Source: a virus. From it: 64,000 bases of DNA. The stretch lies in the IMG/VR virus record IMGVR_UViG_3300021061_000001. One strand, written 5' to 3'. The notes beneath the pieces were generated by a model. That model searched no databases, had not been told where the DNA came from, and worked only from the letters and a program-made list of their open reading frames with translations. This document shows, piece after piece, positions 1-64,000 of this stretch. Within the stretch, counting starts at the first letter, position 1; each line of letters begins with the position of its first letter. The position numbers and the translations under genes are program-made.

Positions 1-1
1 C

Positions 2-787
2 GGTGATGCCGTCAACGGCTCCCAGCGTCTTGTGCTCGAAGGGACAGCGATCGAAATCTACGAATACCTCAACGTCACCTTCAAGGGTGATACCGGACCT
101 CTCCCTCTTGGCACGTACTACGTCAAATTGCGGGCCACGATCGAGGACCCGGTGTTCGGCGACAAGTACACCGGCAAGTGCAGAATCATGGCGATGGTTG
201 GCTTTCTGCAAAACAACACTTATACGCCATGGGTCTATCCGACGAGCGTGACTACCACAGCCTCGACTCCGAGTTACCCATGGCTTAGCCCCAACGCGAT
301 CCGGTCCAAAGACAACCAGTTCGCTTTTTGTGCCGGCGCTCCGCGGCGGCCGTGCTCCTCGCCTCCCGCAGTGGTGAACAGCGATTGGCTGAATGCCTTG
401 TTCCGATTCAGCGTGGCCGACTTCGGTATGTCCGAGGGGGTCATTGGCAACGGCGTGAGGATTCGCGGTATCGAACTTCAGATCAAGAAGGCGAATCTCA
501 GCGCTGGTGGTCAAATCTGGGATGAGACGCTGAAATTCGATCGTCCCGTCGCCGACAACAAAGCGAGTCCGGTGTTTTGGCAGAGAACGAACGGCAGCGA
601 AGTGCCATGGAATACTTACGGCGGTCCAGGCGACAGATGGGGGACCACGCTTGACAACCACGTCGATTTCGTCAATGGCGTTACCATCAAACTGCGAGCG
701 GCCCTCGGCACGTCGGCCCTTCTCGAAACCACCACGGCCATGATCGACACCATGCGTATGCGAGTTCGCTACGAACCAAGACCGTAA
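2..787 (+). CDS. Receptor-binding/tail-fibre-like protein, paralog 1 (5' end outside window)
   Basis: The frame is open to the left edge; track ORF 32..787 starts on an internal GTG. The C-terminal ~150 aa carry the same motif series as the next two genes (IRGIELQIKK; YGGPGDRWG; IDTMRMRVRY). Confidence 0.6.
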   Translation, partial: GDAVNGSQRLVLEGTAIEIYEYLNVTFKGDTGPLPLGTYYVKLRATIEDPVFGDKYTGKCRIMAMVGFLQNNTYTPWVYPTSVTTTASTPSYPWLSPNAIRSKDNQFAFCAGAPRRPCSSPPAVVNSDWLNALFRFSVADFGMSEGVIGNGVRIRGIELQIKKANLSAGGQIWDETLKFDRPVADNKASPVFWQRTNGSEVPWNTYGGPGDRWGTTLDNHVDFVNGVTIKLRAALGTSALLETTTAMIDTMRMRVRYEPRP

Positions 788-801
788 GGAACCAAGCCAC
801 A

Positions 802-2349
802 ATGGCAACCGTACTCGAAAAACTCCGCGACCGGCTCACGACCAGCCTTCAGAGCCAGTTCGGCTCGAAGTTCCTGAAGCTGGATCCCTACCCGCCAGCA
901 ATCACCGACGCGGCCACGCAGCAGGTCGTGGAGGGCGCGGACGGGCTGGAGTGGATGGTGACGTGGGACGGCACGCAGACCGATGTAGATATGGCGAAGG
1001 CGCAAGCGATCGTCCAGGGGTCGGATGCAGTCTCGACACCCGAAGAGGAGGCCGCCGAGTCGCCAGCCGTCATCTCTTCAAGCACCCATGGGGCCTTGCT
1101 GGTGGCGGTGAACAAGCTGATCCTGGGCGAAACCGTGCCCGTCAATGCGGCAGCGGAGGTGGCGGCTGCGGCGAGCCAGGCGCAGATTGCTTCCGGGCGG
1201 GCCTTGTCCTACGTGGTCAGCGGCGCGGCGGCAAACCCGGTGATCCTGGAGCAGCAGCAAGGCGCTCCGCGTTTCATCGGCCCTGGTACGGCTACCGGCG
1301 ACCTGAATGCCAACGTACTGCGGCGCGGCCTGGCGAATGAGGAGTTGAACGTCGTCGCCCTCGCGCATGGATTCCATAACACGCCCGCCAATGCCGAAAT
1401 TTCTTTGCAGATTCGATTTGAGTTTGCCAACACGGGCCAGCAGCTACCCGCAGTGGTCATCTTGTCGCGTGGGGCTTCGGCGCCGAACTGCGTCATAGGC
1501 GGCAACGTCAACGGGGACGCTGGTTTTCTCCTGCGCGGGAGGCGTGACGATGTTTTGATGAATCTGTTCATCAGAGTTCCCAAGGGCAGCCTCCCGATCC
1601 AGCGGACCATCAGGATCATCTACAACGCTACCATCAACGTCCCCGGAGTCGGCATCCACAGTAACAGGCAAATTGCCACCTTCATGTTTGGTCCGCTGCC
1701 GGGTGACAGGACGCCATGGCGATCTCCAACCTCCGCGATTACGACATCCACTCCTGACGGGGATCATGATTGGAGTGGCAACGATAACGATATTTTGCGC
1801 TCAGATGATCGGTCCATGTTCGTGGTAGGCGACCGAAACTGCATGGATCCGCGCATAGGAGTGCGAACACCCTTGGCGGAGGTGAAATCTTACTGGCTGA
1901 GGTTTTGCTTCCTGTTCAGGGCGTCGGACTTCGGCCTAATCAATGGAGATCCCGCCAGCAGGGCCACGATTCAGGGGATCGAGTTTTCCATTCTAAGGCG
2001 AGCCGCAGGCCCAGGCGTGCCTGGGGCTGTCTTAGACGAGTGGGTCAAGGTCGGTCATGACGATGGCGGAACTGAAATGATAGGCACGTCTGGGGTCGGG
2101 GGGACCGTATGGCCGGCCGCTTGGTCCTGGCAAACGTGGGGCGCTCCTCCAGCCGTTGGCGGATCTGGAAACTACCTCTGGCTAGACCCTGCCGCCCCTC
2201 CAGCGCCTGCACCGTTTTGGGACTGGATCAAGTGCCAAACGATGTACGGCTATCTCCAGGTCAAACTTGTTACGCCGACGGCTACGGCCGGGATGGTGCA
2301 GGCCATCGTGGACACGGCTCGGATGCGCATTTGGTTTCGCAGGAACTAA
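802..2349 (+). CDS. Receptor-binding/tail-fibre-like protein, paralog 2
   Basis: 515-aa ORF with AAGGAA upstream. The N-terminal WDGTQTDVDMAKAQAIV motif is shared with the 2363 gene. The C-terminus (IQGIEFSILRR ... VDTARMRIWF) matches its neighbours. Confidence 0.7.
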   Translation: MATVLEKLRDRLTTSLQSQFGSKFLKLDPYPPAITDAATQQVVEGADGLEWMVTWDGTQTDVDMAKAQAIVQGSDAVSTPEEEAAESPAVISSSTHGALLVAVNKLILGETVPVNAAAEVAAAASQAQIASGRALSYVVSGAAANPVILEQQQGAPRFIGPGTATGDLNANVLRRGLANEELNVVALAHGFHNTPANAEISLQIRFEFANTGQQLPAVVILSRGASAPNCVIGGNVNGDAGFLLRGRRDDVLMNLFIRVPKGSLPIQRTIRIIYNATINVPGVGIHSNRQIATFMFGPLPGDRTPWRSPTSAITTSTPDGDHDWSGNDNDILRSDDRSMFVVGDRNCMDPRIGVRTPLAEVKSYWLRFCFLFRASDFGLINGDPASRATIQGIEFSILRRAAGPGVPGAVLDEWVKVGHDDGGTEMIGTSGVGGTVWPAAWSWQTWGAPPAVGGSGNYLWLDPAAPPAPAPFWDWIKCQTMYGYLQVKLVTPTATAGMVQAIVDTARMRIWFRRN

Positions 2350-2362
2350 AGAGGAGACAAAC

Positions 2363-3682
2363 ATGCGCGACATGGTGAAACGGCTCTACTCGGATCTCAA
2401 GGGCCAGAGTTACGGCGACAAGATCCTCGGCATGCGCGTCGATCCCGACGCCTCGGTGGGTCTGTCCTGGGACGGCACGCAGAGCAACGTCGATGTCGAT
2501 GCCGCCAAGGCCGTCATCGACGCCTTCGACTGGAACCCCAAGAACGCCGAGCGGGCCGCCCACGCCGGGCGCCCCGACGATGCGACCCTGACGGCTCTCG
2601 TCGTGGCGGTGAAGGAACTCAACGACCAGGTACAGAAACTTCGCCGCGGCGACTTCTCCGACTCGGCTCCCGCTTCGTGGGCGACCTCGGCCCTGGCCAC
2701 GCCTGCCAGCAACGCCACGACCGAGCAGGCCATCAGCGGGCCGGTCATCACGGCCCCATCGTCCAAGACGGTGGCGAACGCCTCGACCATCACGTTCTCG
2801 GGCGGCGATCTGATCTCGATCGCTCACTCGTCCCTGACCGGCGACATCCAGGTGTCGCTGACCGTGGGAGGAGGCACCCTTACCCTGTCCGGCACGACGG
2901 GGCTCAGCTTCGCTTTCACGGCGGACAACTACGGCACGGCGGCCGGGGATGGCACGGGCGACGCCACGATGGTGTTCCGCGGCAGCCTGACCAATGTCAA
3001 CAACGCCCTCAGCGGCATGGTCTACACGCCCACGACGGGAGTGTACGGCACCGATACGCTCACGATCACAGTCAACGATCTGGCCAACTCGCCGTGCGAT
3101 TGCTGCGCCCAGACGGCCACAAGGACCGTTAGCATCTCCGTGTACGGGCTCTCGTCCGGCCCGCGCCTGGCCACGGTCGGGGCCACCAGCAACAGCAACG
3201 GCGGCACGGCGGACTGGCCCAGCCCCAACGATGGCCGCATCACCGCCGACGATGGCAACTACGCCATCGCGGCTGGCTCGCCGACGCCGGGGCAGCAACT
3301 CAGCTACTACCTGTTCCTCAAGACGTTCGGCTTCAACCTCCCCTCGAACGCGATCATCGACGGCATCCTGTTCGAGGTGAAGCGGAAGGCCACGGCGGGC
3401 ACGGGCGGGGTAACGACCGACAACGAGGTGCGGGCCATTACGGCCGACGGCACGCTGGCGTCGAGCAACCTGGCCCAGGCCGCGTGGGCGACCACGGAGG
3501 GCTGGGTGCCTTACGGAGGGCCTACGGAATTGTGGGGGGCGACCTGGGCACACACCGACATCAACGACGCCGACTTCGGCCTCGCCATCGCGGTCAACGT
3601 CTGGGGTGGAATGTTGCCGGGCACCACGCCGTCTGACGCGCAGGTCAACACCTGCCGCTGCACGGTCTATTACCACACGTAG
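2363..3682 (+). CDS. Receptor-binding/adhesin-like protein, paralog 3
   Basis: ATG 2363 follows AGAGGAGA. It has the SWDGTQSNVDVDAAKAVI N-motif and a central TLTLSGTTGLSF...TLTITVNDL adhesin-type beta repeat. The C-terminal IDGILFEVKRK ... YGGPTELWG ... CRCTVYY domain is shared with paralogs 1-2. Confidence 0.75.
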   Translation: MRDMVKRLYSDLKGQSYGDKILGMRVDPDASVGLSWDGTQSNVDVDAAKAVIDAFDWNPKNAERAAHAGRPDDATLTALVVAVKELNDQVQKLRRGDFSDSAPASWATSALATPASNATTEQAISGPVITAPSSKTVANASTITFSGGDLISIAHSSLTGDIQVSLTVGGGTLTLSGTTGLSFAFTADNYGTAAGDGTGDATMVFRGSLTNVNNALSGMVYTPTTGVYGTDTLTITVNDLANSPCDCCAQTATRTVSISVYGLSSGPRLATVGATSNSNGGTADWPSPNDGRITADDGNYAIAAGSPTPGQQLSYYLFLKTFGFNLPSNAIIDGILFEVKRKATAGTGGVTTDNEVRAITADGTLASSNLAQAAWATTEGWVPYGGPTELWGATWAHTDINDADFGLAIAVNVWGGMLPGTTPSDAQVNTCRCTVYYHT

Positions 3683-3978
3683 GCCAGGAGGCGGCGAAGT
3701 GTGCCGGTAAGGCGCGGAGGAGGCGGGGAGGCAGGTAGTACGGCGCTGTAACGTGGCTGGCCGTGATGGTACGAAACAACGATGTCGCTGCGAAAGTTGG
3801 TCCACCAATGATCTTCCCAGCCATCTTCAGGAGTGTCGCTGCGACCTATGCCCGTGAACACGAACCGGGCCGGTTCGGTCGGAACAGGGGCTGTCCACCA
3901 GCAACATGCCAGGTTGGCGACCACGCAGAGCAGGACAGCAGCCTCGGCGAGGCAAACGACTTTCAAGGCGGCTTTCAT
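3670..3978 (-). CDS. Small signal-anchored protein, antisense to the late operon (moron-like)
   Basis: ATG at 3978 (complement) has GAGGAGG 6 nt upstream. The N-terminus is hydrophobic (MKAALKVVCLAEAAVLLCVVANLACC). It lies in the ~520-nt gap between + strand genes. Confidence 0.55.
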   Translation of the reverse strand: MKAALKVVCLAEAAVLLCVVANLACCWWTAPVPTEPARFVFTGIGRSDTPEDGWEDHWWTNFRSDIVVSYHHGQPRYSAVLPASPPPPRLTGTLRRLLAYVW

Positions 3979-4205
3979 GGCTGACCTCCTCAAGGCAAGT
4001 GTAGCCCGCAAAGCGGGGTGAAGCAAAATGGGTGGCCCGATCCTCTTGACCCTGTTGCAGCTTGGCGGCTCGGCCGTCGGTGACGCGCCGGCCGCGTTCG
4101 ATCCGTGCGCGGTCCACTACCGCAGCCGCCCCGAGGAAACACTGACCCCGCGCAGCTTCCCCGAGGAGTCCGGCCAGCCGCGCACGCGGCCCGAGGAGTG
4201 CTAAG

Positions 4206-5393
4206 ATGCCGAATCAACGGCTCATCACGTTTCGCGATTGCGTCGAGCACCTCTTGGACTATACCGGGGGCGGCACGGACGAGATCAACCTGCGCCGCGC
4301 CCGCCGCGCCGTCCTCAACGCCTACCGCGAAGTCAGCAACGCCCGCCCCTGGCATTACTACTTCCGCCTCGGCAAGATCAACACCGTCGCCAGCTACTCC
4401 ACCGGCACCGTGGCCTACGACCACACCGGCGGCAGCAACGAGCGAGAACTGACCCTGACCTCGGGAACCTGGCCGGACTGGGCCGGGCTGGGGACCGTTC
4501 TCGTGGACAACGTGCCCTACGACGTGGCCGCGCGCGTCTCCGCGACGGTGCTCACCCTGTCGGTCAACAACAACCCCGGCGCCGATGTGGCGGCAGGGAC
4601 CAGCTACCAGATTTTCCAGGATACCTACCAGTTGCCGGGCGATTTCAAGTCGTGCGGCGAGATGGTGAACAGCACGACGGCGGGAACGATCCCCTACATC
4701 CAGCCCGACGAGTGGCCCGGCCTGCACCGCAGCCTGCGTGCCCCGGCCATGCCCAGCCACTTCACGATCACGTCCGACCCGCGTTATCACGGCGTCCTGG
4801 CCGTCCGTTTCGGGCCGCCACCCAGTTCCACCTGGCGCTACGATTTCGTCTACCGCCGCAAGCCGCGCGACCTGGTGACGGAGAATTATTCGACCGGCAC
4901 CGTGACGGTCAACTCGGCGTCCACGACCGTCACCGGCACCGGCACGGCCTGGACCACGGCCATGGAGGGGGCGGTGATCCGCTTTTCCGGGGATGGCACC
5001 AACCTGCCGACCAGCCCCGCGGGCGGGCCTGGCGGGGAGCCGGCGGTTGTGGAGCGGATCATCACCGACGTGGCCAGCGCCACCAGCCTGACGATCGACG
5101 CCGTGCCGGGACAGACCCTGACGGCGGTGAAGTACCTGATCTCCGACCCCATCGACATCGAGATGGAGTCGATGCAGAACTACCTCTTGCGCGAGTGCGA
5201 GCGACAGGTCAGGATCGGCACCAAGTACCAGCCCACGGCGTTCGAGGAGGAGTTGCACAAACTGGCGATGATGCAGGCGTTCGAGGCGGACAACCGGGCG
5301 ACGGAGCCGCGCTGGAGCGGGTCGGGCAGGCGGGCGTGGCCTCGCGTGGACGACTTCCCGGCAGCGGCGGCACTGAGGACGAGTTTGCCATGA
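4206..5393 (+). CDS. Virion structural protein (adaptor/tail-associated; function inferred from position only)
   Basis: 395-aa ORF with GAGGAG upstream. It contains TVTVNSASTTVTGTGTAWTTAMEG, a motif repeated in the 752-aa protein at 8414. Confidence 0.7.
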   Translation: MPNQRLITFRDCVEHLLDYTGGGTDEINLRRARRAVLNAYREVSNARPWHYYFRLGKINTVASYSTGTVAYDHTGGSNERELTLTSGTWPDWAGLGTVLVDNVPYDVAARVSATVLTLSVNNNPGADVAAGTSYQIFQDTYQLPGDFKSCGEMVNSTTAGTIPYIQPDEWPGLHRSLRAPAMPSHFTITSDPRYHGVLAVRFGPPPSSTWRYDFVYRRKPRDLVTENYSTGTVTVNSASTTVTGTGTAWTTAMEGAVIRFSGDGTNLPTSPAGGPGGEPAVVERIITDVASATSLTIDAVPGQTLTAVKYLISDPIDIEMESMQNYLLRECERQVRIGTKYQPTAFEEELHKLAMMQAFEADNRATEPRWSGSGRRAWPRVDDFPAAAALRTSLP

Positions 5394-5566
5394 AACCAGC
5401 ACGGCCGGCCGTGGTGATCATCGATTTTCCTGGGCTGCTCTCCAACGTCGATCCGATCGACTTCCCGGAGGGCGGGGCGGAAGTGCAGCTCAACCTGGCG
5501 TCCGTGACGCTGGGGGAGGCGGTAGTGCGGCGAGGGCTTCGCAAGGTCGATTTCGAGGACGACTAA
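5390..5566 (+). CDS. Small structural-module protein (58 aa)
   Basis: The ATG overlaps the previous stop (ATGA). High third-position GC. Confidence 0.55.
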   Translation: MKPARPAVVIIDFPGLLSNVDPIDFPEGGAEVQLNLASVTLGEAVVRRGLRKVDFEDD

Positions 5567-5568
5567 CC

Positions 5569-5880
5569 ATGTTCGCAGGCTTCGTACAACTCGGCTCGAC
5601 CATCACCGGCGCGGTCTTGACCAGGAACGCCAGCACTCAGGTGCCGACCGACGCGGCCAGCCCACCGACCTTCCGTATCTACGGCCCGTCGGGCCTGATG
5701 GCCAACGGCACCGGCACGGCCTCGCTCCTGGACTCGTCCAACACGGACGGGCTGTACTCCTGGTCCTACACGCCGGCCGGGGCCAACGGCTTCGCGGCCG
5801 GGGTGACTTACACGATCCTGTTCCAGTACACGGTGTCCGCAGTGGTGCAGGCCCAGATCGTGACCTTCACGGTGACCTAA
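5569..5880 (+). CDS. Small beta-rich virion-module protein, paralog A
   Basis: Starts 2 nt after the previous stop. MFAGFVQLGSTI..NAS..PTFRIYGPSG parallels the next gene. Confidence 0.65.
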   Translation: MFAGFVQLGSTITGAVLTRNASTQVPTDAASPPTFRIYGPSGLMANGTGTASLLDSSNTDGLYSWSYTPAGANGFAAGVTYTILFQYTVSAVVQAQIVTFTVT

Positions 5881-6300
5881 ATGTTCCTCGGTGATTTCCA
5901 ACTTGGCCGCACGGTGATCCTGGACGTTCAGACGACGAACGCCTCGGGGACGCCGACCGTGCCGGACGATGCGCCGACGTGCCGCATCTATTCGGCGGCC
6001 GGGGCGCTCGTGCAGTCGAAGTTGATGCCGGTGGTGGAGCCGGAACAGGTGACGGGCCTGTTCGGCCTGCCTGTGTTCCTGGGCCTGGAGTTCGCCACGG
6101 GCTACTATCTGGTGCTCCTCCGCTGGGCGATCTCGGGGACGACTTACGCGGAAGCGCGCAGCTTCCGCATCGTGGCGGGCGGGGACGTGGAGGGGGCCGT
6201 GGTCGACATGCACTGGTTCCAGCGGCCACACGCGAACTATCTGGTCCATGTCCTGGAGTCGGGCTACGTGCGCAAGGGGCAGAATCCCAGCCTAACGTGA
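5881..6300 (+). CDS. Small beta-rich virion-module protein, paralog B
   Basis: The ATG directly follows the previous TAA. MFLGDFQLGRTV..NASG..PTCRIYSAAG matches paralog A. Confidence 0.65.
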   Translation: MFLGDFQLGRTVILDVQTTNASGTPTVPDDAPTCRIYSAAGALVQSKLMPVVEPEQVTGLFGLPVFLGLEFATGYYLVLLRWAISGTTYAEARSFRIVAGGDVEGAVVDMHWFQRPHANYLVHVLESGYVRKGQNPSLT

Positions 6301-6308
6301 GGTGGAAG

Positions 6309-6830
6309 ATGATCCAAGAGGCGACGGAACGCGAAAAGAGACTTTTGGTCAGGGGGCACTACGGCTGGCGGCACTGGTCCGCCCCGCGCAAGAGCGGCCT
6401 GCGCACTCTCCTGGGGGAGGGCGGCATGGACAACCTCATCGTCACGACGGGGCTGAACCTGATCCTCAATAGCGGCCTGGGGACGCTCTACATGGGGCTC
6501 ATCAACGCCAGCCCCACGCCGTCGATCGTGGCTGGCGACACGATGGCCTCGCACGCGGGCTGGGCCGAGACGCACACGACCTACAACGAGGCGACCCGGC
6601 CGCAGTGGTCCTATTCGGTGACGAACGGGGTGGCGTCGGCGGCGAACGTCAACTTCAACTTCACCGGCACCGTCACCGTCCACGGTCTGTTCATGACCTC
6701 GAACAACACCAAGGGGGGCACGACCGGCACACTCCTGTCGGCCGCCGCGTTCTCTCAGGGCAACCGCAGCTTCCAGAACGGGCAATTTCTCCAGGGCTCC
6801 TTCACCCTCACCCTCACACGAGTGCAATAA
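6309..6830 (+). CDS. Structural-module protein
   Basis: ATG 6309 follows GAGGTGGA. An alternative ATG at 6426 (GGGGGAGGG upstream) would start at MDNLIVTTGLNLILNSG. The C-terminus is beta-rich. Confidence 0.6.
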   Translation: MIQEATEREKRLLVRGHYGWRHWSAPRKSGLRTLLGEGGMDNLIVTTGLNLILNSGLGTLYMGLINASPTPSIVAGDTMASHAGWAETHTTYNEATRPQWSYSVTNGVASAANVNFNFTGTVTVHGLFMTSNNTKGGTTGTLLSAAAFSQGNRSFQNGQFLQGSFTLTLTRVQ

Positions 6831-6832
6831 CG

Positions 6833-7327
6833 ATGGCCAGTGGTAACACGCTCTTGGTCCTGCTCCCGCAGCAGCACATACCGCCCAGCAGCAACTACGC
6901 CACGCTGGATCTGCGCAACCAGCACCCGGTCCTCGACTTCGATAAGGCCACGATCGAGTCGGCCCTGTTCGAGGACGTGATGCCCCGGGCCTACGCCGGG
7001 GGCGGCATCACCTGCCGGATCTGCTTCTCGGCGACCACGGTCACGACGGGGGACGTGGTTTGGGGGATCTCCCTGGAGCGGCACCAGGACGAGACGGGGG
7101 ATCTGGACTCGGACGACTTCGCCGCCGAGCGGACGGTGACGGCCACGGTACCGGGCACGTCGGGCATGGTGCAGTACGCCGAGATCGCCTTCACGGAAGG
7201 GGCGCAGATGGACTCGATCGCCCTGGGGGAGCACTTCCGGCTCAAGATCCGCCGCGTGGCAACCGACGCCGCCGACACCGCCGATAACGACGCGGAGTTG
7301 TGGTCCATTGAGGTGCGTGAGACGTAG
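6833..7327 (+). CDS. Structural-module protein (164 aa)
   Basis: The ATG lies 2 nt after the previous stop. High GC3. No family recognised. Confidence 0.65.
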   Translation: MASGNTLLVLLPQQHIPPSSNYATLDLRNQHPVLDFDKATIESALFEDVMPRAYAGGGITCRICFSATTVTTGDVVWGISLERHQDETGDLDSDDFAAERTVTATVPGTSGMVQYAEIAFTEGAQMDSIALGEHFRLKIRRVATDAADTADNDAELWSIEVRET

Positions 7328-7336
7328 GAGTTTCGG

Positions 7337-8194
7337 ATGGCCCGCAAGGGGAACGGATCATCGGCCAAGCTCGTCGGCCCCAGCCTCGGTTCGGGCCTGA
7401 CCAGGCTCTCCATCCATCTGCGCTACCGCAACGACTCCGTTCCCGGCTCGGGGGACATCACGATCCCCGTCCACCTCTCCGACGCGGGCGGGGCCAATTA
7501 CTCCACGATCTTCGCCTGGAACCATTCGTCGGCCGGATCGCGGCAAGCCTGGACCATGGTGCAGGCCGACCACTCGACCCAGACCGTCGCGAAGTACGTG
7601 ACCAGCCTCCAGGCCAATACCTGGTATGACCTCGTCATGACCTGGGACGGCTCCAATCTCAAGGCGTACCTCAACGGCGCATTGGAGACGACCACGGCGG
7701 GGGCCGATCCCGACGGGGCGATCACGGTCACGCCCAAGTTGCTGGTCTACGATGGGGCGCCCGATGCTTTCTGGGACGACGGCGAGGTCGCCGAGCTCGC
7801 GGTCTGGAGCGTGGCCCTGGATGCGGCCGAGGCCAATGCACTCGGCAAGGGCTTCTCTCCCTACTTCATCCGCCCAGCTTCGCGGCTCCTCTACGCCCCG
7901 CTCATCCGCGAGACGAACAACTGGCACGGCACGGCCCTGACCGACACCAGCACCACCGTCACGGACCACCCCGGCGTCATCTATCCGTTCGCGCGTGCGA
8001 TGCCCCCGGGCCTGACCACCGTCCAGATGACCCAGACCGGCTCGGTGTCGGAATCGCTGACGGGCGACGACGCGGAGGAGTTCCGGGGGGAGTCGGCCAC
8101 GGTGGCCGAGGCGTACCGGGTGAAGGGGATTGCACTGGCGCACACGCCGTATCTGGCCGTAGGGCGGCACCGGCCCAGCCCGCGAGGGAACTGA
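7337..8194 (+). CDS. LamG / concanavalin-A-like lectin-domain virion protein
   Basis: WYDLVMTWDGSNLKAYLNG ... GEVAELAVWSVALDAAEANAL fits the laminin-G_3 jelly-roll signature (recalled, not searched). Confidence 0.7.
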   Translation: MARKGNGSSAKLVGPSLGSGLTRLSIHLRYRNDSVPGSGDITIPVHLSDAGGANYSTIFAWNHSSAGSRQAWTMVQADHSTQTVAKYVTSLQANTWYDLVMTWDGSNLKAYLNGALETTTAGADPDGAITVTPKLLVYDGAPDAFWDDGEVAELAVWSVALDAAEANALGKGFSPYFIRPASRLLYAPLIRETNNWHGTALTDTSTTVTDHPGVIYPFARAMPPGLTTVQMTQTGSVSESLTGDDAEEFRGESATVAEAYRVKGIALAHTPYLAVGRHRPSPRGN

Positions 8195-8195
8195 C

Positions 8196-8417
8196 GTGGT
8201 GCCGCTCATCAAGGCTTTCGTCATCAAGCGGTTCAGCGGCTGGTATGTCTGCTTCGGAAGGCCAGACCTGGTGCTGGTGGATGCGGTAGGGCCGCTGGCG
8301 AAGAAGGCGGAAGCGAACAAGGCGCTACAGCGGATCAAGGCCGGGGCCACGACCATGAAGGTGATGCGCCGCATCGCCAAGGCGTACCAGCGAATGGTGG
8401 ATCTGAGGGAGATATGA
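8196..8417 (+). CDS. Small protein (73 aa, GTG start)
   Basis: GTG lies 1 nt after the previous stop. The stop overlaps the next ATG (ATGA). Confidence 0.45.
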   Translation: MVPLIKAFVIKRFSGWYVCFGRPDLVLVDAVGPLAKKAEANKALQRIKAGATTMKVMRRIAKAYQRMVDLREI

Positions 8418-10672
8418 CCGACTTCGCCGAGACGGATCTGGGGCTCCTTTACCTGGCTGACGGCTTCTCGCCGGTCATGCGCTGGGACGGCATCACGCCC
8501 TCGATGGAACTGGCCGGGCTGGCCGCCCCAGCCACGGCCCCGGCCATCACCTCGCCGGGCAGCGGCAGCACGCTCGGGGTGTACTACGCCTACGTCCGCT
8601 ACAAGGACCGATTCGGCTTCAAGTCGAACCTGTCGCCGATCTCGGCCGCGGCCATCGTGAAGGGGAACCTGACCGGCACCATCACGGGGGCGACCAACGC
8701 CGACCCCATCGTGATCTCGGCGGCCGGCCACAACCGGGCGACTGGGGACGAGGTGACGATCACCGGCGTGGGGGGCAACACGGCGGCCAACGGCACATGG
8801 ACGATTACGGTCATCGACGCTAACTCTTTCTCTCTCGACGGTTCGCAGGGGAGCGGCGCGTACACCTCGGGAGGCTCATGGACGGCCAGCCCCATCATCA
8901 CCTACACCGGCCTGGCCGTGCCGACCGATCCCAAGGTGACGCGGCGGCAGATCCTTCGCAACACCGACGGCCAGGCCGACGTGTTCTACGTGGACATCGA
9001 CACCGACGACCTGACCTCCACCACGCTGACCTCGACCCGCACCGACACGGAACTTGCCACGCAGGAGGCTCAAGCGATCCTCGACGATCTGGCCCTGCCG
9101 CTGGCCAATCGGCGGGACGTGCCGCCCAACCACAAGCCGTACCTGTTCCACCTCCTGTCGCGGCTGTTCTACCTGGGGTCGGTGGACTACAAGCGCGGAC
9201 ACGTCAAGGTGACGGTGGCTTCCACGACGGTGACCGGGGTCGGCACGGACTGGACCGAGGCCATGGAGGGCCGCTACCTGTACGTGACCGGGGCCAACGA
9301 ATCGTACCTGATCTCGGCGGTGGACGAGACGGCGCAGACCCTCACCCTGTCCACGGCCTACCTGGGGCCCACGGACCTGTTCGCTCGCTACGCGATCCGG
9401 CCAGCACCGGCGGAGCGGCGGACGATGTACTGGTCCGAAGCTGGCGAACCGGAGGCGGTGAGCGTTTTCAATGCGTTGTCGATCCCGGAGAACTCCGACG
9501 AGATCACGGGCGGGTTCGTGCGCGGCTCGTTCGGTTACATCCTGGAGAAGCGGCACATCCACAAGCTGACGTTCCAGGACGATCCGGCGCGGGACGGGGG
9601 GCTGTTCCCGGCCGCCGACCGGGGCTGCATCAACAACCGCTGCTGGGTGCTGGTGGACTCGACGGCGTACATGCTGGACGAGGAGGGGGTTCATCGTTTC
9701 GGCGGCGGCGAAAGCGGGTCGGTATCGGACGCGATCCAGGACCTGTTCCGGCCGGGGGCGAACGTGCCCTATGCCATCAACTGGCAGGCGCAGGAGCAGT
9801 TCCATGCCGGGCACTGGCGGCAGCACTCGACGATACGCTGGTTCGTCTGCTTCGAGGGGGATTACCTGCCGCGGCACGCGCTCTGTTACAACTACCGCGC
9901 CGACAGGTGGTGGATCGAGCGCTACCCGTTCGCCATCGCCTCGGCGGCCAAGGGGGAGGTCAGGGGCGTGCCGTGTGTGTTCCTGGGCGGAGATGGGCGG
10001 CAGGTGTTCGTCTCCTGGGAGGGGCACCTGGATGTGGCGCAGTCATCCGCAGGAACGGTTCGTGGTACGGCGACATCGGCGGGCGTCCTGTCCCTGTCCG
10101 ACTCGGGCGCTAGCTTCCCTGCGTCGTTCGTGGGAGCCCCCGTGGTCATCGTCGCGGGCAAGGGCAAGGGGCAGGAGCGGCGGATCGTGGACGTGAGCGC
10201 CACCACGCTCTACCTGGACCGTCCCTGGCTGGACCGGCCCGACACGACCTCGATCTACCAGGTGGGCGGCATCCAGTGGCAACTGCGGCTGTCGGACTTC
10301 CGCTTCGCCGTGGCGGAGGAGCACAAGGACCGCCGCGTGGAGCTGGTGTTCGAGCCGCAGTCCAGGGCGGCCCTGCTTGACATGCGATACTACTACGACT
10401 TCTCGGATACCCCCGTGACCCAGCGCGAGACAGTGCAGGGCGCGAAGCAGCGGGGCTTCTCTTCGACGGCGGGGCAGACTGATCTGGTGCTGGACCTGAC
10501 GCGCGTGCGCGGCGTGGCCAGCCACTTGCTGCCCGACCACCGCGAAGACAGCAGCGAGGGGACGCGCTTCGTGCAACTGGAGTTGGGCGGGTGCTCCAAC
10601 GGCGAGGAGCAGAAACTGCGGCAGGTGACCATGAACGGCGTCACCATGCCCGGGCAACTGGAGGCACCCTGA
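8414..10672 (+). CDS. Large virion structural protein (tail/nozzle-like by size and position)
   Basis: 752-aa ORF coupled on both sides. It shares the VTVASTTVTGVGTDWTEAMEG motif with the 4206 gene. No family name can be given without a search. Confidence 0.75.
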   Translation: MTDFAETDLGLLYLADGFSPVMRWDGITPSMELAGLAAPATAPAITSPGSGSTLGVYYAYVRYKDRFGFKSNLSPISAAAIVKGNLTGTITGATNADPIVISAAGHNRATGDEVTITGVGGNTAANGTWTITVIDANSFSLDGSQGSGAYTSGGSWTASPIITYTGLAVPTDPKVTRRQILRNTDGQADVFYVDIDTDDLTSTTLTSTRTDTELATQEAQAILDDLALPLANRRDVPPNHKPYLFHLLSRLFYLGSVDYKRGHVKVTVASTTVTGVGTDWTEAMEGRYLYVTGANESYLISAVDETAQTLTLSTAYLGPTDLFARYAIRPAPAERRTMYWSEAGEPEAVSVFNALSIPENSDEITGGFVRGSFGYILEKRHIHKLTFQDDPARDGGLFPAADRGCINNRCWVLVDSTAYMLDEEGVHRFGGGESGSVSDAIQDLFRPGANVPYAINWQAQEQFHAGHWRQHSTIRWFVCFEGDYLPRHALCYNYRADRWWIERYPFAIASAAKGEVRGVPCVFLGGDGRQVFVSWEGHLDVAQSSAGTVRGTATSAGVLSLSDSGASFPASFVGAPVVIVAGKGKGQERRIVDVSATTLYLDRPWLDRPDTTSIYQVGGIQWQLRLSDFRFAVAEEHKDRRVELVFEPQSRAALLDMRYYYDFSDTPVTQRETVQGAKQRGFSSTAGQTDLVLDLTRVRGVASHLLPDHREDSSEGTRFVQLELGGCSNGEEQKLRQVTMNGVTMPGQLEAP

Positions 10673-11175
10673 TGGCTGGTCTATGGCAGGAACGGCAACG
10701 GCTCTTGCGCGAGGAGAAATGGACGGCGAACGGGCTGGCCGAGGAACTGTACGCCATGATCTCGCCGGACGTGCCGGAAGATTTCCAGGCCCCGACCACG
10801 TTCCATCAAACGCCGGGCGGGGCACCGGCCATCACCATCACGGGGGCGGGGGAGGGGGATTCGGTATTCGACTTCAAGGGCCGCGACGGGGCAAAGGTCG
10901 GCGACATCAGGATCGTCAACAACACGATCGAGATCGTGCAGCGCGACAAGGACACCGGGGCGGAGACGACCATTGCCGGGGCCAGCGTGGCCGGCGGCTT
11001 GCGCGGCACGGTGGTGTCAGGTTCGGGAAGCAGCTACGTGGTCAACACCAGCAGCGGCAACAAGAACGTGACCCAGCTCCAGATCGACAGCGGCGAAACG
11101 ATCCCGGCCGGGACCAGCGTGGTCTTGTTCCGGGACGCCAGCGGCTACTTCATGCAGGTTCCCGTGTGGCTCTAA
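10672..11175 (+). CDS. Structural-module protein (167 aa)
   Basis: The ATG overlaps the previous TGA by 1 nt. High GC3. Confidence 0.65.
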   Translation: MAGLWQERQRLLREEKWTANGLAEELYAMISPDVPEDFQAPTTFHQTPGGAPAITITGAGEGDSVFDFKGRDGAKVGDIRIVNNTIEIVQRDKDTGAETTIAGASVAGGLRGTVVSGSGSSYVVNTSSGNKNVTQLQIDSGETIPAGTSVVLFRDASGYFMQVPVWL

Positions 11176-11921
11176 CACCTTTCTCGATCCCTGGCGAACA
11201 GTACAAGCTGCCCCTGGCCAGCCGGAAGTCGTCGTACACGCAGGTCTTTTTCCATGGTTCCTCGGTCAATCTCTATGCCGGTATGACCGGCAGCCAGAAC
11301 TCCCTCACCGACAACTTCGCCAGGCAGGGCTACCTCGTGCGGCTGCCGCGCGTGGTGCGGTTTTTGTTCTCCTCCTCGGGTGGCACGCCAGCGACCGCGT
11401 TCACGAACCACTACAGCCCCCTCTGCTCAAGCCTCGGTATGGCCCTGGCATCGCATGGGATCTGCGTGGCGTGGGGTAAGGACGGCGGGGCAAGCCAGCG
11501 ATGGCTCTCGCACGCCACGCCGGACAAGGACGCCAACTTCACGGCGGCGAACATGGTGGCGGGAGACATCTTCACCTACGTATTCGCCAGCTCGAACCTC
11601 GCTTACGGCAACGACCTCATCGAGTACAACTCCCCGCTCAGCGCGGCGGCGACACAATACCAGTCGGACTACAACCGCTTCGTGGAGCGGCATCCGCGCT
11701 GCAAGAGTTTCGGCGGGCACATCTACCAGGTGCCGTTCGGCACGGACCTGGACGAGATCGCGCAGCGGGCGGTATCGGGGGCAGCGCCCATGGCCCAGTT
11801 CGGCCAGGGGCTCGACCAGTACGGATGGACTTACACCGCCGTTGAATGGGACCTGCCCGCGAACTACGTCGGCTTGTCCGCGATCCAGGCGGAAGTTGAG
11901 AGTTTCTTCGGCATCGCGTAG
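11166..11921 (+). CDS. Structural-module protein (start uncertain)
   Basis: GTG 11166 overlaps the previous gene's end. The first ATG comes only at ~11283. The frame is clearly coding by GC3. Confidence 0.55.
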   Translation: MALTPFSIPGEQYKLPLASRKSSYTQVFFHGSSVNLYAGMTGSQNSLTDNFARQGYLVRLPRVVRFLFSSSGGTPATAFTNHYSPLCSSLGMALASHGICVAWGKDGGASQRWLSHATPDKDANFTAANMVAGDIFTYVFASSNLAYGNDLIEYNSPLSAAATQYQSDYNRFVERHPRCKSFGGHIYQVPFGTDLDEIAQRAVSGAAPMAQFGQGLDQYGWTYTAVEWDLPANYVGLSAIQAEVESFFGIA

Positions 11922-11946
11922 AATCGGGGCAACAGGAGGATCTGCC

Positions 11947-12657
11947 ATGGCCATGCGACCCTTATCTTTCTTCTCGCGGGATCCGCTCAGCGGCTCGGCT
12001 GGTGGCGGGGGCGGGCTTCAGGCTCGCATGGAGTCGGACTTCGACCCCTTCGAGGCCGCTTCGCAGCGGAGCCTCCAGAACGAGCTGGCCGACAAGTCCG
12101 CTGCGGCCAGGCTCCGCGAAGCGCAGATCCAGGCCAACGCCGCCACGGCGGGGGTGCGAGCGCAGCAGAACAGGTTCAAGCAGATTTTTCCGCTCATCAA
12201 GAGCCAGCTTTCGGGCGCGTTCGGCGGCGGGCTTGGCGGCGGCGCGGCCACGGCGGGGGGCTCGTCCGGCTCTGGCCCGGCCATCAACGCCAACCCGATC
12301 TTTTCCGGCTCGCAGATCCAGCAACAGGTCAACGCCGCCACGGCGGCCAACGATCAGCGGGCGCAGACCCAGGCCCGCCTGGCCCGGGAACAGACTGCCG
12401 GCCACGGATTCGGCGCGCAGTCGCCTCTGGCGCGAGCGCTCGAGATGGGCGCGCAGAATCAGGCCATGGCGGCGAACACGGCCAACGAGCGCGAGATCCG
12501 GCTAGGGGCCACGGGGCGCAATGCGGCGCACGTCCTGGATGCGCAGCGGGCGCAGGAGGAGCAGTACGCCAGCAGAATGCGGGAGGACATCGAGCGCCGC
12601 AAGCCGTACTTCCAGCAGCAGCAGAACATGCTCGCCGTGCTGGCTGGCTTGGTATAG
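11947..12657 (+). CDS. Gln/Ala/Gly-rich internal-virion or scaffold-like protein
   Basis: ATG 11947 follows AGGAGGA. The sequence is helical and low-complexity, rich in Q/A. Confidence 0.6.
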   Translation: MAMRPLSFFSRDPLSGSAGGGGGLQARMESDFDPFEAASQRSLQNELADKSAAARLREAQIQANAATAGVRAQQNRFKQIFPLIKSQLSGAFGGGLGGGAATAGGSSGSGPAINANPIFSGSQIQQQVNAATAANDQRAQTQARLAREQTAGHGFGAQSPLARALEMGAQNQAMAANTANEREIRLGATGRNAAHVLDAQRAQEEQYASRMREDIERRKPYFQQQQNMLAVLAGLV

Positions 12658-12737
12658 GATGAAACGGGTCATTGCTTGGAATTGGCGTCGCCTTAACGAA
12701 TACCAAAACCAAGGCACTTGACCTCGCCACATAGGAG

Positions 12738-12776
12738 ATGCCGGGCGGTTACCCCAAGCCGCCCGGCATCTTTTTT
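12738..12776 (+). terminator. Rho-independent terminator
   Basis: Perfect 11-bp stem ATGCCGGGCGG / CCGCCCGGCAT with a 10-nt loop, followed by C-TTTTTT. Confidence 0.7.
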
Positions 12777-12994
12777 GCTTTAGCCGGAACAGGGGGCCTC
12801 ATTCGGAGGATCCGGCCATGGCTGTCGAAATGCTCGTGATCGTGAGCATCGCCACCTGATTTGGGCTGCCGTTGCGCATGATCGTGCTCATGTGCGGGAA
12901 CATGGTTGCGGATGAGGCCCTTTCTTCTCATCTCATGTCCGGGTAGAATGGCGGCACCACACTTCTTTTCCGGCCCCCGCCCGGAGCCGCGCCA

Positions 12995-14455
12995 ATGCCA
13001 TTCACCAATCCACTCGGGGCCATGATCGGCTGGACCGAGCAAGACGAGGAAGAACTTCTGCGCCAGCGCCGCGAGGGACCGCTGGCCGGCCGCATGCCGG
13101 GCATCGTCGGCGGCGGCAGGCTGGGCGGCCTCGGAGCCGTGGCGCAAGCGGTTGGCGATGCCTCGCTGGGGGCGATGGAGGTAATGCCGCCACCGCCAAG
13201 CCCGGAGCGGCCTGCGGTCGAGTTGCCCGGCGCGAGGCCGCAATTGCCGATCACGCGCATCGTCGCCGACCTGCCCGACCAGAACCGGCCCAGGTCCGGT
13301 CCCACCAGTCCACCACCGCCTACGAGTCCTCCGACGCCGACCTCGCCGGCGCAGGCTGCGCCGGTACGGGCGCTGACCTTCGGCCCGCAGAGCACGTTGC
13401 CCAACGGGGTCGGGGTCCGCGATGTAGCCTTCGAGACGGCCGAGTTGGCTTTTGCTCGACAGCAGAATCCCACCCTCCCCATCGTCTCCTCGCCCTACTT
13501 CGATCCCAGCGTGGCCCCCACCATCGTTGGCGGTCCCGGTAACTATGCCGTCATGCGCGGCGGCCAGGTGACGGCGGCACAGACACCGGCCGGCGGAGTG
13601 ATGCCGAACCCGAACGACCCGGCCTTCTGGCAGGCGGTCAACGGCCAGATGCGCTTCAATGGTGACGCCTTCGGAGGGGCGATGCAGGGCTACCAGGCCG
13701 GGCTTCAGAATGCAGCGAACCAGGCCAGACTGGATCTGGCGAGGCAGGAGGCGTTCGGCGGCATGGGGCTTGGCGGGCAATTCGTTCCGGGGCGGCTTCA
13801 GACCGATGCCTTGCAGGCGGCCAATGCGGGCAGGGCGGCGGAGATCCAGCACGGCCCCGATGCGGTCAACGAGCGGAACTTCAGCAGTTTCCTCCAGGCC
13901 ACGCTTCAGCAGGGGGGCACCATCCAGGATGCACGGCGGCGCTGGGCCGAGTCGGGGCTGGCCCTGCCACCGTCCCAGGGCGGATCGCCGCAGTCTCCAG
14001 CCTCGTTCGGCGCACCTACAGCGACAACGGGCGCAACAACTGTGGCGCCGACCGGCCCGCAGCGTGGCCCGACTCCGGTTCAGCAGTCCCCCGAAACGGT
14101 AATGGAACAGGTCTTGGCCGAGATGATGCGAGCGCAGACCCCGCTCCAGGGGGCGACGGGGCCGCGACCGCTGGGGCAGGGGGACGTAGCAAGCTTCATC
14201 CAGCGACTGCCGCCGGGATTTCTGGACCAGAACATCCAGCAGTTCATGCCGTTCATGATCCGCCGCTTCGGGCCGCAAGTCATGGACCAGTGGTTCACCG
14301 GGCGGTCCTGGCGTGGCAGTTCATCGCCGGACGCGGTAACTCGTCAGGCGGTCATGAACGCCGTCAACCGGGTCCGACCCGGCACCGTCGGCGGCAGCAT
14401 CGCCAACCCGCAGTCGCCGTGGTGGACCCTGTACTTCGGCGGGCGGGAGCGGTGA
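12995..14455 (+). CDS. Pro/Gly/Gln-rich virion-associated (internal/ejection-like) protein
   Basis: 486-aa ORF with coding GC3, following a 340-nt gap. Function is inferred from composition and position only. Confidence 0.6.
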   Translation: MPFTNPLGAMIGWTEQDEEELLRQRREGPLAGRMPGIVGGGRLGGLGAVAQAVGDASLGAMEVMPPPPSPERPAVELPGARPQLPITRIVADLPDQNRPRSGPTSPPPPTSPPTPTSPAQAAPVRALTFGPQSTLPNGVGVRDVAFETAELAFARQQNPTLPIVSSPYFDPSVAPTIVGGPGNYAVMRGGQVTAAQTPAGGVMPNPNDPAFWQAVNGQMRFNGDAFGGAMQGYQAGLQNAANQARLDLARQEAFGGMGLGGQFVPGRLQTDALQAANAGRAAEIQHGPDAVNERNFSSFLQATLQQGGTIQDARRRWAESGLALPPSQGGSPQSPASFGAPTATTGATTVAPTGPQRGPTPVQQSPETVMEQVLAEMMRAQTPLQGATGPRPLGQGDVASFIQRLPPGFLDQNIQQFMPFMIRRFGPQVMDQWFTGRSWRGSSSPDAVTRQAVMNAVNRVRPGTVGGSIANPQSPWWTLYFGGRER

Positions 14456-14653
14456 AACCACCATCCAGCCCGCCGCGGCCACCAGAATGACCACGGCAAC
14501 CTGCACGAAGAGGACGGTCCAGTGCAGCGCCGATCCCGGACTGCCGATGAAGCGGTATTCGGTTCCCCACGGTTCGGACCAGGGCGGCACCAGGAGCATC
14601 ACCGCCACGGCAGCGATCGCCGCCACGACAACCTTCTTGCGTTCCTCGTTCAT
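14321..14653 (-). CDS. Two-TM small membrane protein, antisense to late operon (moron-like)
   Basis: ATG 14653 (complement) has GAGGAGA upstream. Two hydrophobic helices flank PPWSEPWGTEYRF. The 3' 135 nt overlap the end of the 12995 gene. Confidence 0.5.
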   Translation of the reverse strand: MNEERKKVVVAAIAAVAVMLLVPPWSEPWGTEYRFIGSPGSALHWTVLFVQVAVVILVAAAGWMVVSPLPPAEVQGPPRRLRVGDAAADGAGSDPVDGVHDRLTSYRVRR

Positions 14654-14714
14654 CGCATCTCTCCTCAAGTAGTGACCCCGCGCCAACCGTAGGTCACGAC
14701 GGAGATCCGGTCAA

Positions 14715-17700
14715 ATGCCGCAACTCCCCGACCCCTTTGACTTCATCGGTCAACCACGCCCAATCCGCCCTCGCGCTGCCGACATCCTGCCGCCGCAGTC
14801 CCCCGAGGAGGAGCAGTCCCTGCTTGGCCAGCTCGGCTCGGGGCTCCTCTCCGGCCTGGGCTACATCGGCTCCAGCCTCGACAAGGTGCGCCGCGCCGCC
14901 TGGGCACTGCCGACCGGCAACGCGCGCGAACTGGCCGCCATCATCCCCTTCTCCGACGCCCTCGGCATCACCGACCCGACCCAGGCCGTGCATGGCTCGG
15001 ATTTGCTCGGCGGGGACGAAAATACGCCGTTCCTGTCCGGCGAAGGGCTGGGCGGTCTGGCCCTCGACATCGCCCTGGACCCGCTCACCTACCTCTCCTT
15101 CGGCGGCTCGGCCGTCTCCAAACTCGGCCAGGCCGCCAAGAAGGCCGGTGTCCTGCCCAAGTCGGGCGCCGCTCGTGCCGCCGGGCTGGCCGCAGCTTCG
15201 CCCGAGGCGGCCAAGCTGGCCCAGTACACCGGCCAGACGGTCGCCGATGTCGCCGGCAAGTCCCTGGGCGGGCACATCGGTGTCGGCCTGCCATGGCCCG
15301 GAGCGGCCAACTTCTGGACCGCCGATTTGACCCCTCTGGGCAACACCCTGTCGGGGGCCGCACAGGCCGCTTCTGGCGCCGTCGGAGCCCTTCCCGTGGT
15401 CGGGAAGCCTTTGCAGGCCCTGGGGAGCGGCCTGGGCGAAGCTGGGGCCGCTACGGGGCGTGCCTGGAACGCCCTTTTTGACCGTGACGTACTCGGCCAG
15501 CTCAGCCAGAAAGGTCAAGAATACGGCCGTGAACTGTCCCTGGCCCGCAAGCTGGCCCAGGAGCAGGCTTTGGAATCGGTCGGTAGTGCGGTCAAGGCAT
15601 ATGGGCCAGACGCGCTCAAGGGTGGGCAGGAAGTGCGCGGCATCCTGGAAGGGACCTTGCCGGCCGGGCAGGCGTCGGCAGGCGGTCAGCGGGCGGCACC
15701 CGTCATCAAGAACGCGCAGGAGGCTTTTCTGGCGGAGGCGAAGGAGTGGGGGGTGCCGGTTGGGGAGATCGACAACTATTTTCACCGTTCTGTGGTGAAG
15801 CCCGAACTGGACGTGGCCCACGGCGGCAAGGGGGCCGGATCCGGGCTGACGGTACGCTCCCCCTCGCAGATCGCGCGCGAGGAGATCTTGACCAACATCC
15901 CGGGCGGCACGGCGGCGATCGAGAAGATGGTGGCGGACCCGTTCCTATCCGGCACGGCGCGCGGGGCAGGGCAGGACACGGCGGCAGCCGCGCAGCACAT
16001 CATGCAGAACTACGCCATCCAGGACCCGGTGAAGGCGAAGAACCTGGCGGAGTTTCTGTATAGCCTCAGCCCGGAGCGGCAAAAGATCGGCCTGTTCGCC
16101 AAGGAGGCCATGACGGATTTCGAGGAGGGGCTGAAGCAGATCGCGCAGTCCACGGCCACGGCCAAGACCATGATCGGCTTTCTGGCCAAGGAGGCGGTGA
16201 CGGGGGCGAAGCCGCCCGGGGGCCGGTCGCTGGGGGAAGTGCTGGCCAACGTCGGGCTGGACCGGAACGTGGCCGACATCAAGATGCTCGACGCCCTGGT
16301 CGCCTCGGGCAAACATCCACCGTTTCGCGGCAATCCGGCCCAGCAGGTGCTGACGCTCGACAACCACTTCGTCAGCCGCGAAGTGGCCGACGCCCTGGAG
16401 CGGAGCCTGCAAGCCTTCACCATGCCGCGCGTCCTGGAGCCGGTGGTGAAGGTGTGGGACTCGATCCAGAACCTCACCAAATCGTTCCTGACATCGCCCA
16501 ACCCGGCCTTTCACGCCCGCAACGCCGCTTCGGGCCTGTGGCAGAACTACATCCTGACCGGGGCCAAGGCCCTGCCCGACGCCTACCGCGAATCGGCCGC
16601 CCTCCTGCGCGACCCGGCCCATGTGGTGAAGGGGCTCAGCCAGCACCCGGAGTTTCGCGGCCTCTCCGACGCCGCCGCCACGGAGATCCTGCGCCAGAAG
16701 GCGTTCACCTCGGGTCTGCTCGGGGCTGGACCGGCGCAGGACGTGGTCGGGCAGGCGGCGGCGCAGGAACTTCTCATGCGATTTCCGGGTGCCATGCCGG
16801 GCCGCAAGGTCGGACTCGAAGCCGTACCCGACTACCTTCAGGGGCTGGTCGGGCGAGGTCAGCCGGGGACGGCGGCGGAGAAGGCGAACCCCCTGGCGGT
16901 GCGCGGCGTGGGCGGCAGGGCGGAGAGCAAGTTCGCTCCTGTCGCGGCCGGGCAGAAGCTGGGCAACGAGGTCGAGGACCTGGGCCGCCTGGCCGGGTTC
17001 GTGGGGCTGGCACGGCAGGGCTACAGCCTTGATGTGGCGACCGAGATGGTGAAGGCGGCGCACGTGGACTACACGCGCCTGACCGGCTTCGAGTCGCAGG
17101 TGATGAAGCGGCTGGTGCCGTTCTACAGCTTCGCGCGCGGCAACGTACCGCAGCAATTCCGCCAGATCCTGGAGCGGCCCGGCGGCATCACGGCCAACAT
17201 GGTGAAGGCCAGCAGCCAGGCCCGCGACGAGTTCGCCCCCGACTATCTGGGGCAGGGACTAGCCATCCCGGTCGGCGGGGACGATAAGACGCGGCGCTAC
17301 CTGTCCAGCCTGGGACTGCCGTTCGAGCAGCTTGGTGAGTTTACGACCTTGCGAGGCTTGGCCGGACAACTGTCGCCTCTTCTCAAGTACCCTTACGAGC
17401 AGCTATCCGGCCAGCAGTTGTTCTCTGGCCGCGACCTGCGCGATCTGCATTCGAGACTGGGCGACCTCGGCGTCAACCTGCCGCAGCCGGTGGAGAACCT
17501 GCTGATGAACTCGCCCCTGTCGCGGCTCATCGGCATGGGTTCGACGCTGGTGGATCCGCGCAAGAGCTGGGCGGACGCGGCGCTGAACCTGGCGACGGGG
17601 GCAAGGGTGACGGACGTGGACATGCAGAAGGCGAGGCAGCAGGCGATTCGCAAGGCGCTCGATGAGGAGTTGCGTGGCCAGCCTGGCGTGGGCGTGTTCA

Positions 17701-17816
17701 GCCGGATGTATTTCCGCCCGGAAGAGATCCAGAACATGGACCCACGTGAACAGGCCCTGGCTCGGCTATACCTGGCCCAGGAGCAGCGGGCGCGGCAGCA
17801 GCGGGCGCAGAGGTAG
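14715..17816 (+). CDS. Large (1033 aa) virion-associated protein, putative internal/ejection protein
   Basis: Longest ORF of this arm, with GGAG upstream. It is the last gene before the convergent early arm. No catalytic motif recognised. Confidence 0.75.
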   Translation: MPQLPDPFDFIGQPRPIRPRAADILPPQSPEEEQSLLGQLGSGLLSGLGYIGSSLDKVRRAAWALPTGNARELAAIIPFSDALGITDPTQAVHGSDLLGGDENTPFLSGEGLGGLALDIALDPLTYLSFGGSAVSKLGQAAKKAGVLPKSGAARAAGLAAASPEAAKLAQYTGQTVADVAGKSLGGHIGVGLPWPGAANFWTADLTPLGNTLSGAAQAASGAVGALPVVGKPLQALGSGLGEAGAATGRAWNALFDRDVLGQLSQKGQEYGRELSLARKLAQEQALESVGSAVKAYGPDALKGGQEVRGILEGTLPAGQASAGGQRAAPVIKNAQEAFLAEAKEWGVPVGEIDNYFHRSVVKPELDVAHGGKGAGSGLTVRSPSQIAREEILTNIPGGTAAIEKMVADPFLSGTARGAGQDTAAAAQHIMQNYAIQDPVKAKNLAEFLYSLSPERQKIGLFAKEAMTDFEEGLKQIAQSTATAKTMIGFLAKEAVTGAKPPGGRSLGEVLANVGLDRNVADIKMLDALVASGKHPPFRGNPAQQVLTLDNHFVSREVADALERSLQAFTMPRVLEPVVKVWDSIQNLTKSFLTSPNPAFHARNAASGLWQNYILTGAKALPDAYRESAALLRDPAHVVKGLSQHPEFRGLSDAAATEILRQKAFTSGLLGAGPAQDVVGQAAAQELLMRFPGAMPGRKVGLEAVPDYLQGLVGRGQPGTAAEKANPLAVRGVGGRAESKFAPVAAGQKLGNEVEDLGRLAGFVGLARQGYSLDVATEMVKAAHVDYTRLTGFESQVMKRLVPFYSFARGNVPQQFRQILERPGGITANMVKASSQARDEFAPDYLGQGLAIPVGGDDKTRRYLSSLGLPFEQLGEFTTLRGLAGQLSPLLKYPYEQLSGQQLFSGRDLRDLHSRLGDLGVNLPQPVENLLMNSPLSRLIGMGSTLVDPRKSWADAALNLATGARVTDVDMQKARQQAIRKALDEELRGQPGVGVFSRMYFRPEEIQNMDPREQALARLYLAQEQRARQQRAQR

Positions 17817-17961
17817 GCTGGTGTTCGCCGCACCAGTCCTCCGCGTCCGTCTCGGGTGGCCAGTTATCGTCGCGCGGAGCGTGGCGGCGGCAGACGCCGA
17901 TCTCATCTTCCATATGCTCCCAGTAGCGACACGTCCGGCAAGTTTCCAGCGAACCCGGCAT
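17698..17961 (-). CDS. Small Cys-motif protein (CxxC ... WCGEH)
   Basis: ATG 17961 has GGAGGAG upstream. MPGSLETCRTCRYWEH..GVCRRH..DWCGEH resembles a zinc-type motif common in small phage proteins (recalled). The 3' 119 nt overlap the convergent 1033-aa gene. Confidence 0.5.
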   Translation of the reverse strand: MPGSLETCRTCRYWEHMEDEIGVCRRHAPRDDNWPPETDAEDWCGEHQPTSAPAAAAPAAPGPGIAEPGPVHVGPCSGSLPGGNTSG

Positions 17962-17999
17962 GTCCCTTGCTCCTCCACCTGGCATGAACGATCTCCCCC

Positions 18000-18218
18000 T
18001 CATTCGCTGGCTACTGGACCCGACGGCGACAACCCAGGAGGCGCTGCTGCTGGCGTCCCATTGCGGCGGAAGGCGGCTCTGGCCTCCTCGTAGCGCCGCC
18101 ACGCCGCCTGCGCCGCCTTCCACAGCCGCCCGCGCATCCGCCAGTCATCGCAGGCCAGCGCCACACCAAGAGCGTCCTGGCACTCATCCAGCAGCCGATG
18201 CAGTTCCGCTTGCGTCAT
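18000..18218 (-). CDS. Small helical protein (72 aa)
   Basis: ATG 18218 is preceded by AGGAGG. High GC3. Confidence 0.45.
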   Translation of the reverse strand: MTQAELHRLLDECQDALGVALACDDWRMRGRLWKAAQAAWRRYEEARAAFRRNGTPAAAPPGLSPSGPVASE

Positions 18219-18561
18219 CGGTGGATCGCCTCCTGTCGCGGATCTTGTAGTACGCGGTCAGGCACGCTTGGCACCAACTCCGCCTGATCCGCCGGCCGTG
18301 GCAGGTCGTCGTCGGGAACGAGCCCTTGGGATAGGCGACCTTGCAGCGCGAGCAGGTCTTGGGTTCTTCCGGCGGGTTCCTGGCGGCCTGTTCGGCGTCG
18401 GCCTCGCTGGCGAACACGGCGAGCAGGGTATCGCCCTGCCATACCCCATAGCCGCCCGCGATCGGCCCCACGCGGCAGGCCCGGCGGCGCTCGTGAGCGG
18501 GCGGGGCCTTCTCGCGGAGACGCAGGACGTACTTGTCGGTGCTGGTAAAGGCCATGACCAT
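18184..18561 (-). CDS. Small zinc-ribbon-like protein
   Basis: Cysteine pairs CSRCK ... CHGRR ... WCQAC. ATG 18561 was chosen for its purine-rich GGAAAGGA upstream; the track start at 18579 is an alternative. Confidence 0.45.
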   Translation of the reverse strand: MVMAFTSTDKYVLRLREKAPPAHERRRACRVGPIAGGYGVWQGDTLLAVFASEADAEQAARNPPEEPKTCSRCKVAYPKGSFPTTTCHGRRIRRSWCQACLTAYYKIRDRRRSTDDASGTASAAG

Positions 18562-18593
18562 TCGCGGCGTCCTTTCCAATCAAGGTTTGCGGC

Positions 18594-18896
18594 TCACTCC
18601 ATCATCTCTTTCAGCTTCACGAGCAGCGCCAGCACGTCGCGGTACGGGCCGGCGTCGGCCGCCTTGAGGTACACCGCCGCATCGAGCAGTTCCTGATAGG
18701 CGTCCACCAGATGGTCCCGGCCGCTACCGCGCTGGACCGGGCAGCCGTACTTGGCGATGCCGAACTCGCGGCGGGCGCGCATGTCCCGTAGCAGCTTGCA
18801 CCACCGATCCGACCCAGCTACGTCCTCGATCACTTCCAGCCACACGTCCCCCTTGGCGGGTCGTGGTGGCGGCTGAGGGGTGGTGGGGTCGCTCAT
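18594..18896 (-). CDS. Small helical protein, possibly NTP-pyrophosphohydrolase (MazG)-like
   Basis: ATG 18896 overlaps the rusA stop (ATGA). REFGIAKYG ... DHLVDAYQELLDAAVYL resembles a motif of small phage dNTP-PPase-type proteins (recalled, tentative). Confidence 0.5.
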   Translation of the reverse strand: MSDPTTPQPPPRPAKGDVWLEVIEDVAGSDRWCKLLRDMRARREFGIAKYGCPVQRGSGRDHLVDAYQELLDAAVYLKAADAGPYRDVLALLVKLKEMME

Positions 18897-19336
18897 GTGC
18901 CGATCGTCTCCACTTCGAGGATCATCTTGGGTCCGTCCAGGTCGTAATACTTGCTCAGGTGTTCGACCGCGATCTGCGAATCGTCCCGCCACAGCACCCC
19001 CGTCAGCGCGTCCTCGATCGCCCGCGTCAGCTTGAGCAGGTCCGGCCTGGTCGTGACCCAGTAGGGGGCGCCAACCTTGACGGCGCCCGTGCTGCGCAGA
19101 TGCGTCTTGGGGCGGGGGGCGATGAACACGATGGTTAGCTGGAGCGGTCCTTCGAGCGGGGGGCGGTCGCCGAACTCGCGCCGCACCACGTCGGCCACGG
19201 CCCGCTTCCAGTCGCGGCTTTTCGGGTTGGCGTCGGACACGGCCACACCGATGCTGCCGTCCGTGCGCGGGATCGGGAAGGCCCGCTTCGAGCCGGCCGT
19301 CTGGGGTTTGCCGCGGACGACGAAACGGTGGATCAT
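18893..19336 (-). CDS. rusA: Holliday-junction resolvase RusA
   Basis: 147 aa. GKPQTAGSKR near the N-terminus, RPDLLKLTRAIEDALTGVLWRDDSQI, and the typical RusA length and motif order. Confidence 0.9.
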   Translation of the reverse strand: MIHRFVVRGKPQTAGSKRAFPIPRTDGSIGVAVSDANPKSRDWKRAVADVVRREFGDRPPLEGPLQLTIVFIAPRPKTHLRSTGAVKVGAPYWVTTRPDLLKLTRAIEDALTGVLWRDDSQIAVEHLSKYYDLDGPKMILEVETIGT

Positions 19337-19599
19337 GGGCTCACCTTCTTGCAGTGGTACACCGATACATAGCCGCTCACGCCTTCGAGGAACACGACCG
19401 GATGCCCGGACGAATCAAGGAAAGCCTCCGACCGGACCTTGGCCACGACCGGAGGCCCGAACGGCAGGACGCTCCAATACTCCAGTTCGTCGCCTGGCTT
19501 GAAATCCTCGTTGAAGCGGTCCACGGATTCCTGGCCCATGCCGACCCGGCAGCGGCCACGGAGGTAGTTTTTCGGTTTCAGGATGTTGTCTGCCATCAC
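19333..19599 (-). CDS. Hypothetical protein (88 aa)
   Basis: ATGA overlaps at both ends, within the operon. Confidence 0.55.
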   Translation of the reverse strand: MMADNILKPKNYLRGRCRVGMGQESVDRFNEDFKPGDELEYWSVLPFGPPVVAKVRSEAFLDSSGHPVVFLEGVSGYVSVYHCKKVSP

Positions 19600-19850
19600 G
19601 CCCTCCCTTCCGCCTTCGCGATCGCGACAATGAGCAGACCGTGGACCGCACCGATGGCCAGTTCGATCGCCTCGACGGCTGTCTTGGCATCCGTCAGCAG
19701 ATCAATGAGTCGTTCCTGATGCCTACCCACTTCCTTACAGAGATCCTCGCAGGTGGCTTGTAGGGAGGCAAGTTCGGCGCGGAGTTGGGCATTCTCGGCT
19801 TGCAAGGTGCTTAGCCACGTATCGGTCATGTTGCTGAAGTCTGGTTGCAT
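19596..19850 (-). CDS. Coiled-coil protein (84 aa)
   Basis: Heptad-like LSTLQAENAQLRAELASLQ. Coupled to the downstream gene. Confidence 0.5.
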   Translation of the reverse strand: MQPDFSNMTDTWLSTLQAENAQLRAELASLQATCEDLCKEVGRHQERLIDLLTDAKTAVEAIELAIGAVHGLLIVAIAKAEGRA

Positions 19851-19854
19851 CGGC

Positions 19855-20124
19855 TCACTCCTCCCTCATCTCCCTGTAGTAATGCCACTCCCGCCCGCAC
19901 GCCTCGCACCGCCCGTCCCGGTAACTATCCCCGCCCGTCGGCGTCACGAGCAGCACGATCCCGTCCTGGCCGCAGTAGGGACACCGCCTCTCGCGGCACT
20001 CGTCGCAGATGTGCCACTGACCTGCCTCGCGAATGCGTCCCTGGCCGCCAAGTCTGGCGTAGTCGCCGTTCGCGGCGGACCGGAGGCACCAGTCGCATGT
20101 GAGGGCGTTGAGGAAACTGGTCAT
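19855..20124 (-). CDS. Cys-rich zinc-finger protein (89 aa)
   Basis: CDWC, CDEC..RRCPYC and CEAC pairs. AAAGGGAG lies upstream of the ATG. Confidence 0.6.
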   Translation of the reverse strand: MTSFLNALTCDWCLRSAANGDYARLGGQGRIREAGQWHICDECRERRCPYCGQDGIVLLVTPTGGDSYRDGRCEACGREWHYYREMREE

Positions 20125-20142
20125 CTTGGCTCCCTTTGTCCG

Positions 20143-20192
20143 AACTATCCGGAAATTCCGGATAGTTCATTTGGAGAGTTGTGGAGAGTTGT
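20143..20192 (-). promoter_or_regulatory. Operator-like 25-nt perfect palindrome plus 2 x 10-nt direct repeat
   Basis: AACTATCCGGAA-A-TTCCGGATAGTT (20143-20167) lies 19 nt upstream of the 20124 start. GGAGAGTTGT occurs twice (20173-20192). Confidence 0.4.
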
Positions 20193-20293
20193 GTCCTCTC
20201 GGAACCAACGCTTCACGGCAACTCCCTGACTCACCCAAACGGCGCCCGTGCCGTCCGCTCGCGGCGAATCCAGACGGCCGCCGATTGATAGCC

Positions 20294-20473
20294 TCACGAC
20301 CGCCTGCTAATCAATTCGAGTCCGTCCTGGAACAACTCGCTGGCCTCTTCGATCGTCTCAAGCACCTCGCTGTACTCGTCAAGCAACTTCCGCAACTTGT
20401 CGCGTTCCTTGGCTATCGTGTCGATGATGCCCCTGGCTTGCTTCCTGAAGTCGTCTGCGGTTTTTCGCGGCAT
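20294..20473 (-). CDS. Small helical protein (59 aa)
   Basis: ATG 20473 has GAGGAG 8 nt upstream; the track start is a GTG 9 nt earlier. Confidence 0.5.
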   Translation of the reverse strand: MPRKTADDFRKQARGIIDTIAKERDKLRKLLDEYSEVLETIEEASELFQDGLELISRRS

Positions 20474-20729
20474 CTGTCTCACTCCTCGAACAGCGGCAGG
20501 CCCGGCGCCTGCGTCATCTCGTCCGCCTCACTAGACCCACGCGGGTCACTTCCCACAAAACAGCCCGCAACTCGTCACCGTCAGAGGGTCAAACTCGTCA
20601 GACCACAACATGCCTTGCTGACGTGCACCGATGAGTTTCCGTACCGCCTTGACTCGCTTCGCGAAGATTTCCGGGGCACGCCGCCTGATCTCTCGTAGCG
20701 GCGTGCCCGGAATCCAAAAAAATAGTTGT

Positions 20730-21017
20730 TCACGAGGGGGGGCTGCCGTAGTCTATTTCGAGTTTCTCCGCTCTCTCAAAGAGTGCTGGATGGTGCTCCA
20801 ACAACCCAGCCCACTCATACCTCCTCTGGTAGAAGCACAAAAAACAATTGGCCCTGGATCGCCACGAAAAGAGAAAAGCACGGTCCCAAGGTTTCAGGTT
20901 TCGCACACACTCCCGGCCTGCATCGTCCAGCTTGGTCCACACCGCGTCGTAGAGCCGTTGCCAGAAGAACGTCGGCGGTAAGACGCCACGGGAACACGCC
21001 GTTGCGGTAGTCGTTGC
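20730..21017 (-). pseudogene. C-terminal remnant of a PAPS-reductase-family gene
   Basis: The stop-to-stop frame encodes ...RSRANCFLCFYQRRYEWAGLLEHHPALFERAEKLE. This resembles the R-x-GC-x-FCFYQ-x(3)-EW...HP..FE tail of PAPS reductase-like proteins (recalled). There is no room upstream for the ATP-PPase N-domain and no ATG start. Confidence 0.4.
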
Positions 21018-21064
21018 TTACGATTCCAGAAGATCAATGGGCGGATCGCTCCACCTGCTCTTTC

Positions 21065-21493
21065 TCAATCAGCAACCCGCCGCATCGTCTTCGGGTCGAA
21101 CTGGTACGTCACCTGGTACACGCCGGCCGGTAGCCGATGGTGCGGATGCTCCGGGTGAGTCAGCATCCACACCTCAGACGCCACGACGACCGGGCCGAGA
21201 ATTTCTTGGGGCTCCACGTCCATCGGCGGCTTCACGTATTCCGGCAGTTCCACGCCTTGAAACACCTCAACGGCTCCCTCGGCGACGTGCCTGGCTCCGT
21301 TGCCGGTTCCCAGCGCTACCTGGACCGAACCGCGTCCAATCTGTTTGCCGCGGGGGTGAGTATCGGCAACGCGATGGACGTAGATATCGCCCTGCTGGAC
21401 GGCGTGACCAATCTCGATTCGCCGCGTGATGCGGACGTTTTCGTCGGCCTTGGCGTTCATCACGGCCTGGATTTTTTCGAGAACTTGCGTCAT
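21065..21493 (-). CDS. Conserved phage hypothetical protein (QGD ... HPEH ... Y-V-x-x-Q type)
   Basis: AAGGAG upstream. QQGDIYVHRV ... GTGNGARH ... THPEHPHHRLPAGVYQVTYQ resembles a widespread small phage beta-barrel family of unknown function (recalled). Confidence 0.7.
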   Translation of the reverse strand: MTQVLEKIQAVMNAKADENVRITRRIEIGHAVQQGDIYVHRVADTHPRGKQIGRGSVQVALGTGNGARHVAEGAVEVFQGVELPEYVKPPMDVEPQEILGPVVVASEVWMLTHPEHPHHRLPAGVYQVTYQFDPKTMRRVAD

Positions 21494-21514
21494 GTTCTGA
21501 CTCCTTGAAAAAGG

Positions 21515-22450
21515 TTAGGACTTGGCCAAAATCCGTGATTCATCGAAACCGCAAATCGATTCGTGTGCTTCTCGGCACGTCTTCACTGTGCCGACGACCG
21601 GCATGTAGTAAACTCGCTTGGTGCCGCCATCAGTTCCAACGAGCCACTGGTCGCCGTGGGCGTCTCGCACCAGGCAGCGCGGTGCCGCTCCCTTCCGGCA
21701 TTTTTCGCGGTCGGCGTCTACCAGTTCGGCTTTGGATTCCCAGAGGTATTTTTCGGGCGTCATTCGCTCGATGAGTGCTCGGCGAACTTCGGCGTTCGAT
21801 TCGGTGCGAATTTCTTCGACCGTAATTTGTTCGGGACAGAGAATCGCGTAGGCCGGGACCAGAACGCCGTGCCAGAAATACAGGTTCTCGACATCGTTTC
21901 TTATCGCCGGACCATCCTCGCAATGCAGACGGCGAACGTCACCGACCGACTCGGTTTTCACTTCGGGTTTGGCTATCCAGAACAGCGTCTTGTCGGTCCA
22001 AAACAGACACCAGCACCCTCCCAGGAAGGCGTCTAAGAGCGGCATCGACCACGACTGAACTTTTGGCTTGTTGTCACTACCGAAGTAGGTGGTTGACAAC
22101 CAAGAGAGTTCCCACCAGTACCACCGACAACCAGTCAGCACACACCATTGCGCGAAACGTCGAAACTTACCGTTCAGAACGTCCCGAGCGTTCCGAGCGT
22201 CCCGAGCGGCCCGAGCGGCCCGAGCGGCCCGAGCGTCTTTCGGCAACCGCTTGCAAACGTCTTCTGCGATCTCGAAGACTGTTTGGCGGAGATCGATATC
22301 CTGGCACCATTCGCCGACTAAGCGTTTCACCTTCCGCTCGATTCCAAGCGTGCGACAATACTCGGCAAGAGCCGCATTGACGGTATCCTCGTCCAGGATG
22401 CCGGGATAGTTGCACGCCTCAACGTAACGGTCGAACAGTTCGCCTTTCAT
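21515..22450 (-). CDS. DUF6745-like protein with internal Ala-Arg repeat
   Basis: C-terminal RRLHCEDGPAIRNDVENLYFWHGVLVP ... NAEVRRALIERM fits my recollection of DUF6745. It contains the 9-bp tandem repeat at 22184-22237. Confidence 0.65.
   Translation of the reverse strand: MKGELFDRYVEACNYPGILDEDTVNAALAEYCRTLGIERKVKRLVGEWCQDIDLRQTVFEIAEDVCKRLPKDARAARAARAARDARNARDVLNGKFRRFAQWCVLTGCRWYWWELSWLSTTYFGSDNKPKVQSWSMPLLDAFLGGCWCLFWTDKTLFWIAKPEVKTESVGDVRRLHCEDGPAIRNDVENLYFWHGVLVPAYAILCPEQITVEEIRTESNAEVRRALIERMTPEKYLWESKAELVDADREKCRKGAAPRCLVRDAHGDQWLVGTDGGTKRVYYMPVVGTVKTCREAHESICGFDESRILAKS
22184..22237 (-). repeat. 6 x 9-bp tandem repeat (CCGAGCGNN) inside the 21515 gene
   Basis: Unit starts at 22184, 22193, 22202, 22211, 22220 and 22229. 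It encodes ARAARAARAARDARNARD. Confidence 0.9.
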
Positions 22451-22457
22451 CGCACGC

Positions 22458-22883
22458 CTAGCCTTTTCGCAAGAGTGAGCAGAGCAAGAGCCGCTGTTGC
22501 CGGAACCACCGCGTTACCTCCTGCTCGGAGACGTTCCAAGCGGTTGTCCAGCCGATCGGCATCCCCATCAGCCATTCCACGAAGGTAGCGTTCAGCCTCT
22601 TCCGCTGTGAGGGCGGGAGCGAGGTGCGGGTAATCGCGCAGGATTTCGGCCCAGCGTTCTCGCTCTCCTGGGCCTGGTGGGAAAGGTCCGAAGTCCAAGA
22701 TGCAGCATCCCGGTTCAGGTTGCCGCCCTGGGTGCTGTGCTCGTCCACTCCCAGTCGCCTGCCGTCGTGAGCATTCGGTGTCGCCCAGACTTCCGTCTGG
22801 CCTGGTAGCCTCGCTCCACCAGCCACCGCCGTTCCTTTTGCCGACCCCCGAACAGAGCGAGATGTAGGAACGTAGAGCCACAT
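22458..22883 (-). CDS. DNA-methyltransferase C-terminal-region-like protein; needs a -1 shift to reach the GNAVVP motif (possible pseudogene)
   Basis: ATG 22883 abuts the SWIM gene stop (TGAATG). It carries VWATPNAHDGRR and RLNATFVEWLMGMPIGWT motifs. The overlapping frame 22447..22947 carries FPPGPGERERW..HLAPA and RLERLRAGGNAVVP, and ends in ATGA with the next gene. Confidence 0.5.
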   Translation of the reverse strand: MWLYVPTSRSVRGSAKGTAVAGGARLPGQTEVWATPNAHDGRRLGVDEHSTQGGNLNRDAASWTSDLSHQAQESENAGPKSCAITRTSLPPSQRKRLNATFVEWLMGMPIGWTTAWNVSEQEVTRWFRQQRLLLCSLLRKG

Positions 22884-23180
22884 TCACTGCCTCCTGGGTT
22901 GCGGCGGCATCAGCCCAAGCTCGACCAGCGCGCGCAGGTGCTTGCACCCCGCGTAGTCCACGCCCTCGCGGCGAAAAGTGAAGTCGGGGCAGCCGCAGTG
23001 GTTGCCGTGGCCGTTCGTGTAGAGGTCGTAGCTGACGTGGCCCAGCCTGGGGTCGGGCCGCGTCAGGCGCCAGGCCGGTTCCGCCACGCGCGGGTCCGGG
23101 GACAACCTCTCCAGCTTGTACCAGCGGCGGCCGATCAGGACGGCCAGGGCCACCTTGGGCCGCGTAGGCGTGCGTGTCAT
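22884..23180 (-). CDS. SWIM zinc-finger protein
   Basis: HCGCPDFTFRREGVDYAGCKHLRAL fits the CxC-x(n)-CxH SWIM signature. ATG 23180 overlaps the upstream stop (ATGA). Confidence 0.75.
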   Translation of the reverse strand: MTRTPTRPKVALAVLIGRRWYKLERLSPDPRVAEPAWRLTRPDPRLGHVSYDLYTNGHGNHCGCPDFTFRREGVDYAGCKHLRALVELGLMPPQPRRQ

Positions 23181-23359
23181 TCGTAGAACTCCAGATTGAT
23201 CTTCAGGCGGTCCGCATCGGCCCGGTAGGCTGGCGTGGCGCGGATCTCCACATAGTTTTCGGACCCGGTGACACCGTGCAGGGCGTCCAGAAGGATCAGG
23301 CGGCACGCATTCCAGTTCGGCGCCTCCAGCGCATACTCGATCATCTCGCGCATCGACAT
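23177..23359 (-). CDS. Small protein (60 aa)
   Basis: ATG 23359 begins the high-GC3 part, after the stop of the 23380 gene. Confidence 0.5.
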   Translation of the reverse strand: MSMREMIEYALEAPNWNACRLILLDALHGVTGSENYVEIRATPAYRADADRLKINLEFYE

Positions 23360-23379
23360 GCCGCGCCGCTCGACATTGC

Positions 23380-24045
23380 TCACAGCATCACGCTCACTTT
23401 CTTCTTGCCCCGCCCCGCCTCCAGGAACAGGCAACTCTCCCGCCCCCGCAGCTTTGGCTTCACGCCGGATTCCAACTTCTCCTTCACGGCCTGCAGCGTC
23501 TCGGTGTCGCGCCACCGGAGAGCCCGCTTGATCGCCTCGGGGATCTGGTCGCGGATCGGCTCCTCCACCAGGTCGGCAATCTCCTGGGCCAGTTTGTTCT
23601 TGAGCCGCTTCACGCCTTCATCCGGTGCGTCCTTGACCATGACTTCGCCCCACGCCTCGAAGCCCATCCATACCAGCATCGGCACACGCTTGTCCGCCTT
23701 CATCCGCTCGCGCAGTTCGTGGTAGAACTCGCGAATCTGGGCTACCGGGGCGGTCAGGAGCGGGCCGAGCAGTTCATCGGCCTTGGCGTCGTGAGCGTCG
23801 TACTCGTCCTTGTCGTGCGCCAGGCACATGCCGACCACGGCCTCGATCCACTTCTCCACCATCTCTTTCACCTGCATGTTGGTTCTCCGTTTCTTGCTTG
23901 GGAAACGCATCGCGTAGCGGATCAGGGCACCGACATCTCGCATCCTCTGGACCGGCACACTGCGGCCACCCTTCCACCTCATGCGCAGGTCCCAGAGGAA
24001 TTTGCCGGCTTCCAGGCTGGCCATCACGGCGGAACGAACGCCCAT
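23380..24045 (-). CDS. Hypothetical protein (221 aa)
   Basis: ATG 24045 overlaps the upstream TGA by 1 nt. Helical and charged. Confidence 0.6.
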   Translation of the reverse strand: MGVRSAVMASLEAGKFLWDLRMRWKGGRSVPVQRMRDVGALIRYAMRFPSKKRRTNMQVKEMVEKWIEAVVGMCLAHDKDEYDAHDAKADELLGPLLTAPVAQIREFYHELRERMKADKRVPMLVWMGFEAWGEVMVKDAPDEGVKRLKNKLAQEIADLVEEPIRDQIPEAIKRALRWRDTETLQAVKEKLESGVKPKLRGRESCLFLEAGRGKKKVSVML

Positions 24046-24479
24046 CACTTCTTGACCCTCCTCCAGTCCAGGCCCATCTCCAGGAACGTCCTTTTCGCCA
24101 GCTTCGCCGTGCCGTGCGAAATCTCCGCCATCTCGGCTACGTAGTGCTCCAGGACCTCGAAGGGCGGGTTCTTCGGCAGGCGCAGGATCAGGTTCACGAC
24201 CAGCTCGATCTCGCATTGCAGGCACCGCTCGCGGCGGGCCACGATCTGGCGGAACTCGGCCACGGTCGGCGAGTTTCGCGAGTGAAACCCGTCGTGGCAG
24301 GGGCACTCCAGGGGATGGCCAAGCGAGATCAGGTTAATGCGGATGTCCAATCTGCTGCCGCCCCCATGCCCTTTCGGGCGGATGTGGTGCGGCTGCCTGG
24401 CCCGGCACTTGGCCAGGCAAAACGCGCACGTTCCGGGGCCGCGAAATAGATCAAGGGTTTCCTCGCTCGTGTAGATCAT
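24045..24479 (-). CDS. HNH-like zinc-binding nuclease-fold protein
   Basis: CAFCLAKC..QPHHIRPKGHGGGSRLD..NLISL..ECPCHDGFH fits an HNH/His-Me finger pattern. AAGGAA upstream. Confidence 0.6.
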   Translation of the reverse strand: MIYTSEETLDLFRGPGTCAFCLAKCRARQPHHIRPKGHGGGSRLDIRINLISLGHPLECPCHDGFHSRNSPTVAEFRQIVARRERCLQCEIELVVNLILRLPKNPPFEVLEHYVAEMAEISHGTAKLAKRTFLEMGLDWRRVKK

Positions 24480-24507
24480 CGCTCGATTCCTTGCGATTAA
24501 GGGCCTG

Positions 24508-25056
24508 TCACTCCTCGATCTCGCCGATCTTGCTCGTCAACTGGCGGATTGTGCTCGGCAACGAAGCCATCTCTTTCTTCAGCGCGTTTGGCAGCAACCG
24601 CTCTCGGTAGTTGCGTGTCTGAAGTTGCTCGTAAACCTTCATGAACTGAGCCCTGACGACGGCGACCGGCTCCTTGCCGTAGCAGAGCGCGTGAATGCCC
24701 ATGACCTGCATTGCCTCGACCACCAGAGGCGGCAGGTCTTTGCAGCCGCGCTCGATCGAGCCGTCAACCTCCGGGTCGATCTTGCCGATGCCTCGCCACG
24801 CGATCGCCCACGCTTCCGCCGGTGTCGGTTCCTTGTCCGATCGCATCACTTCGGCGGCAGCTTCTCTCAACTCGCTGACCGTCGGGAACGTCGCCCACTT
24901 GTGCTCCAGCACCACTTTTTTCGCCGCAAGCCTCAGCGCCTCGATCGGTATGTCGCCGAGCAGGTCCATGTAGACCTCGGCCAAGTCGGCCGATGGCGGT
25001 TTGCCGATCGCGGCGCCGATGTAAGCCAGCACTTGAGCCAATTCCAGCCTGGTCAT
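24508..25056 (-). CDS. Helicase-loader-like protein (G39P type, tentative)
   Basis: The N-terminal VLAYIGAAIGKPPS..EVYMDLLGDIPIEALRLAAKKVVLEHKWATFPTVSELREAA resembles the G39P loader/inhibitor pattern (recalled). It lies next to the replication organiser. Confidence 0.5.
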   Translation of the reverse strand: MTRLELAQVLAYIGAAIGKPPSADLAEVYMDLLGDIPIEALRLAAKKVVLEHKWATFPTVSELREAAAEVMRSDKEPTPAEAWAIAWRGIGKIDPEVDGSIERGCKDLPPLVVEAMQVMGIHALCYGKEPVAVVRAQFMKVYEQLQTRNYRERLLPNALKKEMASLPSTIRQLTSKIGEIEE

Positions 25057-25901
25057 CTCGCTTCCCCTCGCGCAACGAACTCTTCCAGGCCAGCAAAGAG
25101 TTTTCCGTTGCTGTTGCGATCGTCGTACTTGCCCTCGATGAGTTGCGCCACGGTGTCGCTACGCAGAAACCAGTCGATGTCAGCCCGCCACCCTCGACTG
25201 CCGCCGCCTTGGCAAAACGAACTCGCGGCAACTTTCGCCAGCGCCGCCTCGACATTTCCCAGCCAGCCGCTTTGCTTGATCCGAAGGCGGTACTCTTTCC
25301 GCCGTTTGTCCGTCACGACCTGGCAGTGCGAGACGTTGGGGATTTCGTTCCATCGAGCGATCAGCGTTTCGATGGTTGGCGCCGCCGCCGCCGGTGTTGT
25401 CTCCTGCTCTTGTTCCTGCTCTTGCTCCTGCTCTTGTTCCTGTTCTTGGCTTCGGACACCCTTTGAAGGGGCTTCGAGGACCCTCATGGGAGGCAGGTGA
25501 TAACGGTCCCCGTATCTGGCGTAAAACGCCTTATAGAATGGGGACTTATGGTAAGGTTCCAGCGCCCGCACGATGCCCTTAACCCGGTTGTCCTTTGGTT
25601 GGAGCGATTCCCCGATCTGGTAGCGCGCCATTTCGGGTATCCAAACGACCTCTGAAGCCCTGTCGTACTCCGCGAAATCCGCTTCGCGGACCCTTTGAAG
25701 GGCCTTCCAAGCGGCTTCGCGGCCCAGCCCGAGGTCATGAGCGATCATGGGCAGCGGCAGGTAATAAAGGCCGATCATGTTGGCGAGCCGGCAGGTGAGG
25801 AGGTAAATCGCCACGAGCTGGGTCTGTGGTCCAGCCCTGCGAAGTTTGAGGCCGGTTTCGCCCGTCCAGAATGACGGGGCGACTTTGCAATACTCTCTCA
25901 T
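25053..25901 (-). CDS. Replication initiator / replisome-organiser-like protein with (EQ)n linker
   Basis: ATG 25901. The N-terminal winged-helix-like region (FWTGETGLKL..VAIYLLTC..GLYYLP..IAHDLGL) is typical of phage replication organisers (recalled). The stop overlaps the loader start. Confidence 0.5.
   Translation of the reverse strand: MREYCKVAPSFWTGETGLKLRRAGPQTQLVAIYLLTCRLANMIGLYYLPLPMIAHDLGLGREAAWKALQRVREADFAEYDRASEVVWIPEMARYQIGESLQPKDNRVKGIVRALEPYHKSPFYKAFYARYGDRYHLPPMRVLEAPSKGVRSQEQEQEQEQEQEQEQETTPAAAAPTIETLIARWNEIPNVSHCQVVTDKRRKEYRLRIKQSGWLGNVEAALAKVAASSFCQGGGSRGWRADIDWFLRSDTVAQLIEGKYDDRNSNGKLFAGLEEFVARGEAR
25401..25448 (-). repeat. Hexanucleotide repeat encoding (EQ)n
   Basis: Eight CT(C/T)(C/T)TG-type hexamers. 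They translate to SQEQEQEQEQEQEQEQE in the 25053 gene. Confidence 0.85.
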
Positions 25902-25950
25902 GGTCCATCCACCGCAGCCTGCGGTCCCTCTCGTTGGGCGAAAAGGGTTC

Positions 25951-26175
25951 CTACGTGCGATCCTTGAGCAGTCCGCGCTTGAGCAGTTCCCAGGCGCAGA
26001 CCATGGTGTTGAGCTGGCCGAAGCGGGCGTAGCATTCGGCATCGGTGGGCATCCTGCCCTGCACCCGCCGAGCCTCCCGGATGAACTCCAGGAGGATCTC
26101 GGGGGTGCAGCGGGCGAAGCTCCCCGTGTCCGCGGGGGTGTCGCTCTTGGCCGCGTTGGGGTCGAATAGCCTCAT
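25951..26175 (-). CDS. Small protein (74 aa)
   Basis: ATGA overlap with the upstream gene. High GC3. Confidence 0.5.
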   Translation of the reverse strand: MRLFDPNAAKSDTPADTGSFARCTPEILLEFIREARRVQGRMPTDAECYARFGQLNTMVCAWELLKRGLLKDRT

Positions 26176-26429
26176 TCCTCGTCGTCCTCGTCGGCCCAGC
26201 TATCGTCCGGGTCGGGGTCGCCGTCTGGCTCGTCCTTCTTCTTGCGAACCTTGATCTTTTCCTCGCCTGGTACACGCTCCACGACCTGGCCGTCGAACTC
26301 GTCGCGCACGTCCACATACGCCTCGGCCGCCCGCTCGATCGCGTCGATCTTGGGCGGTTCCATTTCGGGGAAATGGCCCTGCCTCGCTTTCGGCTCCTTG
26401 GGCGGTCTGGGGGTCTTGGTCTTTGCCAT
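26172..26429 (-). CDS. Small protein with strongly acidic C-terminus (85 aa)
   Basis: ATG 26429 follows AAGGAGAAA. It ends in DPDPDDSWADEDDEE. Confidence 0.55.
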   Translation of the reverse strand: MAKTKTPRPPKEPKARQGHFPEMEPPKIDAIERAAEAYVDVRDEFDGQVVERVPGEEKIKVRKKKDEPDGDPDPDDSWADEDDEE

Positions 26430-26601
26430 CCTGTTTCTCCTTGGGGAAAAGCCTGCCGGGCCGGTTCCGCAACCACCCGGCAGGCCGCTCATCCCCTGTT
26501 CCGGCTCTCGAAACCGGAACAGGTTCACGGCCAGCTACGCCGCCGCCGTGCCCCGCCATTTGGGGTGATCGGAACGAGGGACCTGGCGGGGCCGGCACCG
26601 G

Positions 26602-26799
26602 CTACGCCGCCGGGCCGTTTTTCGTGGGTTCGGACTCCTCGGCGAAGATCGGCTGCCCCTGGCCGTCCTCGGCGCAAACGCAGCGCAGACCGAGCGCCCG
26701 GCCGGCGTGCTTGAGCAACTGTCTGATGCGGTGAGCCACCGGCGGGTCCTTGTCGTCGGCGGCGACGAACGTGAGTCGGAAGCGATCCGTGCCCTTCAT
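26602..26799 (-). CDS. Small protein (65 aa)
   Basis: The start overlaps the upstream stop. Contains an HRIRQLLKHAGRALGLRCV motif. Confidence 0.45.
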   Translation of the reverse strand: MKGTDRFRLTFVAADDKDPPVAHRIRQLLKHAGRALGLRCVCAEDGQGQPIFAEESEPTKNGPAA

Positions 26800-27089
26800 A
26801 TGCGATCCATCTCCTCGATGAGATCCCGGAACAAGCCGATGGCCAGGTAACGGGCATCGGCGACCGTGATGTCTGCCGTGTCGTGGCGGTTGCCGAGGAC
26901 GCGACCGTAGTGCGCCTTCAGCTTTTTCATCAGGCGATCAAGCTGCTCGTCGATCGCGGCTATGGCTACCTGATCCACTGTCTCGCACGGGTTGCAGAGA
27001 AAGGTGGTCATGACGACGGCCCCTTTCATCGCGTCAAGCATGTGCGCCCACTGCCCATAGAGCAGGAAGGGGTTGGGTTGCTCGCTCAT
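26796..27089 (-). CDS. Small protein (97 aa)
   Basis: ATG 27089 overlaps the upstream stop (ATGA). Confidence 0.55.
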   Translation of the reverse strand: MSEQPNPFLLYGQWAHMLDAMKGAVVMTTFLCNPCETVDQVAIAAIDEQLDRLMKKLKAHYGRVLGNRHDTADITVADARYLAIGLFRDLIEEMDRI

Positions 27090-27778
27090 GCCCCCGCCTT
27101 CTTCCTGCCGCGCCTGCGGCTCGTGCCGTTCTCCGGCGGCTCCTGGCTTGGCAGAGGGTCGGCGTCGGGGTTCTCGGGGTACTGGTCGCCGTTCTGGAAC
27201 TTTTCCGAGACGGGGGGCAGTTCCTCCTCCTCGTCCGGGAATTGCTCCTCGCCGCCGAAGCTCTCTTCCTGTGGCTGCGAGAGCTGAGCGATCCAGGCCC
27301 TGACCGCCGCCGTGTCGCGGGCCGGGTTGTACGCCTGGAAGCCCTGCTCGCGCCACCGCTCGATAAATTGTTCCCTGGTCACGCCGAAGCGGCCCAGTTC
27401 GGTCAGGGCGCGGTTGAGGTCCCAGAACTCGACGCCTGGCACCCCTGGCGCACCGCCCACGCGCGGCGCTCGCACCCGCACGCCGCCCACCAATTTGCCG
27501 CCGAAGTTGACGTTGGGCTCCCAATACAGTTCGATCGGCTTGCCGGACCAGAAATCGCTCTCGTCGCCGTACAGGCTTTCGACGATCGACCAGTTCGTGT
27601 TGTTGACGATGAGCGGCTTGAGCCCCGGGGGGCTCATGAAGCTCATCACCGGCTTGTCCTCCTCGCCGTGGTCGGACTTGATCCGCCCCATCTGCACGGA
27701 ACGGATCGTGGCCACGACCGGCGTCGATACGTCCTCCTTCGACAGATAGGTGCTGGGGAATGCCTGCGACTTCTTCAT
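27086..27778 (-). CDS. Hypothetical protein, possibly OB-fold/ssDNA-binding-like, acidic tail
   Basis: The N-terminal KPLIVNNTNWSIVESLYGDESDFWSGKPIELYWEP..GGVRVRAP pattern and the acidic, Pro-rich C-terminus recall phage SSB-like proteins. Weak inference. Confidence 0.6.
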   Translation of the reverse strand: MKKSQAFPSTYLSKEDVSTPVVATIRSVQMGRIKSDHGEEDKPVMSFMSPPGLKPLIVNNTNWSIVESLYGDESDFWSGKPIELYWEPNVNFGGKLVGGVRVRAPRVGGAPGVPGVEFWDLNRALTELGRFGVTREQFIERWREQGFQAYNPARDTAAVRAWIAQLSQPQEESFGGEEQFPDEEEELPPVSEKFQNGDQYPENPDADPLPSQEPPENGTSRRRGRKKAGA

Positions 27779-27795
27779 GTCATGCCTCCGAAAAC

Positions 27796-28149
27796 TTAGT
27801 TGAGTGTGAATCCGCCTTCGCTGTTGATCCTCGCTATGCGCTGGTCGATCTCCTCTTGCATGGCCTTCTTCTTCTGCTCCTCCGCCTTGATGTGAGCCAG
27901 CACTTCGTCACGGGTCATCGGGGCCAGTGTGTCGCCAACGATCAGCGCGAAGGGCCGCTCGCCGGCCTCGCAAATCTCGTGGATGCCTTCGCACTCCGGC
28001 AGATAGCCTCTCTCGTCGCCATGGCACACCGCCGCGGCCACGAACTCGCGTGCCAGACCGAACTTGCGCGATCGGCCAGTAACGAAAGCGACCCACGTTT
28101 TTGCCCCCGGCTGGTTCTTGAGCCAGAGACACACGCCGTCGTAGCGCAT
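27796..28149 (-). CDS. Hypothetical protein (117 aa)
   Basis: ORF within the operon with coding GC3. Confidence 0.55.
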   Translation of the reverse strand: MRYDGVCLWLKNQPGAKTWVAFVTGRSRKFGLAREFVAAAVCHGDERGYLPECEGIHEICEAGERPFALIVGDTLAPMTRDEVLAHIKAEEQKKKAMQEEIDQRIARINSEGGFTLN

Positions 28150-28151
28150 CG

Positions 28152-28388
28152 CTAGCTCCGCACCGCCACCGTGGTTGGTTGCTCGGCAAGCACTTCGTCA
28201 TGAGTTGCCAGTAGCGAGATGTTCGGCGGCTCGATGTCCGGGTGCGATAGTTCGCCCATCGTGCCGTCTGACTGATCGAACATCCACTTACGCCATCGTT
28301 CGATCGCACGCTGCATCGATGTGGCCACAATGAATAGTGGCCCCGTTTCTTCGTCGCTCACCAAATACAGATTGTTCTTGTCTTTCAT
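28152..28388 (-). CDS. Hypothetical protein (78 aa)
   Basis: Start overlaps the upstream stop (ATGA); ends 2 nt before the next gene's start. Confidence 0.5.
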   Translation of the reverse strand: MKDKNNLYLVSDEETGPLFIVATSMQRAIERWRKWMFDQSDGTMGELSHPDIEPPNISLLATHDEVLAEQPTTVAVRS

Positions 28389-29041
28389 CGCACCGCCACC
28401 GTTTGCGCCTCGTAGAACTCCACGCCGGCCACCTTCGCGTCCGGCCCCAGTGCCTGCGCCAGCTTGGACAGCTTCTGCTCGTCCACCATCAGGAACTCGC
28501 GCGGCACCTGGGCCGCGTCGGTTACTCGGAAGGTCCAGCGCCGCCGGGTCACGACCCCGGCCGGCTTGGGAGGCGGAGCCGACGGCAGGACCACCGGCGC
28601 CACCACCTGGGCGGCCTGGGCCAGACGCTGCTCGCGCAATTCCGGCGTCTTGAGCTTGGCGGCCTGCTTCGCGAGCCGCTCCCGCTCCTTCCTGGCACGC
28701 TCGTCCGCCTCGGCCTGCAACCTGCGGGCCTCCTCCTGCCGCTTACGATCCTCTTCGCGCTGGTAGGTGAGCATGGCGGCTTTTACTAGCCGCTCTGCTT
28801 CGTCGAGGGGGCCAAGCAGCCCCTTCTCGGTCTGGCAGATTTCCTTGTGGGCCTCCGCCGCCCGTTTTTTCATGGGGGCGAAGAAGTCGGCGATCCGGCG
28901 GCCGAGCGATTTGACCGCCCGTAGCCGGTCGCTGACCGCCTGCATCTGGTCCGGTGACGTGATCGTGACCGCCTTGGCCCACGCCAGGACAGAGGACGAT
29001 TCGGTAGCCATCTCGGCCGGGATCTCTACGAGGTCTGGCAT
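28385..29041 (-). CDS. Coiled-coil recombination-module protein (Gp157-like, tentative)
   Basis: ATG 29041 overlaps the exonuclease stop. It has a long charged coiled coil and a C-terminal WTFRVTDAAQVPREFLMVDEQKL..GVEF pattern, as in proteins that accompany phage exonucleases (recalled). Confidence 0.6.
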   Translation of the reverse strand: MPDLVEIPAEMATESSSVLAWAKAVTITSPDQMQAVSDRLRAVKSLGRRIADFFAPMKKRAAEAHKEICQTEKGLLGPLDEAERLVKAAMLTYQREEDRKRQEEARRLQAEADERARKERERLAKQAAKLKTPELREQRLAQAAQVVAPVVLPSAPPPKPAGVVTRRRWTFRVTDAAQVPREFLMVDEQKLSKLAQALGPDAKVAGVEFYEAQTVAVR

Positions 29042-29634
29042 CACGCGCTCCTCATGTACTGCTGTTGGAAGTTCCACACTGTCAGCGCCGCCAAAAACTG
29101 CTGCTCGGCCAGCCGTAGCTCGTAGGGCGACAGCCAGAGTGTGCGGTAGCTGCCGTCCTCGCGCAGCTCCACTGCGGCCGCCCTGGCCGGCTTGCCGTGG
29201 CCGTTCTCGCACGCGAGGAGCGAGTACGCGCCGAGCTGCAATCGCACGCGCGGCTCGATCGTCGATTTGAGGTCCACCACCACCAGCCCGACCCCCGGCA
29301 CGCTCCCCAGCCTGTCGAGCGTGCCCGCGAAGCGATATGTCCGGGACGCCAAGGGCTGTTCGGCCAGGACCGGCACCAGCCCGGCCGCCGACCGGAACTC
29401 TTGCCAGGCCCGCACACGCCCAAGCACCGTTGCCGGCACGGCTGTCCAGTCCAAAAAGTTCTCGTCAAATTGCTGGCACAGTTCATGGACCAGCGTGCCG
29501 CGCTCCAGGTGGTGCGGCTCGGCCTGGAACTGCCCGGGCAGGACCGCGCGGACGACTTGCGTCACGCTGGGCAGGATCTGTCCATCGAGGGTGTAGGTGT
29601 GCCGGGATGAGTCGAATTGCAGGTCCATTCTCAA
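29041..29634 (-). CDS. PD-(D/E)XK (Cas4/RecB-like) exonuclease
   Basis: HTYTLDGQILPSVTQV at the N-terminus, then GTLDRL ... VVVDLKS (the D ... D/E-x-K core). Confidence 0.8.
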   Translation of the reverse strand: MRMDLQFDSSRHTYTLDGQILPSVTQVVRAVLPGQFQAEPHHLERGTLVHELCQQFDENFLDWTAVPATVLGRVRAWQEFRSAAGLVPVLAEQPLASRTYRFAGTLDRLGSVPGVGLVVVDLKSTIEPRVRLQLGAYSLLACENGHGKPARAAAVELREDGSYRTLWLSPYELRLAEQQFLAALTVWNFQQQYMRSA

Positions 29635-30035
29635 TTCTCTTCGCCGTTGCCGTCGCCGTTGCCGTCGCCGTAGCCGTTGCCGTCGCCGTAGCCGTTGCCG
29701 TTGCCGTCGCCGTTGCCGTCGCCGTAGCCGTTGCCGTCGCCGTAGCCGTTGCCGTTGCCGTCGCCGTTGCCGTTGCCGTTGCCGTCGCCGTAGCCGTTGC
29801 CGTAGCCGTAGCCGTAGCCGTAGCCGTAGCCGTCGCCGTCGCCGTTGCCGTTGCCGTAGCCTTTGCCGTTGCCGTAGCCGCCTACGGCGGCGGCCTGGAT
29901 GTACTCGTTGTCTGAGTAGTCAGAGGCGTTCCCGGCAATGACGCCGTGCTCCTCAACCCACTTCTTCACGCCGTCGATACAGGCGCCAGCGTCCAAGACG
30001 TCAGCGACGGTGACTCGCTCCTTGTACTCGAACAT
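29631..30035 (-). CDS. Gly/Tyr/Asn/Asp-repeat protein (134 aa)
   Basis: A ~50-aa N-domain (..DAGACIDGVKKWVEEHG..) is followed by ~83 aa of GYG/GNG/GDG units up to the C-terminal EEN. The start abuts the upstream stop (TAAATG). Confidence 0.7.
   Translation of the reverse strand: MFEYKERVTVADVLDAGACIDGVKKWVEEHGVIAGNASDYSDNEYIQAAAVGGYGNGKGYGNGNGDGDGYGYGYGYGYGNGYGDGNGNGNGDGNGNGYGDGNGYGDGNGDGNGNGYGDGNGYGDGNGDGNGEEN
29634..29882 (-). repeat. Degenerate 6/18-bp tandem repeat array encoding the G-Y/N/D repeats
   Basis: The + strand reads (GCCGT[TA]GCCGTCGCC)n. No unique spacers. Confidence 0.9.
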
Positions 30036-30311
30036 TTACTTCGCCTCCTCCCACGCCTTGGCTGCTTCGGGAGTGACCTCGAAAACGGCCGTCACTTTCC
30101 GCACGTCGATGTCGGCGCGAGCGGAAATCTTGCTGGTGGAGGTCGGGCCGGTTTCCGCAAGCTGCATGACGCCTCGCTGTGTGCCGAAGTAGATAGCCAT
30201 GCGAGCACGCTTGAGGTGGACGCGATCACCGTTCGTATCCTCGGCGTACCCGAAGAACACTCCGCGATGCTCGGTGCAGACGATGACAGGTCGCTCAGAT
30301 TTCTTGGCCAT
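30036..30311 (-). CDS. Conserved small phage protein (91 aa)
   Basis: ATG 30311 follows AAGGAGAA. PVIVCTEHRGVFFGYAE..MAIYFGTQRGVMQLAETGP resembles a recurrent phage family of unknown function (recalled). Confidence 0.65.
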   Translation of the reverse strand: MAKKSERPVIVCTEHRGVFFGYAEDTNGDRVHLKRARMAIYFGTQRGVMQLAETGPTSTSKISARADIDVRKVTAVFEVTPEAAKAWEEAK

Positions 30312-30340
30312 CGAAATTCTCCTTGTGTGGTTTTCGTCGT

Positions 30341-30700
30341 TCAGCTTCCGACCGCGAAGGGGTCTTGTGCGCCAGTGAAGGCGGCCTGTACGTCGGCCAG
30401 ATCGTCCTTGCCTCTCTGCTTCTCCAGGGCACCGCTCAGCGCCGCCGCCAGGGTCGGCCCGGTCGCGATCCGCCCATCGGCATAGACCCGCCAAACGACC
30501 TCGTTCCTGTCCTTGTGCAGCGCCAGGTCGAACGAGATCGAGGCGTAAGTGTCCTCACCAAAGGCCAGCTTGAGTTTCTGCGCCGCCTCCAGGAGATCCA
30601 CTGGCCCCTGAATCGGCAGGCCGATCATGCCCGCGATTCCGTCCAGCTTGTCAGCCATGCCTCTGAGAGTCTCGGCCGCCTCGCGTATGTCCTGACGCAT
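30341..30700 (-). CDS. Hypothetical protein (119 aa)
   Basis: ATG 30700 follows GGAGGCAGGGGA, directly downstream of the terminator hairpin. Confidence 0.6.
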   Translation of the reverse strand: MRQDIREAAETLRGMADKLDGIAGMIGLPIQGPVDLLEAAQKLKLAFGEDTYASISFDLALHKDRNEVVWRVYADGRIATGPTLAAALSGALEKQRGKDDLADVQAAFTGAQDPFAVGS

Positions 30701-30920
30701 TCCCCTGCCTCCAAATCGTGTAAAGAAAAGCCCGCCGCCGTATGATGAAGCCGGCGGCGGGCGCGACCCCGACAACGGAGCCGTCCAGGTCCGTCACCGA
30801 CTCGACCAGGAAGCCCTCGGGGTAGTCCGGCTCGTGCGGCATGTTCCGCTCCGCTCGCTCGTAACGCCCCTCGACCACCACCACCAAACCGCTCTCCAGC
30901 GTGTGCTCGAACCCAATCAC
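30651..30920 (-). CDS. Hypothetical protein (GTG start); ORF runs through the terminator
   Basis: GAGGGA lies upstream of GTG 30920. GC3 is coding-like up to about 30765. The last ~110 nt contain the terminator and the next gene's RBS and start. Confidence 0.4.
   Translation of the reverse strand: MIGFEHTLESGLVVVVEGRYERAERNMPHEPDYPEGFLVESVTDLDGSVVGVAPAAGFIIRRRAFLYTIWRQGNASGHTRGGRDSQRHG
30722..30762 (-). terminator. Rho-independent terminator (minus strand)
   Basis: The minus strand reads GCCCGCCGCCG-(11-nt loop)-CGGCGGCGGGC followed by TTTTCTTT. Confidence 0.65.
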
Positions 30921-31182
30921 GACACGTCCCTCGCAAAAACAAACGGGGTCAGGAACTAGGGATTAAGCAGCAGTTATGGCCAGCGCCCAAGAATGAGCCG
31001 GCTATTTCGCGAGTCAGAAACTCCCTGACATCCGAGAAGGGGTTATTTTCTTTTTGAACAAGTGTTCCGCTTTCTTTGCCGGGCCTTCGTGGTAGGATTG
31101 GTATCTCTCGTGCGCACGCTGGGGCATGCGCACGAGAGTGAAAGCCTCCTTGCCGCGTAGCGCGACATAGGGAGGCCCGTCC

Positions 31183-32130
31183 GTGTCCACGATCCGCCTT
31201 TTCTCGGGCAACCAGCCCGAACCAGCCCTCACCGTGCGCCAGGTCATCGCCGCCTACCTTGACCAGAAGGCGCTCGACCACCTCGCCGGCGCTTTCAGCC
31301 TCAAAGCCCTGGAATCGGCCCGCCATTACCTTGGCCGCTTCGCCAAGGACTTCGGCGATCTGCCCGTCAGCCAGTGCCACAAGAACGATCTGACACACTG
31401 GCTGCTCAAGCACCCGGAATGGGAATCGACCTTCACCCGCCACGATGCCGTCGGCCGCGTGGTGACGTGCTTTTACTGGGCCGAGGACGAGCTGGGCATC
31501 GTCAGCCGCTACCGCCGCCCCAAGTTCGTGGGCGCCCCCCTGCGCCCACGGCCGGCCATCGAGCCGGCCGAATACCGCGCCATGCAGCGCTATGCTCGCC
31601 GGGCCAGGAACACCCGCCGCATGCTCCGCACGCGAAACGTATTCCGTGCCGCCTTGTCCTTCCTGTGGCGGACGGGTGCCCGGCCCTGCGAGATGCGCAC
31701 CGCTCAATGGACCGAACTCGACTGGCGCCGAGAGATCATCGTCACCAAGAACAAGACCGAGAAGGCGACCGGCAAGGACCGCATGATCCCCGTCGGCTCC
31801 GTCATGCACCTCTTGCGCTGGCTCTACCGCCGCAAGAAGCCCGGTCAGACGCACATCTTCACCAACACCCTGGGAAAGCCCTGGACGGCCGACCGCTTCG
31901 CCAAGGAGTTCCGCCGCTACGCCAACCTGGCCGGCGTCCGCCAGAAGGTGAGCGCCTACTGCCTGCGCCATGGCATGTGCGTCCGGCTGCTGGAGAAGGG
32001 CGAGGGGGAGAGGCAGATAGCCGACGTGCTCGGCCACGAATCGACCCGCTACGTGAGCTGGTACGGCAGAACGACCCGGACCATGGCCGACTACCTCAAC
32101 GACGTGATTCGCCGGAAGAAGCGGCCCTGA
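31183..32130 (+). CDS. int: Tyrosine recombinase / phage integrase
   Basis: FLWRTGARPCEM (Arg I), CLRHGMCVRLL (H-x-x-R), VLGHES (His) and a YVSWY tyrosine region, in canonical order. GTG start, uncertain. Confidence 0.9.
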   Translation: MSTIRLFSGNQPEPALTVRQVIAAYLDQKALDHLAGAFSLKALESARHYLGRFAKDFGDLPVSQCHKNDLTHWLLKHPEWESTFTRHDAVGRVVTCFYWAEDELGIVSRYRRPKFVGAPLRPRPAIEPAEYRAMQRYARRARNTRRMLRTRNVFRAALSFLWRTGARPCEMRTAQWTELDWRREIIVTKNKTEKATGKDRMIPVGSVMHLLRWLYRRKKPGQTHIFTNTLGKPWTADRFAKEFRRYANLAGVRQKVSAYCLRHGMCVRLLEKGEGERQIADVLGHESTRYVSWYGRTTRTMADYLNDVIRRKKRP

Positions 32131-32365
32131 TTCGCCGACACCTGGCGGGTGTGTTTCGGCCTGTGAGAGGAAGTTGCGCCCCAAGGTCGTGCGCGCGGCC
32201 CATCTAGGGTCACGCCCCGACGCGCGGCACATTGGTCGGTCTGTGACCGGCCAGTCAAGCGGGTTACCCGCCCAATCGCGGAGGTTTTCGTACTCGACGC
32301 GGCGTGCCATTTGGGACTGCCTTGGTGGACCTTGGATCTGGCTTGGTCAAAGCATAGGCGGCTTA

Positions 32366-32413
32366 CTTGCAAAATGCAAGATCAAAATTTCCGCAAATTT
32401 TGCAATTGCAAAA
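32366..32413 (+). promoter_or_regulatory. Two TTGCA-N-TGCAA operator-like palindromes
   Basis: CTTGCAaaaTGCAAG (32366-32380) and TTTTGCAATTGCAAAA (32398-32413), in an AT-rich stretch just upstream of the HTH gene. Confidence 0.45.
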
Positions 32414-32435
32414 AGACAGGAAGTGGGATAGCTTT

Positions 32436-32690
32436 ATGAGCATGCACAAGGATTCGTCAGGTATGCCAACCTCGGAACTTCAGGAGTTCATGAACCTGAA
32501 GGGTTGGAACCGAACCAAGCTGGCAGCGGCTCTCGACATAACCGCCAATACGGTAGATCGTTGGTTCATGGCCGGAAAAGTCGCTGGCGGTCCCCCATCC
32601 ATCCTTCTCCGCGAGTGGCTGGAGCGCGAACGCGCCCGGGCCGCCCACGAGGGGAACGGTCGCAAGCAACTCACTGGCTCCGCTAGCTAA
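32436..32690 (+). CDS. XRE/Cro-CI-type HTH regulator
   Basis: LQEFMNLKGWNRTKLAAALDITANTVDRWFMAG helix-turn-helix. ATG 32436 was chosen because the operators occupy the longer track ORF's 5' end. Confidence 0.7.
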   Translation: MSMHKDSSGMPTSELQEFMNLKGWNRTKLAAALDITANTVDRWFMAGKVAGGPPSILLREWLERERARAAHEGNGRKQLTGSAS

Positions 32691-32788
32691 ACCCTGCGCG
32701 GAGCCACATCATGGAACCATTCCGCAGTTTCTGCGTCGGACTTGACCAGTCTGGTCAAGCGTCCTATCCTCCAACAGAGGAGGACGAC

Positions 32789-33022
32789 ATGCAGACCAAA
32801 CCGCGCGCCTTGTTCACCCCGGAACTCATCAAGGAGATCCGCGCCACGCTGGGGCTCACGCTGGAGCAGGCCGCGGCCCGCGCCGGGGTAACCCTGTTCA
32901 CCTGGCACCGCTGGGAGTCGGGCAAGCGCCATCCGCGCTGGCAGCATCAGCAGACGCTCGAAGAGATGTACGAATCAGCGAAGCGGAAGCGGCCGAAGAA
33001 GCCGCAGACGGAGGGTGAGTGA
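32789..33022 (+). CDS. XRE-type HTH regulator
   Basis: ATG 32789 follows AGAGGAGGA. IKEIRATLGLTLEQAAARAGVTLFTWHRWESGKRHP. Confidence 0.7.
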   Translation: MQTKPRALFTPELIKEIRATLGLTLEQAAARAGVTLFTWHRWESGKRHPRWQHQQTLEEMYESAKRKRPKKPQTEGE

Positions 33023-33025
33023 GTT

Positions 33026-33265
33026 ATGGGCGTCATGCCATGCTACCGGGCCGGCTGCCCGAACATCCTTTGCGACCACTTTTTGAACGGCCACTACATC
33101 TGCCTTGAGTGCCAGATGGATTTTGACAAACTCCTGGAGGACTGGCCAAAGCAGATGACGCGTGCCGGGATCAAGAGGCGAATCGAGGAGTTTTTCGCCA
33201 AGTCGAAGGACGACTACGAAGTAGTTGACGTGGACGAGGCGATCAAGAAATTGGAAGAACCATAA
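33026..33265 (+). CDS. Small zinc-binding protein (79 aa)
   Basis: CYRAGCPNILCDH...CLEC cysteine clusters. Starts 3 nt after the previous stop. Confidence 0.6.
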   Translation: MGVMPCYRAGCPNILCDHFLNGHYICLECQMDFDKLLEDWPKQMTRAGIKRRIEEFFAKSKDDYEVVDVDEAIKKLEEP

Positions 33266-33276
33266 GCGATCCGCGA

Positions 33277-33693
33277 CTAGCCCCCATCCTTGCCCGCCCC
33301 TTGGCGGGCCTTCCTTGCCCTTCTGGCCTTCTCGCAGAGCCTGTCCACCAGCCTGGCCGACCACGGTTGCGACCAGCGTTTTTCCGGCTCGACCCGGTGC
33401 TCCAGCATGTGCAGCGCCAGCGCGTGAGCGCTCCAGCCCTGGCCGCGCTGGGTTAGGAAATATTCCCCCCAGCGCACGTCGTCGGCCTGGGCCTGGCTCT
33501 GTCGCCAGTCCTTGCGCCTGGCGGCGCGGATTAGCTTGGGCCAGGGCCAGAAGGTCTTGTGATGGCGTCCCCGATACCAGACCCAGATACCGTCGGGGGT
33601 GGGGCAGTAGACGAGGGGGTTGCCGGCCTGGTCGGTGAGGTGGGGGAGGGTAATGCGGCCTGGCTTGGGGGGGCGCTTATCGTGGCGGGGCAT
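33277..33693 (-). CDS. Hypothetical basic, Trp-rich protein (138 aa)
   Basis: Strong GC3 signal. No Shine-Dalgarno; the ATG is directly preceded by the 2 x 12-nt repeat. Confidence 0.6.
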   Translation of the reverse strand: MPRHDKRPPKPGRITLPHLTDQAGNPLVYCPTPDGIWVWYRGRHHKTFWPWPKLIRAARRKDWRQSQAQADDVRWGEYFLTQRGQGWSAHALALHMLEHRVEPEKRWSQPWSARLVDRLCEKARRARKARQGAGKDGG

Positions 33694-33717
33694 CGCTTAA
33701 AGTGTCGCTTAAAGTGT
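33694..33717 (-). promoter_or_regulatory. 2 x 12-nt direct repeat abutting a start codon
   Basis: CGCTTAAAGTGT occurs twice in tandem. GCATTACA(A)TTTT boxes lie at ~33748 and ~33789 in the same AT-rich 108-nt spacer. Confidence 0.4.
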
Positions 33718-33801
33718 CGTGATCCCGAATTTCTGTACTGCGACTTGCATTACAATTTTGGACCAGCTTTCGATTTGTATTGCGCTTAGCATTACATTTT
33801 C

Positions 33802-34080
33802 TCACCCTCGATCGATCTCCAGTCCGACCCGGGCCGCGAAGTAGAGCCGCGCCAGCCCGTCGTCATCCGCAGCCAGGCCGAGTTTCCTCTTGATCCCGGA
33901 GCGGAACGAGTTGACGGTTCTGGCCGAGATCCCGAGACGCCTGGCGATCTCCCGGGGAGTATACCCCATTGCGATGTGGGCGAGGATGTCCCCCTCGCGC
34001 GGCGAAAGGCCCTGGACCCGCGCGATCGTGTCGTGCAGGTCCAGGGCGAATAGTTCGGTGGCTCGCTGGATGGTCAGCAC
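33802..34080 (-). CDS. LuxR/GerE-type HTH protein (92 aa, GTG start)
   Basis: LSPREGDILAHIAMGYTPREIARRLGISARTVNSFRSGIKRKLG. GTG 34080 lies 9 nt after GAGGAGGA and overlaps the upstream stop. Confidence 0.8.
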   Translation of the reverse strand: MLTIQRATELFALDLHDTIARVQGLSPREGDILAHIAMGYTPREIARRLGISARTVNSFRSGIKRKLGLAADDDGLARLYFAARVGLEIDRG

Positions 34081-34439
34081 TGTTGACCGTCCTCCTCGCA
34101 AAACATCTGGACGTGCATGATGCAGCGGAGCGGAGCGTCCAGCAGGACCATCACGCCCTCCCGCCGGCAGTGTGCCACCGTTTCGCGTGGACAGCCACGA
34201 ATGCCAACCACGCTTGGCCAGCCGGCAAGTTGCACAGCATCGACAGCATCGCGCAGCTCCGCGTCGGTCCATGTTGCCGACGTGAAGCACAGCAGCATCG
34301 GGCGATCGTTCGGTTCGATGATGGCGCATTCGCCATCACGGTTTTTCAGCGCCAACCACTCGGCGGGCTCATCGGGGAGCGACGGCGTCGGCAGAGCGTC
34401 CGTCAAATACTTGTCCAGGTTGACCAGTTTGTGCCTCAT
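34074..34439 (-). CDS. Hypothetical protein (121 aa) coupled to the LuxR-type gene
   Basis: ORF with coding GC3. Its stop overlaps the GTG of the HTH gene. Confidence 0.6.
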   Translation of the reverse strand: MRHKLVNLDKYLTDALPTPSLPDEPAEWLALKNRDGECAIIEPNDRPMLLCFTSATWTDAELRDAVDAVQLAGWPSVVGIRGCPRETVAHCRREGVMVLLDAPLRCIMHVQMFCEEDGQQC

Positions 34440-34460
34440 GTCTGGCCTCGCGACAGTGCT

Positions 34461-34547
34461 GGAGCCCCGCTTGGGCGATTTTGTTTAGCCTAGGTACCGT
34501 TTTCAATGCGACCCGCAGCAATTGCGGGAGGCACCTTCGGTCTTGGG
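34461..34547 (-). repeat. Dispersed repeat, copy A (intergenic)
   Basis: GGAGCCCCGCTTGGGC ... TTCAATGCGACCCGCAGCAATTGCGGGAGG ... CCTTCGGTCTTGGG. It has a 25-nt insertion relative to copy B. Confidence 0.85.
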
Positions 34548-34593
34548 CCGGTCCGATTTACTCGGCCTGCTCCCGCGCTTCGATGATCTGGTT

Positions 34594-34869
34594 TTAGCGC
34601 TGACCATCGCTCAACTGCACTTCGCCGATTACGCGGCAGTCGCCGCACGACGCCACTCGCAAGTCGCCCAGAGCCACGCAGTATTCCTGGCCCTCGTCGC
34701 CCTGCGTGAAGCACACCAAGCCGGCCTCTTCCTCGTTCTCGCCCCACCACGAGCCGTCCACGAACTCGGCTCCCTCGATCACGTTCGAGGGCTCCCAGCC
34801 GATTGGAACGCACCAGCGGGCTTGCGGAATCGAACTGCGGCGCCCAAGGCGGATTTTCAACTGAGCCAT
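34594..34869 (-). CDS. Hypothetical protein (91 aa)
   Basis: ATG 34869 is preceded by the conserved TTAACGGAGGGTAGGAC cassette. Confidence 0.55.
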   Translation of the reverse strand: MAQLKIRLGRRSSIPQARWCVPIGWEPSNVIEGAEFVDGSWWGENEEEAGLVCFTQGDEGQEYCVALGDLRVASCGDCRVIGEVQLSDGQR

Positions 34870-34931
34870 TGTCCTACCCTCCGTTAAAAAGTGTCCGTGT
34901 TCTTTGCTTCAATGGGTCCATCGACGAATGA

Positions 34932-35009
34932 CCGCAACTCGCGAGCGTACTCTTGCGCGTCCTCGCGTGAGCCGAAAGTCTGCTCGCGATTGAGGCCACA
35001 ATCGCGGCC
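34932..35009 (-). repeat. 78-bp perfect direct repeat, copy 1 (non-coding remnant)
   Basis: Identical to 36426-36503. Here the homologous reading frame has no start codon and follows the stop of the 35011 gene. Confidence 0.95.
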
Positions 35010-35010
35010 A

Positions 35011-35424
35011 TCACCTGCGGTGCGGCAACTCGCTCATCGGCGCCAACTCTGCCTCGAATATGCACTCGGATGCCCTCCTTGGGTCGTAGTGGTCCGAGCC
35101 CGTCTGGGCCCACACCTTTCCATTCTCGTCAATGAGCACGAACTCCTCCCATGGGCGCCTATCTGCCACGACGCGACTATCGCCGGGCGTTAGCGGCTCT
35201 AGCCGCCCGTCGACGGCGCGCCTGTGCGTCGCAAGCAAACCGGCGCGGGATGCCAGGTCGTGAAAGAAGTTGCTCCCGCCATAGGTGGGCGTGGCGGCCG
35301 GTGTCCAGCCTGCGGGGATGTCCCCGCTGACCTCGACGCGGTAGGTGGCCCAGCCGGGGTTGATGCTACTCATGTCTGTCGGCCGGTGGGAATCCACCTT
35401 GACGGCCTTTAGGACTAGTTTCAT
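35011..35424 (-). CDS. Hypothetical protein (137 aa)
   Basis: GGAGGAAACA lies upstream of ATG 35424. Coding GC3. Confidence 0.6.
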   Translation of the reverse strand: MKLVLKAVKVDSHRPTDMSSINPGWATYRVEVSGDIPAGWTPAATPTYGGSNFFHDLASRAGLLATHRRAVDGRLEPLTPGDSRVVADRRPWEEFVLIDENGKVWAQTGSDHYDPRRASECIFEAELAPMSELPHRR

Positions 35425-35493
35425 TGTTTCCTCCTAGCCAGCGGAGTCGGTCATTTTCGCCGCAGTGACCGATAGTTTGGGGAGCTTACCCCC

Positions 35494-35560
35494 GGAGCCC
35501 CGCTTGGGCTCACTTCAATGTGACCCGCAGCAATTGCGGGAGGGCGCCTTCGATCCTGGG
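35494..35560 (-). repeat. Dispersed repeat, copy B (3' end of gene plus spacer)
   Basis: Same blocks as 34461-34547. Here they encode the C-terminal ..IEGALPQLLRVTLK of the 35510 gene. Confidence 0.85.
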
Positions 35561-35803
35561 TACCGGCATCACCGTGCATTCGATGCGTCGGCGTTTGCCG
35601 GCTATTGTCACCTTGCCGCGATAGATTGTGGCTCCGCTCTTGGTGTCCTTGCCGATAACTGGCTTCGCCGTCAGGCTCAGGTCGCCGAGAGCCTTTTGGG
35701 CCGCGACGAAATCGGGGTTACTGTCTTCCAACTCGCCGCGCAGGCCCGCCAGGTCCATGTACTGGCGGACCGCAGCGATGGTGATGTACCAGCGCCATGT
35801 CAT
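35510..35803 (-). CDS. Hypothetical protein (97 aa)
   Basis: ATG 35803 overlaps the upstream stop (ATGA). MTWRWYITIAAVRQYMDLAG... Confidence 0.6.
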   Translation of the reverse strand: MTWRWYITIAAVRQYMDLAGLRGELEDSNPDFVAAQKALGDLSLTAKPVIGKDTKSGATIYRGKVTIAGKRRRIECTVMPVPRIEGALPQLLRVTLK

Positions 35804-36330
35804 GGAGTACCTCGGTCCAATGACATCTTGACGGGGTATCGCGACGGAACGTCCGCCGCTTGCTGCTCGGCCAACCCGGCATGCAGCGCGAATGTATGAG
35901 TCGCCGACGATGCGCCGGCAAGGCGGGCCGAATGATATCTGGCCACACTTGCGCGGTCGCGATAATACTGCGCGGTCGCGACCCTGACCGGAAGAGGCAC
36001 CGGGCCAACAGGACAATCATCTCCCAGCCATTCAATCAACTCCTCCGCTTCGTCCTCATCCATGTCGAGCAGCAGCGCCAGCACGGGGACTCGCTCGATG
36101 TCATACATGGCAGCCCAATCCTTGCGGTCCCATTCGCGCTGCTCGTCGTCGCTCAGGGACGGGGGGTTGTTCCGCCACGCCGCCACGCAACAACGTTTCC
36201 AACGGCGAGCGTCGGCGGCAGACAGATAGTAGGCGTGAGAGCCAATGACAACGCCGTTGCCGCCGTCGCCATAACTGGCGTCAACGCATTCGCATTCGGT
36301 GTCCGTTAGTCTGTACAGGTAGTGCTTCAT
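35800..36330 (-). CDS. Hypothetical protein (176 aa)
   Basis: ATG 36330 follows AAAGGGAAAG. Cys-rich N-terminus and an acidic central stretch. Confidence 0.6.
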   Translation of the reverse strand: MKHYLYRLTDTECECVDASYGDGGNGVVIGSHAYYLSAADARRWKRCCVAAWRNNPPSLSDDEQREWDRKDWAAMYDIERVPVLALLLDMDEDEAEELIEWLGDDCPVGPVPLPVRVATAQYYRDRASVARYHSARLAGASSATHTFALHAGLAEQQAADVPSRYPVKMSLDRGTP

Positions 36331-36413
36331 GTTCTTTCCCTTTGCTTCAATGGGTCCACCCCTGTTCGCTGGGGCCGCGTTCCCGCCTGAAACCCCGGCG
36401 GGTCGGGTTCGGG

Positions 36414-36947
36414 CTACTCCTTGGCCCGCAACTCGCGAGCGTACTCTTGCGCGTCCTCGCGTGAGCCGAAAGTCTGCTCGCGATTGAGGCCACAATCGCG
36501 GCCTTGGCCCTCGGTCCACTCGTACCAGGACACGGTGTAGCCGTTGCCGCTGATCGTCACCGTCACGTCTTCGTAATTCTTCATCGTCCTACCCTCCGTT
36601 AAAAAGATGGCCGTCGCCTCAATGCTGTCCGTTCTCGGGGCCGCTTTGCCGCTCGGGTCGCTGTTTAGCAGCATCCACAATTCGGCCTCGTCGAGTCTGA
36701 CGGCGACCCATTCGCCGTCGGACCAAACAAACCATCGCCATGACCAGTCGTTAGCGTTATTGAGCCTCGCAATCCGCTTGTACTCGTCGTACACGGAACG
36801 GACGTAGCCTGTAATCTGCGGCTCGTTGCCTGGACTGCTAATGCGCAGACTGGTCTGGCCGTTGCGATCTGTCCACCGCTCTGGCGAGTTAGTCCACGCC
36901 AACCCGACACGGCTGCGGCGAGTGATGGTTAGTGTCGTTGCGGTCAT
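36414..36947 (-). CDS. Hypothetical protein, apparently a fusion of two small genes
   Basis: ATG 36947 follows CAGGAGAA. An internal TTAACGGAGGGTAGGACG-ATG cassette at 36582-36606 precedes MKNYEDV..., and the C-terminal 26 codons are the 78-bp repeat. Confidence 0.55.
   Translation of the reverse strand: MTATTLTITRRSRVGLAWTNSPERWTDRNGQTSLRISSPGNEPQITGYVRSVYDEYKRIARLNNANDWSWRWFVWSDGEWVAVRLDEAELWMLLNSDPSGKAAPRTDSIEATAIFLTEGRTMKNYEDVTVTISGNGYTVSWYEWTEGQGRDCGLNREQTFGSREDAQEYARELRAKE
36426..36503 (-). repeat. 78-bp perfect direct repeat, copy 2 (coding)
   Basis: Encodes GRDCGLNREQTFGSREDAQEYARELR at the 3' end of the 36414 gene. Confidence 0.95.
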
Positions 36948-37081
36948 GATTCGTTCTCCTGAGTTAAGCGTGTGTGAATAGCACCAGCCCCGGCCCGTAA
37001 CCTGGCAGGGTGGACGGGCGCGGGCGCTGGTGCGTGGATCGTTCGTTGTGCGGTGGATTCCCTGCCAGGAATATCCCAAGT

Positions 37082-37300
37082 TTAGCACGGTTTTAGCGCG
37101 GTGTTAAGCGTGCTGCTGTCTCGCGCGCTGTCTCGCGCGGCGGCTTCCAGGCCGGCATCGAAGCACGCTTGCATGACGGCCCCCAGCATTTCGCGGCCGA
37201 TGTCGTCAAGCTGGCCGAGAAGCACGGGGACATAGGACAGCGCCACATCGGCCCGTACCGAGTAGGGCGCGGCTGCGGATTGTTGGCTAATCTTCGGCAT
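37082..37300 (-). CDS. Small protein (72 aa)
   Basis: ORF within the operon, 5 nt after the upstream stop. Confidence 0.45.
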   Translation of the reverse strand: MPKISQQSAAAPYSVRADVALSYVPVLLGQLDDIGREMLGAVMQACFDAGLEAAARDSARDSSTLNTALKPC

Positions 37301-37305
37301 CGCGG

Positions 37306-37644
37306 CTACCTCCTCGCGTCGAAGTCGTCCAGGTCCAGGACCTGGGCGGGTGATGGTTCATGCTGCTTTCCCTCCGCTTTGGCGAGAGCGGCATTGATTG
37401 CATCCAAGCAAGATCCGTTGCCGTCGTATTCACTGGCCATAGCATGAGCCATCTTGCATGCCGCCAGTAGTGCCGGCGCGGCTGCGATCAGCCGGGCATT
37501 GGCTTCTGCTTCGGCAATCGAGATGTCTGGCAGCATCCGGCGCAACCTCGCTACAATCCAGTTCTCAGAATCAACAATCACCATGTCCCTTCGTTCGTTC
37601 ACGCAAACGAATTTCCATGGCCCCGGCGTGTGCGGCATCTTCAT
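37306..37644 (-). CDS. Conserved phage hypothetical protein (MPHTPGPW ... ANARLIAAAPALL type)
   Basis: The N-terminal HTPGPW and central EAEANARLIAAAPALLAA motifs recur in many phage proteins of unknown function (recalled). Confidence 0.65.
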   Translation of the reverse strand: MKMPHTPGPWKFVCVNERRDMVIVDSENWIVARLRRMLPDISIAEAEANARLIAAAPALLAACKMAHAMASEYDGNGSCLDAINAALAKAEGKQHEPSPAQVLDLDDFDARR

Positions 37645-37722
37645 TCCCTCCCATTCGCGGTTAGTGGTAAACGGCCTCCGCCGTCGCCCTGGTGGGGATG
37701 CCAGGGCGTCAGCGGCGGCCGG

Positions 37723-38943
37723 TTACGCCATAGCCAGCTTGTAGGCTACCTGCTTCATCTGGTCGCCGGTTCCAGCGATCGCGCTCTCGAATCGCCGCGT
37801 ACGGCGCTCGTCCAGGTCCTTCGCCTGGCGGCCAAGCGTGTTATGATCTGCGTGGTCGGTGATCGCGTTAAACGCCTTCCAGGCCGTGCCATCTTCGGCG
37901 ATCTGCTCGCGGTGATAGCGGTCGATGATGTCAGCCAGGGCGGCGCGGTGGGCTGCTTCCTTGCGGGCCAGCGCCTTTTCGGCTTCCTCCTTGGCTCGCA
38001 GGTCGTGCGCGGCCGCCAGTTCGCGTACCAGCTCGCGAGACTCCTCGATGCGCATGATCTCGTCCAGGACATTGCGGGCGTAGGGGCGGATCTCCAGGCG
38101 CTTGCTTGCCATATGGGCGGCCGCAAGGGCAAACGCCTCGTGCGCCTTGGCCGTGTTGGCAAGCGCCCTTTCGGCATTGGCAAGCTTCTGTCGCACTGAT
38201 CCGGTATGCCTGATGCTGATGCCCTTCACGCGATCGCTGATCGACGCGGTAAAAGTGTTGTTGCAGACAACGCGCACCGATGTCGGATAGCAGTAGAGCG
38301 CGCCGGACCCATCGTGCGCCATGGTCACCAGTGCGTATGCCTCGTTCCGGTCCTGCTTGCCGAAAACGAAGCATTGCTTGGGGAGCTGGGCCAACATCCA
38401 GACTTTGCGGCCGCCGTCCAGGGCCCCCGCGGTTTCATACTTCGCCCCGAAGCTTGAAAGCGCCCCGTCCAGGAGGCCGAAACCGTCCTTATTCTGGATC
38501 GGCGCATATCGGCTGCCAACCGCGCCAAGAAAAGCGCCCGTGTCCTGCCTGACGATTCCCCAAGCGTCATCCGCAATGCGAGTCTCCCCGTTGTACGTGT
38601 AGGTGAGCTGCTGCTTCACAACCTGCCAGTCCAGGGAAGCCAGGCGGATTGCATCCGCGCTCGAAACCGCTTCGCGCACGAGTACGCCGAGCCCGTGCCA
38701 TGGCAGCGTGCCGGCGGCCATGATCGCCACTCGGCCAGTGCTGTTGTCCAGCGCGTGGCAGGAGTTGTAGTAATCGTGGTTCTCGCTCACGATCTCCGGC
38801 CCGGCGCCGTTGCCAATTTCGGTAGCTTCGAGCATGGCCCGCAATTCGGCGCGGCGCTTTTCGGCGTGATCCCCCTTCGTCGATCGCAGCATTTCCAGCT
38901 CTTTTCCGAGTTGAGAAAACAGGCTAGCCCATTGCTGGCCCAT
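37723..38943 (-). CDS. DUF932-family (phage/plasmid-like TIGR03299-type) protein
   Basis: GTLPWHGLG, SRYAPIQNKD, GGRKVWMLAQL, CNNTF and IRHTGS blocks in the order typical of DUF932 (recalled). The first ATG, at 38943, was chosen over the TTG track start. Confidence 0.8.
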   Translation of the reverse strand: MGQQWASLFSQLGKELEMLRSTKGDHAEKRRAELRAMLEATEIGNGAGPEIVSENHDYYNSCHALDNSTGRVAIMAAGTLPWHGLGVLVREAVSSADAIRLASLDWQVVKQQLTYTYNGETRIADDAWGIVRQDTGAFLGAVGSRYAPIQNKDGFGLLDGALSSFGAKYETAGALDGGRKVWMLAQLPKQCFVFGKQDRNEAYALVTMAHDGSGALYCYPTSVRVVCNNTFTASISDRVKGISIRHTGSVRQKLANAERALANTAKAHEAFALAAAHMASKRLEIRPYARNVLDEIMRIEESRELVRELAAAHDLRAKEEAEKALARKEAAHRAALADIIDRYHREQIAEDGTAWKAFNAITDHADHNTLGRQAKDLDERRTRRFESAIAGTGDQMKQVAYKLAMA

Positions 38944-38982
38944 ACCATCGCCCCGCAACAGCGCGCGGGGCGTTAGTGCGGG

Positions 38983-39207
38983 TCAGAACCCCAGCAACTC
39001 ACGACCGTAGGCGAATGCCTTTTCCCAGGCAGGAAAGCGGCAGTCGATGTAGATCGCGCTCGGCCCAACCGTGGACAGCATGACCTTGCAGATGCCGAAC
39101 CCGTAAACCGCTTCAATCTTGTCTGCCAGGTCACAAAGCCCGTTGCTGTCCCGATGGGAAACCAGATGCTTTGTCCCTTGCCACCAATGCCGATTCTCGC
39201 TTGCCAT
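38983..39207 (-). CDS. Small protein (74 aa)
   Basis: AAAGGGG lies upstream of ATG 39207. Confidence 0.5.
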   Translation of the reverse strand: MASENRHWWQGTKHLVSHRDSNGLCDLADKIEAVYGFGICKVMLSTVGPSAIYIDCRFPAWEKAFAYGRELLGF

Positions 39208-39226
39208 TGCCCAGCCCCTTTCACGG

Positions 39227-39469
39227 TTAAATCAACCCCTCATCCTGCGCCGCCTCGATACTCAACATCGCCTTTTCAATCGCCAGCTCGGCATCCTGGA
39301 GATGCGCCACTGCTTCCGGGATCAACTCCCCTTCGTCGTTCTCCGGGTCCTGACGCTCTTCCAAGTCGGCATAGGCGTCAGATACCAGCGTCATCAGCTC
39401 GGCAAGGGTTAGTTCCATGGGCTGCCCCTTGACGGTTACCGCAACGGTCACGTCCGTTCTCTGCTTCAT
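39227..39469 (-). CDS. Small acidic protein (80 aa)
   Basis: The ATG overlaps the upstream stop (ATGA). Confidence 0.55.
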   Translation of the reverse strand: MKQRTDVTVAVTVKGQPMELTLAELMTLVSDAYADLEERQDPENDEGELIPEAVAHLQDAELAIEKAMLSIEAAQDEGLI

Positions 39470-39642
39470 GACAGCCCCTTCACGATTCCAACAGCCAGGA
39501 ATACCAGCCCGGTAATGTCAGCGGACCACGCCGGGAATCCCAGCGTCACCAGCCCGGCGCCGATCACGATGCCGATTCCCAGCATGTGGAATACCCTGGC
39601 TAGGGCAGTCAGTTCCGGCACATGATCCCGATTCCGTTTCAT
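39466..39642 (-). CDS. Small two-TM membrane protein (58 aa; below track cutoff)
   Basis: ATG 39642 follows GGGAGGGG. Translation: MKRNRDHVPELTALARVFHMLGIGIVIGAGLVTLGFPAWSADITGLVFLAVGIVKGLS. First gene downstream of the operator cluster. Confidence 0.5.
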   Translation of the reverse strand: MKRNRDHVPELTALARVFHMLGIGIVIGAGLVTLGFPAWSADITGLVFLAVGIVKGLS

Positions 39643-39669
39643 CGCTTGCCCCTCCCGGTAAAACCGCTC

Positions 39670-39746
39670 TGGTCAAATTGACCAGTCAAGGGAAGAATAA
39701 ACCACTTGACCGAAATGGTCAAATAGATTTTTTCCGAATTGGTCAA
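39670..39746 (-). promoter_or_regulatory. Cluster of five TGGTCAA/TTGACCA half-sites (operator/promoter or iteron-like)
   Basis: TGGTCAA-A-TTGACCA (39670-39684), TTGACC-gaaat-GGTCAA (39706-39722) and TGGTCAA (39740-39746). On the minus strand they read as TTGACC -35-like boxes upstream of the 39642 gene. Confidence 0.45.
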
Positions 39747-39879
39747 AAAACCGGAAAGACCTGAAAAGGCCAGAAGATCGGCAAAGGAAAAAAACCGGAA
39801 GGGACGAAACCGAGAAAGGAAAAAAGACCGGCCCAGCTCGAAAACCGCCCGATTCCCAGGGAATCAGCCCAAAATGTGA

Positions 39880-40300
39880 CCCTAAGCGGCCCAGAGTACC
39901 GTACAGGGAACACAGAACCAAGGAATACGGCACCAGCACCACCAGCCCAGCACCAGAACCAGCAGCACCAACAGAGCAGTACGGGGGCAGGAACCAGAGC
40001 ACGCTCGGGGCATGATCCAGGCATGACCTGGCATATGCAACCAGCAGCACCAGTCCCGTCCCCGGGCCAGCCACCAGCCCAGCCACCAGCCCAGCCACCA
40101 GTCCAGCCCCTCATACACCAACACCTAACCCCGGCATCAGCACATGACCAGCCCCACTACCAGCCCTGCACCAGCAGCAGCACAGTACGTAAGCTGCTGC
40201 AGCAGCAGCACTACAGCAGAGCGGGGCAGGAGCAGGAGCAGGAGCGGGGCAGGAGCGGGGGCCGGCGCAGGAGCAGGAGCAGGCCGGTGGTATACCCGGA
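39880..40300. repeat. Strand-skewed (C+A-rich on + strand) low-complexity region with microsatellite-like units
   Basis: 3 x CCAGCCACCAGC (40067-40102), (GGAGCA)n at ~40226-40285, many CCAGCA units, and a GCAGCAGC/GCTGCTGC hairpin at 40174-40200. Codon usage in every frame is atypical for this genome. Confidence 0.7.
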
Positions 40301-40360
40301 GTGCCCCCAGATGGGGGGGCTGGCGGGTCTTCATATGCTGGCGGTGGGGTTTTTCGGACA

Positions 40361-40688
40361 TTATCGTGTTTTGGAACTGGAGCAGATCCTGTTGCTGCCC
40401 CAGAGTTTACGAGGCTTGCCGAGATGAGATTGCTTGGTGACGCCAGTGAGCCAGGACCATGTTTGGCCGGTTTTGATTCCAGAGACGGTGTTGACGCTGA
40501 TTCGGTATCTGGCTGCAAGCGTTTGAAGTTTCGCCCCGGCCGGTTCCTTCTTTGAACGTGACATAGTCGTAACCGTACTGGTTCTTGCAGGATTTGATCC
40601 TTCTGTCGCCTTTCCAGACGCTGCCATCAGAGCCGATGCGAAACCCTGGCTGGCCCATGATCTCTCGGTATTCAACGGTTTCGTTCAT
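40361..40688 (-). pseudogene. Decayed homing-endonuclease-like gene (NUMOD4-like N-terminus, frameshifted HTH tail, no nuclease core)
   Basis: Frame 1 reads EYREIMGQPGFRIGSDGSVWKG..YGYDYVTF. The +1 frame reads AKLQTLAARYRISVNTVSGIKTGQTWSWLTG. No HNH or GIY-YIG core lies between them. Confidence 0.45.
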
Positions 40689-40969
40689 GATTTTCTCAGG
40701 CAGGAACAGGACTGGTACCCCATGCGGCGGTGGCGGGGGCAGGCGGTGCCGAGTTGTTTGCGAGTTGAGTTGATGAGGCGGTGGTCGGATTGGTCTTGGC
40801 TGCCGTGGCGGCTCAGGGTGTCTTCGGCGGCGTTTAAGATGGCTTTGCTGGCCCAGATAAGGAGATGTTCGCCGCTCATGGCGGCTACTTTCTCCAGGAG
40901 GGCGTGTTCCTTGGGGGTGAGGGAGATCGTGATGGTGTAGGCGAATTCGGGCTTTTTGGTGCGTGGCAT
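40685..40969 (-). CDS. Ribbon-helix-helix (CopG/Arc-like) protein
   Basis: MPRTKKPEFAYTITISLTPKEHALLEKVAAMSGEHLLIWASKAIL fits the beta-strand/helix/helix pattern. The stop overlaps the next ORF. Confidence 0.6.
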   Translation of the reverse strand: MPRTKKPEFAYTITISLTPKEHALLEKVAAMSGEHLLIWASKAILNAAEDTLSRHGSQDQSDHRLINSTRKQLGTACPRHRRMGYQSCSCLRKS

Positions 40970-40974
40970 GGCGA

Positions 40975-41151
40975 TCACTTCACTTTCTTTGGGTCGAGGG
41001 CCTTGAGTTGCTCCAGGCAGCGCTGGCAGATGTGGTTGAGGTCGGTCCAGCCAACGACGGTGAGCTTGCCGTCGGTGATGAGCAGGTGGACCAGGTTTTG
41101 CTCGCTGGCGCAGAGGTTGCAGACCGGGAGCGGCTTGTTGACGATGGTCAT
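40975..41151 (-). CDS. Small zinc-ribbon protein (58 aa; below track cutoff)
   Basis: ATG 41151 overlaps the upstream stop (ATGA). Translation MTIVNKPLPVCNLCASEQ...NHICQRCLEQLKALDPKKVK contains two CxxC pairs. Confidence 0.5.
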   Translation of the reverse strand: MTIVNKPLPVCNLCASEQNLVHLLITDGKLTVVGWTDLNHICQRCLEQLKALDPKKVK

Positions 41152-41423
41152 GGTTTCCTCGAAACGAGCATGGGCAGGATGCCCTTGTGGATGTGAATGC
41201 CGCAGAGGACGCCTTCTTCGTTGTAGCTGGCCGTTACGGCCCCTGGGATGATCTCCGTGGCTGTCTTGGGCTTTCCGGTGGCGGTGTAGATGTAGCAGCG
41301 ATCCGGCGCGTAGTAGACGCGGACCTGGGAGGCTTCGGACATGGCGGCGCGGATCACGTCGGCGACCCTGGCGCGGGCCTCATCGGCCAGGCCGAGTGTC
41401 GCCGCCCACTGTTCGGGGGTCAT
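41148..41423 (-). CDS. DUF2283-like small protein
   Basis: ATG 41423 follows GGGAGGCGG. VRVYYAPDRCYIYTATG...ASYNEEGVLCGIHI resembles the YD-x-x-D-x-LYI ... G-x-L-x-GIE pattern (recalled). Confidence 0.5.
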   Translation of the reverse strand: MTPEQWAATLGLADEARARVADVIRAAMSEASQVRVYYAPDRCYIYTATGKPKTATEIIPGAVTASYNEEGVLCGIHIHKGILPMLVSRKP

Positions 41424-41459
41424 TTCCGCCTCCCTTCGGCTCTGGAACCACACGAGCGA

Positions 41460-41858
41460 TCATGGCTTGATCCTCCTCTTTGCTTCTTCCACCCTCTTGC
41501 GCATCCTGGCAGCGTCCTCGACGACGTGGGAATTGCTCCGCAGCCACGAATACAGGTGGCCGAACGCAAAATGGTCGCGGCGGCAGAGCGTGATGAGGTT
41601 GGCCGCGTCACATTCCAGGTCCGGCCGCTCGGCAAACGGAACAACATGGTGAACCTCGATATCGTTCGCCGTGCCGCACACCTCGCAGCGCGGGTGCTTG
41701 GCCAGGTGGGCCGCCCTCGCTTTGGTCCAGCACGCCGTTCGCGCTGTATGGCCGACTGGCGGAACTGCCTCTTCGGCGGTTGGCATGTTCATGCCGACCA
41801 GGGCGCCGATCAGCAGAGTGACCAGATAAGCCAGCGGATTGCTTCTTCGATGTGGCAC
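41460..41858 (-). CDS. HNH endonuclease with N-terminal hydrophobic segment
   Basis: CEVCGTANDIEVHHVVP ... NLITLCRRDHFAFGH is a classical HNH core. GTG start; internal ATGs are possible. Confidence 0.8.
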   Translation of the reverse strand: MPHRRSNPLAYLVTLLIGALVGMNMPTAEEAVPPVGHTARTACWTKARAAHLAKHPRCEVCGTANDIEVHHVVPFAERPDLECDAANLITLCRRDHFAFGHLYSWLRSNSHVVEDAARMRKRVEEAKRRIKP

Positions 41859-41859
41859 T

Positions 41860-42000
41860 TTACGACCGCCCCGCCCATTTGCAGGCGCATGCCAGACCGA
41901 AGAGGATCGAGGCGGCGAGGTTGCCCCAGAACAGGTAATGGTCGGGGGTGGTAAAGAGTACCGTGGCCGAGCAGCACAGGGCCGCGAAAGATCGGATCAT
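41860..42000 (-). CDS. Tiny membrane protein (46 aa; below track cutoff)
   Basis: The ATG overlaps the upstream stop (ATGA). MIRSFAALCCSATVLFTTPDHYLFWGNLAASILFGLACACKWAGRS. Confidence 0.4.
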   Translation of the reverse strand: MIRSFAALCCSATVLFTTPDHYLFWGNLAASILFGLACACKWAGRS

Positions 42001-42416
42001 GTGGTGGGCTCCTTGACTCGGGACGCTTCACGCTTCTTCGCCTCGGCAAGCATAGCTTCCGCAGCATCGAAGCACACGCTGGCAAACAGGGTCCACTCCA
42101 TTTCGGCGTGGTCCACGATGCCCATCGCCGCCACCGCCCAGCGCCGCACCCACTCGTTGTCATGCGCTCGCTCCATCATGGCAGCTTGTTTGGCTTTGTC
42201 CTTTACCGCTGCCGCCGCCTCCAGGAAGTCAACGACCTCTTGCCGCGTGCCCTTGGCAATCTCGAAGATTCCTAATTTTGCGGCTGGCTCAGTCGCAGGC
42301 TCGCCGACGCAGACCGGCTCGTCGGCTCGTCTGGGGCAGTCGGGATGGTGCTCGTTCACCGACTCGCCCTCCTTGCGGTTCCACAGGCGGCATTCGCACA
42401 ATTCGGGGCTCATCAT
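41997..42416 (-). CDS. First gene of the leftward early operon, hypothetical (139 aa)
   Basis: GAGGAAAA lies upstream of the ATG-ATG at 42416. It follows the divergent control region. Confidence 0.6.
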   Translation of the reverse strand: MMSPELCECRLWNRKEGESVNEHHPDCPRRADEPVCVGEPATEPAAKLGIFEIAKGTRQEVVDFLEAAAAVKDKAKQAAMMERAHDNEWVRRWAVAAMGIVDHAEMEWTLFASVCFDAAEAMLAEAKKREASRVKEPTT

Positions 42417-42459
42417 CTTTTCCTCACTGGTGTGGTATTAGTCCAAAACGGACAAAAAC

Positions 42460-42488
42460 AGTCTACGCCGCTTGGCCAAAGGGTGCAA
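42460..42488 (-). promoter_or_regulatory. Candidate leftward sigma70-like promoter
   Basis: The minus strand reads TTGCAC-17 nt-TAGACT, about 45 nt upstream of the 42416 start. Confidence 0.3.
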
Positions 42489-42516
42489 GAAATTTTGTCA
42501 AAAACGGTCTAAGTCC

Positions 42517-42546
42517 TTGACTGAGCGAGCGGCTCGGCTGTAAATT
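42517..42546 (+). promoter_or_regulatory. Candidate rightward sigma70-like promoter
   Basis: TTGACT-18 nt-TAAATT. The spacer contains the palindrome CGAGC-G-GCTCG. Confidence 0.45.
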
Positions 42547-42734
42547 GTGAGCAAGAAGCCGCAAGGTGGCGGCGCATCCACACCTCGAAAAAGCGGACCA
42601 AGAGATGCAAGCAAGCGTCGTTGGCAACCCAAAAACCCCCACAAGATAACGCCCGCTCGGATTTGGCAAGGAACCGACAACCAGCATTTGGCGACATGGG
42701 CGACTGATCCCCGCCTGTGACACCAGCAAAACAG

Positions 42735-42777
42735 GTAGCCGTCGAGGGCTCGACACCTCGGCGGCTATTTTCGTTTT
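42735..42777 (+). terminator. Strong rho-independent terminator 45 nt upstream of the first late gene
   Basis: 12-bp stem TAGCCGTCGAGG / CCTCGGCGGCTA (one G-U pair) with an 8-nt loop, followed by TTTTCGTTTTT. Confidence 0.7.
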
Positions 42778-42822
42778 TGCTCGTCCTTGCTGGTTGTCGG
42801 TTTCTTTTTTACGAGGCACTTC

Positions 42823-43971
42823 ATGGCAGACGAAGCCCCCCTGTTCCAAGCGGACACGTCGGAAGCCGCTCCCGCCAGCACCACTCCCGAACCTTCCGCG
42901 CCCGAAACACAGCCGGTCGCGGAAGCGTCTCCAGAACAACCGGCAGCGCAGCCAGCGCAGCCGTCAAGCCAGCCCGATACCGCAGCACAACAAGCCGCCC
43001 AGCCCGCCCAGCAGCCGTGGTGGTCCAGTCTGGGGGCCGACGAGTCCGCCGCGCAAGCCGCCGTCAACGGCATGCGGCAGCAGCTCGAACAGATGCGGCA
43101 ACTCGCGCCTTACGCGAACTTCGTGGCGCAGTATCCGCAGGAAGTCCAGGAGTTCATTCGGGCCCGACACCAGAAGCAGCAACCGGCCGCCGCGCCCGCC
43201 ACGGAAAAATCGTGGTACGACGGGCTGTACGAGGCCCCGGAATACGATCCGGCCTGGCTGACGATGGTGCAGAAGAACCCGACCACGGGCCTGATCGAGT
43301 CTTTGCCGGGCTACCCGGCCGAAATCGGCCTCAAAGTGCAGGCCGCCTTGCACCACCAGCAGCAAGTGCAGCGGCGTTTCCTGGAAAATCCGCCCGAGTT
43401 CATCAAGCCCTTCGCGGAGCGGATCGCCGAGCAGGTGGCCGAAAAGGTCGTGCAGCGGCACCTGGGAGGCCGCGACGAACAGCAACTTCAGCGCGACTTC
43501 ATCAACCAGAACAACGGCTGGCTCTACGAGCGCGACGACAAGGGCCAGCAGCGCATGACGCACGTCTGGGATCCCAACACCGGGCGGCAGGTGCAGACGC
43601 CGGTCCTGTCCGTGTGGGGCAAGCGCTACCGCGACCTGCTCAACGAGCGGCACGCCTACCAGATGCAGCGCTTCGGCCAGGCCGACTACCAGGATCAACT
43701 GGCGTGGGCGCTGGCGCACGTCAAGAACGAATACTACGAGTGGGCGCAGCAGCACGGCCAGCCACAGGCCGCAGCGCAGCCCGCTCCGGCACAGCCTGCC
43801 GCCGACCCGCGCAGTCCGCGCGAGAAGGCCAATGAGCAGTGGCTGGCCGGCCAGCCCAAGGCCGGTTCTCGGCCGTCCAACGGAAACACCGCACCCGCCG
43901 ATACCCCCGTGACCAACAACACGTTCGCATCCCACCTGCTGCGTGAGCTGGAAACAGCCGGCGCGGCATAG
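42823..43971 (+). CDS. Scaffolding-like protein (Gln/Ala/Pro-rich, directly upstream of capsid gene)
   Basis: ATG 42823 (MADEAPLFQ). Helical and Q-rich. Function inferred from position and composition only. Confidence 0.5.
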   Translation: MADEAPLFQADTSEAAPASTTPEPSAPETQPVAEASPEQPAAQPAQPSSQPDTAAQQAAQPAQQPWWSSLGADESAAQAAVNGMRQQLEQMRQLAPYANFVAQYPQEVQEFIRARHQKQQPAAAPATEKSWYDGLYEAPEYDPAWLTMVQKNPTTGLIESLPGYPAEIGLKVQAALHHQQQVQRRFLENPPEFIKPFAERIAEQVAEKVVQRHLGGRDEQQLQRDFINQNNGWLYERDDKGQQRMTHVWDPNTGRQVQTPVLSVWGKRYRDLLNERHAYQMQRFGQADYQDQLAWALAHVKNEYYEWAQQHGQPQAAAQPAPAQPAADPRSPREKANEQWLAGQPKAGSRPSNGNTAPADTPVTNNTFASHLLRELETAGAA

Positions 43972-43993
43972 GGCCAGTTTGGGGGTTTAGGAC

Positions 43994-45142
43994 ATGGACC
44001 AAGCAACGCTTCGCGCGATCAACACCACGATCGCCAAGTATTTCAAGACCGTCGAAGAGGCGGTTTTGCGCAAGCGCGTTGTCCTCGCCATGCTCATGAG
44101 CAAGGGCAATATCCACATGGGGGCCTCGGGCCTCAAGATGAACTGGAAGATCCGCTTCAGGCGCACCAGTTCGCAGCCGCTCCTGGGCGGCCAGACCCTG
44201 ACCTTCGTGCCGCGCGACCAGTGGCGCACGGCCGAACTGGGCTGGCGCGGTTTCGCCTCCACCAACTCCATCGAGGAGTTCGAGCTGGAGATGAACAAGG
44301 GCAAGGAAGCCATCGTCAACGTCTGGTCCAACGCGGCCAAGCTGCTCGCCTCGGACATCGAGCAGAACTTCGCCGACCAGCTCTACACCGACGGCGAGGC
44401 TTCCGGCCGCGAGTCGGACCTGCACGGCTTCGAGTCGATCTTCGGCACCAACGGCGTTTCGACCAAGCGCCCCATCGGCATCAACGACGATAGCTACGCC
44501 GGTGTCGCCACCGACCTGGCCTCCGAGGGTGGTTCGTGGTCCACGACCGGCACCAATACGTCGTACACCGACTGGCCCGACGGCCGCGGCGACTACCACT
44601 ACGACTTCTTCACCCCGCTCGTGGTCAACTACTCCTCCACGATCTCGACCAGCGCCGGCGCCGGCAACATCGGCTGGTCGGCCTCGACCAAGACCTGGCT
44701 CAACACCTGCATCGAGGCGCTGCGATTCGGCATCCTGGGCTGCTCCAAGAACGACGGCCCCGACGCCAAGATGGACCTCATCATCCTCGAACAGGCCATG
44801 ATGCGGGACCTCAAGAACAAGCTCCAGGCCGAGGAGCAGATCACGGTCACGAAGAACACCGGCCCGGGCAGCCCCTACGCCCTGGGCTTCACCGACACGA
44901 TCAACGTGGACGGCGTGGACTGCATGTGGGAGTACGGCGTGCCGGCCAACGTCGGCTACGGCCTGCCTTTGGGCCTCATCGAGCTGCACTCGCTCAAGCC
45001 CAAGCTGTTCAACCCCGGCGGCCCGGACTTCCGCCCCGAGGATCAGTCCTGGCGGATCTGGACCAAGTTCATGGGCAATCTCAAGTTCGGCAACGAGAAG
45101 GGCGGCGTGCGGAACTTCCTCAAGTTCGCCGCTCTCGGCTAA
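43994..45142 (+). CDS. Major capsid protein
   Basis: 382 aa, follows the scaffold-like gene. Size and sequence character are consistent with HK97-fold capsid proteins. No search was possible. Confidence 0.75.
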   Translation: MDQATLRAINTTIAKYFKTVEEAVLRKRVVLAMLMSKGNIHMGASGLKMNWKIRFRRTSSQPLLGGQTLTFVPRDQWRTAELGWRGFASTNSIEEFELEMNKGKEAIVNVWSNAAKLLASDIEQNFADQLYTDGEASGRESDLHGFESIFGTNGVSTKRPIGINDDSYAGVATDLASEGGSWSTTGTNTSYTDWPDGRGDYHYDFFTPLVVNYSSTISTSAGAGNIGWSASTKTWLNTCIEALRFGILGCSKNDGPDAKMDLIILEQAMMRDLKNKLQAEEQITVTKNTGPGSPYALGFTDTINVDGVDCMWEYGVPANVGYGLPLGLIELHSLKPKLFNPGGPDFRPEDQSWRIWTKFMGNLKFGNEKGGVRNFLKFAALG

Positions 45143-45197
45143 GTCGTCATCCGCGTTCGCTTAACCATCAACCGCTCACGATTTCGAGGATATTGCC

Positions 45198-45818
45198 ATG
45201 AACAGTCCCTTGATGGAACGCGGCCAGACGGCATACGGCCCGACCGCGTCCATTGACACCAACGCTCTCAAGTTCGTGCACTGGGAGGGCAAGGAGTTCA
45301 CCTTCGAGGACATCGACTACAACGATGTCTCGGTGGGGACCAAGCCGCTCCGCTCCAAGGCCATGGTCAAGTGCCGCATCGTGCGGAATATGTCGAGCGC
45401 CACCCTGCTTCCCAAGCGGCTGGCGCGGCTCAAGAAGTCGGGCCTCGACATCCTATCCCGCGTGGACGGCTATGCCTGCACCACGGCGGACGGCCCGTGC
45501 TACCCCATCGACGAGTTCCTGCCCGCGGCCGGTGTGCGGCACGGCGATCTCTTTTACGTCGTCGTCGAAGGCCCGGCCATGGTGCTCACCGACATTGCCT
45601 CGGGGGCCAACAACCTGATCTCGGTCGGCGACTGGCTCGTGTCCCTGACCGGCGCCACCACCGGCGCCACCACGTCGGGCCGCGTCAAGCCGCAGGACCT
45701 CACCGGCGCCACCGCCCTGCTCGGCAACGAGATCCAGCACCGCATCGGTCGGGCGCTGTCGGCCCAGACCACGGCCAACACGGCCAACAGCCTGCTCATG
45801 AACGTGACGAAGTTCTGA
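45198..45818 (+). CDS. Capsid decoration/cement-like beta-barrel protein (tentative)
   Basis: Directly after the capsid gene. GDLFYVVVEGPAMVLTD..ISVGDWLVSL..GRV resembles the DUF2190-type pattern (recalled). Confidence 0.5.
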   Translation: MNSPLMERGQTAYGPTASIDTNALKFVHWEGKEFTFEDIDYNDVSVGTKPLRSKAMVKCRIVRNMSSATLLPKRLARLKKSGLDILSRVDGYACTTADGPCYPIDEFLPAAGVRHGDLFYVVVEGPAMVLTDIASGANNLISVGDWLVSLTGATTGATTSGRVKPQDLTGATALLGNEIQHRIGRALSAQTTANTANSLLMNVTKF

Positions 45819-45837
45819 CCCGCACTGTCGTGCGCCG

Positions 45838-45868
45838 GCCCGGTCTGGCACCTGCCAGGCCGGGCTTT
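45838..45868 (+). terminator. Hairpin / weak terminator after capsid-decoration genes
   Basis: GCCCGGTCTGGCA-cc-TGCCAGGCCGGGC (13 bp including one G-U) followed only by TTT. Confidence 0.35.
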
Positions 45869-45888
45869 CCCACACCCGAGGACTCGTC

Positions 45889-46632
45889 ATGTCGGCCACC
45901 TGTCACCCCCGCCACATCCAGATCGACTACCGCCCTGGCACCCAGGACGAAGAAGCCTTCCGCGAAGTCATGTCCGAAAACTGCTACCGCCTCCCTTCGC
46001 GGCTCCGCGCCGACGACGTGGTGGTGGACGTAGGCGCGCACATCGGCAACTTTTCCCTGGCCTGCATCCTGCGCGGTGCTGGCCGCGTCCTGGCCTTCGA
46101 GCCGGACCGGGACAACTTCCGCTATCTGACCAGCAACCTCGAGCGCTGGATCGGCGCCACCGCCCGCAACGCCGCCGTCTGGCGCAGCGACAAGATCGAA
46201 CAGGTCCATTTCACCGGCTACCCGGCGCAGAACGCCTTCCTGGACGCCGCCCCCTACGCCAACGCCTGCGGCTCGTGCATGCCGCAGGTGAACGTGAGCG
46301 GGGTCAATGAGCGCCGCCCCGTGGAATCCGTGCCCCTGGACCAGATCCTGGAAGGCATCGCGGCGGACGGCAAGCGCGTGCGGCTACTCAAACTTGACTG
46401 CGAAGGAGCCGAGTTCCCCATCCTCTACACCTCCAAGCGGCTCGATCTCGTTGACGAGATTTGCGGCGAACTGCACGATTTCGGCCTGCGCGGCCTGCCG
46501 CCGATGGTGGAGGGATTCACCGACTACGACATGGACGAGATGGCCTACTACCTGGAGGGCCAGGGCTTCGACGTGGACGTGGAGCCCAATAGCCAGAGCC
46601 GGCAAATGTTCCTGTTCTGGGCCAGGCGCTAG
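45889..46632 (+). CDS. FkbM-family SAM-dependent methyltransferase
   Basis: VVVDVGAHIGNFSL ... RVLAFEPDRDNFRYLTSNL ... LLKLDCEGAEFPIL is the Methyltransf_21/FkbM motif series. Confidence 0.85.
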   Translation: MSATCHPRHIQIDYRPGTQDEEAFREVMSENCYRLPSRLRADDVVVDVGAHIGNFSLACILRGAGRVLAFEPDRDNFRYLTSNLERWIGATARNAAVWRSDKIEQVHFTGYPAQNAFLDAAPYANACGSCMPQVNVSGVNERRPVESVPLDQILEGIAADGKRVRLLKLDCEGAEFPILYTSKRLDLVDEICGELHDFGLRGLPPMVEGFTDYDMDEMAYYLEGQGFDVDVEPNSQSRQMFLFWARR

Positions 46633-46660
46633 CCGCCACACCCTTACCCCCGAGGACACG

Positions 46661-47584
46661 ATGACCCCCGCGAAACTGAACATTCTCCTGGCCGGCTTCC
46701 CCTATGGCGGCAACGGCGCGACCAGTTCCGAGGTGCCGTGCCTGCGCCACTGGTTCGCCAAGGTGGTGGTCGCAGCCAAGAAGGACGAGCGCGTTGGCGA
46801 CATCTGGGCCATGGATTTCTCGGACACGCCCATCACGATGACCCGCAACGCGGCCGTGCTCAAGGCAAGACAACTGGGGGCCGACGTGCTGGTCATGTTC
46901 GATTCGGACCAGAAGCCCGACATGCTCCTGGGCCAGGACCCGACCGCCAAGCCCTTCTTCGAGTCCAGTTTCGACTTCCTCTACGAGCGCAAGCAGCAAG
47001 GAAAGGCGACCTCGATCTGCGCCCCTTACTGCGGCGCGCCGCCCGAGCGGGTGCCGTTCTGCTTCACCTGGACCACCGACGACCCGGACCATCCCGACGG
47101 TCACGCACGGATGCGGCTCCTGACCCGCGAGGAAGCGGCCCTGCGCATGGGCATTCACGAGGTTCCGGCTCAGCCGACCGGCCTCATCATGTTCGACATG
47201 GACCTGTTCGAGATCACCGACCCCAAGCACGAGTTCGAGCGCATGCTTCAGGCCGGTTATCCGCGGCAGATCGCTCAGGCGGTCACCAAGCCGTGGTTCT
47301 ACTACGAGTGGCCGGACATTTATGCGGCCCGCAAGGACTCGACCGAGGACGTGACGGCCACGCGCGACATGGGGCTCGCGTGCATCAACGCCCGCGGCTA
47401 CAACCCGCTCTTTTGCAACTACGACGCCTGGGCCGGGCACTGGAAGCCGGAATGCGTTGGCAAGCCCAGGCCGATCAGTGGCGATGCCGTGAACGAGAAG
47501 TACCGCACTGCGGCCCTCAAAGGCAAGCAGTCCGGCGAAAGGCTGGTGCATGTCCGTGCCAACGGACAGCTTGTGAGCGCCTAG
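46661..47584 (+). CDS. GT-A-fold glycosyltransferase-like protein
   Basis: ATG 46661. TMTRNAAVLKARQLGADVLVMFDSDQ (DxD-type motif) and a later STEDVTATRDM block, as in family-2-like glycosyltransferases (recalled). Confidence 0.6.
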   Translation: MTPAKLNILLAGFPYGGNGATSSEVPCLRHWFAKVVVAAKKDERVGDIWAMDFSDTPITMTRNAAVLKARQLGADVLVMFDSDQKPDMLLGQDPTAKPFFESSFDFLYERKQQGKATSICAPYCGAPPERVPFCFTWTTDDPDHPDGHARMRLLTREEAALRMGIHEVPAQPTGLIMFDMDLFEITDPKHEFERMLQAGYPRQIAQAVTKPWFYYEWPDIYAARKDSTEDVTATRDMGLACINARGYNPLFCNYDAWAGHWKPECVGKPRPISGDAVNEKYRTAALKGKQSGERLVHVRANGQLVSA

Positions 47585-47627
47585 CTCCGCCGCGCCCCGG
47601 CCAAGACCGTTTGACTGAGGGCTCCCG

Positions 47628-47945
47628 ATGTTCGCACAGGCTCCGCCAGACTGGCTCAACAACTGGGAGCGCTTCGGCTATGGCGGCATCAGCTTCCTCA
47701 TGGCGGCCACGATGTTCTGGTTCTACGGCCGCCACTGGTTTCTGCGGCAGATCAAGCTGGCGGACATCTGCATCCGGGACAAGCGGATGTCGCGCAAGAG
47801 GCTCAGATGGGCGCACAGGCGGCTTCAAGAGGCCCTGCAAGGACTGGAAGAGGCACAGGCGGAACTGGTGGCCACCAAGGCCAAGGTGATCGAACTCGAA
47901 CTGAGGCTCAGCCATGCAGACCGTCCTGGTGATCGAGGACAGTAG
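47628..47945 (+). CDS. Membrane-anchored coiled-coil protein (105 aa)
   Basis: One hydrophobic helix (GYGGISFLMAATMFWFYG) followed by LQEALQGLEEAQAELVATKAKVIELELRL. The 3' end overlaps the receiver gene by 32 nt. Confidence 0.55.
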   Translation: MFAQAPPDWLNNWERFGYGGISFLMAATMFWFYGRHWFLRQIKLADICIRDKRMSRKRLRWAHRRLQEALQGLEEAQAELVATKAKVIELELRLSHADRPGDRGQ

Positions 47946-48345
47946 CGAACTGGCCAAATTGTGGCAGCAGACCCTACCCGGCTTCGGCTTGCATGTGAGG
48001 CTGGCCGGCTCGCTCAGGGAGGCATTCGTGGCGCTAGCAGCAGAGGTCCCCGACTGCATCGTCCTTGATCTGTGCCTGCCAAACGGTGCCGGGGTCAACT
48101 GCGTTAAGGCAGTGCGGGCCGTCGCGGCCGACACCCCGTTGATCGTGGTCACTGGCTCGATCGAGCCGGGGCTGCGGGAAAGATGCCTGGCGGCAGGCGC
48201 GGATGTGTACTTGGAAAAGCCGACCGGGGTCAAGGACATGGTGCGGGAGATCAAGGTGGCGATCGCGACGCGCAGCACGCTGGCCGAGTGCGGCCGGCAT
48301 ATCGAGTCGGCCCGGCGCGGGCTGGCCTGCACGCGAGGGATGTGA
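47914..48345 (+). CDS. Stand-alone response-regulator receiver (CheY-like) protein
   Basis: VLVIEDS (E8-D9), CIVLDLCLPNGAG (D52), LIVVTGS (T80) and DVYLEKP (K102). All canonical receiver residues are present and there is no output domain. Confidence 0.85.
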   Translation: MQTVLVIEDSSELAKLWQQTLPGFGLHVRLAGSLREAFVALAAEVPDCIVLDLCLPNGAGVNCVKAVRAVAADTPLIVVTGSIEPGLRERCLAAGADVYLEKPTGVKDMVREIKVAIATRSTLAECGRHIESARRGLACTRGM

Positions 48346-48974
48346 TGAGCGAAGAACGCCTGCATGCTCTGGAAGGCGCGTTGACGGAACTGCGTACCCG
48401 GCTGTCCGCCGTCGAAACGCATGCCGTCGAGATGGACCACCGGATCGACGTGCTGGAGGAACCCAACCCAATCGTCGTCAAGGCCAGGGGCTGGCTCGGC
48501 TGGCTGTGGGAAAACAGGCCCGAGTGGCGAACACTCCTGCCTTACCTCATCATCGCCGCCCTGCTCCTGCGCGGCGGTCAGGGCTGCGACATCCGCTGCG
48601 ACCGGCTGCCGATCCCCGACTGGGTCAATCCGATTCCTGTCCCCAAGGGGGACCTGCGCGTCGTGGTCATCTACGAGTCGGCCGATGAGCACAAACTACC
48701 GGCCGGTCAGCGCAACATCATCATGGGCCAGAAATTCCGCGACTGGGTGACGGCCCACTGCGGCAAGTCCGATGGCAGGACGGCCGACTTCCGCGCCTAC
48801 GACAAGGACACCGACACCGCCAACGATTATCCGTGGGCGCAAGAGGCCATGAAGCGGCCGCGTGCCGAACTGCCGTGGATCGTGGTCATCAAGGGAACCT
48901 CGATCGTTCACGAGGGCAAATTGCCCGCCGACCCGGACCAGGCGATTTCGCTCTTGTCGAAGTACGGAGCCTGA
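48345..48974 (+). CDS. Coiled-coil / single-TM protein with C-terminal alpha-beta domain
   Basis: The ATG overlaps the receiver stop (TGATG). It has an N-terminal coiled coil, the TM helix WRTLLPYLIIAALLL, and a ~130-aa C-domain of unknown family. Confidence 0.65.
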   Translation: MSEERLHALEGALTELRTRLSAVETHAVEMDHRIDVLEEPNPIVVKARGWLGWLWENRPEWRTLLPYLIIAALLLRGGQGCDIRCDRLPIPDWVNPIPVPKGDLRVVVIYESADEHKLPAGQRNIIMGQKFRDWVTAHCGKSDGRTADFRAYDKDTDTANDYPWAQEAMKRPRAELPWIVVIKGTSIVHEGKLPADPDQAISLLSKYGA

Positions 48975-48975
48975 G

Positions 48976-49785
48976 ATGCCCGACATCATCACCATCACCG
49001 ACGACAACTATCGTGGCTTCATCGACTCGGCCGATGACATGCCGGGCGACCACAAGGGGCTCACCCCTCGCGACTTCGCCACCTTCCCGGTCGGCCACTA
49101 CGCCAACGCTGGCCCGATCGATTTCCCCCTCTTCTCCGATGAGCAGATCGAGAAGGAGATCAGGAACCAGGAGGAGAACGGTTCCTCGCTCGAACATCTG
49201 CGAATGACTTACGACGGCGGCAAGCCGATCGACGCCCTGGACCAGAACGGGCAGGGCTATTGCTGGGCCTACTCGACGACTTCCTGCGTGACCCTGGCGC
49301 GGGCCAAGCAGGGCATGCCCTACGAGCCGCTGTCGGGGCACATGATCGGCTGCATCATCAAGAACTATCGCAACCAGGGCGGTTGGAACGCGCAATCGAT
49401 GCAGTTCGCGCAGGAGCATGGCGTGGCCTCGCAAAAGTTCTGGCCCGCCAAGTCGATGTCGCGCTCCAACGACACGCCCGAGATGCGCGAGGACGCCCGC
49501 AAGCGCCGCATTACCGAATGGTGGGACCTGTCGGACGATCCCGAGACGGTCAAGCGGCAGTTGGCGACCCTGCTCCTGCTCAACTGCCCGGTGGCGGTGG
49601 ACTTCAACTGGTGGTTGCACTCGGTCTGTGCCATCCGGCTCATGTCGTGGCGGCCGTTCAAGATCAGGATTCTCAATTCGTGGTCCAATAGCTGGTCGAA
49701 ATTGGGCATGGGCGACCTCGAAGGGGGCCGGGCCATTCCCAACGGCGCGATCGCGCCGCGCGTCATCACCGCCAAGGCGGCCTGA
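48976..49785 (+). CDS. Papain-like (C1-family-like) cysteine peptidase
   Basis: DQNGQGYCWAYS (Gln/Cys), NWWLHSVCAI (His) and ILNSWSNSWSKLGMG (Asn-Ser-Trp), in papain order. No signal peptide. Confidence 0.75.
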   Translation: MPDIITITDDNYRGFIDSADDMPGDHKGLTPRDFATFPVGHYANAGPIDFPLFSDEQIEKEIRNQEENGSSLEHLRMTYDGGKPIDALDQNGQGYCWAYSTTSCVTLARAKQGMPYEPLSGHMIGCIIKNYRNQGGWNAQSMQFAQEHGVASQKFWPAKSMSRSNDTPEMREDARKRRITEWWDLSDDPETVKRQLATLLLLNCPVAVDFNWWLHSVCAIRLMSWRPFKIRILNSWSNSWSKLGMGDLEGGRAIPNGAIAPRVITAKAA

Positions 49786-49799
49786 AAGGAAGGTGTTCC

Positions 49800-50351
49800 A
49801 TGAAGAAGTTCATCGACAACCGGCACGTCTACATCGGTCTGGGCATCTTCGCGGCTGTGCTGGTGCTGGCCATCTCGCTCGGCGCCTTCCAGTCGAAAGC
49901 CAACCCCATCCTGCCGCCGCCTCCCGTGCCGGATCAGGTGCCTGTCATCGACGACGACAAGCGACCGGACGGCTTTCTGGAACCCAAACCGGAACCCGTC
50001 AAGAAACAGGCGAGCAGCCCTTATTGTGATCCGTCCTGCTCCTGCGGATGCCAGGGGGGCGGGTCGTGCGTCTGCTACATGACCATGCGAGCCAGAGCGA
50101 TCAAGGAGGGGGCTGGTCTGGTGGTCTGGATCGGCTGCCGGCGCGGCACAGGCTACGACGATCATTTGCACTGCGAAGTGAAGTCGCTGCCTGGCTTCGA
50201 GGGGTTCAAGGGGCATGTCATCAGCTACGTCAGGAACGGCGAGTTGTGGTTCGCCAGGGCGGTGCCGCACGCGGCCATGCAGGCCCCGAGGCAACCAGTG
50301 TTCTTCCAGCCGGGCGGTGGAGTCGTGCGCATGCGCGGACGCTCGTGCTGA
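49800..50351 (+). CDS. Signal-anchored Cys-rich protein (183 aa)
   Basis: N-terminal TM (VYIGLGIFAAVLVLAISLGAF), a Pro-rich linker, and a CDPSCSCGCQGGGSCVC cluster. Confidence 0.65.
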   Translation: MKKFIDNRHVYIGLGIFAAVLVLAISLGAFQSKANPILPPPPVPDQVPVIDDDKRPDGFLEPKPEPVKKQASSPYCDPSCSCGCQGGGSCVCYMTMRARAIKEGAGLVVWIGCRRGTGYDDHLHCEVKSLPGFEGFKGHVISYVRNGELWFARAVPHAAMQAPRQPVFFQPGGGVVRMRGRSC

Positions 50352-50395
50352 TAGGTCCGATGTCGGCTCCGGTGCGGGGCCAGAGGAGACATGCC

Positions 50396-50614
50396 ATGGA
50401 AAACGAAGTGCAAAAGGCCATGATGGCGGCGGCGGCGGTCGGCCTGAACCTTACCGAGGAGCAGGTCAGGGCGATCCTGGACCTCATCTACAGCGGCGGC
50501 GATTCGGTCGTGCTGGCCACGGCCAACCCGTTCGACAACCTGGCCTGGGCCATCGCCAAGCCGATTCTCAAGCAGTTCGAGGCCAAACTGATCGCGATTC
50601 TGACCAAGAAGTGA
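50396..50614 (+). CDS. Small protein (72 aa)
   Basis: ATG 50396 follows GAGGAGA. Confidence 0.55.
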   Translation: MENEVQKAMMAAAAVGLNLTEEQVRAILDLIYSGGDSVVLATANPFDNLAWAIAKPILKQFEAKLIAILTKK

Positions 50615-50617
50615 TCC

Positions 50618-50728
50618 ATGGATCGCTGGATCATTCGAGCCCTGGTGCTCCTGGCTGCCCCGATCTGGGTGCCTTACATCGCCTGGCTCGTGGCCAGGGA
50701 TGTTCTGGCCGAGATGAAAAAGAGGTGA
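50618..50728 (+). CDS. Tiny single-TM protein (36 aa; below track cutoff)
   Basis: MDRWIIRALVLLAAPIWVPYIAWLVARDVLAEMKKR. It fills the gap between the flanking genes exactly. Confidence 0.3.
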   Translation: MDRWIIRALVLLAAPIWVPYIAWLVARDVLAEMKKR

Positions 50729-50731
50729 CCC

Positions 50732-51103
50732 ATGTCCCGCTCTCTCGTGCTCCTGAAACTCGTCCTGCTCCTGGCCCCGGTCGTGCCCGCCGAGCGCAAG
50801 GAGGGCCAGCAGCCGGTGCCGGATCTGGTGGCGACCACTCAATTCGGTTCGATGACCCAGAGCGGCAAGGTGCTGACGATCCAGGGCACCTACTGGTCGG
50901 CGACGGGCGAAATCCGCGAGGACGGCACGATCTACCTCTTGTGGATCACCAGGGGCGGCCGCATCGCTCCGGGCGTGTACCGGCAAGACGGAGACACGCT
51001 TGTGGGAAATTGGGGCTGGGTCGATGACGTGGAGATCGCCTTGGACGGCGAACTGATCGGGCAAACGTGTCGCGAGACGCTGTACCTGACGCGGCCCAAG
51101 TGA
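50732..51103 (+). CDS. Secreted protein (signal peptide, 123 aa)
   Basis: MSRSLVLLKLVLLLAPVVPAE followed by a beta-rich mature part. Confidence 0.65.
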   Translation: MSRSLVLLKLVLLLAPVVPAERKEGQQPVPDLVATTQFGSMTQSGKVLTIQGTYWSATGEIREDGTIYLLWITRGGRIAPGVYRQDGDTLVGNWGWVDDVEIALDGELIGQTCRETLYLTRPK

Positions 51104-51315
51104 GCCTTACCCCGGCGTCACCGTGTTCGGCTGGGCGACGGGCCGGTGCGCCGGGGCGGATCTTGTGATGGAAGGGGATGGGTGGGGGCCTGTCCCCGGT
51201 GTGGACCGGACCTGGGGAGGGCGACCGAACCAGGTCCGGGTTTATCGCCGGCAGGCCGGGACAGTCGGAAGCGTACACCGCATACCGGCCGCCGGCGGCC
51301 ATCGAGGCGAAGTAG

Positions 51316-51726
51316 ATGCCGAAGAAGAAGTCCGCGAGCAAACGAACCGAAGAAGCCATGCTCGTGGAGACGATGCGCGGAGCCCTCCAGACCCGCAACA
51401 CCGGCATGCTCCGCGAGATCATGGAAGAGACGATGAACCTGGCCGGCGGAACCAGGTGCTTCGCGAAGCTCTTGTGGGATGCGTACACGTCCTCTGACGC
51501 CGGGCCGCTCTTGCGGTCACGCATCCTGGACGTGTGGATGAGAGCCCTGATGGTGACCCAGCCCAAGGGCGACCCCGACAACGATCTTGGCGCACTCAGC
51601 GCCGAGGACATCGACAGGGAGATGAAGGAGTTGATCGGTGCCGTTCGATCCGAGCAAAATGCCGCCGACGCCGCCCAAGAGGACCACCACCTCGAAGGCG
51701 ACGACGACAGCGCCGAAGAAGAATAG
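51316..51726 (+). CDS. Putative small terminase subunit (position only)
   Basis: 136-aa basic-then-acidic protein immediately upstream of, and overlapping, the large terminase gene. Confidence 0.4.
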   Translation: MPKKKSASKRTEEAMLVETMRGALQTRNTGMLREIMEETMNLAGGTRCFAKLLWDAYTSSDAGPLLRSRILDVWMRALMVTQPKGDPDNDLGALSAEDIDREMKELIGAVRSEQNAADAAQEDHHLEGDDDSAEEE

Positions 51727-53392
51727 CGTGCCCGAAGCGCCGCCGCCTGGGATGCCCGAGCACAAGCTGGCCCGCTTCCGCAAGCTGCTCGTCGCTCGCG
51801 CCAAGCTGCGCATGGAAGGGCTCAAGCTGTTCGAGCCCATGCCGGTGCAGACCGCCTTCCTCTCCTCCTCCTGCCGCGAACGCATCGTCTATGGGTCCAA
51901 CCGCAGTGGCAAGACAACGGTGGCCATGGTGGACCTGGCCCGCATCCTGACCGGCCAGGACCCGCTCGGCCGCCTGCCGCGCGAGAACCTGATCTGGTAT
52001 GTGGTTGGCAAGGACGGCCGCGAGCTGGCCAACGTCGTTCACAAGAAACTGTTCATGCCCGCCTGCTTCCAGATCATCCGCGACGAACGGACCCGGCAGT
52101 GGCGAGCCTTCCGGCCTTATCAGGAGGCGGACGCCCAGAGAGAGCAGGAAGCACGCTGGGCTCCGCCCCTGATCCCGGAGCGGTTCGTCCGCGAGGTGTC
52201 GTGGGAGAACAAGAAGGAAGGGCTGCCCAAGCTGGTGAAGCTCATCAACGGCTCGGAGATCCACTTCTTCTCGGGCAACGCCCGTCCGCCACACGGCTCG
52301 TCGATTCACGGGGCGAACTTCGACGAGGAAGTGCCCGACGGCTGGTATGCCGAGATCGCGGCCCGCCTGGTGGACTACCGCGGCTACTTCACCTGGTCGG
52401 CCACGCCCGAGCAGGGCACGGACCAGCTCCTCATCCTGCACGAACGGGCGATGGGGGAGATGGAGCGGTTCATGCAGACCGGCGTCAAGCCGTCCATCGA
52501 AGAGTATTTCATGGCCATCCACGGCAACCGGCACCTGACCCGGGAGCAGGTGGAGGAGTTCGAGTCGAAGCTGACCGACGAGCAGAAGCGGGTCAAGGTC
52601 TACGGCGAGTTCCTGCAGCTTGGCGCGTCGGTGTTCCCCGAGTTCCTGCCATCGCTGCATGTCGTGGACCAGTTCCCGATCCCGCTCGACTGGACGCGCT
52701 ACCTTTACATCGACCCCGGTTATCAGGTGTGTGCGGTCCTGTTCATGGCCGTGCCCGACCCTCGCGACGAGAAGCACGCCGGTTACAGGTACGTCTACGA
52801 CGAACTGTACCTCTACAACTGCAACGCGGACCTGTTCGGCCGCAAGATGCGCGAGAAGTGCGAGGGGCAGGACTTCGAGGCGTTCCTGATCGACGAGCAC
52901 GAGGCGCGCAAGCACTCGGCCGGCGACGGCAAGACTCTGGCCTCGCAGTATTCGGAGGCCCTGAGCCGCTACAAGATTCGTTCGCGCACGACCGGCTACG
53001 GTTTCTCGCCCGGCTCGGACGATCCCAAGGCCGACGTGGCGGCCATTCGCGACTGGCTGCGTAACCGGCCCGACAAGGGGCCGATCCTGCGCGTCTTTCC
53101 CAAGGACGCCATCCCCAACTTCCACTACGAGATCACGCACTGGCGGTTCAAGAAGGACGCCAAGGGGCTGGTTACGGATGAACCCGAATCGCGCGGGCGC
53201 GTTCACCTCATGGCGGGGCTGCGCGGGCTGGTGCAGTGCGATCCGCAATGGGTCAGGCCCAAGCACATGCCGGCACCGGACGAGATCCAGCGCATCATCG
53301 CCGAGGACCGCAGGCGCGAGAAGGCCCTGTATGGCGACGGCCCCGCGGTGTTTTGCGGCCCGCGCGGCGCGCGGGTGGGGGTGGGGGCATGA
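51638..53392 (+). CDS. terL: Terminase large subunit
   Basis: Walker A YGSNRSGKTT, Walker B-like ANFDEE, and a C-terminal nuclease block YIDPGY. An alternative start at ATG 51752 would remove the overlap with the upstream gene. Confidence 0.9.
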   Translation: MPFDPSKMPPTPPKRTTTSKATTTAPKKNSVPEAPPPGMPEHKLARFRKLLVARAKLRMEGLKLFEPMPVQTAFLSSSCRERIVYGSNRSGKTTVAMVDLARILTGQDPLGRLPRENLIWYVVGKDGRELANVVHKKLFMPACFQIIRDERTRQWRAFRPYQEADAQREQEARWAPPLIPERFVREVSWENKKEGLPKLVKLINGSEIHFFSGNARPPHGSSIHGANFDEEVPDGWYAEIAARLVDYRGYFTWSATPEQGTDQLLILHERAMGEMERFMQTGVKPSIEEYFMAIHGNRHLTREQVEEFESKLTDEQKRVKVYGEFLQLGASVFPEFLPSLHVVDQFPIPLDWTRYLYIDPGYQVCAVLFMAVPDPRDEKHAGYRYVYDELYLYNCNADLFGRKMREKCEGQDFEAFLIDEHEARKHSAGDGKTLASQYSEALSRYKIRSRTTGYGFSPGSDDPKADVAAIRDWLRNRPDKGPILRVFPKDAIPNFHYEITHWRFKKDAKGLVTDEPESRGRVHLMAGLRGLVQCDPQWVRPKHMPAPDEIQRIIAEDRRREKALYGDGPAVFCGPRGARVGVGA

Positions 53393-53568
53393 AGCAGCGC
53401 GAACGCGGCTCGCTGGACGCTCAGCTTCGGGATCTTGGCTTCAAGATCCATTCCCGGCCGTCCAAGGGGGAGCCGATCTGGGAGCGGCTAGGGATCAGGT
53501 ACACACAGAAGGCGGCGCTGGAAGTTCTGGCCCGCTACAAGGAAACCCACAAGGAGAACCAGCAGTGA
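53389..53568 (+). CDS. Small protein (59 aa)
   Basis: The ATG overlaps the terL stop (ATGA). Confidence 0.5.
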   Translation: MKQRERGSLDAQLRDLGFKIHSRPSKGEPIWERLGIRYTQKAALEVLARYKETHKENQQ

Positions 53569-53909
53569 GCGCAACAGCAACCGCGCCGGCCAAAGGGCCG
53601 GTCCAGTACGACATGCCCGAGGTGGAGCCGGGCAGCCTGGTGTGGTGGTACCGGGAAGGACATCCGCACGGGGAGCCGACGGCGGCTCTCGTGACGCGTG
53701 TCTATGCCCGCAGCGTGGACCTCAACTTCTTCGTCGCGGGACGGGCCACGATGGACGGCCGCTCCGGGGTGCGCTGCTGCGACGACCCGGACATGAAGGA
53801 CTCGGAGCGGCGCTACAACGGCGGCTGGACGCTGACCGGCCAGGACCGCAAGCTGCGCGAGCGGCTGGCGGCCCTGGAGGCACAGGTGAAGGACCTCAAG
53901 AAGAAGTAG
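53565..53909 (+). CDS. Small protein (114 aa, GTG start)
   Basis: GTG follows AAGGAGAA and overlaps the previous stop. Alternative ATG at 53613. Confidence 0.55.
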   Translation: MSATATAPAKGPVQYDMPEVEPGSLVWWYREGHPHGEPTAALVTRVYARSVDLNFFVAGRATMDGRSGVRCCDDPDMKDSERRYNGGWTLTGQDRKLRERLAALEAQVKDLKKK

Positions 53910-53913
53910 GCCG

Positions 53914-55818
53914 ATGGACAACCCTTTCCTGGCGGTGAAGTCCGGCTGGATCAAAAAGATCGTGGCGTCCCTGAAAGCCAAGCAGGAGTTTCAGGAGAAC
54001 GCCAACGAGGGGATGGCGTTTTTCAATGGCCCCTACGACTTCCTCTATAAGCCGGAAACATTCGCCGAGAAGAAGTCCCTGGCCTGGCACGGCGACGGTT
54101 CGTTCCCAACCCCCGGCTTCGGCATCGTCATCAACAAGATTTCCGAGGGGGTGCAGCTTTTCGGGCCATCGCTCTACCACCGCAACCCGGACAGGCAGGC
54201 CACGCCGCGCCTGTTCCCGATCCTGCCGCCGGAGGTGTTCGGCGACCCGCTGGACCCCGCCGTGCAGCAGATGCACCTGGCCATGAAGATGCAGGTCATG
54301 CAGGAGCAGCTTCCCGACCGCATCCGCGGCCGCCTGGTGGAGCACTACCTGGACGCCACCCCGAACATGCTGGACCTGGAAAGTTCGGCCCGCAAGGTGG
54401 TGGACGAGGCGATCATCAAGGGCATGGGCTGCTTCCGGCACAAGCTCTACCGCGTGCCGGGCGGGCGCATGCGGGTGGCGGGCTCGTTCTATCAGTCGGT
54501 CGATGACGTGACCGTGGACCCGGACATGGAATCGTTCGAGGACGGCAAGTGGCTGGCCATCCGCTGCGTCAAGCCGATCTGGGAGGTCGAGGACCAGTAC
54601 AACCTGCCGCGCGGCTCGCTCAAAAACAAGGGCACCGACCAGTCGCTGACCCAGAACGAAACCAGCACCGATTTCGAGACGCAGTTGCGGCGGGTCAAGG
54701 GGGAGACGTGCGACCTCCTGACCTACTGGGAAGTCTATTCCCGGATGGGCATGGGCTCGCTCCTGTCTGGCGTCCACGAGGACGCCAAGGCCATCGACGT
54801 GTTCGGTCCCTACGTGAAGCTGGTCGTGGCCGAGACGGTCGATTACCCGCTCAATCTCCCCGAGGCGATCTGGGCCGACAAGGACGCCGTGGCCCGCGCC
54901 GTTCAGTGGGACACGCCGTTCTGGGTCGGCGACGGCTGGCCGGTGACGCCGCTCAGTTTCCACTGGATCCCGCGCAAGGTCTGGCCGCAGTCGCACTTCG
55001 CCCCGGCCATGGGGGAGTTGCACTTTCTCAACTGGGCCTACTCGTTCATCGCCACGAAGATGGCGGTGTCGATCAAGGACTGGATCGGCATCAAGGCTGG
55101 CGCGGAAGAGGCGATCCAGAAGGCCATCGAGAGCCCGGTCGGCGACTACCGCGTCGTCAAGATCCCGGCCAACCTCGGCGACAACATCAAGGACGTGATC
55201 GAGTTCCTTCAGCATCCGCCGTTCCACCCGCAGTTCTTCCAGGTGGTGCTGGCGTTCATGGAGAGCTTCGACAAGCGCACCGGCCTCACGGAACTCATGT
55301 ACGGCCAGACCGCCACCCAGTCGCGTTCCTCGGCCGACTCGCAGCTCAAGGGCGAGGCCATGAAGATTCGCCCCGACGACATGGCCAAACAACTCGAACG
55401 CACCATGGCCGCCACGGGCTGGAAAGAGGCCCTGATGGCCCGCTGGCACCTGGAGCCGGAGGATCTGCTGCCGATCCTCGGCCAGGTCGGGACGCAGTAT
55501 TGGCAGCAGTTCGTGGCCACGCACGACCCGGCCCAGCTCGTTCACGGCCTGGAGTATCGCGTCGAGTCGGGCAACATCCGCAAGCCGAACCAGGACAAGA
55601 AGGCGCAGGACGCGACGGCGGCGTTGTCGCAACTATTCCAACCCTTCTGGCAATATGCTACGATGACTGGCGACGTGAATCCGGTCAACGCCCTCGTCAC
55701 GCTCTGGTGCGAGGGGCAGCAGCTTGATCCGGCCCCCTTCCTCCTTCCCACACCACCTCCCGTAGCTCCCACCGCTACCGGCCAACCCCCTCCCGAAAAA
55801 CCGAAGGAAGCCGCATGA
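53914..55818 (+). CDS. Portal protein
   Basis: 634-aa ORF just downstream of terL. Size and position are typical. No search was possible. Confidence 0.7.
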   Translation: MDNPFLAVKSGWIKKIVASLKAKQEFQENANEGMAFFNGPYDFLYKPETFAEKKSLAWHGDGSFPTPGFGIVINKISEGVQLFGPSLYHRNPDRQATPRLFPILPPEVFGDPLDPAVQQMHLAMKMQVMQEQLPDRIRGRLVEHYLDATPNMLDLESSARKVVDEAIIKGMGCFRHKLYRVPGGRMRVAGSFYQSVDDVTVDPDMESFEDGKWLAIRCVKPIWEVEDQYNLPRGSLKNKGTDQSLTQNETSTDFETQLRRVKGETCDLLTYWEVYSRMGMGSLLSGVHEDAKAIDVFGPYVKLVVAETVDYPLNLPEAIWADKDAVARAVQWDTPFWVGDGWPVTPLSFHWIPRKVWPQSHFAPAMGELHFLNWAYSFIATKMAVSIKDWIGIKAGAEEAIQKAIESPVGDYRVVKIPANLGDNIKDVIEFLQHPPFHPQFFQVVLAFMESFDKRTGLTELMYGQTATQSRSSADSQLKGEAMKIRPDDMAKQLERTMAATGWKEALMARWHLEPEDLLPILGQVGTQYWQQFVATHDPAQLVHGLEYRVESGNIRKPNQDKKAQDATAALSQLFQPFWQYATMTGDVNPVNALVTLWCEGQQLDPAPFLLPTPPPVAPTATGQPPPEKPKEAA

Positions 55819-55940
55819 AGTGTGCTTCGTGCAAGAAGGTCCGCGTTCGCTTCCGCGGTAATCGCTGCGCTCGCTGCGGTGACAAGATCGTCAAGGCGGC
55901 CATCCGTCTCATCAAGCGCGAAAGGTCAGGTGCCCGATGA
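55815..55940 (+). CDS. Tiny zinc-ribbon protein (41 aa; below track cutoff)
   Basis: ATGA overlaps at both ends. MKCASCKKVRVRFRGNRCARCGDKIVK... Confidence 0.45.
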   Translation: MKCASCKKVRVRFRGNRCARCGDKIVKAAIRLIKRERSGAR

Positions 55941-56155
55941 TGCCTCCTCAAGATCCCATGGCCCAGCTCATGGCCGGACAGGGGCCGGCGATGCCCGGCG
56001 GCGTACCCGGCGCCGCCGTCTGTCCCATGTGCGGCATGCCCATGGGCGCCCCGGTCGGCATGCCCCCCGGCCCGCCGATGGCCATCCCGCCCGAACAAGA
56101 CCAGAGCCCGCTCGCGGCCATGCTGATGGGCGGAGCGCCTCCGGGAGCCTACTGA
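55937..56155 (+). CDS. Met/Pro/Gly-rich small protein (72 aa)
   Basis: MMPPQDPMAQLMAGQGPAMPGG..CPMCGMPMGAPVGMPPGPPMAIPP. Coupled on both sides. Confidence 0.5.
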   Translation: MMPPQDPMAQLMAGQGPAMPGGVPGAAVCPMCGMPMGAPVGMPPGPPMAIPPEQDQSPLAAMLMGGAPPGAY

Positions 56156-56715
56156 TGCCCAGCCACGCCGAGTACCTGGAACTGTTCGCCGAGACGGACG
56201 ATCCGGCGCAGATCGAGCACTACGAACTGTGCCGCAAGAACGGCGCGTCGCACCGGCTGGCGCTGATGCTGGCCCTGGGCGTGCCGCCCATGTCCAACTC
56301 GGATCGGGAGTTTTTGCAAGGCTCGGAGAATGGCCGCCAGTTCCAGAACTGCCCGCACATCGGCAACGCTTACGCGAAGCTGGCCAAGCGGGCCGGGTTC
56401 ACGGACCTGTCAGGCAAGAAGTACCTGTCGGGCCTGGCCCGCTTCCCGGGCGATCCCGAGGCGTGGGTATCCGACCGCAGCGACGTGAAGCGCGTTCTGG
56501 AGAACCGCGGATGGGGGGCGGAGGGGGCGGTCACGACCAAGGTCCGCGAACTGGACCAGCCTCCCGAGATTACCCCGGTTGCTCCGCACATCGTCGAACG
56601 CGAGACGCAGGCGGAGGTGGCCAAGACGGGGCCGGTGACGCCCAAGAAGAGGCGAGAGATCAAGGAGCAGGTCCGCGAGCGGCTAACGCCGCACTGGGCC
56701 AAGAAGGGGGTCTGA
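56155..56715 (+). CDS. Virion-module protein (186 aa)
   Basis: The ATG overlaps the previous TGA by 1 nt. High GC3. Confidence 0.6.
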   Translation: MPSHAEYLELFAETDDPAQIEHYELCRKNGASHRLALMLALGVPPMSNSDREFLQGSENGRQFQNCPHIGNAYAKLAKRAGFTDLSGKKYLSGLARFPGDPEAWVSDRSDVKRVLENRGWGAEGAVTTKVRELDQPPEITPVAPHIVERETQAEVAKTGPVTPKKRREIKEQVRERLTPHWAKKGV

Positions 56716-56716
56716 C

Positions 56717-57025
56717 ATGGCGAACAAGATCGGCAAGATCGTGGAGCAGATCGTGTCGGATGCGGTGGCGACGGGGCAGGTGGCCCTGAACGCCTCGACG
56801 CCGACCCTGATCGCGGCGGCGCGGCCGGGGCGGCAGCGCATCACGATCACCAACGATTCCTCGATCAAGGTCTACATCGGCGGCTCGACCGTCGCGACCA
56901 ACAGCGGGGACATGATCGCGGCCACGTCCGGCTCGGCCAAGACATACCACACGGAGGCGGCGCTGTACGGCATCGCGGCCTCGGGCACCCCCACCGTCAC
57001 GTACCTGGAAGAATACGTCTCTTGA
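56717..57025 (+). CDS. Small beta-rich structural protein (102 aa)
   Basis: RITITNDSSIKVYIGGSTV...LYGIAASGTPTVTYLEEY resembles the C-terminal domain of the 1277-aa protein. Confidence 0.65.
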   Translation: MANKIGKIVEQIVSDAVATGQVALNASTPTLIAAARPGRQRITITNDSSIKVYIGGSTVATNSGDMIAATSGSAKTYHTEAALYGIAASGTPTVTYLEEYVS

Positions 57026-57044
57026 TCCGAAGGGAGATCGCGTC

Positions 57045-58088
57045 ATGTCTCTGAACGTAGCAATCGAACCTCGTCTGGCGAAGGCCCTCAAGGACGACGG
57101 ACTGGCCCGCGACCTCGTAACGGACATCAACGCCGTCCTCGACGGCAGCCTGGGCGACACGACTCCCGGCACGGTCGAAGCCTCCAAGGTCGTGGTGGTG
57201 GATTCCAACAAGGACATCTCCAGTTTCCGCAACGTCGGGCTCACCGGCGACCTGACCCTGGCCAGCGGCGGCAATCTCGTCCTCAGCGGGGCAACGGGCG
57301 AGTCGGAAATCATCCTCACCGACAACCTGGCCGATGCCCTGTCCGTCAAAATCTCGGGCGGCGCGGACTTCTTCGTGTTCTGCACCACCGACTCGGCCGA
57401 GAAGCTGACCCTCGCCCAGGACTTCCACCTCATCGGCGGCAAGGACTTGGTATTCACGGGGGCAACCGGCGAGTCGGAGATCCACCTGACGGATAACCTG
57501 GCGGACGCTCTTTCGGTCAAGATCGCTGGCGGGGCCGATTTCCTCGTCTGCGTCACCACCGATTCCGCCGAGAAGATCAACATTTCGCAGGACGTTCACT
57601 TGATCGGCGGCAAAGACCTCTTGTTCGTCGGGGCCACGGGCGAGTCCGAAATCCACCTGACCGACAACCTCGCCGATGCCCTGTCGGTGAAGATCGCGGG
57701 CGGTGCCGACTTCCTGGTGTTCGTGACCACGGACTCGGCCGAAGGGATCACGGTCGGCCAGCATCTGACCATGGCCGACGCCAAGAACATCATCCTCAAC
57801 ACCACGACCGGCACGAAGATCGGCACGGCCACGACCCAGAAGCTGGGCTTCTACAACGCCACGCCGGTCGCGCAGCCCGCCGCGCTGACCGCGCAGCTTA
57901 CGACCATCACGCATACCGCTCCGGGTAGCGACGACTTCGCCATCCAGAACCTGACCAATTCCTCGCCCTTCGGCTTCGTGACGGCGGACGAAGGCAACAC
58001 GGTCCTCAAGGTGATCGCCAACTTGCAGGCCAGACTGGCCGAAGTGGAAGCCCGTCTCGAAGCTCTCGGACTCGTGGCCGCCAACTAA
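57045..58088 (+). CDS. Fibre/decoration-like protein with three 57-aa tandem repeats
   Basis: GATGESEI-LTDNLADALSVKI-GGADF...TTDSAEK...LIGGKDL occurs three times. The C-terminal TKIGTATTQKLGFYNATPVAQP and coiled-coil LEALGLVAAN are common in phage fibre-like proteins (recalled). Confidence 0.75.
   Translation: MSLNVAIEPRLAKALKDDGLARDLVTDINAVLDGSLGDTTPGTVEASKVVVVDSNKDISSFRNVGLTGDLTLASGGNLVLSGATGESEIILTDNLADALSVKISGGADFFVFCTTDSAEKLTLAQDFHLIGGKDLVFTGATGESEIHLTDNLADALSVKIAGGADFLVCVTTDSAEKINISQDVHLIGGKDLLFVGATGESEIHLTDNLADALSVKIAGGADFLVFVTTDSAEGITVGQHLTMADAKNIILNTTTGTKIGTATTQKLGFYNATPVAQPAALTAQLTTITHTAPGSDDFAIQNLTNSSPFGFVTADEGNTVLKVIANLQARLAEVEARLEALGLVAAN
57288..57800 (+). repeat. 3 x ~171-bp tandem coding repeat
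   Basis: GATGESEI starts at aa 82, 139 and 196 of the 57045 gene. Confidence 0.85.
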
Positions 58089-58098
58089 GGAGCCTCGC

Positions 58099-58578
58099 AT
58101 GGCCGTATCCGGTCCAGCTACGTTCCGCCTGGAAACGGCGCTGAACGATCCCGATTCCGCCCGCCACCTGATCGAGCAGATCAACGCGGCGGGCGGCACG
58201 GTCATCGACGAACTGGTGACCCTGACCAACGCGGTCACGGTCAACCTGTCGCAGGTCGTGCCGTCGGGATCGGTCGTTTTGTCGGTCCAGGCCAACTTGC
58301 AAACCACCGTGAGCGGGGACGGGTCGGGGGACGATTTGCTGGCCAAGGTCGGCATCGGCACCACCGTGGACCCCGACAAGTACGCCATCACCTCGGCGCT
58401 GACCAAAAACTCCAAGGCCAAGGGGCTGGCCGACTGGGCCGTCCTGGCCTCCGACGAGCAGATCGCGGTCAGGGCCTGCCAGTCGGACGGCTCCCCATGC
58501 ACCGAGAAGTTCCTGGCCGGGGGCCAGGTCCGCGTCCGCGTCGTGTACCTGTCCGTTCCCGACCTGGGCAACGCCTGA
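58099..58578 (+). CDS. Structural-module protein (159 aa)
   Basis: AAGGAG upstream. Beta-rich. Confidence 0.65.
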   Translation: MAVSGPATFRLETALNDPDSARHLIEQINAAGGTVIDELVTLTNAVTVNLSQVVPSGSVVLSVQANLQTTVSGDGSGDDLLAKVGIGTTVDPDKYAITSALTKNSKAKGLADWAVLASDEQIAVRACQSDGSPCTEKFLAGGQVRVRVVYLSVPDLGNA

Positions 58579-58589
58579 GAGGGTGACCT

Positions 58590-61500
58590 GTGGCCGATAA
58601 TGTCCAGCTCAACTCGGGAAGCGGCGGCGCTACCGTCCGCACGCTGGAGGACGGCTCCTCCATCCAGTGGCCGGCCGGGGTGTGTGCCTACGCCATCTCG
58701 GTCGGCACGCCCGACGTGCTCCAGATCGTCACCCTGGCCAACGGTCTGCCGGTCCAGCCCGGCACCTCGACCACCTGGACCGTGGTCAACAGCGGCACCT
58801 TCGCGGTCCAGGCCGCCCAATCGGGAACCTGGACCGTCCAGCCTGGTAACACCGCCAACACGACCCCATGGCTCGTCTCCATCCACGACGGCACCAACAA
58901 GGCGTCCGTCCGCGACCTGGGCTCCAGCGATGCCCTCAACGTCGCCATCTGCGATGGGTCCGGCAACCAGATCACCTCGTTCGGCGGCGGCACCCAATAC
59001 ACCGAAGGGGACACGGACACCACCATCACCGGCACGGCGATGATGTGGGAGGATGCGTCCGACACCCTGAGAGCCGTGTCGGCATCCAAACCGCTGCCGG
59101 TCGGAGACGCGGGCGGCTCCCTGACCGTGGACAACGCCGGCACCTTTGCCGTGCAGGCGGCCCAGAGCGGCACCTGGAACATCACGAACATCTCGGGCAC
59201 GGTCAGCCTGCCCACCGGGGCGGCCACCGCCGCCAAGCAGCCCGCTCTGGGCACCGCAGGAACCGCCTCCAGCGATGTCATCACCGTGCAGGGCATCGCC
59301 TCGATGACGCCCGTGCAGGTCAGCCAGGCCACGGCCTCGAACCTGAACGCCACCGTGGTCGGGACCGGCACCTTTGCCGTGCAGGTGACGAGCCTGCCCG
59401 CCTCCACCAGCACGATCGAGGTGGTCGGCGATGCGGCCCACGATGCCGCGGCAGCCGGCAATCCCCTGCTCCTGGGCGGCTACGCTTCCGCTGCGGCTCC
59501 TTCCGACGTGTCCGCCGATGGCGATGCGGTCAGACTGTGGGCTCTGCGAAACGGCGCCTTGGCGGTCAACGTCACCGCGGCCGGAGCGCTGGTTGGCGGG
59601 GACGCGACGAACGGCCTGGACGTGGATGTGACCCGCGTGCAGGGGAGCGTCACGGTCGCTCAAGCCACTGCAGGCAACTTGAACGCCACCGTCGTGGGAA
59701 CCGGCACCTTCGCGGTACAGGCCGCGCAGAGCGGGACCTGGAATGTGGCCACCGTCACCAACATCACGGGCGGCAGCACGGCCCACGACGCGGCTGCTGG
59801 CTCGGTCAACCCGCTCCTTCTGGGCGGCTATGCGTCGGCGGCAGCCCCGACCTCCGTCTCGGCGGACGGGGACGCGGTGCAGGCGTGGTTTCTCCGCAAC
59901 GGGGCGCAGGCGACTGTCATCACGGCGGCCGGGGCCTTGATCGGTGGGGACGCCACCAATGGCCTGGACGTGGACGTGACGCGGGTCAAGCCCGATGGCA
60001 CGAACACGATGCCCTCTCTCGACACAGCAGGCCGGGCAGGGTTCGTGAAGGTGACGGACGGCACGACCACCTCCACCGTCCTGAGCCTGTCCAATTCCAA
60101 CGCCCTGGTGGCGGCGATCGTGGACGGCTCGGGCAACCAGATCACCAGCTTCGGCGGCGGAACGCAGTACACCGAAGATGCCGCGGCAGCCGCCAACCCG
60201 GTCGGCACCGTGCCGATCCTGGTCCGCGCCGACACCCCGGCCGGGGCTGTCTCGGCCGACGGCGACAACATCGCCCAGCGTGGCTCGAACTATGGCGCTG
60301 CTTACGTGACGCTGGTGGACTCGGGCGGCAACTTCGTCTCGGTCGGGGGCGGCACGCAGTACACCGAGGACGCGGCGGCGGCGGCCAACCCGATCGGCAA
60401 CGCTCTGATGATGGTGCGGGCCGACTCGCTGGCCGGATTGGTGTCGGCCGACGGCGATAATGTGGCGGCGCGCGGCACCGACAAGGGCGAGTTGTACGTC
60501 AAGCACGCCGACACCATCGCGGCCACGCAGTCGGGCACCTGGAACGTCGGCGCGATCTCCACCTCGATAACTCCCGGCACCGGGGCCACGCATCTGGGCA
60601 AGGCCGAGGATGCGGCCCACTCCTCCGGGGATGTGGGGGTGATGGTGCTGACCGTGCGGCAGGACACGGCCACGGCCCTGTCGGGCACCGACGGGGACTA
60701 TCAACCGCTCATCACCGACGCCAACGGCAAATTGCACGTCATCGTCGGCAACACGGTGGCGGTGGGCCAGGCCGGGGCGACCAACATCGCCAAGGCCGAG
60801 GATACCGCTTTCGCCAACGCCGACGTGGGCGCGGCCGTGATGGCGGTCAGGCAGGACACCCCCGGCAACACCTCCGGGGCGGACGGGGACTACGAGTTCC
60901 TGCAAATCTCGGGCGGCAGGTTATGGACCTCCACCACGGTCACGTCGCTCCCGGCTTCCACGAACACGATCGAAGTGGTAGGTGACGCGGCCCACGACGC
61001 CGCCGCCGCTGGCAACCCCCTCCTGATGGGAGGCTACGCCAAGGCGGCTGCTCCCACGGACGTGTCCGCCGACGGCGATGCGGTCAATGCCTGGTTCTTG
61101 AGGAACGGGGCCCAGGCGACAGTCATCACGGCCGCTGGCGCTCTCATAGGCGGCGATGCCACGAACGGCTTGGATGTGGACGTGACGCGGGTCCAGGGTA
61201 GCGTCACGGTCGCTCAGGCGACGGCCGGCAACCTGAACGCTACGGTGGTCGGCACAGGCACGTTCGCGACTCAAGTTACGGGCGATGCTCTGACGGCTCT
61301 CCAGCTCATCGACAACATCGTCTCCAACATCGACACGGCGACCGGCGGCACCAATGCCGGCGTCGTCGCTCTGGCCACTCGCGATGATGCTCTCTCGACC
61401 CTGACGCCTGCCGAGGGGGATAATGTCCAGCTTCGGGTGGACGCCAACGGGGCCTTGTGGACGGTCGTGTCTGGCACCGTCACGGTCGGTTCCCATAACG

Positions 61501-62423
61501 TCACGAACGCCGGCACCTTTGCCGTGCAGGTCACGTCTTTGCCAGCTTCGACCAACACCATCGAGGTTGTGGGGGATGCGGCTCACGATGCGGCAGCGGC
61601 CGGCAATCCGATCCTGATGGGTGGCTACTCGAAAGCCGCCGCCCCCGCTGACACCTCGGCCGATGGCGATGCAGTCAATGCGTGGTTCCTCCGTAACGGC
61701 GCCCAGGCGGTCAACGTGACGGCGGCGGGAGCCCTCATTGGCGGGGACGCCACCAACGGGCTCGACGTTGATGTTACGCGCGTTCAGGGCAGCGTCACGG
61801 TGGCCCAGGCCACGGCCGGGAACCTCAATGCGACCGTGGTCGGGACAGGAACCTTTGCCGTGCAGGTCGATGGCTCGGCCCTGACGGCTCTGCAACTGAT
61901 CGACGACACGATCTTTGCCGACGACGCCGCGTTCACGCCGGCAAGCTCGAAGGTGTCCGCGATCGGCTGCCTGGCGGACGAGTCCTCGACCGATTCGGTG
62001 GATGAAGGCGACATCGGTATCCCGCGCATGACGCTGGACCGCAAGCAGCACGTCGTTGCCGAGACGGAGGGGGCCACGATCCGCGAGTCGGGCACGGCCT
62101 TGACCGTGAAGCGGGCGCCGTTCGGCGTGGCCTCCTCGGGGGAGAACACGCTGGTGGCCGCCGTCGCATCGAAGAAGATTCGCGTCTTGTCCCTGGCCAT
62201 CATCGCGGCTGGCGCGGTCAACGTGTACTTCAACAATGCGACGGATGGAGCCGTGTTCGGGCACGCGACCAACAAGATCACGCTGGATGCGGGCGGGGCC
62301 GGGTTCGTGTTGCCGCACAACCCGCACGGATGGTTCCAGACCGGCACGAACAACGAAGCACTACGGATCAACCTGTCCGGCGCCGTGGCGGTGTCGGGCG
62401 GGTTGACTTACGTCGAGGTCTAG
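58590..62423 (+). CDS. Giant repetitive fibre/spike-like virion protein (1277 aa, GTG start)
   Basis: Multiple ~100-aa modules (IEVVGDAAHDAAAAGNP..SADGDAV..NGLDVDVTRVQGSVTVAQATAGNLNATVVGTGTFAVQ) plus FGGGTQYTE units, ending in a distinct C-terminal beta domain. Confidence 0.8.
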   Translation: MADNVQLNSGSGGATVRTLEDGSSIQWPAGVCAYAISVGTPDVLQIVTLANGLPVQPGTSTTWTVVNSGTFAVQAAQSGTWTVQPGNTANTTPWLVSIHDGTNKASVRDLGSSDALNVAICDGSGNQITSFGGGTQYTEGDTDTTITGTAMMWEDASDTLRAVSASKPLPVGDAGGSLTVDNAGTFAVQAAQSGTWNITNISGTVSLPTGAATAAKQPALGTAGTASSDVITVQGIASMTPVQVSQATASNLNATVVGTGTFAVQVTSLPASTSTIEVVGDAAHDAAAAGNPLLLGGYASAAAPSDVSADGDAVRLWALRNGALAVNVTAAGALVGGDATNGLDVDVTRVQGSVTVAQATAGNLNATVVGTGTFAVQAAQSGTWNVATVTNITGGSTAHDAAAGSVNPLLLGGYASAAAPTSVSADGDAVQAWFLRNGAQATVITAAGALIGGDATNGLDVDVTRVKPDGTNTMPSLDTAGRAGFVKVTDGTTTSTVLSLSNSNALVAAIVDGSGNQITSFGGGTQYTEDAAAAANPVGTVPILVRADTPAGAVSADGDNIAQRGSNYGAAYVTLVDSGGNFVSVGGGTQYTEDAAAAANPIGNALMMVRADSLAGLVSADGDNVAARGTDKGELYVKHADTIAATQSGTWNVGAISTSITPGTGATHLGKAEDAAHSSGDVGVMVLTVRQDTATALSGTDGDYQPLITDANGKLHVIVGNTVAVGQAGATNIAKAEDTAFANADVGAAVMAVRQDTPGNTSGADGDYEFLQISGGRLWTSTTVTSLPASTNTIEVVGDAAHDAAAAGNPLLMGGYAKAAAPTDVSADGDAVNAWFLRNGAQATVITAAGALIGGDATNGLDVDVTRVQGSVTVAQATAGNLNATVVGTGTFATQVTGDALTALQLIDNIVSNIDTATGGTNAGVVALATRDDALSTLTPAEGDNVQLRVDANGALWTVVSGTVTVGSHNVTNAGTFAVQVTSLPASTNTIEVVGDAAHDAAAAGNPILMGGYSKAAAPADTSADGDAVNAWFLRNGAQAVNVTAAGALIGGDATNGLDVDVTRVQGSVTVAQATAGNLNATVVGTGTFAVQVDGSALTALQLIDDTIFADDAAFTPASSKVSAIGCLADESSTDSVDEGDIGIPRMTLDRKQHVVAETEGATIRESGTALTVKRAPFGVASSGENTLVAAVASKKIRVLSLAIIAAGAVNVYFNNATDGAVFGHATNKITLDAGGAGFVLPHNPHGWFQTGTNNEALRINLSGAVAVSGGLTYVEV
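59415..61862 (+). repeat. Dispersed ~300-bp coding repeats within the giant gene
   Basis: Near-identical units start at 59415, 60969 and 61560, with a partial unit at ~59775-59987. Confidence 0.85.
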
Positions 62424-62426
62424 TAG

Positions 62427-63710
62427 GTGGCATCATCGAAGGTATCAGCGCTGACCGAGCTGTCGGTTCCCGACCTGGCGGACATCGCCTACATCGTGGA
62501 CGATCCTGCGGGCACGCCCTTGAGCCGCAAGATTTCGCTGAACCGTCTGCTGGCCATCTACCAAACGTGCGAAGGGCGCCTGACGCTGGCGACGGGCGAG
62601 TCGATTTACAACAAGAGCACGCCATTAACCCCAAGCGCGGCGAACGCGACGACGGACATAGTGACCTTCGCCTCGGCGCATGGCTGGGCGACTGGAACCG
62701 TGGTGATCCCGCAGGGCACCGGCATTGCTGGCTTGTCGGCGCTCACGACGTATTATGTCCGCTCTCAGTCGAGTACCACGATCAGCCTTCATACGACGGC
62801 ATCGCTCGCCCATATAGACGGCGCGAAGGTTGACATCACCAGCAGCACGCTCACGACGGCATCCGGGATAACCATTCGCCCACTTGGCATTGCCAGCGTC
62901 AACCTTTACTTCACGCCGCACGACGGCAACAAGATTGCCCTCTACGACGGCACACGCTGGAAGGTGTACGCCTTCACCGAGCGCACCTTGGACCTGTCTG
63001 CGGCGGTCGGCGGCGGCAACATGACCGCCGACCGCAACTACGACGTGTTCCTCTACGACAACTCGGGCACCCTCACGCTCGAACTGTCTGCTGCATGGAA
63101 CGCGGATGGCGTGACCAGGACGGACGCCCTGACGACGCAGGACGGGGTGATCGTCAAGTCGGGGGCCGCGACACGGAGGTGGCTCGGCATCATCCGGGCC
63201 ACGTCGGCCACGACAACCGAGGACAGCGAGTTTCAGCGCTTCGTGCTCAACGGCTACAACCAGTATCCCAGGCAGTCTTTTCGCTGCCCAGGTTATATCA
63301 ACAACGGCGCAAACTTTAGCTACAGTCATGCGGCGTCCGGTGGCGCGGCCAGTGGCTGGACCAGAGCCAACAACGGCAACGGCAGCCGCATCGCCTATCT
63401 TTCGGACGGTCGCAACCCCTACCGCGTCGGCTTTCACGCCAACGCCAGCAACACGTTTCGCACGGGAATTGCCGAGGACTGGACATCGAACACCTCACCG
63501 CCGCCGAACATCGTCGCCAGCGCTGCGGCGACGACGAACCAATCGGCGGACGGCAGCCATTCGAGCCGTCAGAGCGAAGGCTATCACTACCTGGATCTGA
63601 TGGTCTGGGCTTCGGCAACGGCAACGACGTATGTGGCGGACAACGCGCGAGGGACCACCGCCCTGATGGACACCCCGGTCACTTACATCGAAGCGATGAT
63701 CATGACATAG
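62427..63710 (+). CDS. Tail-fibre-like protein (GTG start)
   Basis: The N-terminal LTELSVPDLADIAYIVDDPAGTPLSRKISLNRLL anchor motif is shared with the next gene. The rest is beta-rich. Confidence 0.75.
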   Translation: MASSKVSALTELSVPDLADIAYIVDDPAGTPLSRKISLNRLLAIYQTCEGRLTLATGESIYNKSTPLTPSAANATTDIVTFASAHGWATGTVVIPQGTGIAGLSALTTYYVRSQSSTTISLHTTASLAHIDGAKVDITSSTLTTASGITIRPLGIASVNLYFTPHDGNKIALYDGTRWKVYAFTERTLDLSAAVGGGNMTADRNYDVFLYDNSGTLTLELSAAWNADGVTRTDALTTQDGVIVKSGAATRRWLGIIRATSATTTEDSEFQRFVLNGYNQYPRQSFRCPGYINNGANFSYSHAASGGAASGWTRANNGNGSRIAYLSDGRNPYRVGFHANASNTFRTGIAEDWTSNTSPPPNIVASAAATTNQSADGSHSSRQSEGYHYLDLMVWASATATTYVADNARGTTALMDTPVTYIEAMIMT

Positions 63711-63718
63711 GAGCGGCC

Positions 63719-64000
63719 GTGCCTTCGAGGTTGATGCTTTCTGGGGTTGGCTCTCGCGCGGCGGCTGCCGCGACGGGCGCTCTTTTGCAAGAGCCGTCCG
63801 GGGATGCGCTGCTGCTCGAAACGGGCGGCACGGACGAAATCAGGTTGGAGTCTGGATCAAGTAGCGATCTGACCGACCTCACCGAACTGTCGGTTCCCGA
63901 CCTGGCCGACATGATCTACGTTGTGGACGATCCGGCTGGCACGCCTCTGTCGCGCAAGATGTCCTTGAACAGGCTTCTCGGTCTGCGGCAGTCGGTCTGC
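63719..64000 (+). CDS. Second tail-fibre-like protein (3' end outside window)
   Basis: GTG 63719 opens a frame that runs to the window edge. It contains LTELSVPDLADMIYVVDDPAGTPLSRKMSLNRLL. Confidence 0.6.
   Translation, partial: MPSRLMLSGVGSRAAAAATGALLQEPSGDALLLETGGTDEIRLESGSSSDLTDLTELSVPDLADMIYVVDDPAGTPLSRKMSLNRLLGLRQSVC

Follow-up and report, generated by a model that had tools for sequence, protein, structure and literature searches.

This locus raises the question of what a methyltransferase and a glycosyltransferase (GT), encoded immediately downstream of the capsid and decoration genes of a phage, act upon. The window, by which we mean the whole stretch of 64,000 nucleotides that was analyzed, comes from a temperate, podovirus-like, uncultivated phage. 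The features needed for the argument are the following.

42823-43971, + strand: scaffold-like protein, first in the capsid block, given for context and assigned by position only, with its start taken from the L005 gene call
43994-45142, + strand: major capsid protein (MCP) of podovirus/HK97 type (NF033394, phrog_9953)
45198-45818, + strand: capsid decoration or head-fibre-base-like protein, 206 aa (AF2 model and Foldseek fold matches)
45837-45866, + strand: GC-rich, terminator- or attenuator-like hairpin with a perfect 13-bp stem and a 4-nt loop, followed by CTTTCCC
45889-46632, + strand: FkbM-family SAM-dependent methyltransferase, 247 aa (PF05050, TIGR01444, phrog_8156)
46661-47584, + strand: GT-A-fold glycosyltransferase of a phage-restricted family without a database model, 307 aa (predicted structure and invariant motifs)
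51316-51726, + strand: small-terminase (TerS) candidate, given for context (position; directly 3' of the GT in most relatives)
51752-53392, + strand: large terminase (TerL), given for context (phrog_2 at 4.9e-14; PF03237 Terminase_6N)

The capsid and decoration genes were found where the first-pass annotation had placed them, upstream of the two enzymes. The MCP matched NF033394 capsid_maj_Podo (1.5e-25, 90.1 bits, cut-off 80) and phrog_9953, a major head protein (6e-19). The AF2 model of the decoration protein (pLDDT 85.4, pTM 0.85) was matched by Foldseek to the N base of phi29 gp8.5 (2.8e-4), to chain G of the Pam3 capsid asymmetric unit (8.2e-4), and to the TW1 capsid-stabilising protein and the E217 decorating protein. 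We found 294 homologues of this protein and used it to scan viral contigs for relatives; the MCP alignment contained no sufficiently conserved stretch. No family in Pfam or PHROGs matched the scaffold-like protein, the gene for which was syntenic 5' of the MCP gene in 49 related loci. PF03237 Terminase_6N was also found on an identical large-terminase gene in L005, and the small-terminase candidate, which had no match in Pfam, has a homologue of ~127 aa in 84 related loci, encoded between the GT and TerL genes. Searches for tRNA genes and for relatives among GenBank phages returned none.

A hairpin had been noticed between the decoration gene and the methyltransferase gene, and we confirmed it at 45837-45866. 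The 80-nt stretch 45816-45895 folds at -39 kcal/mol (z = -2.5), and a strong hairpin, often with a T-tract, lies 3' of the decoration gene in 120 distinct related loci, where the median folding energy was -32 kcal/mol versus -21 kcal/mol in coding controls (Wilcoxon p about 1e-18). A strict terminator scan did not pick up the hairpin in the window because of its short T-run. Conserved throughout the lineage, the element stands at the end of the scaffold-capsid-decoration unit and resembles a terminator.

The assignment of the first enzyme to the FkbM methyltransferases proved correct, with scores above the curated cut-offs of both Pfam and NCBIfam. The HMM that had been suggested for checking it, PF05050 Methyltransf_21/FkbM, matched at E 6.2e-16 with 59.4 bits (cut-off 22.7) over profile positions 1-172 of 173, TIGR01444 fkbM_fam matched at E 3.3e-20 with 73 bits (cut-off 37.7), and phrog_8156 was matched at 2e-11. 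The class-I SAM-binding motif I (DxGAxxG) is present as VVDVGAHIGNFS at residues 45-56, and the gene is preceded by a GAGGA Shine-Dalgarno sequence. From its sequence the enzyme is predicted to be a sugar O-methyltransferase; we infer a sugar or hydroxyl substrate from membership in the FkbM family and from the TylF/CmcI-like methyltransferases that are fused to the GT in relatives.

The second enzyme was invisible to sequence-based searches. The mechanical open reading frame opens at 46307, and in all homologues the start is the ATG at 46661 (MTPAKLN), which has GAGGA 6 nt 5' of it. The 307-aa product matched zero Pfam families even at E<=10 and had zero matches in PHROGs, NCBIfam and the PDB sequences; a profile built from its family gave only spurious matches to PDB sequences. 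The Glycos_transf_2 (PF00535) match that had been expected was therefore not found, nor was a match to any other modelled GT family. The AF2 model (pLDDT 88.8, pTM 0.85) gave a different answer, matching GT-A-fold enzymes only, with 122 PDB and 94 BFVD matches at E<=1e-3 in Foldseek. The leading PDB matches were COLGALT1, STIV A197, ppGalNAc-T2 and LH3, and three of these (COLGALT1, ppGalNAc-T2 and LH3) are protein O-glycosyltransferases. The TM-scores are modest, at 0.3-0.54 overall and 0.32-0.44 to the protein glycosyltransferases, and the ranking of matches to a predicted model cannot by itself discriminate between acceptors.

The conserved residues fit this fold. Across 49 homologues the DxD motif, D81-S-D83, is invariant and falls just after strand 76-81; Y15, G19, D55-T-P57, R62, S227-T-E-D230 and W257-A-G-H260-x-K262 are invariant as well. 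The TED-like acidic pair E229-D230 and the C-terminal H260 are candidates for the catalytic base or a second metal ligand. A conserved Gly-rich loop, PYGGNG, follows beta-1, and its PY..N motif resembles the PxYN motif of GT2. Neither the GT nor the methyltransferase has a transmembrane segment (19-residue hydropathy maxima 0.83 and 1.42 for the GT/methyltransferase pair) or a signal peptide. By its predicted structure and conserved motifs, 46661-47584 encodes a soluble GT-A-fold enzyme with a metal- and nucleotide-sugar-binding signature (DxD, His, TED-like pair). The claim of a DxD-type GT-A enzyme was right, and it was demonstrated by structure prediction rather than by HMM: of the two kinds of evidence on which the first-pass annotation had let its GT claim stand or fall, the HMM searches gave no match and the predicted structure gave GT-A folds exclusively.

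The failure of every GT HMM could also mean that the protein has the GT-A fold but is catalytically dead, or that it is a sugar nucleotidyltransferase. Nucleotidyltransferases such as GMPPA/B, UGPase and G1P-thymidylyltransferase do turn up in the fold search, at about 5e-5 to 1e-4, and the Gly-rich loop after beta-1 would suit such an enzyme. Glycosyltransferases rank higher in both PDB and BFVD, however, and the 49 sequences, at about 50% identity, all retain DxD, TED and His, a sign of purifying selection acting on an active site of GT type. We regard a dead enzyme or nucleotidyltransferase as extremely improbable.

We found 1336 homologues of the GT. Together with the recurrence of the hairpin in the 120 loci, this number argues that the four elements of the locus did not come together by chance. 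Of the 737 clusters at 50% identity that the family profile finds, 667 are at E<=1e-10, and the GT defines a discrete, phage-restricted family for which HMM libraries have no model. It would be a new GT family, so far overlooked by such libraries, and its position within the capsid/packaging module is fixed in many phages from the environment.

The same family ties the two enzymes together. A C-terminal Methyltransf_24-like domain is present in 89 of the best 150 family representatives, and other members are fused to TylF (N- or C-terminal), to FkbM (N-terminal, in P0350) or to Methyltransf_11/23, so that at least four Pfam methyltransferase families (Methyltransf_24, TylF, FkbM and Methyltransf_11/23) are fused or adjacent to the GT. 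The fused domains show weak similarity to TylF, O-methyltransferase and rhamnosyl-O-methyltransferase. In P0350 the FkbM domain precedes the GT, the same order as in the window; we considered this domain as an ortholog of the window methyltransferase, and the two belong to the same Pfam family, with orthology not demonstrable. The gene order decoration-FkbM-GT recurs in L001, L005, L024 and L111. Because fusion or adjacency to methyltransferases of several unrelated families, some of sugar-O-methyltransferase type (TylF, FkbM), has arisen repeatedly, there is strong evidence that the GT and the methyltransferase are one glycosylate-then-O-methylate module, and the earlier view of the two enzymes as a pair is strengthened. 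Methylation is optional, since 66 of 103 GT loci have no methyltransferase inside the fetched flanks. The GT family has thus captured different methyltransferases repeatedly, and the fusions are a firm functional link that can be used, whatever the acceptor, to annotate more than 1000 "hypothetical proteins". If the GT does act on virions, the pair would also offer a compact two-enzyme system, often a single polypeptide, for methylated glycoconjugates.

The conserved gene order around the module is scaffold, capsid, decoration, hairpin, variable stretch, GT, small terminase, large terminase and portal. Essentially all of the 103 loci found via the GT place it between the decoration gene and TerS-TerL, as do 62 of the 77 found via the decoration protein, and its late-module position, from the decoration gene to the terminase genes, is kept in more than 150 loci. 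It is missing at the syntenic position in about 15 relatives that retain the capsid and decoration genes, and is for this reason an accessory gene. When the gaps in these relatives were viewed by eye for a non-homologous GT, their ORFs looked like small membrane or unknown proteins.

Within the late module the GT adjoins the terminase genes more tightly than it does the decoration gene. Its place immediately 5' of TerS-TerL in most relatives, with a usual gap of 0.45-0.8 kb, would suit an enzyme that glycosylates phage DNA just before packaging, the methyltransferase then tailoring the DNA-linked sugar. Phage GT-A enzymes with R...DxD...ED motifs are known to glycosylate 5hmC (bioRxiv 10.1101/2023.12.21.572611); they resemble the present GT in fold and in these motifs, and a TET-associated GT was the BFVD match of rank 20 (E 4e-6). 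Such DNA GTs cluster with C5-MT/5mYOX or ThyS genes (bioRxiv 10.1101/2023.12.21.572611) and lie beside DNA-metabolism genes, whereas the GT of the window lies beside capsid and terminase genes. No ThyS, TET or C5-MT-like gene was found among the 40 larger window ORFs scanned outside the capsid-GT block, the window covering all but about 4 kb of the contig, and the precomputed Pfam annotation of related loci contained no base-hydroxymethylating partner. The phage has no polymerase or nucleotide-metabolism genes, and the methyltransferases that accompany the GT belong to small-molecule and sugar O-methyltransferase families, not to the DNA methyltransferases. DNA as the acceptor is accordingly very unlikely in our judgment.

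The phage encodes a tyrosine integrase (31183-32130), and a temperate phage might use such a module to modify a host envelope glycan (LPS/O-antigen, capsule or S-layer glycoprotein) in lysogenic conversion, in superinfection exclusion or to block re-adsorption of progeny. Pairs of a GT-A enzyme and an O-methyltransferase are typical of polysaccharide loci, and L003 has an integrase and a Formyl_trans_N gene immediately 5' of its capsid block. The position of the GT argues against this, as it is part of the late structural block, is carried on the same strand as the structural genes and is 14 kb from the integrase, which belongs to another unit, and this position is constant in the more than 150 loci. 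Known conversion GTs are membrane-associated and adjoin int/att; here neither enzyme has a transmembrane segment, no flippase or GtrA-like partner is present, and a membrane-embedded GT or flippase beside int/att, as in Gtr-type lysogenic conversion, was not found. We consider an envelope acceptor distinctly unlikely.

Three observations favor virion-protein glycosylation instead: the module belongs to the late genes, the two enzymes are soluble, and the search for DNA-hypermodification partners turned up none. That the GT and the methyltransferase form one glycan-building module of this phage, with a virion surface protein as the acceptor, is a reading to which we give about an even chance. 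The GT would move a sugar from a host nucleotide-sugar to a hydroxyl acceptor, in the cytoplasm and late in infection; no genes for nucleotide-sugar synthesis were found in the window. The methyltransferase would next O-methylate the transferred sugar, producing a methyl cap. The acceptor would be a virion surface protein, most likely the adjacent decoration protein and/or the MCP, and the released particles would carry methylated O-glycans. The hairpin may hold expression of the enzymes well under the level of the structural proteins.

The decoration protein is a candidate glycan acceptor, and a T/G/A-rich segment in it had been put forward as a possible Ser/Thr-rich acceptor tail. That segment, GATTGATTSGRV, does not have the character of a variable Ser/Thr tail: it is predicted to be a loop between strands and is nearly invariant. 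Residues 150-162 of the protein make up a conserved Thr-rich loop, and residues 189-197 hold a TTANT segment. The Thr-rich loop is nearly invariant in GT-bearing phages, with degenerate versions in some of their loci. Among GT-less relatives it occurs in L170-L176 and L182 and is missing from L117 and L159/L164-169, in a comparison of decoration proteins that is confounded by phylogeny and by the search patterns. As the loop does not co-vary cleanly with the presence of the GT, it is not diagnostic and we dropped GATTGATTSGRV as evidence for the acceptor.

The module may also act on some other soluble acceptor, such as a non-capsid virion protein (tail fibre or portal), a host protein or a small molecule, and the fold alone leaves the acceptor unfixed. 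Between the decoration gene and the GT, 43 relatives encode a G/P/Q-rich protein of ~364 aa that could be a mucin-like acceptor, and a lectin-like Laminin_G_3 protein is encoded in the tail region. The G/P/Q-rich gene is missing from the window, however, and the GT carries no toxin-like or targeting domains, its fusions being almost only to methyltransferases. An acceptor of this kind seems unlikely to us.

A broader form of the virion-glycosylation reading is that this unmodelled GT-A family, usually fused to a sugar O-methyltransferase, is a dedicated capsid-glycosylation machine across a large uncultivated temperate podovirus-like lineage, with the Thr-rich loop as the attachment site. We put this forward tentatively, as something rather less than probable. 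Its hosts would possibly be Planctomycetota and other Gram-negatives. All 18 matches in the genome collection were contigs of metagenome-assembled genomes (MAGs) of mixed taxonomy, 7 of them Planctomycetota; as most carry terminase and portal genes, mis-binning of phage contigs is the probable cause. If the broader reading were true, methyl-capped virion glycosylation would be widespread well beyond the actinobacteriophages, and if the GT does glycosylate virions, phages would be using sugar coats as a general strategy.

Experimental demonstrations of virion glycosylation in phages come from the mycobacteriophages (Freeman et al. 2023, cited in PMC11600133). PMC11600133 describes cassettes in cluster O (e.g. 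Corndog) and cluster F (e.g. Che8) that hold GTs and an O-methyltransferase gene and whose soluble enzymes modify capsid and tail-tube subunits; it also reports a weaker neutralising-antibody response to glycosylated capsids in an in vitro study. These cassettes share with the present locus a phage-encoded GT with an O-methyltransferase gene in a temperate or late-gene context. They belong to siphoviruses of Actinobacteria and contain several tandem GTs of annotated families, whereas here a single GT of an unmodelled family, often fused to a methyltransferase, occurs in a podovirus-like lineage without a GenBank relative, and no acceptor tails like those of the mycobacteriophages were found.

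Members of the GT family that are fused to a methyltransferase follow the same GT-plus-methyl-cap logic as A064R/A061L of Chlorovirus PBCV-1, which take part in synthesis of the glycan on the capsid protein Vp54. In A064R a GT-A domain with DxD is fused to a further GT domain and to a class-I SAM methyltransferase that O-methylates the terminal sugar, so that the capsid glycan ends in a methyl cap (PMC9614988). PBCV-1 differs in being a eukaryotic giant virus with N-linked glycans, and A064R has three domains, two of them GTs. It has no sequence relationship to the GT described here and was not among the best 50 fold matches listed.

STIV A197 (PDB 2c0n), from an archaeal virus, is likewise a minimal viral GT-A fold with DxD; it matched the GT at E 3.6e-6 (TMt 0.62), with the highest target coverage among the 50 PDB matches listed. 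The STIV capsid protein is glycosylated. A197 differs in sequence (10% identity), in length (191 aa versus 307 aa) and in having no methyltransferase partner. The best structural match overall was A0A6J5M7M7 (BFVD, E 4.1e-11, TMq 0.53), a 788-aa protein of an uncultured phage with 14% identity to the GT; its annotation is FkbM methyltransferase, and it includes a GT-A domain, which gives it the domain pairing of the window.

On the plus strand, the stretch of the window from 42.8 to 47.6 kb holds five closely packed genes whose third-position GC is high.

42787/42823-43971, plus strand: scaffold-like protein (382-394 aa)
43994-45142, plus strand: major capsid protein (MCP)
45198-45818, plus strand: decoration-like protein (206 aa)
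45889-46632, plus strand: predicted FkbM-family methyltransferase (MT; 247 aa)
46661-47584, plus strand: predicted glycosyltransferase (GT; 307 aa)

The MCP matched NF033394 (capsid_maj_Podo) at 1.5e-25, above the curated cut-off, and phrog_9953 at 6e-19. The mechanical ORF of the GT gene opens at 46307, within the preceding MT gene. We took 46661 as the real start because all GT homologues start at MTPAKLN and because CCGAGGAC lies upstream, as it also does of 45889. For the 206-aa protein we found 294 homologues, and no annotated family. Its model (pLDDT 85.4) has a beta-rich fold, and the significant PDB matches were exclusively capsid accessory proteins: the base of the phi29 head fibre gp8.5 (2.8e-4), chain G of the cyanophage Pam3 capsid asymmetric unit (8.2e-4), the TW1 capsid-stabilising protein, the decorating proteins of E217/Pa193, T1 and FCWL1 capsid entries and, weakly, lambda gpD/SHP. 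These matches of a predicted structure support the label "decoration-like" given in the first-pass annotation.

To identify the GT we searched Pfam (E≤10), PHROGs and NCBIfam, none of which returned a match, so that the Glycos_transf_2 HMM check suggested in the first-pass annotation failed. PDB sequences gave only noise, with the single sequence as with a profile. None of 1336 homologues carried a glycosyltransferase annotation, and the named ones were "hypothetical protein" except for one fused member, "predicted O-methyltransferase YrrM". We aligned 49 homologues (approximately 50% identity to the query) and found Y15, G19, D55-T56-P57, R62, D81-S-D83, P122-Y-x-G-x-P127, T173-G174, D179, S227-T-E-D230 and W257-A-G-H260-x-K262 to be invariant. 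AlphaFold2, given the same alignment, produced a model with a core of alternating beta and alpha elements (pLDDT 88.8, pTM 0.85), and Foldseek returned 122 PDB matches at E≤1e-3. These were led by the collagen galactosyltransferase COLGALT1 (6e-7), STIV A197 (3.6e-6, target TM 0.62), ppGalNAc-T2 and related enzymes, and the LH3 glycosyltransferase domain, while sugar nucleotidyltransferases, which have the same fold, ranked lower. The best BFVD matches were GT-A proteins of uncultured phages (4e-11 to 5e-8); the first of them, 788 aa in length and annotated "Methyltransferase FkbM", is therefore an FkbM-GT fusion. In the model the DxD ends strand 76-81, the acidic pair opens helix 229-245 and the His lies in a C-terminal strand. 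In GT-A enzymes, DxD, acidic pair and His are expected at such positions in the fold. We conclude from the predicted structure that 46661-47584 encodes a GT-A glycosyltransferase, as first proposed, of a family outside current HMM libraries.

The MT is clearly, by its profile matches, a member of the FkbM family, which bears out the first reading of 45889-46632. It scored 59.4 bits against PF05050 (cut-off 22.7), covering the full profile, and 73 bits against TIGR01444 (cut-off 37.7), and it matched phrog_8156, "methyltransferase". It carries the SAM motif VVDVGAHIGNFS and has no hydrophobic segment.

Our strongest new result is the linkage of GT to methyltransferases across the family. When 1.84 billion cluster representatives were searched with a profile, we found 737 members at E≤1e-3, 667 at E≤1e-10 and 461 at E≤1e-30, which by sequence form a discrete, phage-restricted family. 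Among 103 loci fetched via the GT, 27-28 GTs had a C-terminal Methyltransf_24-like domain, and 66 loci had no methyltransferase within their flanks. The arrangement of the window, with FkbM directly ahead of the GT, was seen in 4-5 loci (L001/2, L005 and L024, with L111 from a second set), and a few, such as L113, have a separate Methyltransf_24 gene nearby. The Methyltransf_24-like domain was present in 89 of the 150 best representatives, in two copies in some, and showed weak similarity to TylF, O-methyltransferase and rhamnosyl-O-methyltransferase/CmcI. A Pfam scan of the remaining long representatives revealed TylF, the macrocin O-methyltransferase (a sugar O-methyltransferase), at the N-terminus of P0305 and the C-terminus of P0294 and P0262; Methyltransf_11/23 at the C-terminus of P0316 and P0282; and FkbM at the N-terminus of P0350, the order seen in the window. 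In P0350, the GT part has 40% identity with the window GT (4e-65), and the FkbM part shares a family with the window MT, orthology not being clear. At least four methyltransferase families have been captured independently, in both orientations, which argues for the GT product as the substrate of methylation; the kinds of family point to O-methylation of a sugar. It is very probable that the window encodes an active GT-A/O-methyltransferase module that makes a single methylated glycoconjugate.

We read gene order by locating the window proteins in the 103 GT-fetched loci (18 genomes or MAGs, 80 from IMG/VR and 5 exact-protein look-ups). Wherever flanks reached, the order was scaffold, MCP, decoration, a variable 0-3 kb, GT, a protein of approximately 127 aa, large terminase (TerL) and portal; decoration was present in 80 loci, MCP in 76, TerL in 96 and portal in 88. 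The gap from GT to TerL was 0.45-0.8 kb in more than 80 loci and contained one conserved small protein (84 loci), presumably the small terminase. The window is an exception, with approximately 4 kb inserted between GT and small-terminase candidate. When we fetched 79 more loci via the decoration protein, independently of the GT, the GT was in the same position in 62 and missing from it in about 15 (L117, L149, L159, L164-167, L169-174, L176 and L182). The GT is therefore widespread but accessory, as suits an enzyme of modification more than a factor needed for assembly.

The hairpin noted in the first-pass annotation was found where that annotation's region began. It spans 45837-45866, between the decoration and MT genes, has a perfect GC-rich stem of 13 bp and is followed by CUUUCCC. 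We surveyed the best 45-nt hairpin within 140 nt past the decoration gene in 120 distinct related loci, and the median was -32 kcal/mol versus -21 in coding controls (Wilcoxon p ~1e-18), with 88% of loci and 64% of controls at or below -20 kcal/mol. TTTT follows in many of the 120; the window hairpin has a weaker T-tract and was missed by a strict scan. A very stable GC-rich hairpin directly behind the decoration gene thus characterises the lineage as a whole. It resembles a conserved terminator that sets the capsid genes apart from those for the enzymes and for packaging, and we infer an intrinsic terminator or attenuator at the end of a highly expressed scaffold-capsid-decoration unit, beyond which the enzyme genes would be expressed at a lower level, by read-through or from their own promoter. 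A familiar parallel is T7, where T-phi follows gene 10.

For the acceptor, we give virion-protein glycosylation with methyl capping about an even chance. A virion protein is suggested by the conserved late-module position, by the solubility of both GT and MT, and by the presence of protein O-glycosyltransferases and of A197, the GT-A protein of STIV, among the top fold matches. There is also the precedent of PBCV-1 A064R/A061L, in which two GT domains, one of them GT-A, act together with a methyltransferase domain to make a methyl-capped glycan of the capsid (PMC9614988). It is highly improbable that the GT instead glycosylates phage DNA and the MT tailors the DNA-linked sugar: the GT-A enzymes with which phages glycosylate DNA are encoded in clusters with C5-MT/5mYOX or ThyS genes (bioRxiv 10.1101/2023.12.21.572611), families found neither in 40 scanned window ORFs outside the block nor in annotated relatives, and the partner methyltransferases of the GT are not DNA methyltransferases.

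Within the decoration protein, GATTGATTSGRV (residues 150-161) had been put forward as a possible Ser/Thr-rich acceptor tail. It proved not to be a variable tail: the segment belongs to a motif that hardly varies, LTAATSGATTAGRV..DLTGAT, and the model places it in a loop between strands; T151, T158, T159, G161 and T172 were invariant in 45 sequences. The motif is absent in GT-less L117 and the L159/L164-169 group, motif-like ATTxGR segments are kept in GT-less L170 and the L171-176/L182 group, and the motif is degenerate in several GT-bearing loci, a comparison confounded by phylogeny and by use of the motif itself as a search pattern for loci. The L164-L169 decoration genes (e.g. L165:6683-7417), which lack the Thr-rich loop, encode a C-terminal extension of approximately 70 aa rich in Pro/Val/Ala/Glu (PVVEPVVAPEVAPVV...), which may be an alternative surface-fibre solution.

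Neither GT nor MCP had a tblastn match in 50,697 GenBank phage records, where MT relatives were remote (23-27% identity). Matches in genome collections were MAG contigs of inconsistent taxonomy (Planctomycetota in 7 of 18); terminase and portal genes are present on most of them, ten measure 38-78 kb, and they are probably mis-binned phage genomes. Elsewhere the window encodes:

4206-5393, plus strand: sub-threshold SU10 adaptor match (24.9 bits, cut-off 27), tail region
7337-8194, plus strand: concanavalin-A-like lectin/glucanase domain protein (Laminin_G_3, 6.8e-12), tail region
18893-19336: RusA
29041-29634: PD-(D/E)XK nuclease
31183-32130, plus strand: tyrosine integrase (PF00589, 1.2e-19), embedded in the minus-strand early region
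37723-38958: DUF932
41460-41858: HNH

The window has no tRNA gene and no polymerase gene. From its set of integrase, RusA, nuclease, DUF932 and HNH, with no polymerase, we conclude that the phage is temperate. The lectin-like protein may serve in receptor binding, with a glycan as its target. Modification of the host envelope by the GT-MT module, as lysogenic conversion, is nevertheless unlikely, given that neither enzyme has a membrane segment, that there is no flippase, and that the two genes lie far from the integrase, inside the structural operon.

As a virion-modifying system, the module would work like those that glycosylate mycobacteriophage and chlorovirus capsids, but by sequence the window GT falls outside their GT families, and no test placed it in a modelled GT family. 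What is new is a discrete, phage-restricted family of predicted GT-A enzymes that keeps a constant position in the capsid/packaging module of a temperate, uncultivated lineage, and its habitual fusion to sugar O-methyltransferases. To a specialist this is a solid lead rather than a surprise; if the virion glycans are real, methyl-capped virion glycosylation would extend to a large group of environmental phages.

The variable stretch between decoration gene and GT holds other proteins. In 43 relatives (e.g. L050:8208-9299) it encodes a low-complexity G/P/Q/A-rich protein of approximately 364 aa, absent from the window and with no Pfam match, which could be a disordered head fibre or mucin-like glycan acceptor. 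In 11 loci (e.g. L040:3988-4236) a protein of approximately 83 aa follows the decoration gene; its LTGATNALTIAATNTN-type segments resemble the decoration C-terminal Thr-rich motifs, and it may therefore be a duplicated module. L003, which has a fused GT-Methyltransf_24, encodes a 150-aa protein there (L003:7525-7977) with a precomputed PF26696 PTL_trimer match, absent from a fresh Pfam scan, and its Formyl_trans_N gene (L003:3547-4386) adjoins the integrase, a short way ahead of the scaffold gene.

The approximately 4-kb insertion (47628-50351, plus strand) between GT and small terminase, which most relatives lack, encodes a small TM protein (p105), a receiver, a 209-aa protein, a peptidase and a strongly hydrophobic 183-aa TM protein.

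47914-48345, plus strand: stand-alone response-regulator receiver domain (PF00072, 9.5e-20)
48976-49785, plus strand: papain-like C1 peptidase (PF00112, 8e-7)

The block as a whole may serve lysis, with the cysteine peptidase as its endolysin. The receiver gene lies inside the late structural operon and has a homologue at the same place in L001; a phosphorylation-sensing receiver is unusual in a phage morphogenesis or lysis block.

Follow-up and report, generated by a model that had tools for sequence, protein, structure and literature searches.

How could a phage with no recognisable lysis gene leave its host? The question arises from eight tightly packed + strand genes in a 64-kb stretch of viral DNA (64,000 nucleotides, hereafter the window), which a sequence-only reading had proposed to be a signal-gated lysis or envelope module with a protease as its effector. 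All eight ORFs are present at 47628-51103 (Table 1). The complete circular genome measures 67,853 bp, of which 3.85 kb falls outside the window, and the phage is temperate, carrying integrase and repressor-type HTH genes.

Layout of the cluster and the search for lysis genes

Successive genes from g1 to g8 are spaced by -32, -1, +1, +14, +44, +3, and +3 nt, and all but one of the eight ATG starts have a Shine-Dalgarno-like motif ahead of them. A T-tailed hairpin lies just 5' of the co-directional run that holds the cluster; no other + strand terminator-like site was found between it and 52.5 kb, so none lies inside the cluster. The sigma-70-like match is the sole one in 41.5-52.5 kb, a number that chance also gives (shuffle mean 1.0). 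Membrane and signal assignments were made by Kyte-Doolittle hydrophobicity and inspection, with no dedicated predictor, and on this basis the cluster is indeed envelope-directed.

Table 1. Genes of the cluster and putative regulatory sites upstream (window coordinates)
Feature	Position	Strand	Description	Basis
g1	47628..47945	+	105-aa predicted membrane protein	ORF and translation
g2	47914..48345	+	stand-alone receiver (REC), 143 aa	PF00072
g3	48345..48974	+	209 aa; hydrophobic anchor and predicted thioredoxin fold without CXXC	AF2 and Foldseek
g4	48976..49785	+	leaderless C1A papain-family cysteine peptidase, 269 aa	PF00112 and AF2
g5	49800..50351	+	183 aa, signal-anchored, Cys cluster, thioredoxin-like C-domain	HMM
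g6	50396..50614	+	72-aa helical protein	ORF with GAGGAG motif 5' of start
g7	50618..50728	+	possible 36-aa single-pass membrane peptide	ORF only
g8	50732..51103	+	123 aa, N-terminal signal-like hydrophobic segment	ORF
sigma-70-like promoter match	42517-42546	+		consensus match only
hairpin, 15-bp stem, T-tailed	42733-42770	+	just 5' of the co-directional run	consensus match

The reported lack of a recognisable lysozyme, amidase, holin, or spanin holds for the window and for the 3.85 kb beyond it. A canonical endolysin/holin cassette outside the window had been named beforehand as evidence against a lysis role, and none was detected: the complete genome gave no Pfam or PHROG match to an endolysin, holin, or spanin. 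T4 E, lambda R, T7 3.5, and P22 gp19 matched nothing in a six-frame search of the genome or among all ORFs of 96 related loci. Holin and XhlA similarities within the cluster stayed below threshold (E ~0.09), and we found no homology linking any of the eight proteins to lysis. Among 150 small membrane proteins encoded near the g3-peptidase pair of related loci, one gave a convincing holin and one a weak spanin PHROG match. Planctomycetes, the probable hosts, possess peptidoglycan, and we know of no C1A peptidase that cleaves it; a muralytic enzyme invisible to Pfam and PHROGs may therefore exist among the unannotated genes.

A papain-family peptidase between exported thioredoxin-like proteins

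Both HMM searches suggested earlier returned matches above their cut-offs: PF00112 for g4 (30.3 against 20.7 bits) and PF00072 for g2 (71.3 against 30.2 bits, residues 4-113). A profile built from 37 relatives of g4 retrieved papain-like enzymes and cathepsins from the PDB at 1e-10, and Q90, C96, W97, H215, N234, S235, and W236 are invariant across these relatives (catalytic codons: Q90, 49243-49245; C96, 49261-49263; H215, 49618-49620; N234, 49675-49677). The AF2 model (pLDDT 92.9) matched (pro)cathepsins and xylellain. Its N-terminal ~70 aa resemble a prodomain, and in Foldseek procathepsins aligned over 270-306 columns, compared with ~215-235 for mature enzymes. Judged by its residues and model, g4 is a true C1A papain-family peptidase with the Gln-Cys-His-Asn set. 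Inspection of the sequence revealed no N-terminal hydrophobic segment or export signal, in keeping with the cytoplasmic papain-like peptidase originally described. Bacterial C1A peptidases such as xylellain share the fold and a comparable N-terminal segment, but are only 15-20% identical, and neither an I29 prodomain nor a signal peptide was detected in g4.

The sequence-only reading took g3 for a coiled-coil/TM protein with an unknown C-domain; the anchor stands, whereas the domain can now be assigned. An N-terminal helix, the anchor (~60-76), and a Pro-rich linker lead to a C-terminal domain (residues 101-209, nt 48645-48971) modeled by AF2 with pLDDT >92 in the order beta-alpha-beta-alpha-beta-beta-alpha. 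The top Foldseek matches of this domain are all thioredoxins (TM ~0.55, target-normalised), and the model identifies it as a thioredoxin fold lacking CXXC. Residues Q122, C139, R150, and P177 are nearly invariant in the family, and P194 is invariant or nearly so. No Pfam model covers this family, which comprises 6,526 representative clusters at E<=1e-3 and 1,530 at 1e-30, most members beginning with a predicted Sec-type signal peptide or anchor. The g3 ATG shares one base with the receiver TGA (TGATG), confirming the overlap noted before, and a g3 homologue lies directly 5' of the peptidase gene in 88 of 92 related loci, often overlapping it by 1-4 nt. By eye, the middle domain of many g3 relatives appears Ig-like.

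The earlier view of g5 as a signal-anchored Cys-rich protein was correct and can be extended. Beyond a Pro-rich linker and Cys cluster, its C-domain (residues 93-153, nt 50076-50258) is thioredoxin-like. An HMM of this domain matched nine loci, among them L001, the contig of the window itself, and two near-duplicates (L043/L044). All matches lie -3 to +595 nt past the peptidase stop, some with CXXC. An exported ORF that encodes two or more Cys occurs within 1.2 kb 3' of the peptidase in 57 of 78 loci (73%), against ~8 of 67 controls (~12%), and thioredoxin Pfam families are the commonest among the genes there. Membrane-anchored thioredoxins with CEPC, CGPC, or CPAC are numerous among these partners and look like extracytoplasmic thiol-disulfide oxidoreductases; Cys-rich proteins bearing Pro-rich 'PPQAP' segments also occur among the exported products there.

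Such partners could also point to a cassette that matures secreted, disulfide-bonded, possibly glycosylated Cys-rich proteins of a bacteriocin-like or adhesin-like kind, which we consider very unlikely. The Cys-rich proteins themselves, the thioredoxin-like genes, nearby glycosyltransferases or methyltransferases, and one weak PHROG match labelled 'bacteriocin production or immunity' would all fit, and the SPbeta sublancin operon (peptide, peptidase-transporter, thioredoxin-like BdbA/B, and glycosyltransferase) is loosely comparable, in gene content only. However, the cassette lacks a transporter, the Cys-rich partners of different loci share no homology, and, since they have predicted Sec signals of their own, they would need no cytoplasmic leader peptidase.

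A conserved trio and an accessory receiver

The conserved core is a trio of the g3, g4, and g5 type, that is, an exported thioredoxin fold, a C1A peptidase, and an exported thioredoxin-like or Cys-rich protein, which the sequence-only reading missed. Its receiver and C1 assignments were supported, but the eight genes do not form a single conserved unit: no homologue of g1, g6, g7, or g8 was detected in the 92 related loci, and the close syntenic relative L096 has no match to g1 or REC. Both g3 and the peptidase are retained in L096, as are the capsid-side and terminase genes on their flanks, with different small genes in place of g5-g8. Neither g6 nor g8 has a significant Pfam or PHROG match (those of g8 are all sub-threshold), and g8 lacks a lipobox Cys. 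The proposed 36-aa TM peptide g7 exists as a hydrophobic ORF but is omitted by public gene callers; 3-nt gaps to both neighbours and its hydrophobic sequence make it a possible gene, and the least certain of the eight.

The trio has a very broad distribution, and its sequences diverge in step with the phage lineages (30-60% identity). It is found in many uncultured phages and in no cultured one, neither g3 nor the peptidase having a match in 50,697 GenBank phage records, and cellular genomes nearly lack it, 185,579 species genomes yielding 12 short contigs. Eight of these 12 genome-bin matches belong to Planctomycetota and one to Verrucomicrobiota, and from such metagenome bins the hosts are probably Planctomycetes, in whose envelopes cystine- and proline-rich protein is unusually abundant. 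Genes for glycosyltransferases and methyltransferases turn up repeatedly just 5' of the trio, a hint of another theme, and an Acb2/Tad1-like anti-defence gene lies near it in one locus.

In the window and four other loci (L096, L023, L059, and L072) the cassette lies 1.5-3 kb 5' of the large terminase gene in one co-directional run. In other lineages the trio follows the major capsid gene immediately, as in L098 and the P0010 contig, or separates the portal from the capsid genes (L097), which weakens a purely positional case for a lysis cassette, as lysis cassettes do not usually lie beside capsid or portal genes and morons typically do. A moron function in envelope remodelling or superinfection exclusion, in which exported proteins and the protease would alter host surface or periplasmic proteins such as receptors, blocking other phages or changing the lysogen surface with no cell lysis, seems to us rather unlikely. 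Variable positions within structural gene blocks, exported products, a temperate phage, and the accessory neighbours just described all speak for it. Yet the trio in the window lacks a + strand terminator-like site or promoter-like match of its own, its breadth and its divergence with the phage lineages count against this reading, and exclusion morons would be expected in the prophages of isolates, whereas the trio is nearly missing from cellular genomes. The missing lysis genes would also be left unexplained.

Proximity to capsid genes in several lineages, together with the failure to find a recognised prohead protease in the window, could suggest a protease that matures heads or tails, along with accessory proteins, and Ig-like domains, as the middle domains of g3 relatives appear to be, are common on virions. 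We regard this as very improbable: heads assemble in the cytoplasm, whereas predicted signal peptides direct g3 and the downstream partners out of it, the trio has no constant place with respect to portal and capsid genes, and the prohead proteases known to us are serine or herpesvirus-like enzymes, not C1A.

The stand-alone receiver g2 has all the canonical residues attributed to it: E8-D9, D52 (codon 48067-48069), T80, and K102 were counted in the translation, and a ~25-aa tail follows the domain. The label 'CheY-type' did not hold, as g2 matched PHROG 731 at 8.6e-23 and, in the PDB, best the KdpE receiver (62 bits), which places it by sequence nearest to OmpR/KdpE-family receivers. Upstream, g1 has a short N-terminus, one hydrophobic segment (~17-36), and a strongly basic coiled-coil tail, which the positive-inside rule would place in the cytoplasm. 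It appears holin-like in architecture only, with no Pfam match and a PHROG holin/anti-holin match only at E=0.099. Proteins of this predicted architecture (N-out TM, cytoplasmic coiled coil) lie directly 5' of REC in three loci (L020, L031, and L051) and directly 5' of g3 in L096 and L099; wherever REC recurs beside the pair, it stands behind such a protein. In 12 of 66 loci the 2 kb 5' of g3 contain an ORF with a TM segment and a charged coiled coil, compared with 0-2% in control windows.

The proposed neighbourhood link between REC and a C1 peptidase recurs: REC lies at most 2.2 kb from the g3-peptidase pair in five further loci, whose peptidases are 36-56% identical, and all REC matches in 1.3 Mb of flanking sequence fall within that distance. 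Receiver and membrane-anchored coiled-coil protein nevertheless accompany only ~7% of loci, and L096 keeps g3 and the peptidase with no match to g1 or REC, so the receiver is an accessory; we rejected it as the centre of the system.

A cytoplasmic protease for host takeover or counter-defence, cleaving host or defence proteins under receiver control in some phages and unrelated to its exported neighbours, is in our view quite unlikely. The leaderless peptidase and the Acb2/Tad1-like gene near one locus agree with it, REC, PAS, and peptidase would all be cytoplasmic and could interact directly, and the single-domain receivers CpdR and RssB control proteolysis. It would leave unexplained both the exported thioredoxin-fold gene that abuts or overlaps the peptidase start in nearly all testable loci and the exported thiol or Cys-rich gene 3' of the peptidase in 73% of loci, and REC occurs in only ~7%.

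A candidate lysis or egress cassette and its likeness to known systems

Our preferred reading, to which we give a probability of about 0.4, is a late-expressed, envelope-directed lysis or egress cassette that combines a thiol protease with periplasmic redox partners and is optionally gated by phosphorylation. Speaking for it, besides the lack of detected lysis genes, the enriched partner genes on both sides of the pair, the place 5' of the terminase gene in this lineage, the size of the g3 family, the probable planctomycete hosts, and the recurrence of REC, is the arrangement itself: a hydrolase with no leader stands among exported or membrane proteins, much as it does in holin-endolysin-spanin cassettes. 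We infer the compartments, order of events, substrate, and receiver role as follows. The protease would build up in the cytoplasm late in infection, like canonical endolysins, and reach the periplasm only once a small membrane protein, with g1 the best candidate and g7 possible, permeabilised the inner membrane. In the oxidising periplasm, pre-positioned thioredoxin-fold partners might preserve or regenerate the catalytic thiol, or loosen envelope proteins cross-linked by disulfides, and the protease would then cut the protein links of the envelope, releasing virions. Because most g3 relatives have predicted cleavable signal peptides, their contact with the cytoplasmic protease is hypothetical. 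In this phage and ~7% of its relatives, the OmpR-type receiver beside the coiled-coil protein could couple timing to phosphorylation; because the phage appears to encode no kinase (HisKA and HATPase_c were absent from the matches listed for the window's other proteins, with the best 25 of 28 families covering the early set), the phosphate donor would be a host kinase or acetyl phosphate. This may be a means of breaching the host envelope that has gone unstudied.

Lambda S-R-Rz/Rz1-type cassettes likewise encode a small membrane protein, a leaderless hydrolase, and exported partners on one strand, and in this lineage the cluster lies just 5' of the terminase genes with other lysis genes undetectable. 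No member is significantly similar to a holin, muralytic endolysin, or spanin family, however; a C1A protease serves as the enzyme, the exported partners have thioredoxin folds, and other lineages place the trio among head genes. The CHAP, NlpC/P60, and Amidase_5 endolysin domains are Cys-His thiol hydrolases of papain-like topology that phages use against the cell wall, and the activity of such endolysins is reported to be sensitive to thiol oxidation (PMC8586454). They differ from g4, which matches C1A proper, with Gln-Cys-His-Asn, a cathepsin-like fold, and a prodomain-like extension.

In the periplasm, thioredoxin-fold reductases protect single catalytic cysteines, as DsbG/DsbC do for L,D-transpeptidases, and ResA/TlpA/CcmG-type thioredoxins are anchored. 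The cassette resembles these in setting exported or anchored thioredoxin folds (some with a ResA-like CEPC) beside an enzyme that needs one free cysteine, but g3 lacks CXXC, the protease has no export signal, the genes are phage-encoded, and there is no known DsbD/CcdA link. Single-domain response regulators act on proteolysis or partner proteins in CpdR-ClpXP, RssB, and CheY-FliM; here too a stand-alone receiver with a complete phospho-acceptor pocket sits beside a protease and a candidate membrane partner, but g2 is OmpR/KdpE-like, and a kinase, an adaptor domain, and a ClpXP link are all missing. A viral papain-family protease that degrades the host at the end of infection is known in baculovirus V-cath, which differs in being eukaryotic-viral and in working with a chitinase.

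Genome organisation and the search for lysis genes

The window, at about 65% G+C, has the gene content of a temperate tailed phage, arranged in the blocks listed in the table. The same sequence, rotated differently, is found in an ENA contig of 68,103 bp, and the 3,853 bp that this contig has beyond window position 64000 lead straight into position 1. This makes the genome circular or terminally redundant, at about 67.85 kb, of which only 3.85 kb fall outside the window. Among the minor features, the adjacent paralogues of the tail region are, to judge from their alignment, a tandem duplication, and the 347-aa product of the virion region has the look of a fibre or decoration protein built from repeats and not of the capsid protein.

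Features of the phage genome and of related loci
Location	Strand	Feature	Remarks
0-18 kb	+	Tail and fibre genes	
5569-5880 and 5881-6300		Adjacent paralogous genes	31% identity over 105 aa, E=1e-7
18-42 kb	-	Replication, recombination and regulatory genes	Integrase, RusA, exonuclease, DnaD-like loader, HTH repressors
18-42 kb	-	Sigma-factor or LuxR-type regulators	Same early block
18184-18561	-	Lar-like restriction-alleviation protein	PHROG 5558, E=3.6e-5
31183-32130	+	Putative tyrosine integrase	Pfam and PHROG match in one member of the early-gene set; gene assigned from N-terminal sequence, not from a per-protein scan
42517-42546		Promoter-like match	
42733-42770		T-tailed hairpin, 15-bp stem	Follows the promoter-like match
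42.8 kb to window end	+	Large terminase, portal and other virion genes	
42823-45818		Three conserved genes	Open the co-directional run, after the hairpin
45889-47584		FkbM-type methyltransferase and 307-aa DSD-motif protein	Directly 5' of the cluster
47628-51103	+	Eight-gene cluster (g1-g8)	
57045-58088		347-aa virion-region protein	TGESEIHLTDNLADALSVK twice, 57 residues apart; weak DUF2807 (adhesin head) match
L094:15903-19755		Sequence beyond window position 64000	
L100:10001-11781		Remote pair of g3-like and papain-like genes	
L020, L031, L051 (two copies), L011		Receivers near the g3-peptidase pair	Profile search of 1.3 Mb
L003, L046, L049, L051, L053, L072, L078, L099		Repeat-bearing Cys-rich proteins	Just 3' of the peptidase

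The sequence-only reading had recognised no lysozyme, amidase, transglycosylase, holin or spanin, and this holds for the window together with the 3.85 kb outside it. We found no lysis family, peptidoglycan peptidases included, when the called proteins of the window outside the cluster, down to 50 aa in length, were searched with Pfam and PHROGs, a negative that for the early-gene set rests on the top 25 families listed per summary and on which the many window genes without annotation also bear. The five proteins of the 3.85 kb outside the window gave no Pfam match, and a canonical endolysin/holin cassette, which was looked for outside the window, was not found there. The endolysins T4 E, lambda R, T7 3.5 and P22 gp19, used as phmmer seeds, matched nothing in the six-frame genome, and the same four seeds matched nothing in 96 related loci. 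Muralytic or lysis Pfam families were likewise absent from four related contigs over about ±10 kb and from a further one over about ±6 kb.

Within the cluster, the transmembrane coiled-coil protein g1 matched a PHROG holin/anti-holin at E=0.099 and the N-terminus of g3 matched XhlA at E=0.092; both values are sub-significant, and the architecture is compatible. No muralytic endolysin family and no spanin PHROG matched any cluster product, and g8, which begins with a signal-like segment, has no lipobox Cys. Comparing the small membrane proteins near the g3-peptidase pair with PHROGs gave one good holin match and a few weak spanin or 'hol-like' matches, and other loci gave weak Rz-like matches only (E=5e-4 and 1.7e-3).

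A papain-like peptidase and its thioredoxin-fold partners

The cluster had been described as eight tightly packed plus-strand genes. All eight are present, separated by -32, -1, +1, +14, +44, +3 and +3 nt, with GGAG- or GAGG-like motifs 5' of seven of the starts, and are followed by a gene for a 136-aa protein and then by the large terminase gene. The idea of an eight-gene module did not survive comparison: in a phmmer search of the eight proteins against the ORFs of 92 loci related through the peptidase (80 from IMG/VR and 12 from genome bins), only g3, the peptidase g4 and the receiver had homologues, those of g3 lying in 80 loci, and none was found for g1 or g5-g8 outside the identical contig. 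In a close syntenic relative, L096, the window phage's capsid-side genes, glycosyltransferase-like gene, g3, peptidase, portal gene and both terminase genes are all present; the receiver is missing, and g3 is preceded there by another membrane protein, of 104 aa and with a helical tail.

That g4 is papain-like was borne out by a PF00112 match of 30.3 bits (cut-off 20.7) in which only residues 89-212 align. A g4 profile built from 37 relatives matched plant papain-like enzymes and cathepsins in the PDB at 1e-10, and Q90, C96, W97, H215, N234, S235 and W236, which comprise the catalytic Gln-Cys-His-Asn and the CW and NSW motifs, are invariant in these relatives. The AF2 model (pLDDT 92.9, pTM 0.92) has the two-lobed papain fold and matched cathepsins K, L and S and xylellain with a Foldseek probability of 1.00. 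Procathepsins also matched, aligning over 270-306 columns, a length which suggests that the N-terminal ~70 aa of the model occupy a prodomain-like position; Pfam gave no I29 inhibitory propeptide in g4. g4 belongs to subfamily C1A of the papain family, with proteolytic activity predicted. CHAP and NlpC/P60 assignments were rejected, C1A being the answer of Pfam and of both the profile search in the PDB and the fold search. By inspection, g4 has no hydrophobic N-terminal segment that could serve as a secretory signal. At least 333 relatives are metagenomic and none occurs in 50,697 GenBank phage records; g4 also matched no PHROG.

In 88 of the 92 loci the peptidase gene is immediately preceded, in the same orientation, by a gene for a g3 relative, often with an overlap of 1-4 nt (BLAST clustering), and in all four others the peptidase lies at the contig end. 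The N-terminus of most g3 relatives is a Sec-type signal peptide or an anchor; these proteins continue with a variable middle part that is Ig-like by eye and a Pro-rich linker, and end in a conserved C-terminal domain of ~110 aa. The model of this domain in g3 (pLDDT >92) has a thioredoxin fold of beta-alpha-beta-alpha-beta-beta-alpha order, and nearly all of its top 50 PDB matches are thioredoxins or thioredoxin-like domains. The cis-Pro position, P177, is nearly invariant in the family. Neither g3 nor the family consensus has a CXXC; the single conserved cysteine, C139, lies elsewhere in the fold. No thioredoxin Pfam family matched g3, the family has no Pfam model of its own, and neither g3 nor g5 is covered by a Pfam or PHROG family. 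A single-sequence search of 5.8 billion proteins with g3 recovers itself only, so that a profile is needed to find homologues; a full scan of 1.84 billion representative proteins with the g3 profile gave 6,526 matches at E<=1e-3 and 1,530 at 1e-30.

Among the Pfam matches of genes that follow the peptidase, thioredoxin families are the most frequent. Of 78 loci, 57 have an exported ORF with at least two cysteines no more than 1.2 kb downstream, and in 32 of these the ORF has CXXC; control windows elsewhere in the same loci give ~12%. An HMM of the C-domain of g5, the signal-anchored Cys-rich protein of the window, found nine loci (the window's own contig and one near-duplicate pair included), always just 3' of the peptidase and in some with CXXC. 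The conserved unit is therefore a trio of an exported thioredoxin fold, a leaderless C1A protease and an exported thioredoxin-like or Cys-rich protein. Next to an enzyme without a leader stand two exported partners, and a role of g4 as a cytoplasmic takeover or counter-defence protease seems to us improbable. Still less credible is a cassette that matures secreted Cys-rich proteins.

In many of the exported Cys-rich proteins encoded after the peptidase, the signal peptide is followed at once by repeats of the 'PPQAP' or 'PQST' type, which could be a sorting or modification motif, and lipobox-like sites occur in a few (L062, L093). In the remote pair of L100, the g3-like protein still has its signal peptide, the Ig-like middle part and the Pro-rich linker, but ends in a helical C-domain instead of a thioredoxin fold. 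Its gene overlaps that of a 346-aa protein in which papain-like motifs are seen (QQTGSC...H...ENQWS), so the theme may reach beyond the C1A and thioredoxin-fold form.

A recurrent, optional receiver

The second cluster gene, g2, matches PF00072 at 71.3 bits (cut-off 30.2), its residues 4-113 covering profile positions 1-110 of 111. Counting on the translation placed the canonical residues E8-D9, D52, T80 and K102 where the sequence-only reading had put them, g2 aligns to KdpE, and the receiver Asp and Lys are invariant across the four phage receivers. Its label as CheY-type has to be given up: the best PDB matches are the KdpE, PrrA, MtrA and PhoB receivers (44-62 bits), and CheY reaches 34.7 bits. 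With OmpR/KdpE-type receivers closest and no che genes nearby, a chemotaxis CheY was rejected, and g2 is 'CheY-like' solely as a stand-alone protein. No kinase family is among the Pfam matches listed for the window's other proteins (25 of 28 families for the early-gene set), and judging from this gene content the phosphate would have to come from acetyl phosphate or from a kinase of the host. A weak match to CheD (PF03975, E=2e-4) came from one late protein in a pooled Pfam scan and lies outside the 20 proteins scanned singly.

Across 1.3 Mb of loci, a profile search found receiver domains only within 2.2 kb of the g3-peptidase pair, namely, besides the window's own, in the four loci of the table. 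A sixth case is a further relative, the P0010 contig, with the order PAS, receiver, g3, peptidase; a PAS-like gene also adjoins the receiver locus of L011. By phmmer, receiver homologues were found in 4 of the 92 loci, the window's own contig included. In a survey starting from the receiver, single queries matched only themselves, and the receiver alignment proved too divergent. A g1-like gene, encoding an N-terminal TM segment and a basic cytoplasmic coiled coil, precedes the receiver in all four loci with the receiver before g3; no sequence similarity is detectable among these four proteins. The same architecture occurs upstream of g3 in 12 of 66 loci, against 0-2% in controls. Present in ~7% of loci and absent from L096, the receiver is therefore a recurrent yet optional add-on.

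The envelope-directed reading and the genomic setting of the trio

Our best reading, to which we give a probability of about 40%, is that the trio cluster is an envelope-directed late cassette. The g4 protease would be made without a leader, like a canonical endolysin, and would enter the periplasm once a small membrane protein had breached the inner membrane. In that oxidising compartment its catalytic thiol would be kept functional by the exported thioredoxin-fold partners, or these would open disulfide-bonded envelope proteins, and the receiver, where present, would tune timing via the cytoplasmic coiled coil of the membrane protein. Eight of the 12 genome-bin matches of the peptidase are Planctomycetota and one is Verrucomicrobiota, and the window has a weak match to the ECF sigma family PF07638; together these point to a probable Planctomycetota-type host. 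The planctomycete envelope is cystine- and proline-rich. This probable host, the absence of other lysis genes and the mixed compartments of the gene set all fit the envelope-directed reading. Against it stand the lack of significant holin or spanin similarity and the variable genomic position, and C1A enzymes are not known to deal with peptidoglycan. More doubtful is the wider proposal that phages of Planctomycetes and of related bacteria lyse or exit with no muralytic endolysin, by means of a leaderless papain-family protease and periplasmic thioredoxin-fold proteins that cut a disulfide-stabilised, protein-rich envelope, gated in a subset by a phosphorylatable receiver through host two-component signalling or acetyl phosphate.

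The constituent domains are familiar, and we found no description of the trio in the literature on phage C1 peptidases with thioredoxin, planctomycete phage lysis or phage receivers. If it is a lysis cassette, it is a variant of a known system type, and otherwise a widespread phage cassette of another kind. As the effector of lysis or egress, the trio would explain how phages without a recognisable endolysin get out of hosts that form a major bacterial group with few cultured members. A dark-matter family that numbers thousands of representative clusters would gain a function, and holins, endolysins, spanins and disruptins would be joined by a mechanism that combines a protease with redox partners. 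In the receiver variants one would then have a testable case of a phage reading host phosphorylation signals late in infection. Whatever its function, a strongly conserved three-gene cassette absent from all cultured phages is a well-defined experimental target.

Consensus matches in 41.5-52.5 kb gave a single promoter-like site, a number that shuffled sequences yield by chance, and, after the hairpin that follows this site, no further plus-strand terminator-like site; a single long late transcript may thus include the cluster. The three conserved genes that open this run gave no Pfam, PDB or GenBank-phage match. The first product is Q/P/A-rich and scaffold-like in appearance, and the second has a homologue in a related locus (L059) ~1.8 kb after the portal gene, so that we read them as scaffold, capsid and accessory; they may be the head genes for scaffold, major capsid protein and an accessory protein, shifted to a place ahead of the terminase gene.

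In the window's lineage the large terminase gene follows the trio at a distance of 1.5-3 kb; in other lineages the trio comes after the gene for the major capsid protein (L098, the P0010 contig) or between the portal and capsid genes (L097). Next to capsid genes in several lineages, the trio could be imagined to act in virion maturation, the reading to which we give least credence. A moron for exclusion or surface remodelling, which this changing position and the sugar- and methyl-transferring neighbours would suit, is unlikely. To the eye, the 307-aa DSD-motif protein directly 5' of the cluster resembles a GT-A glycosyltransferase; it has no Pfam match. In related loci, as in the window, glycosyltransferase and methyltransferase genes are repeatedly found a short way upstream of the pair, and L100 has a sugar epimerase next to its version of the pair.
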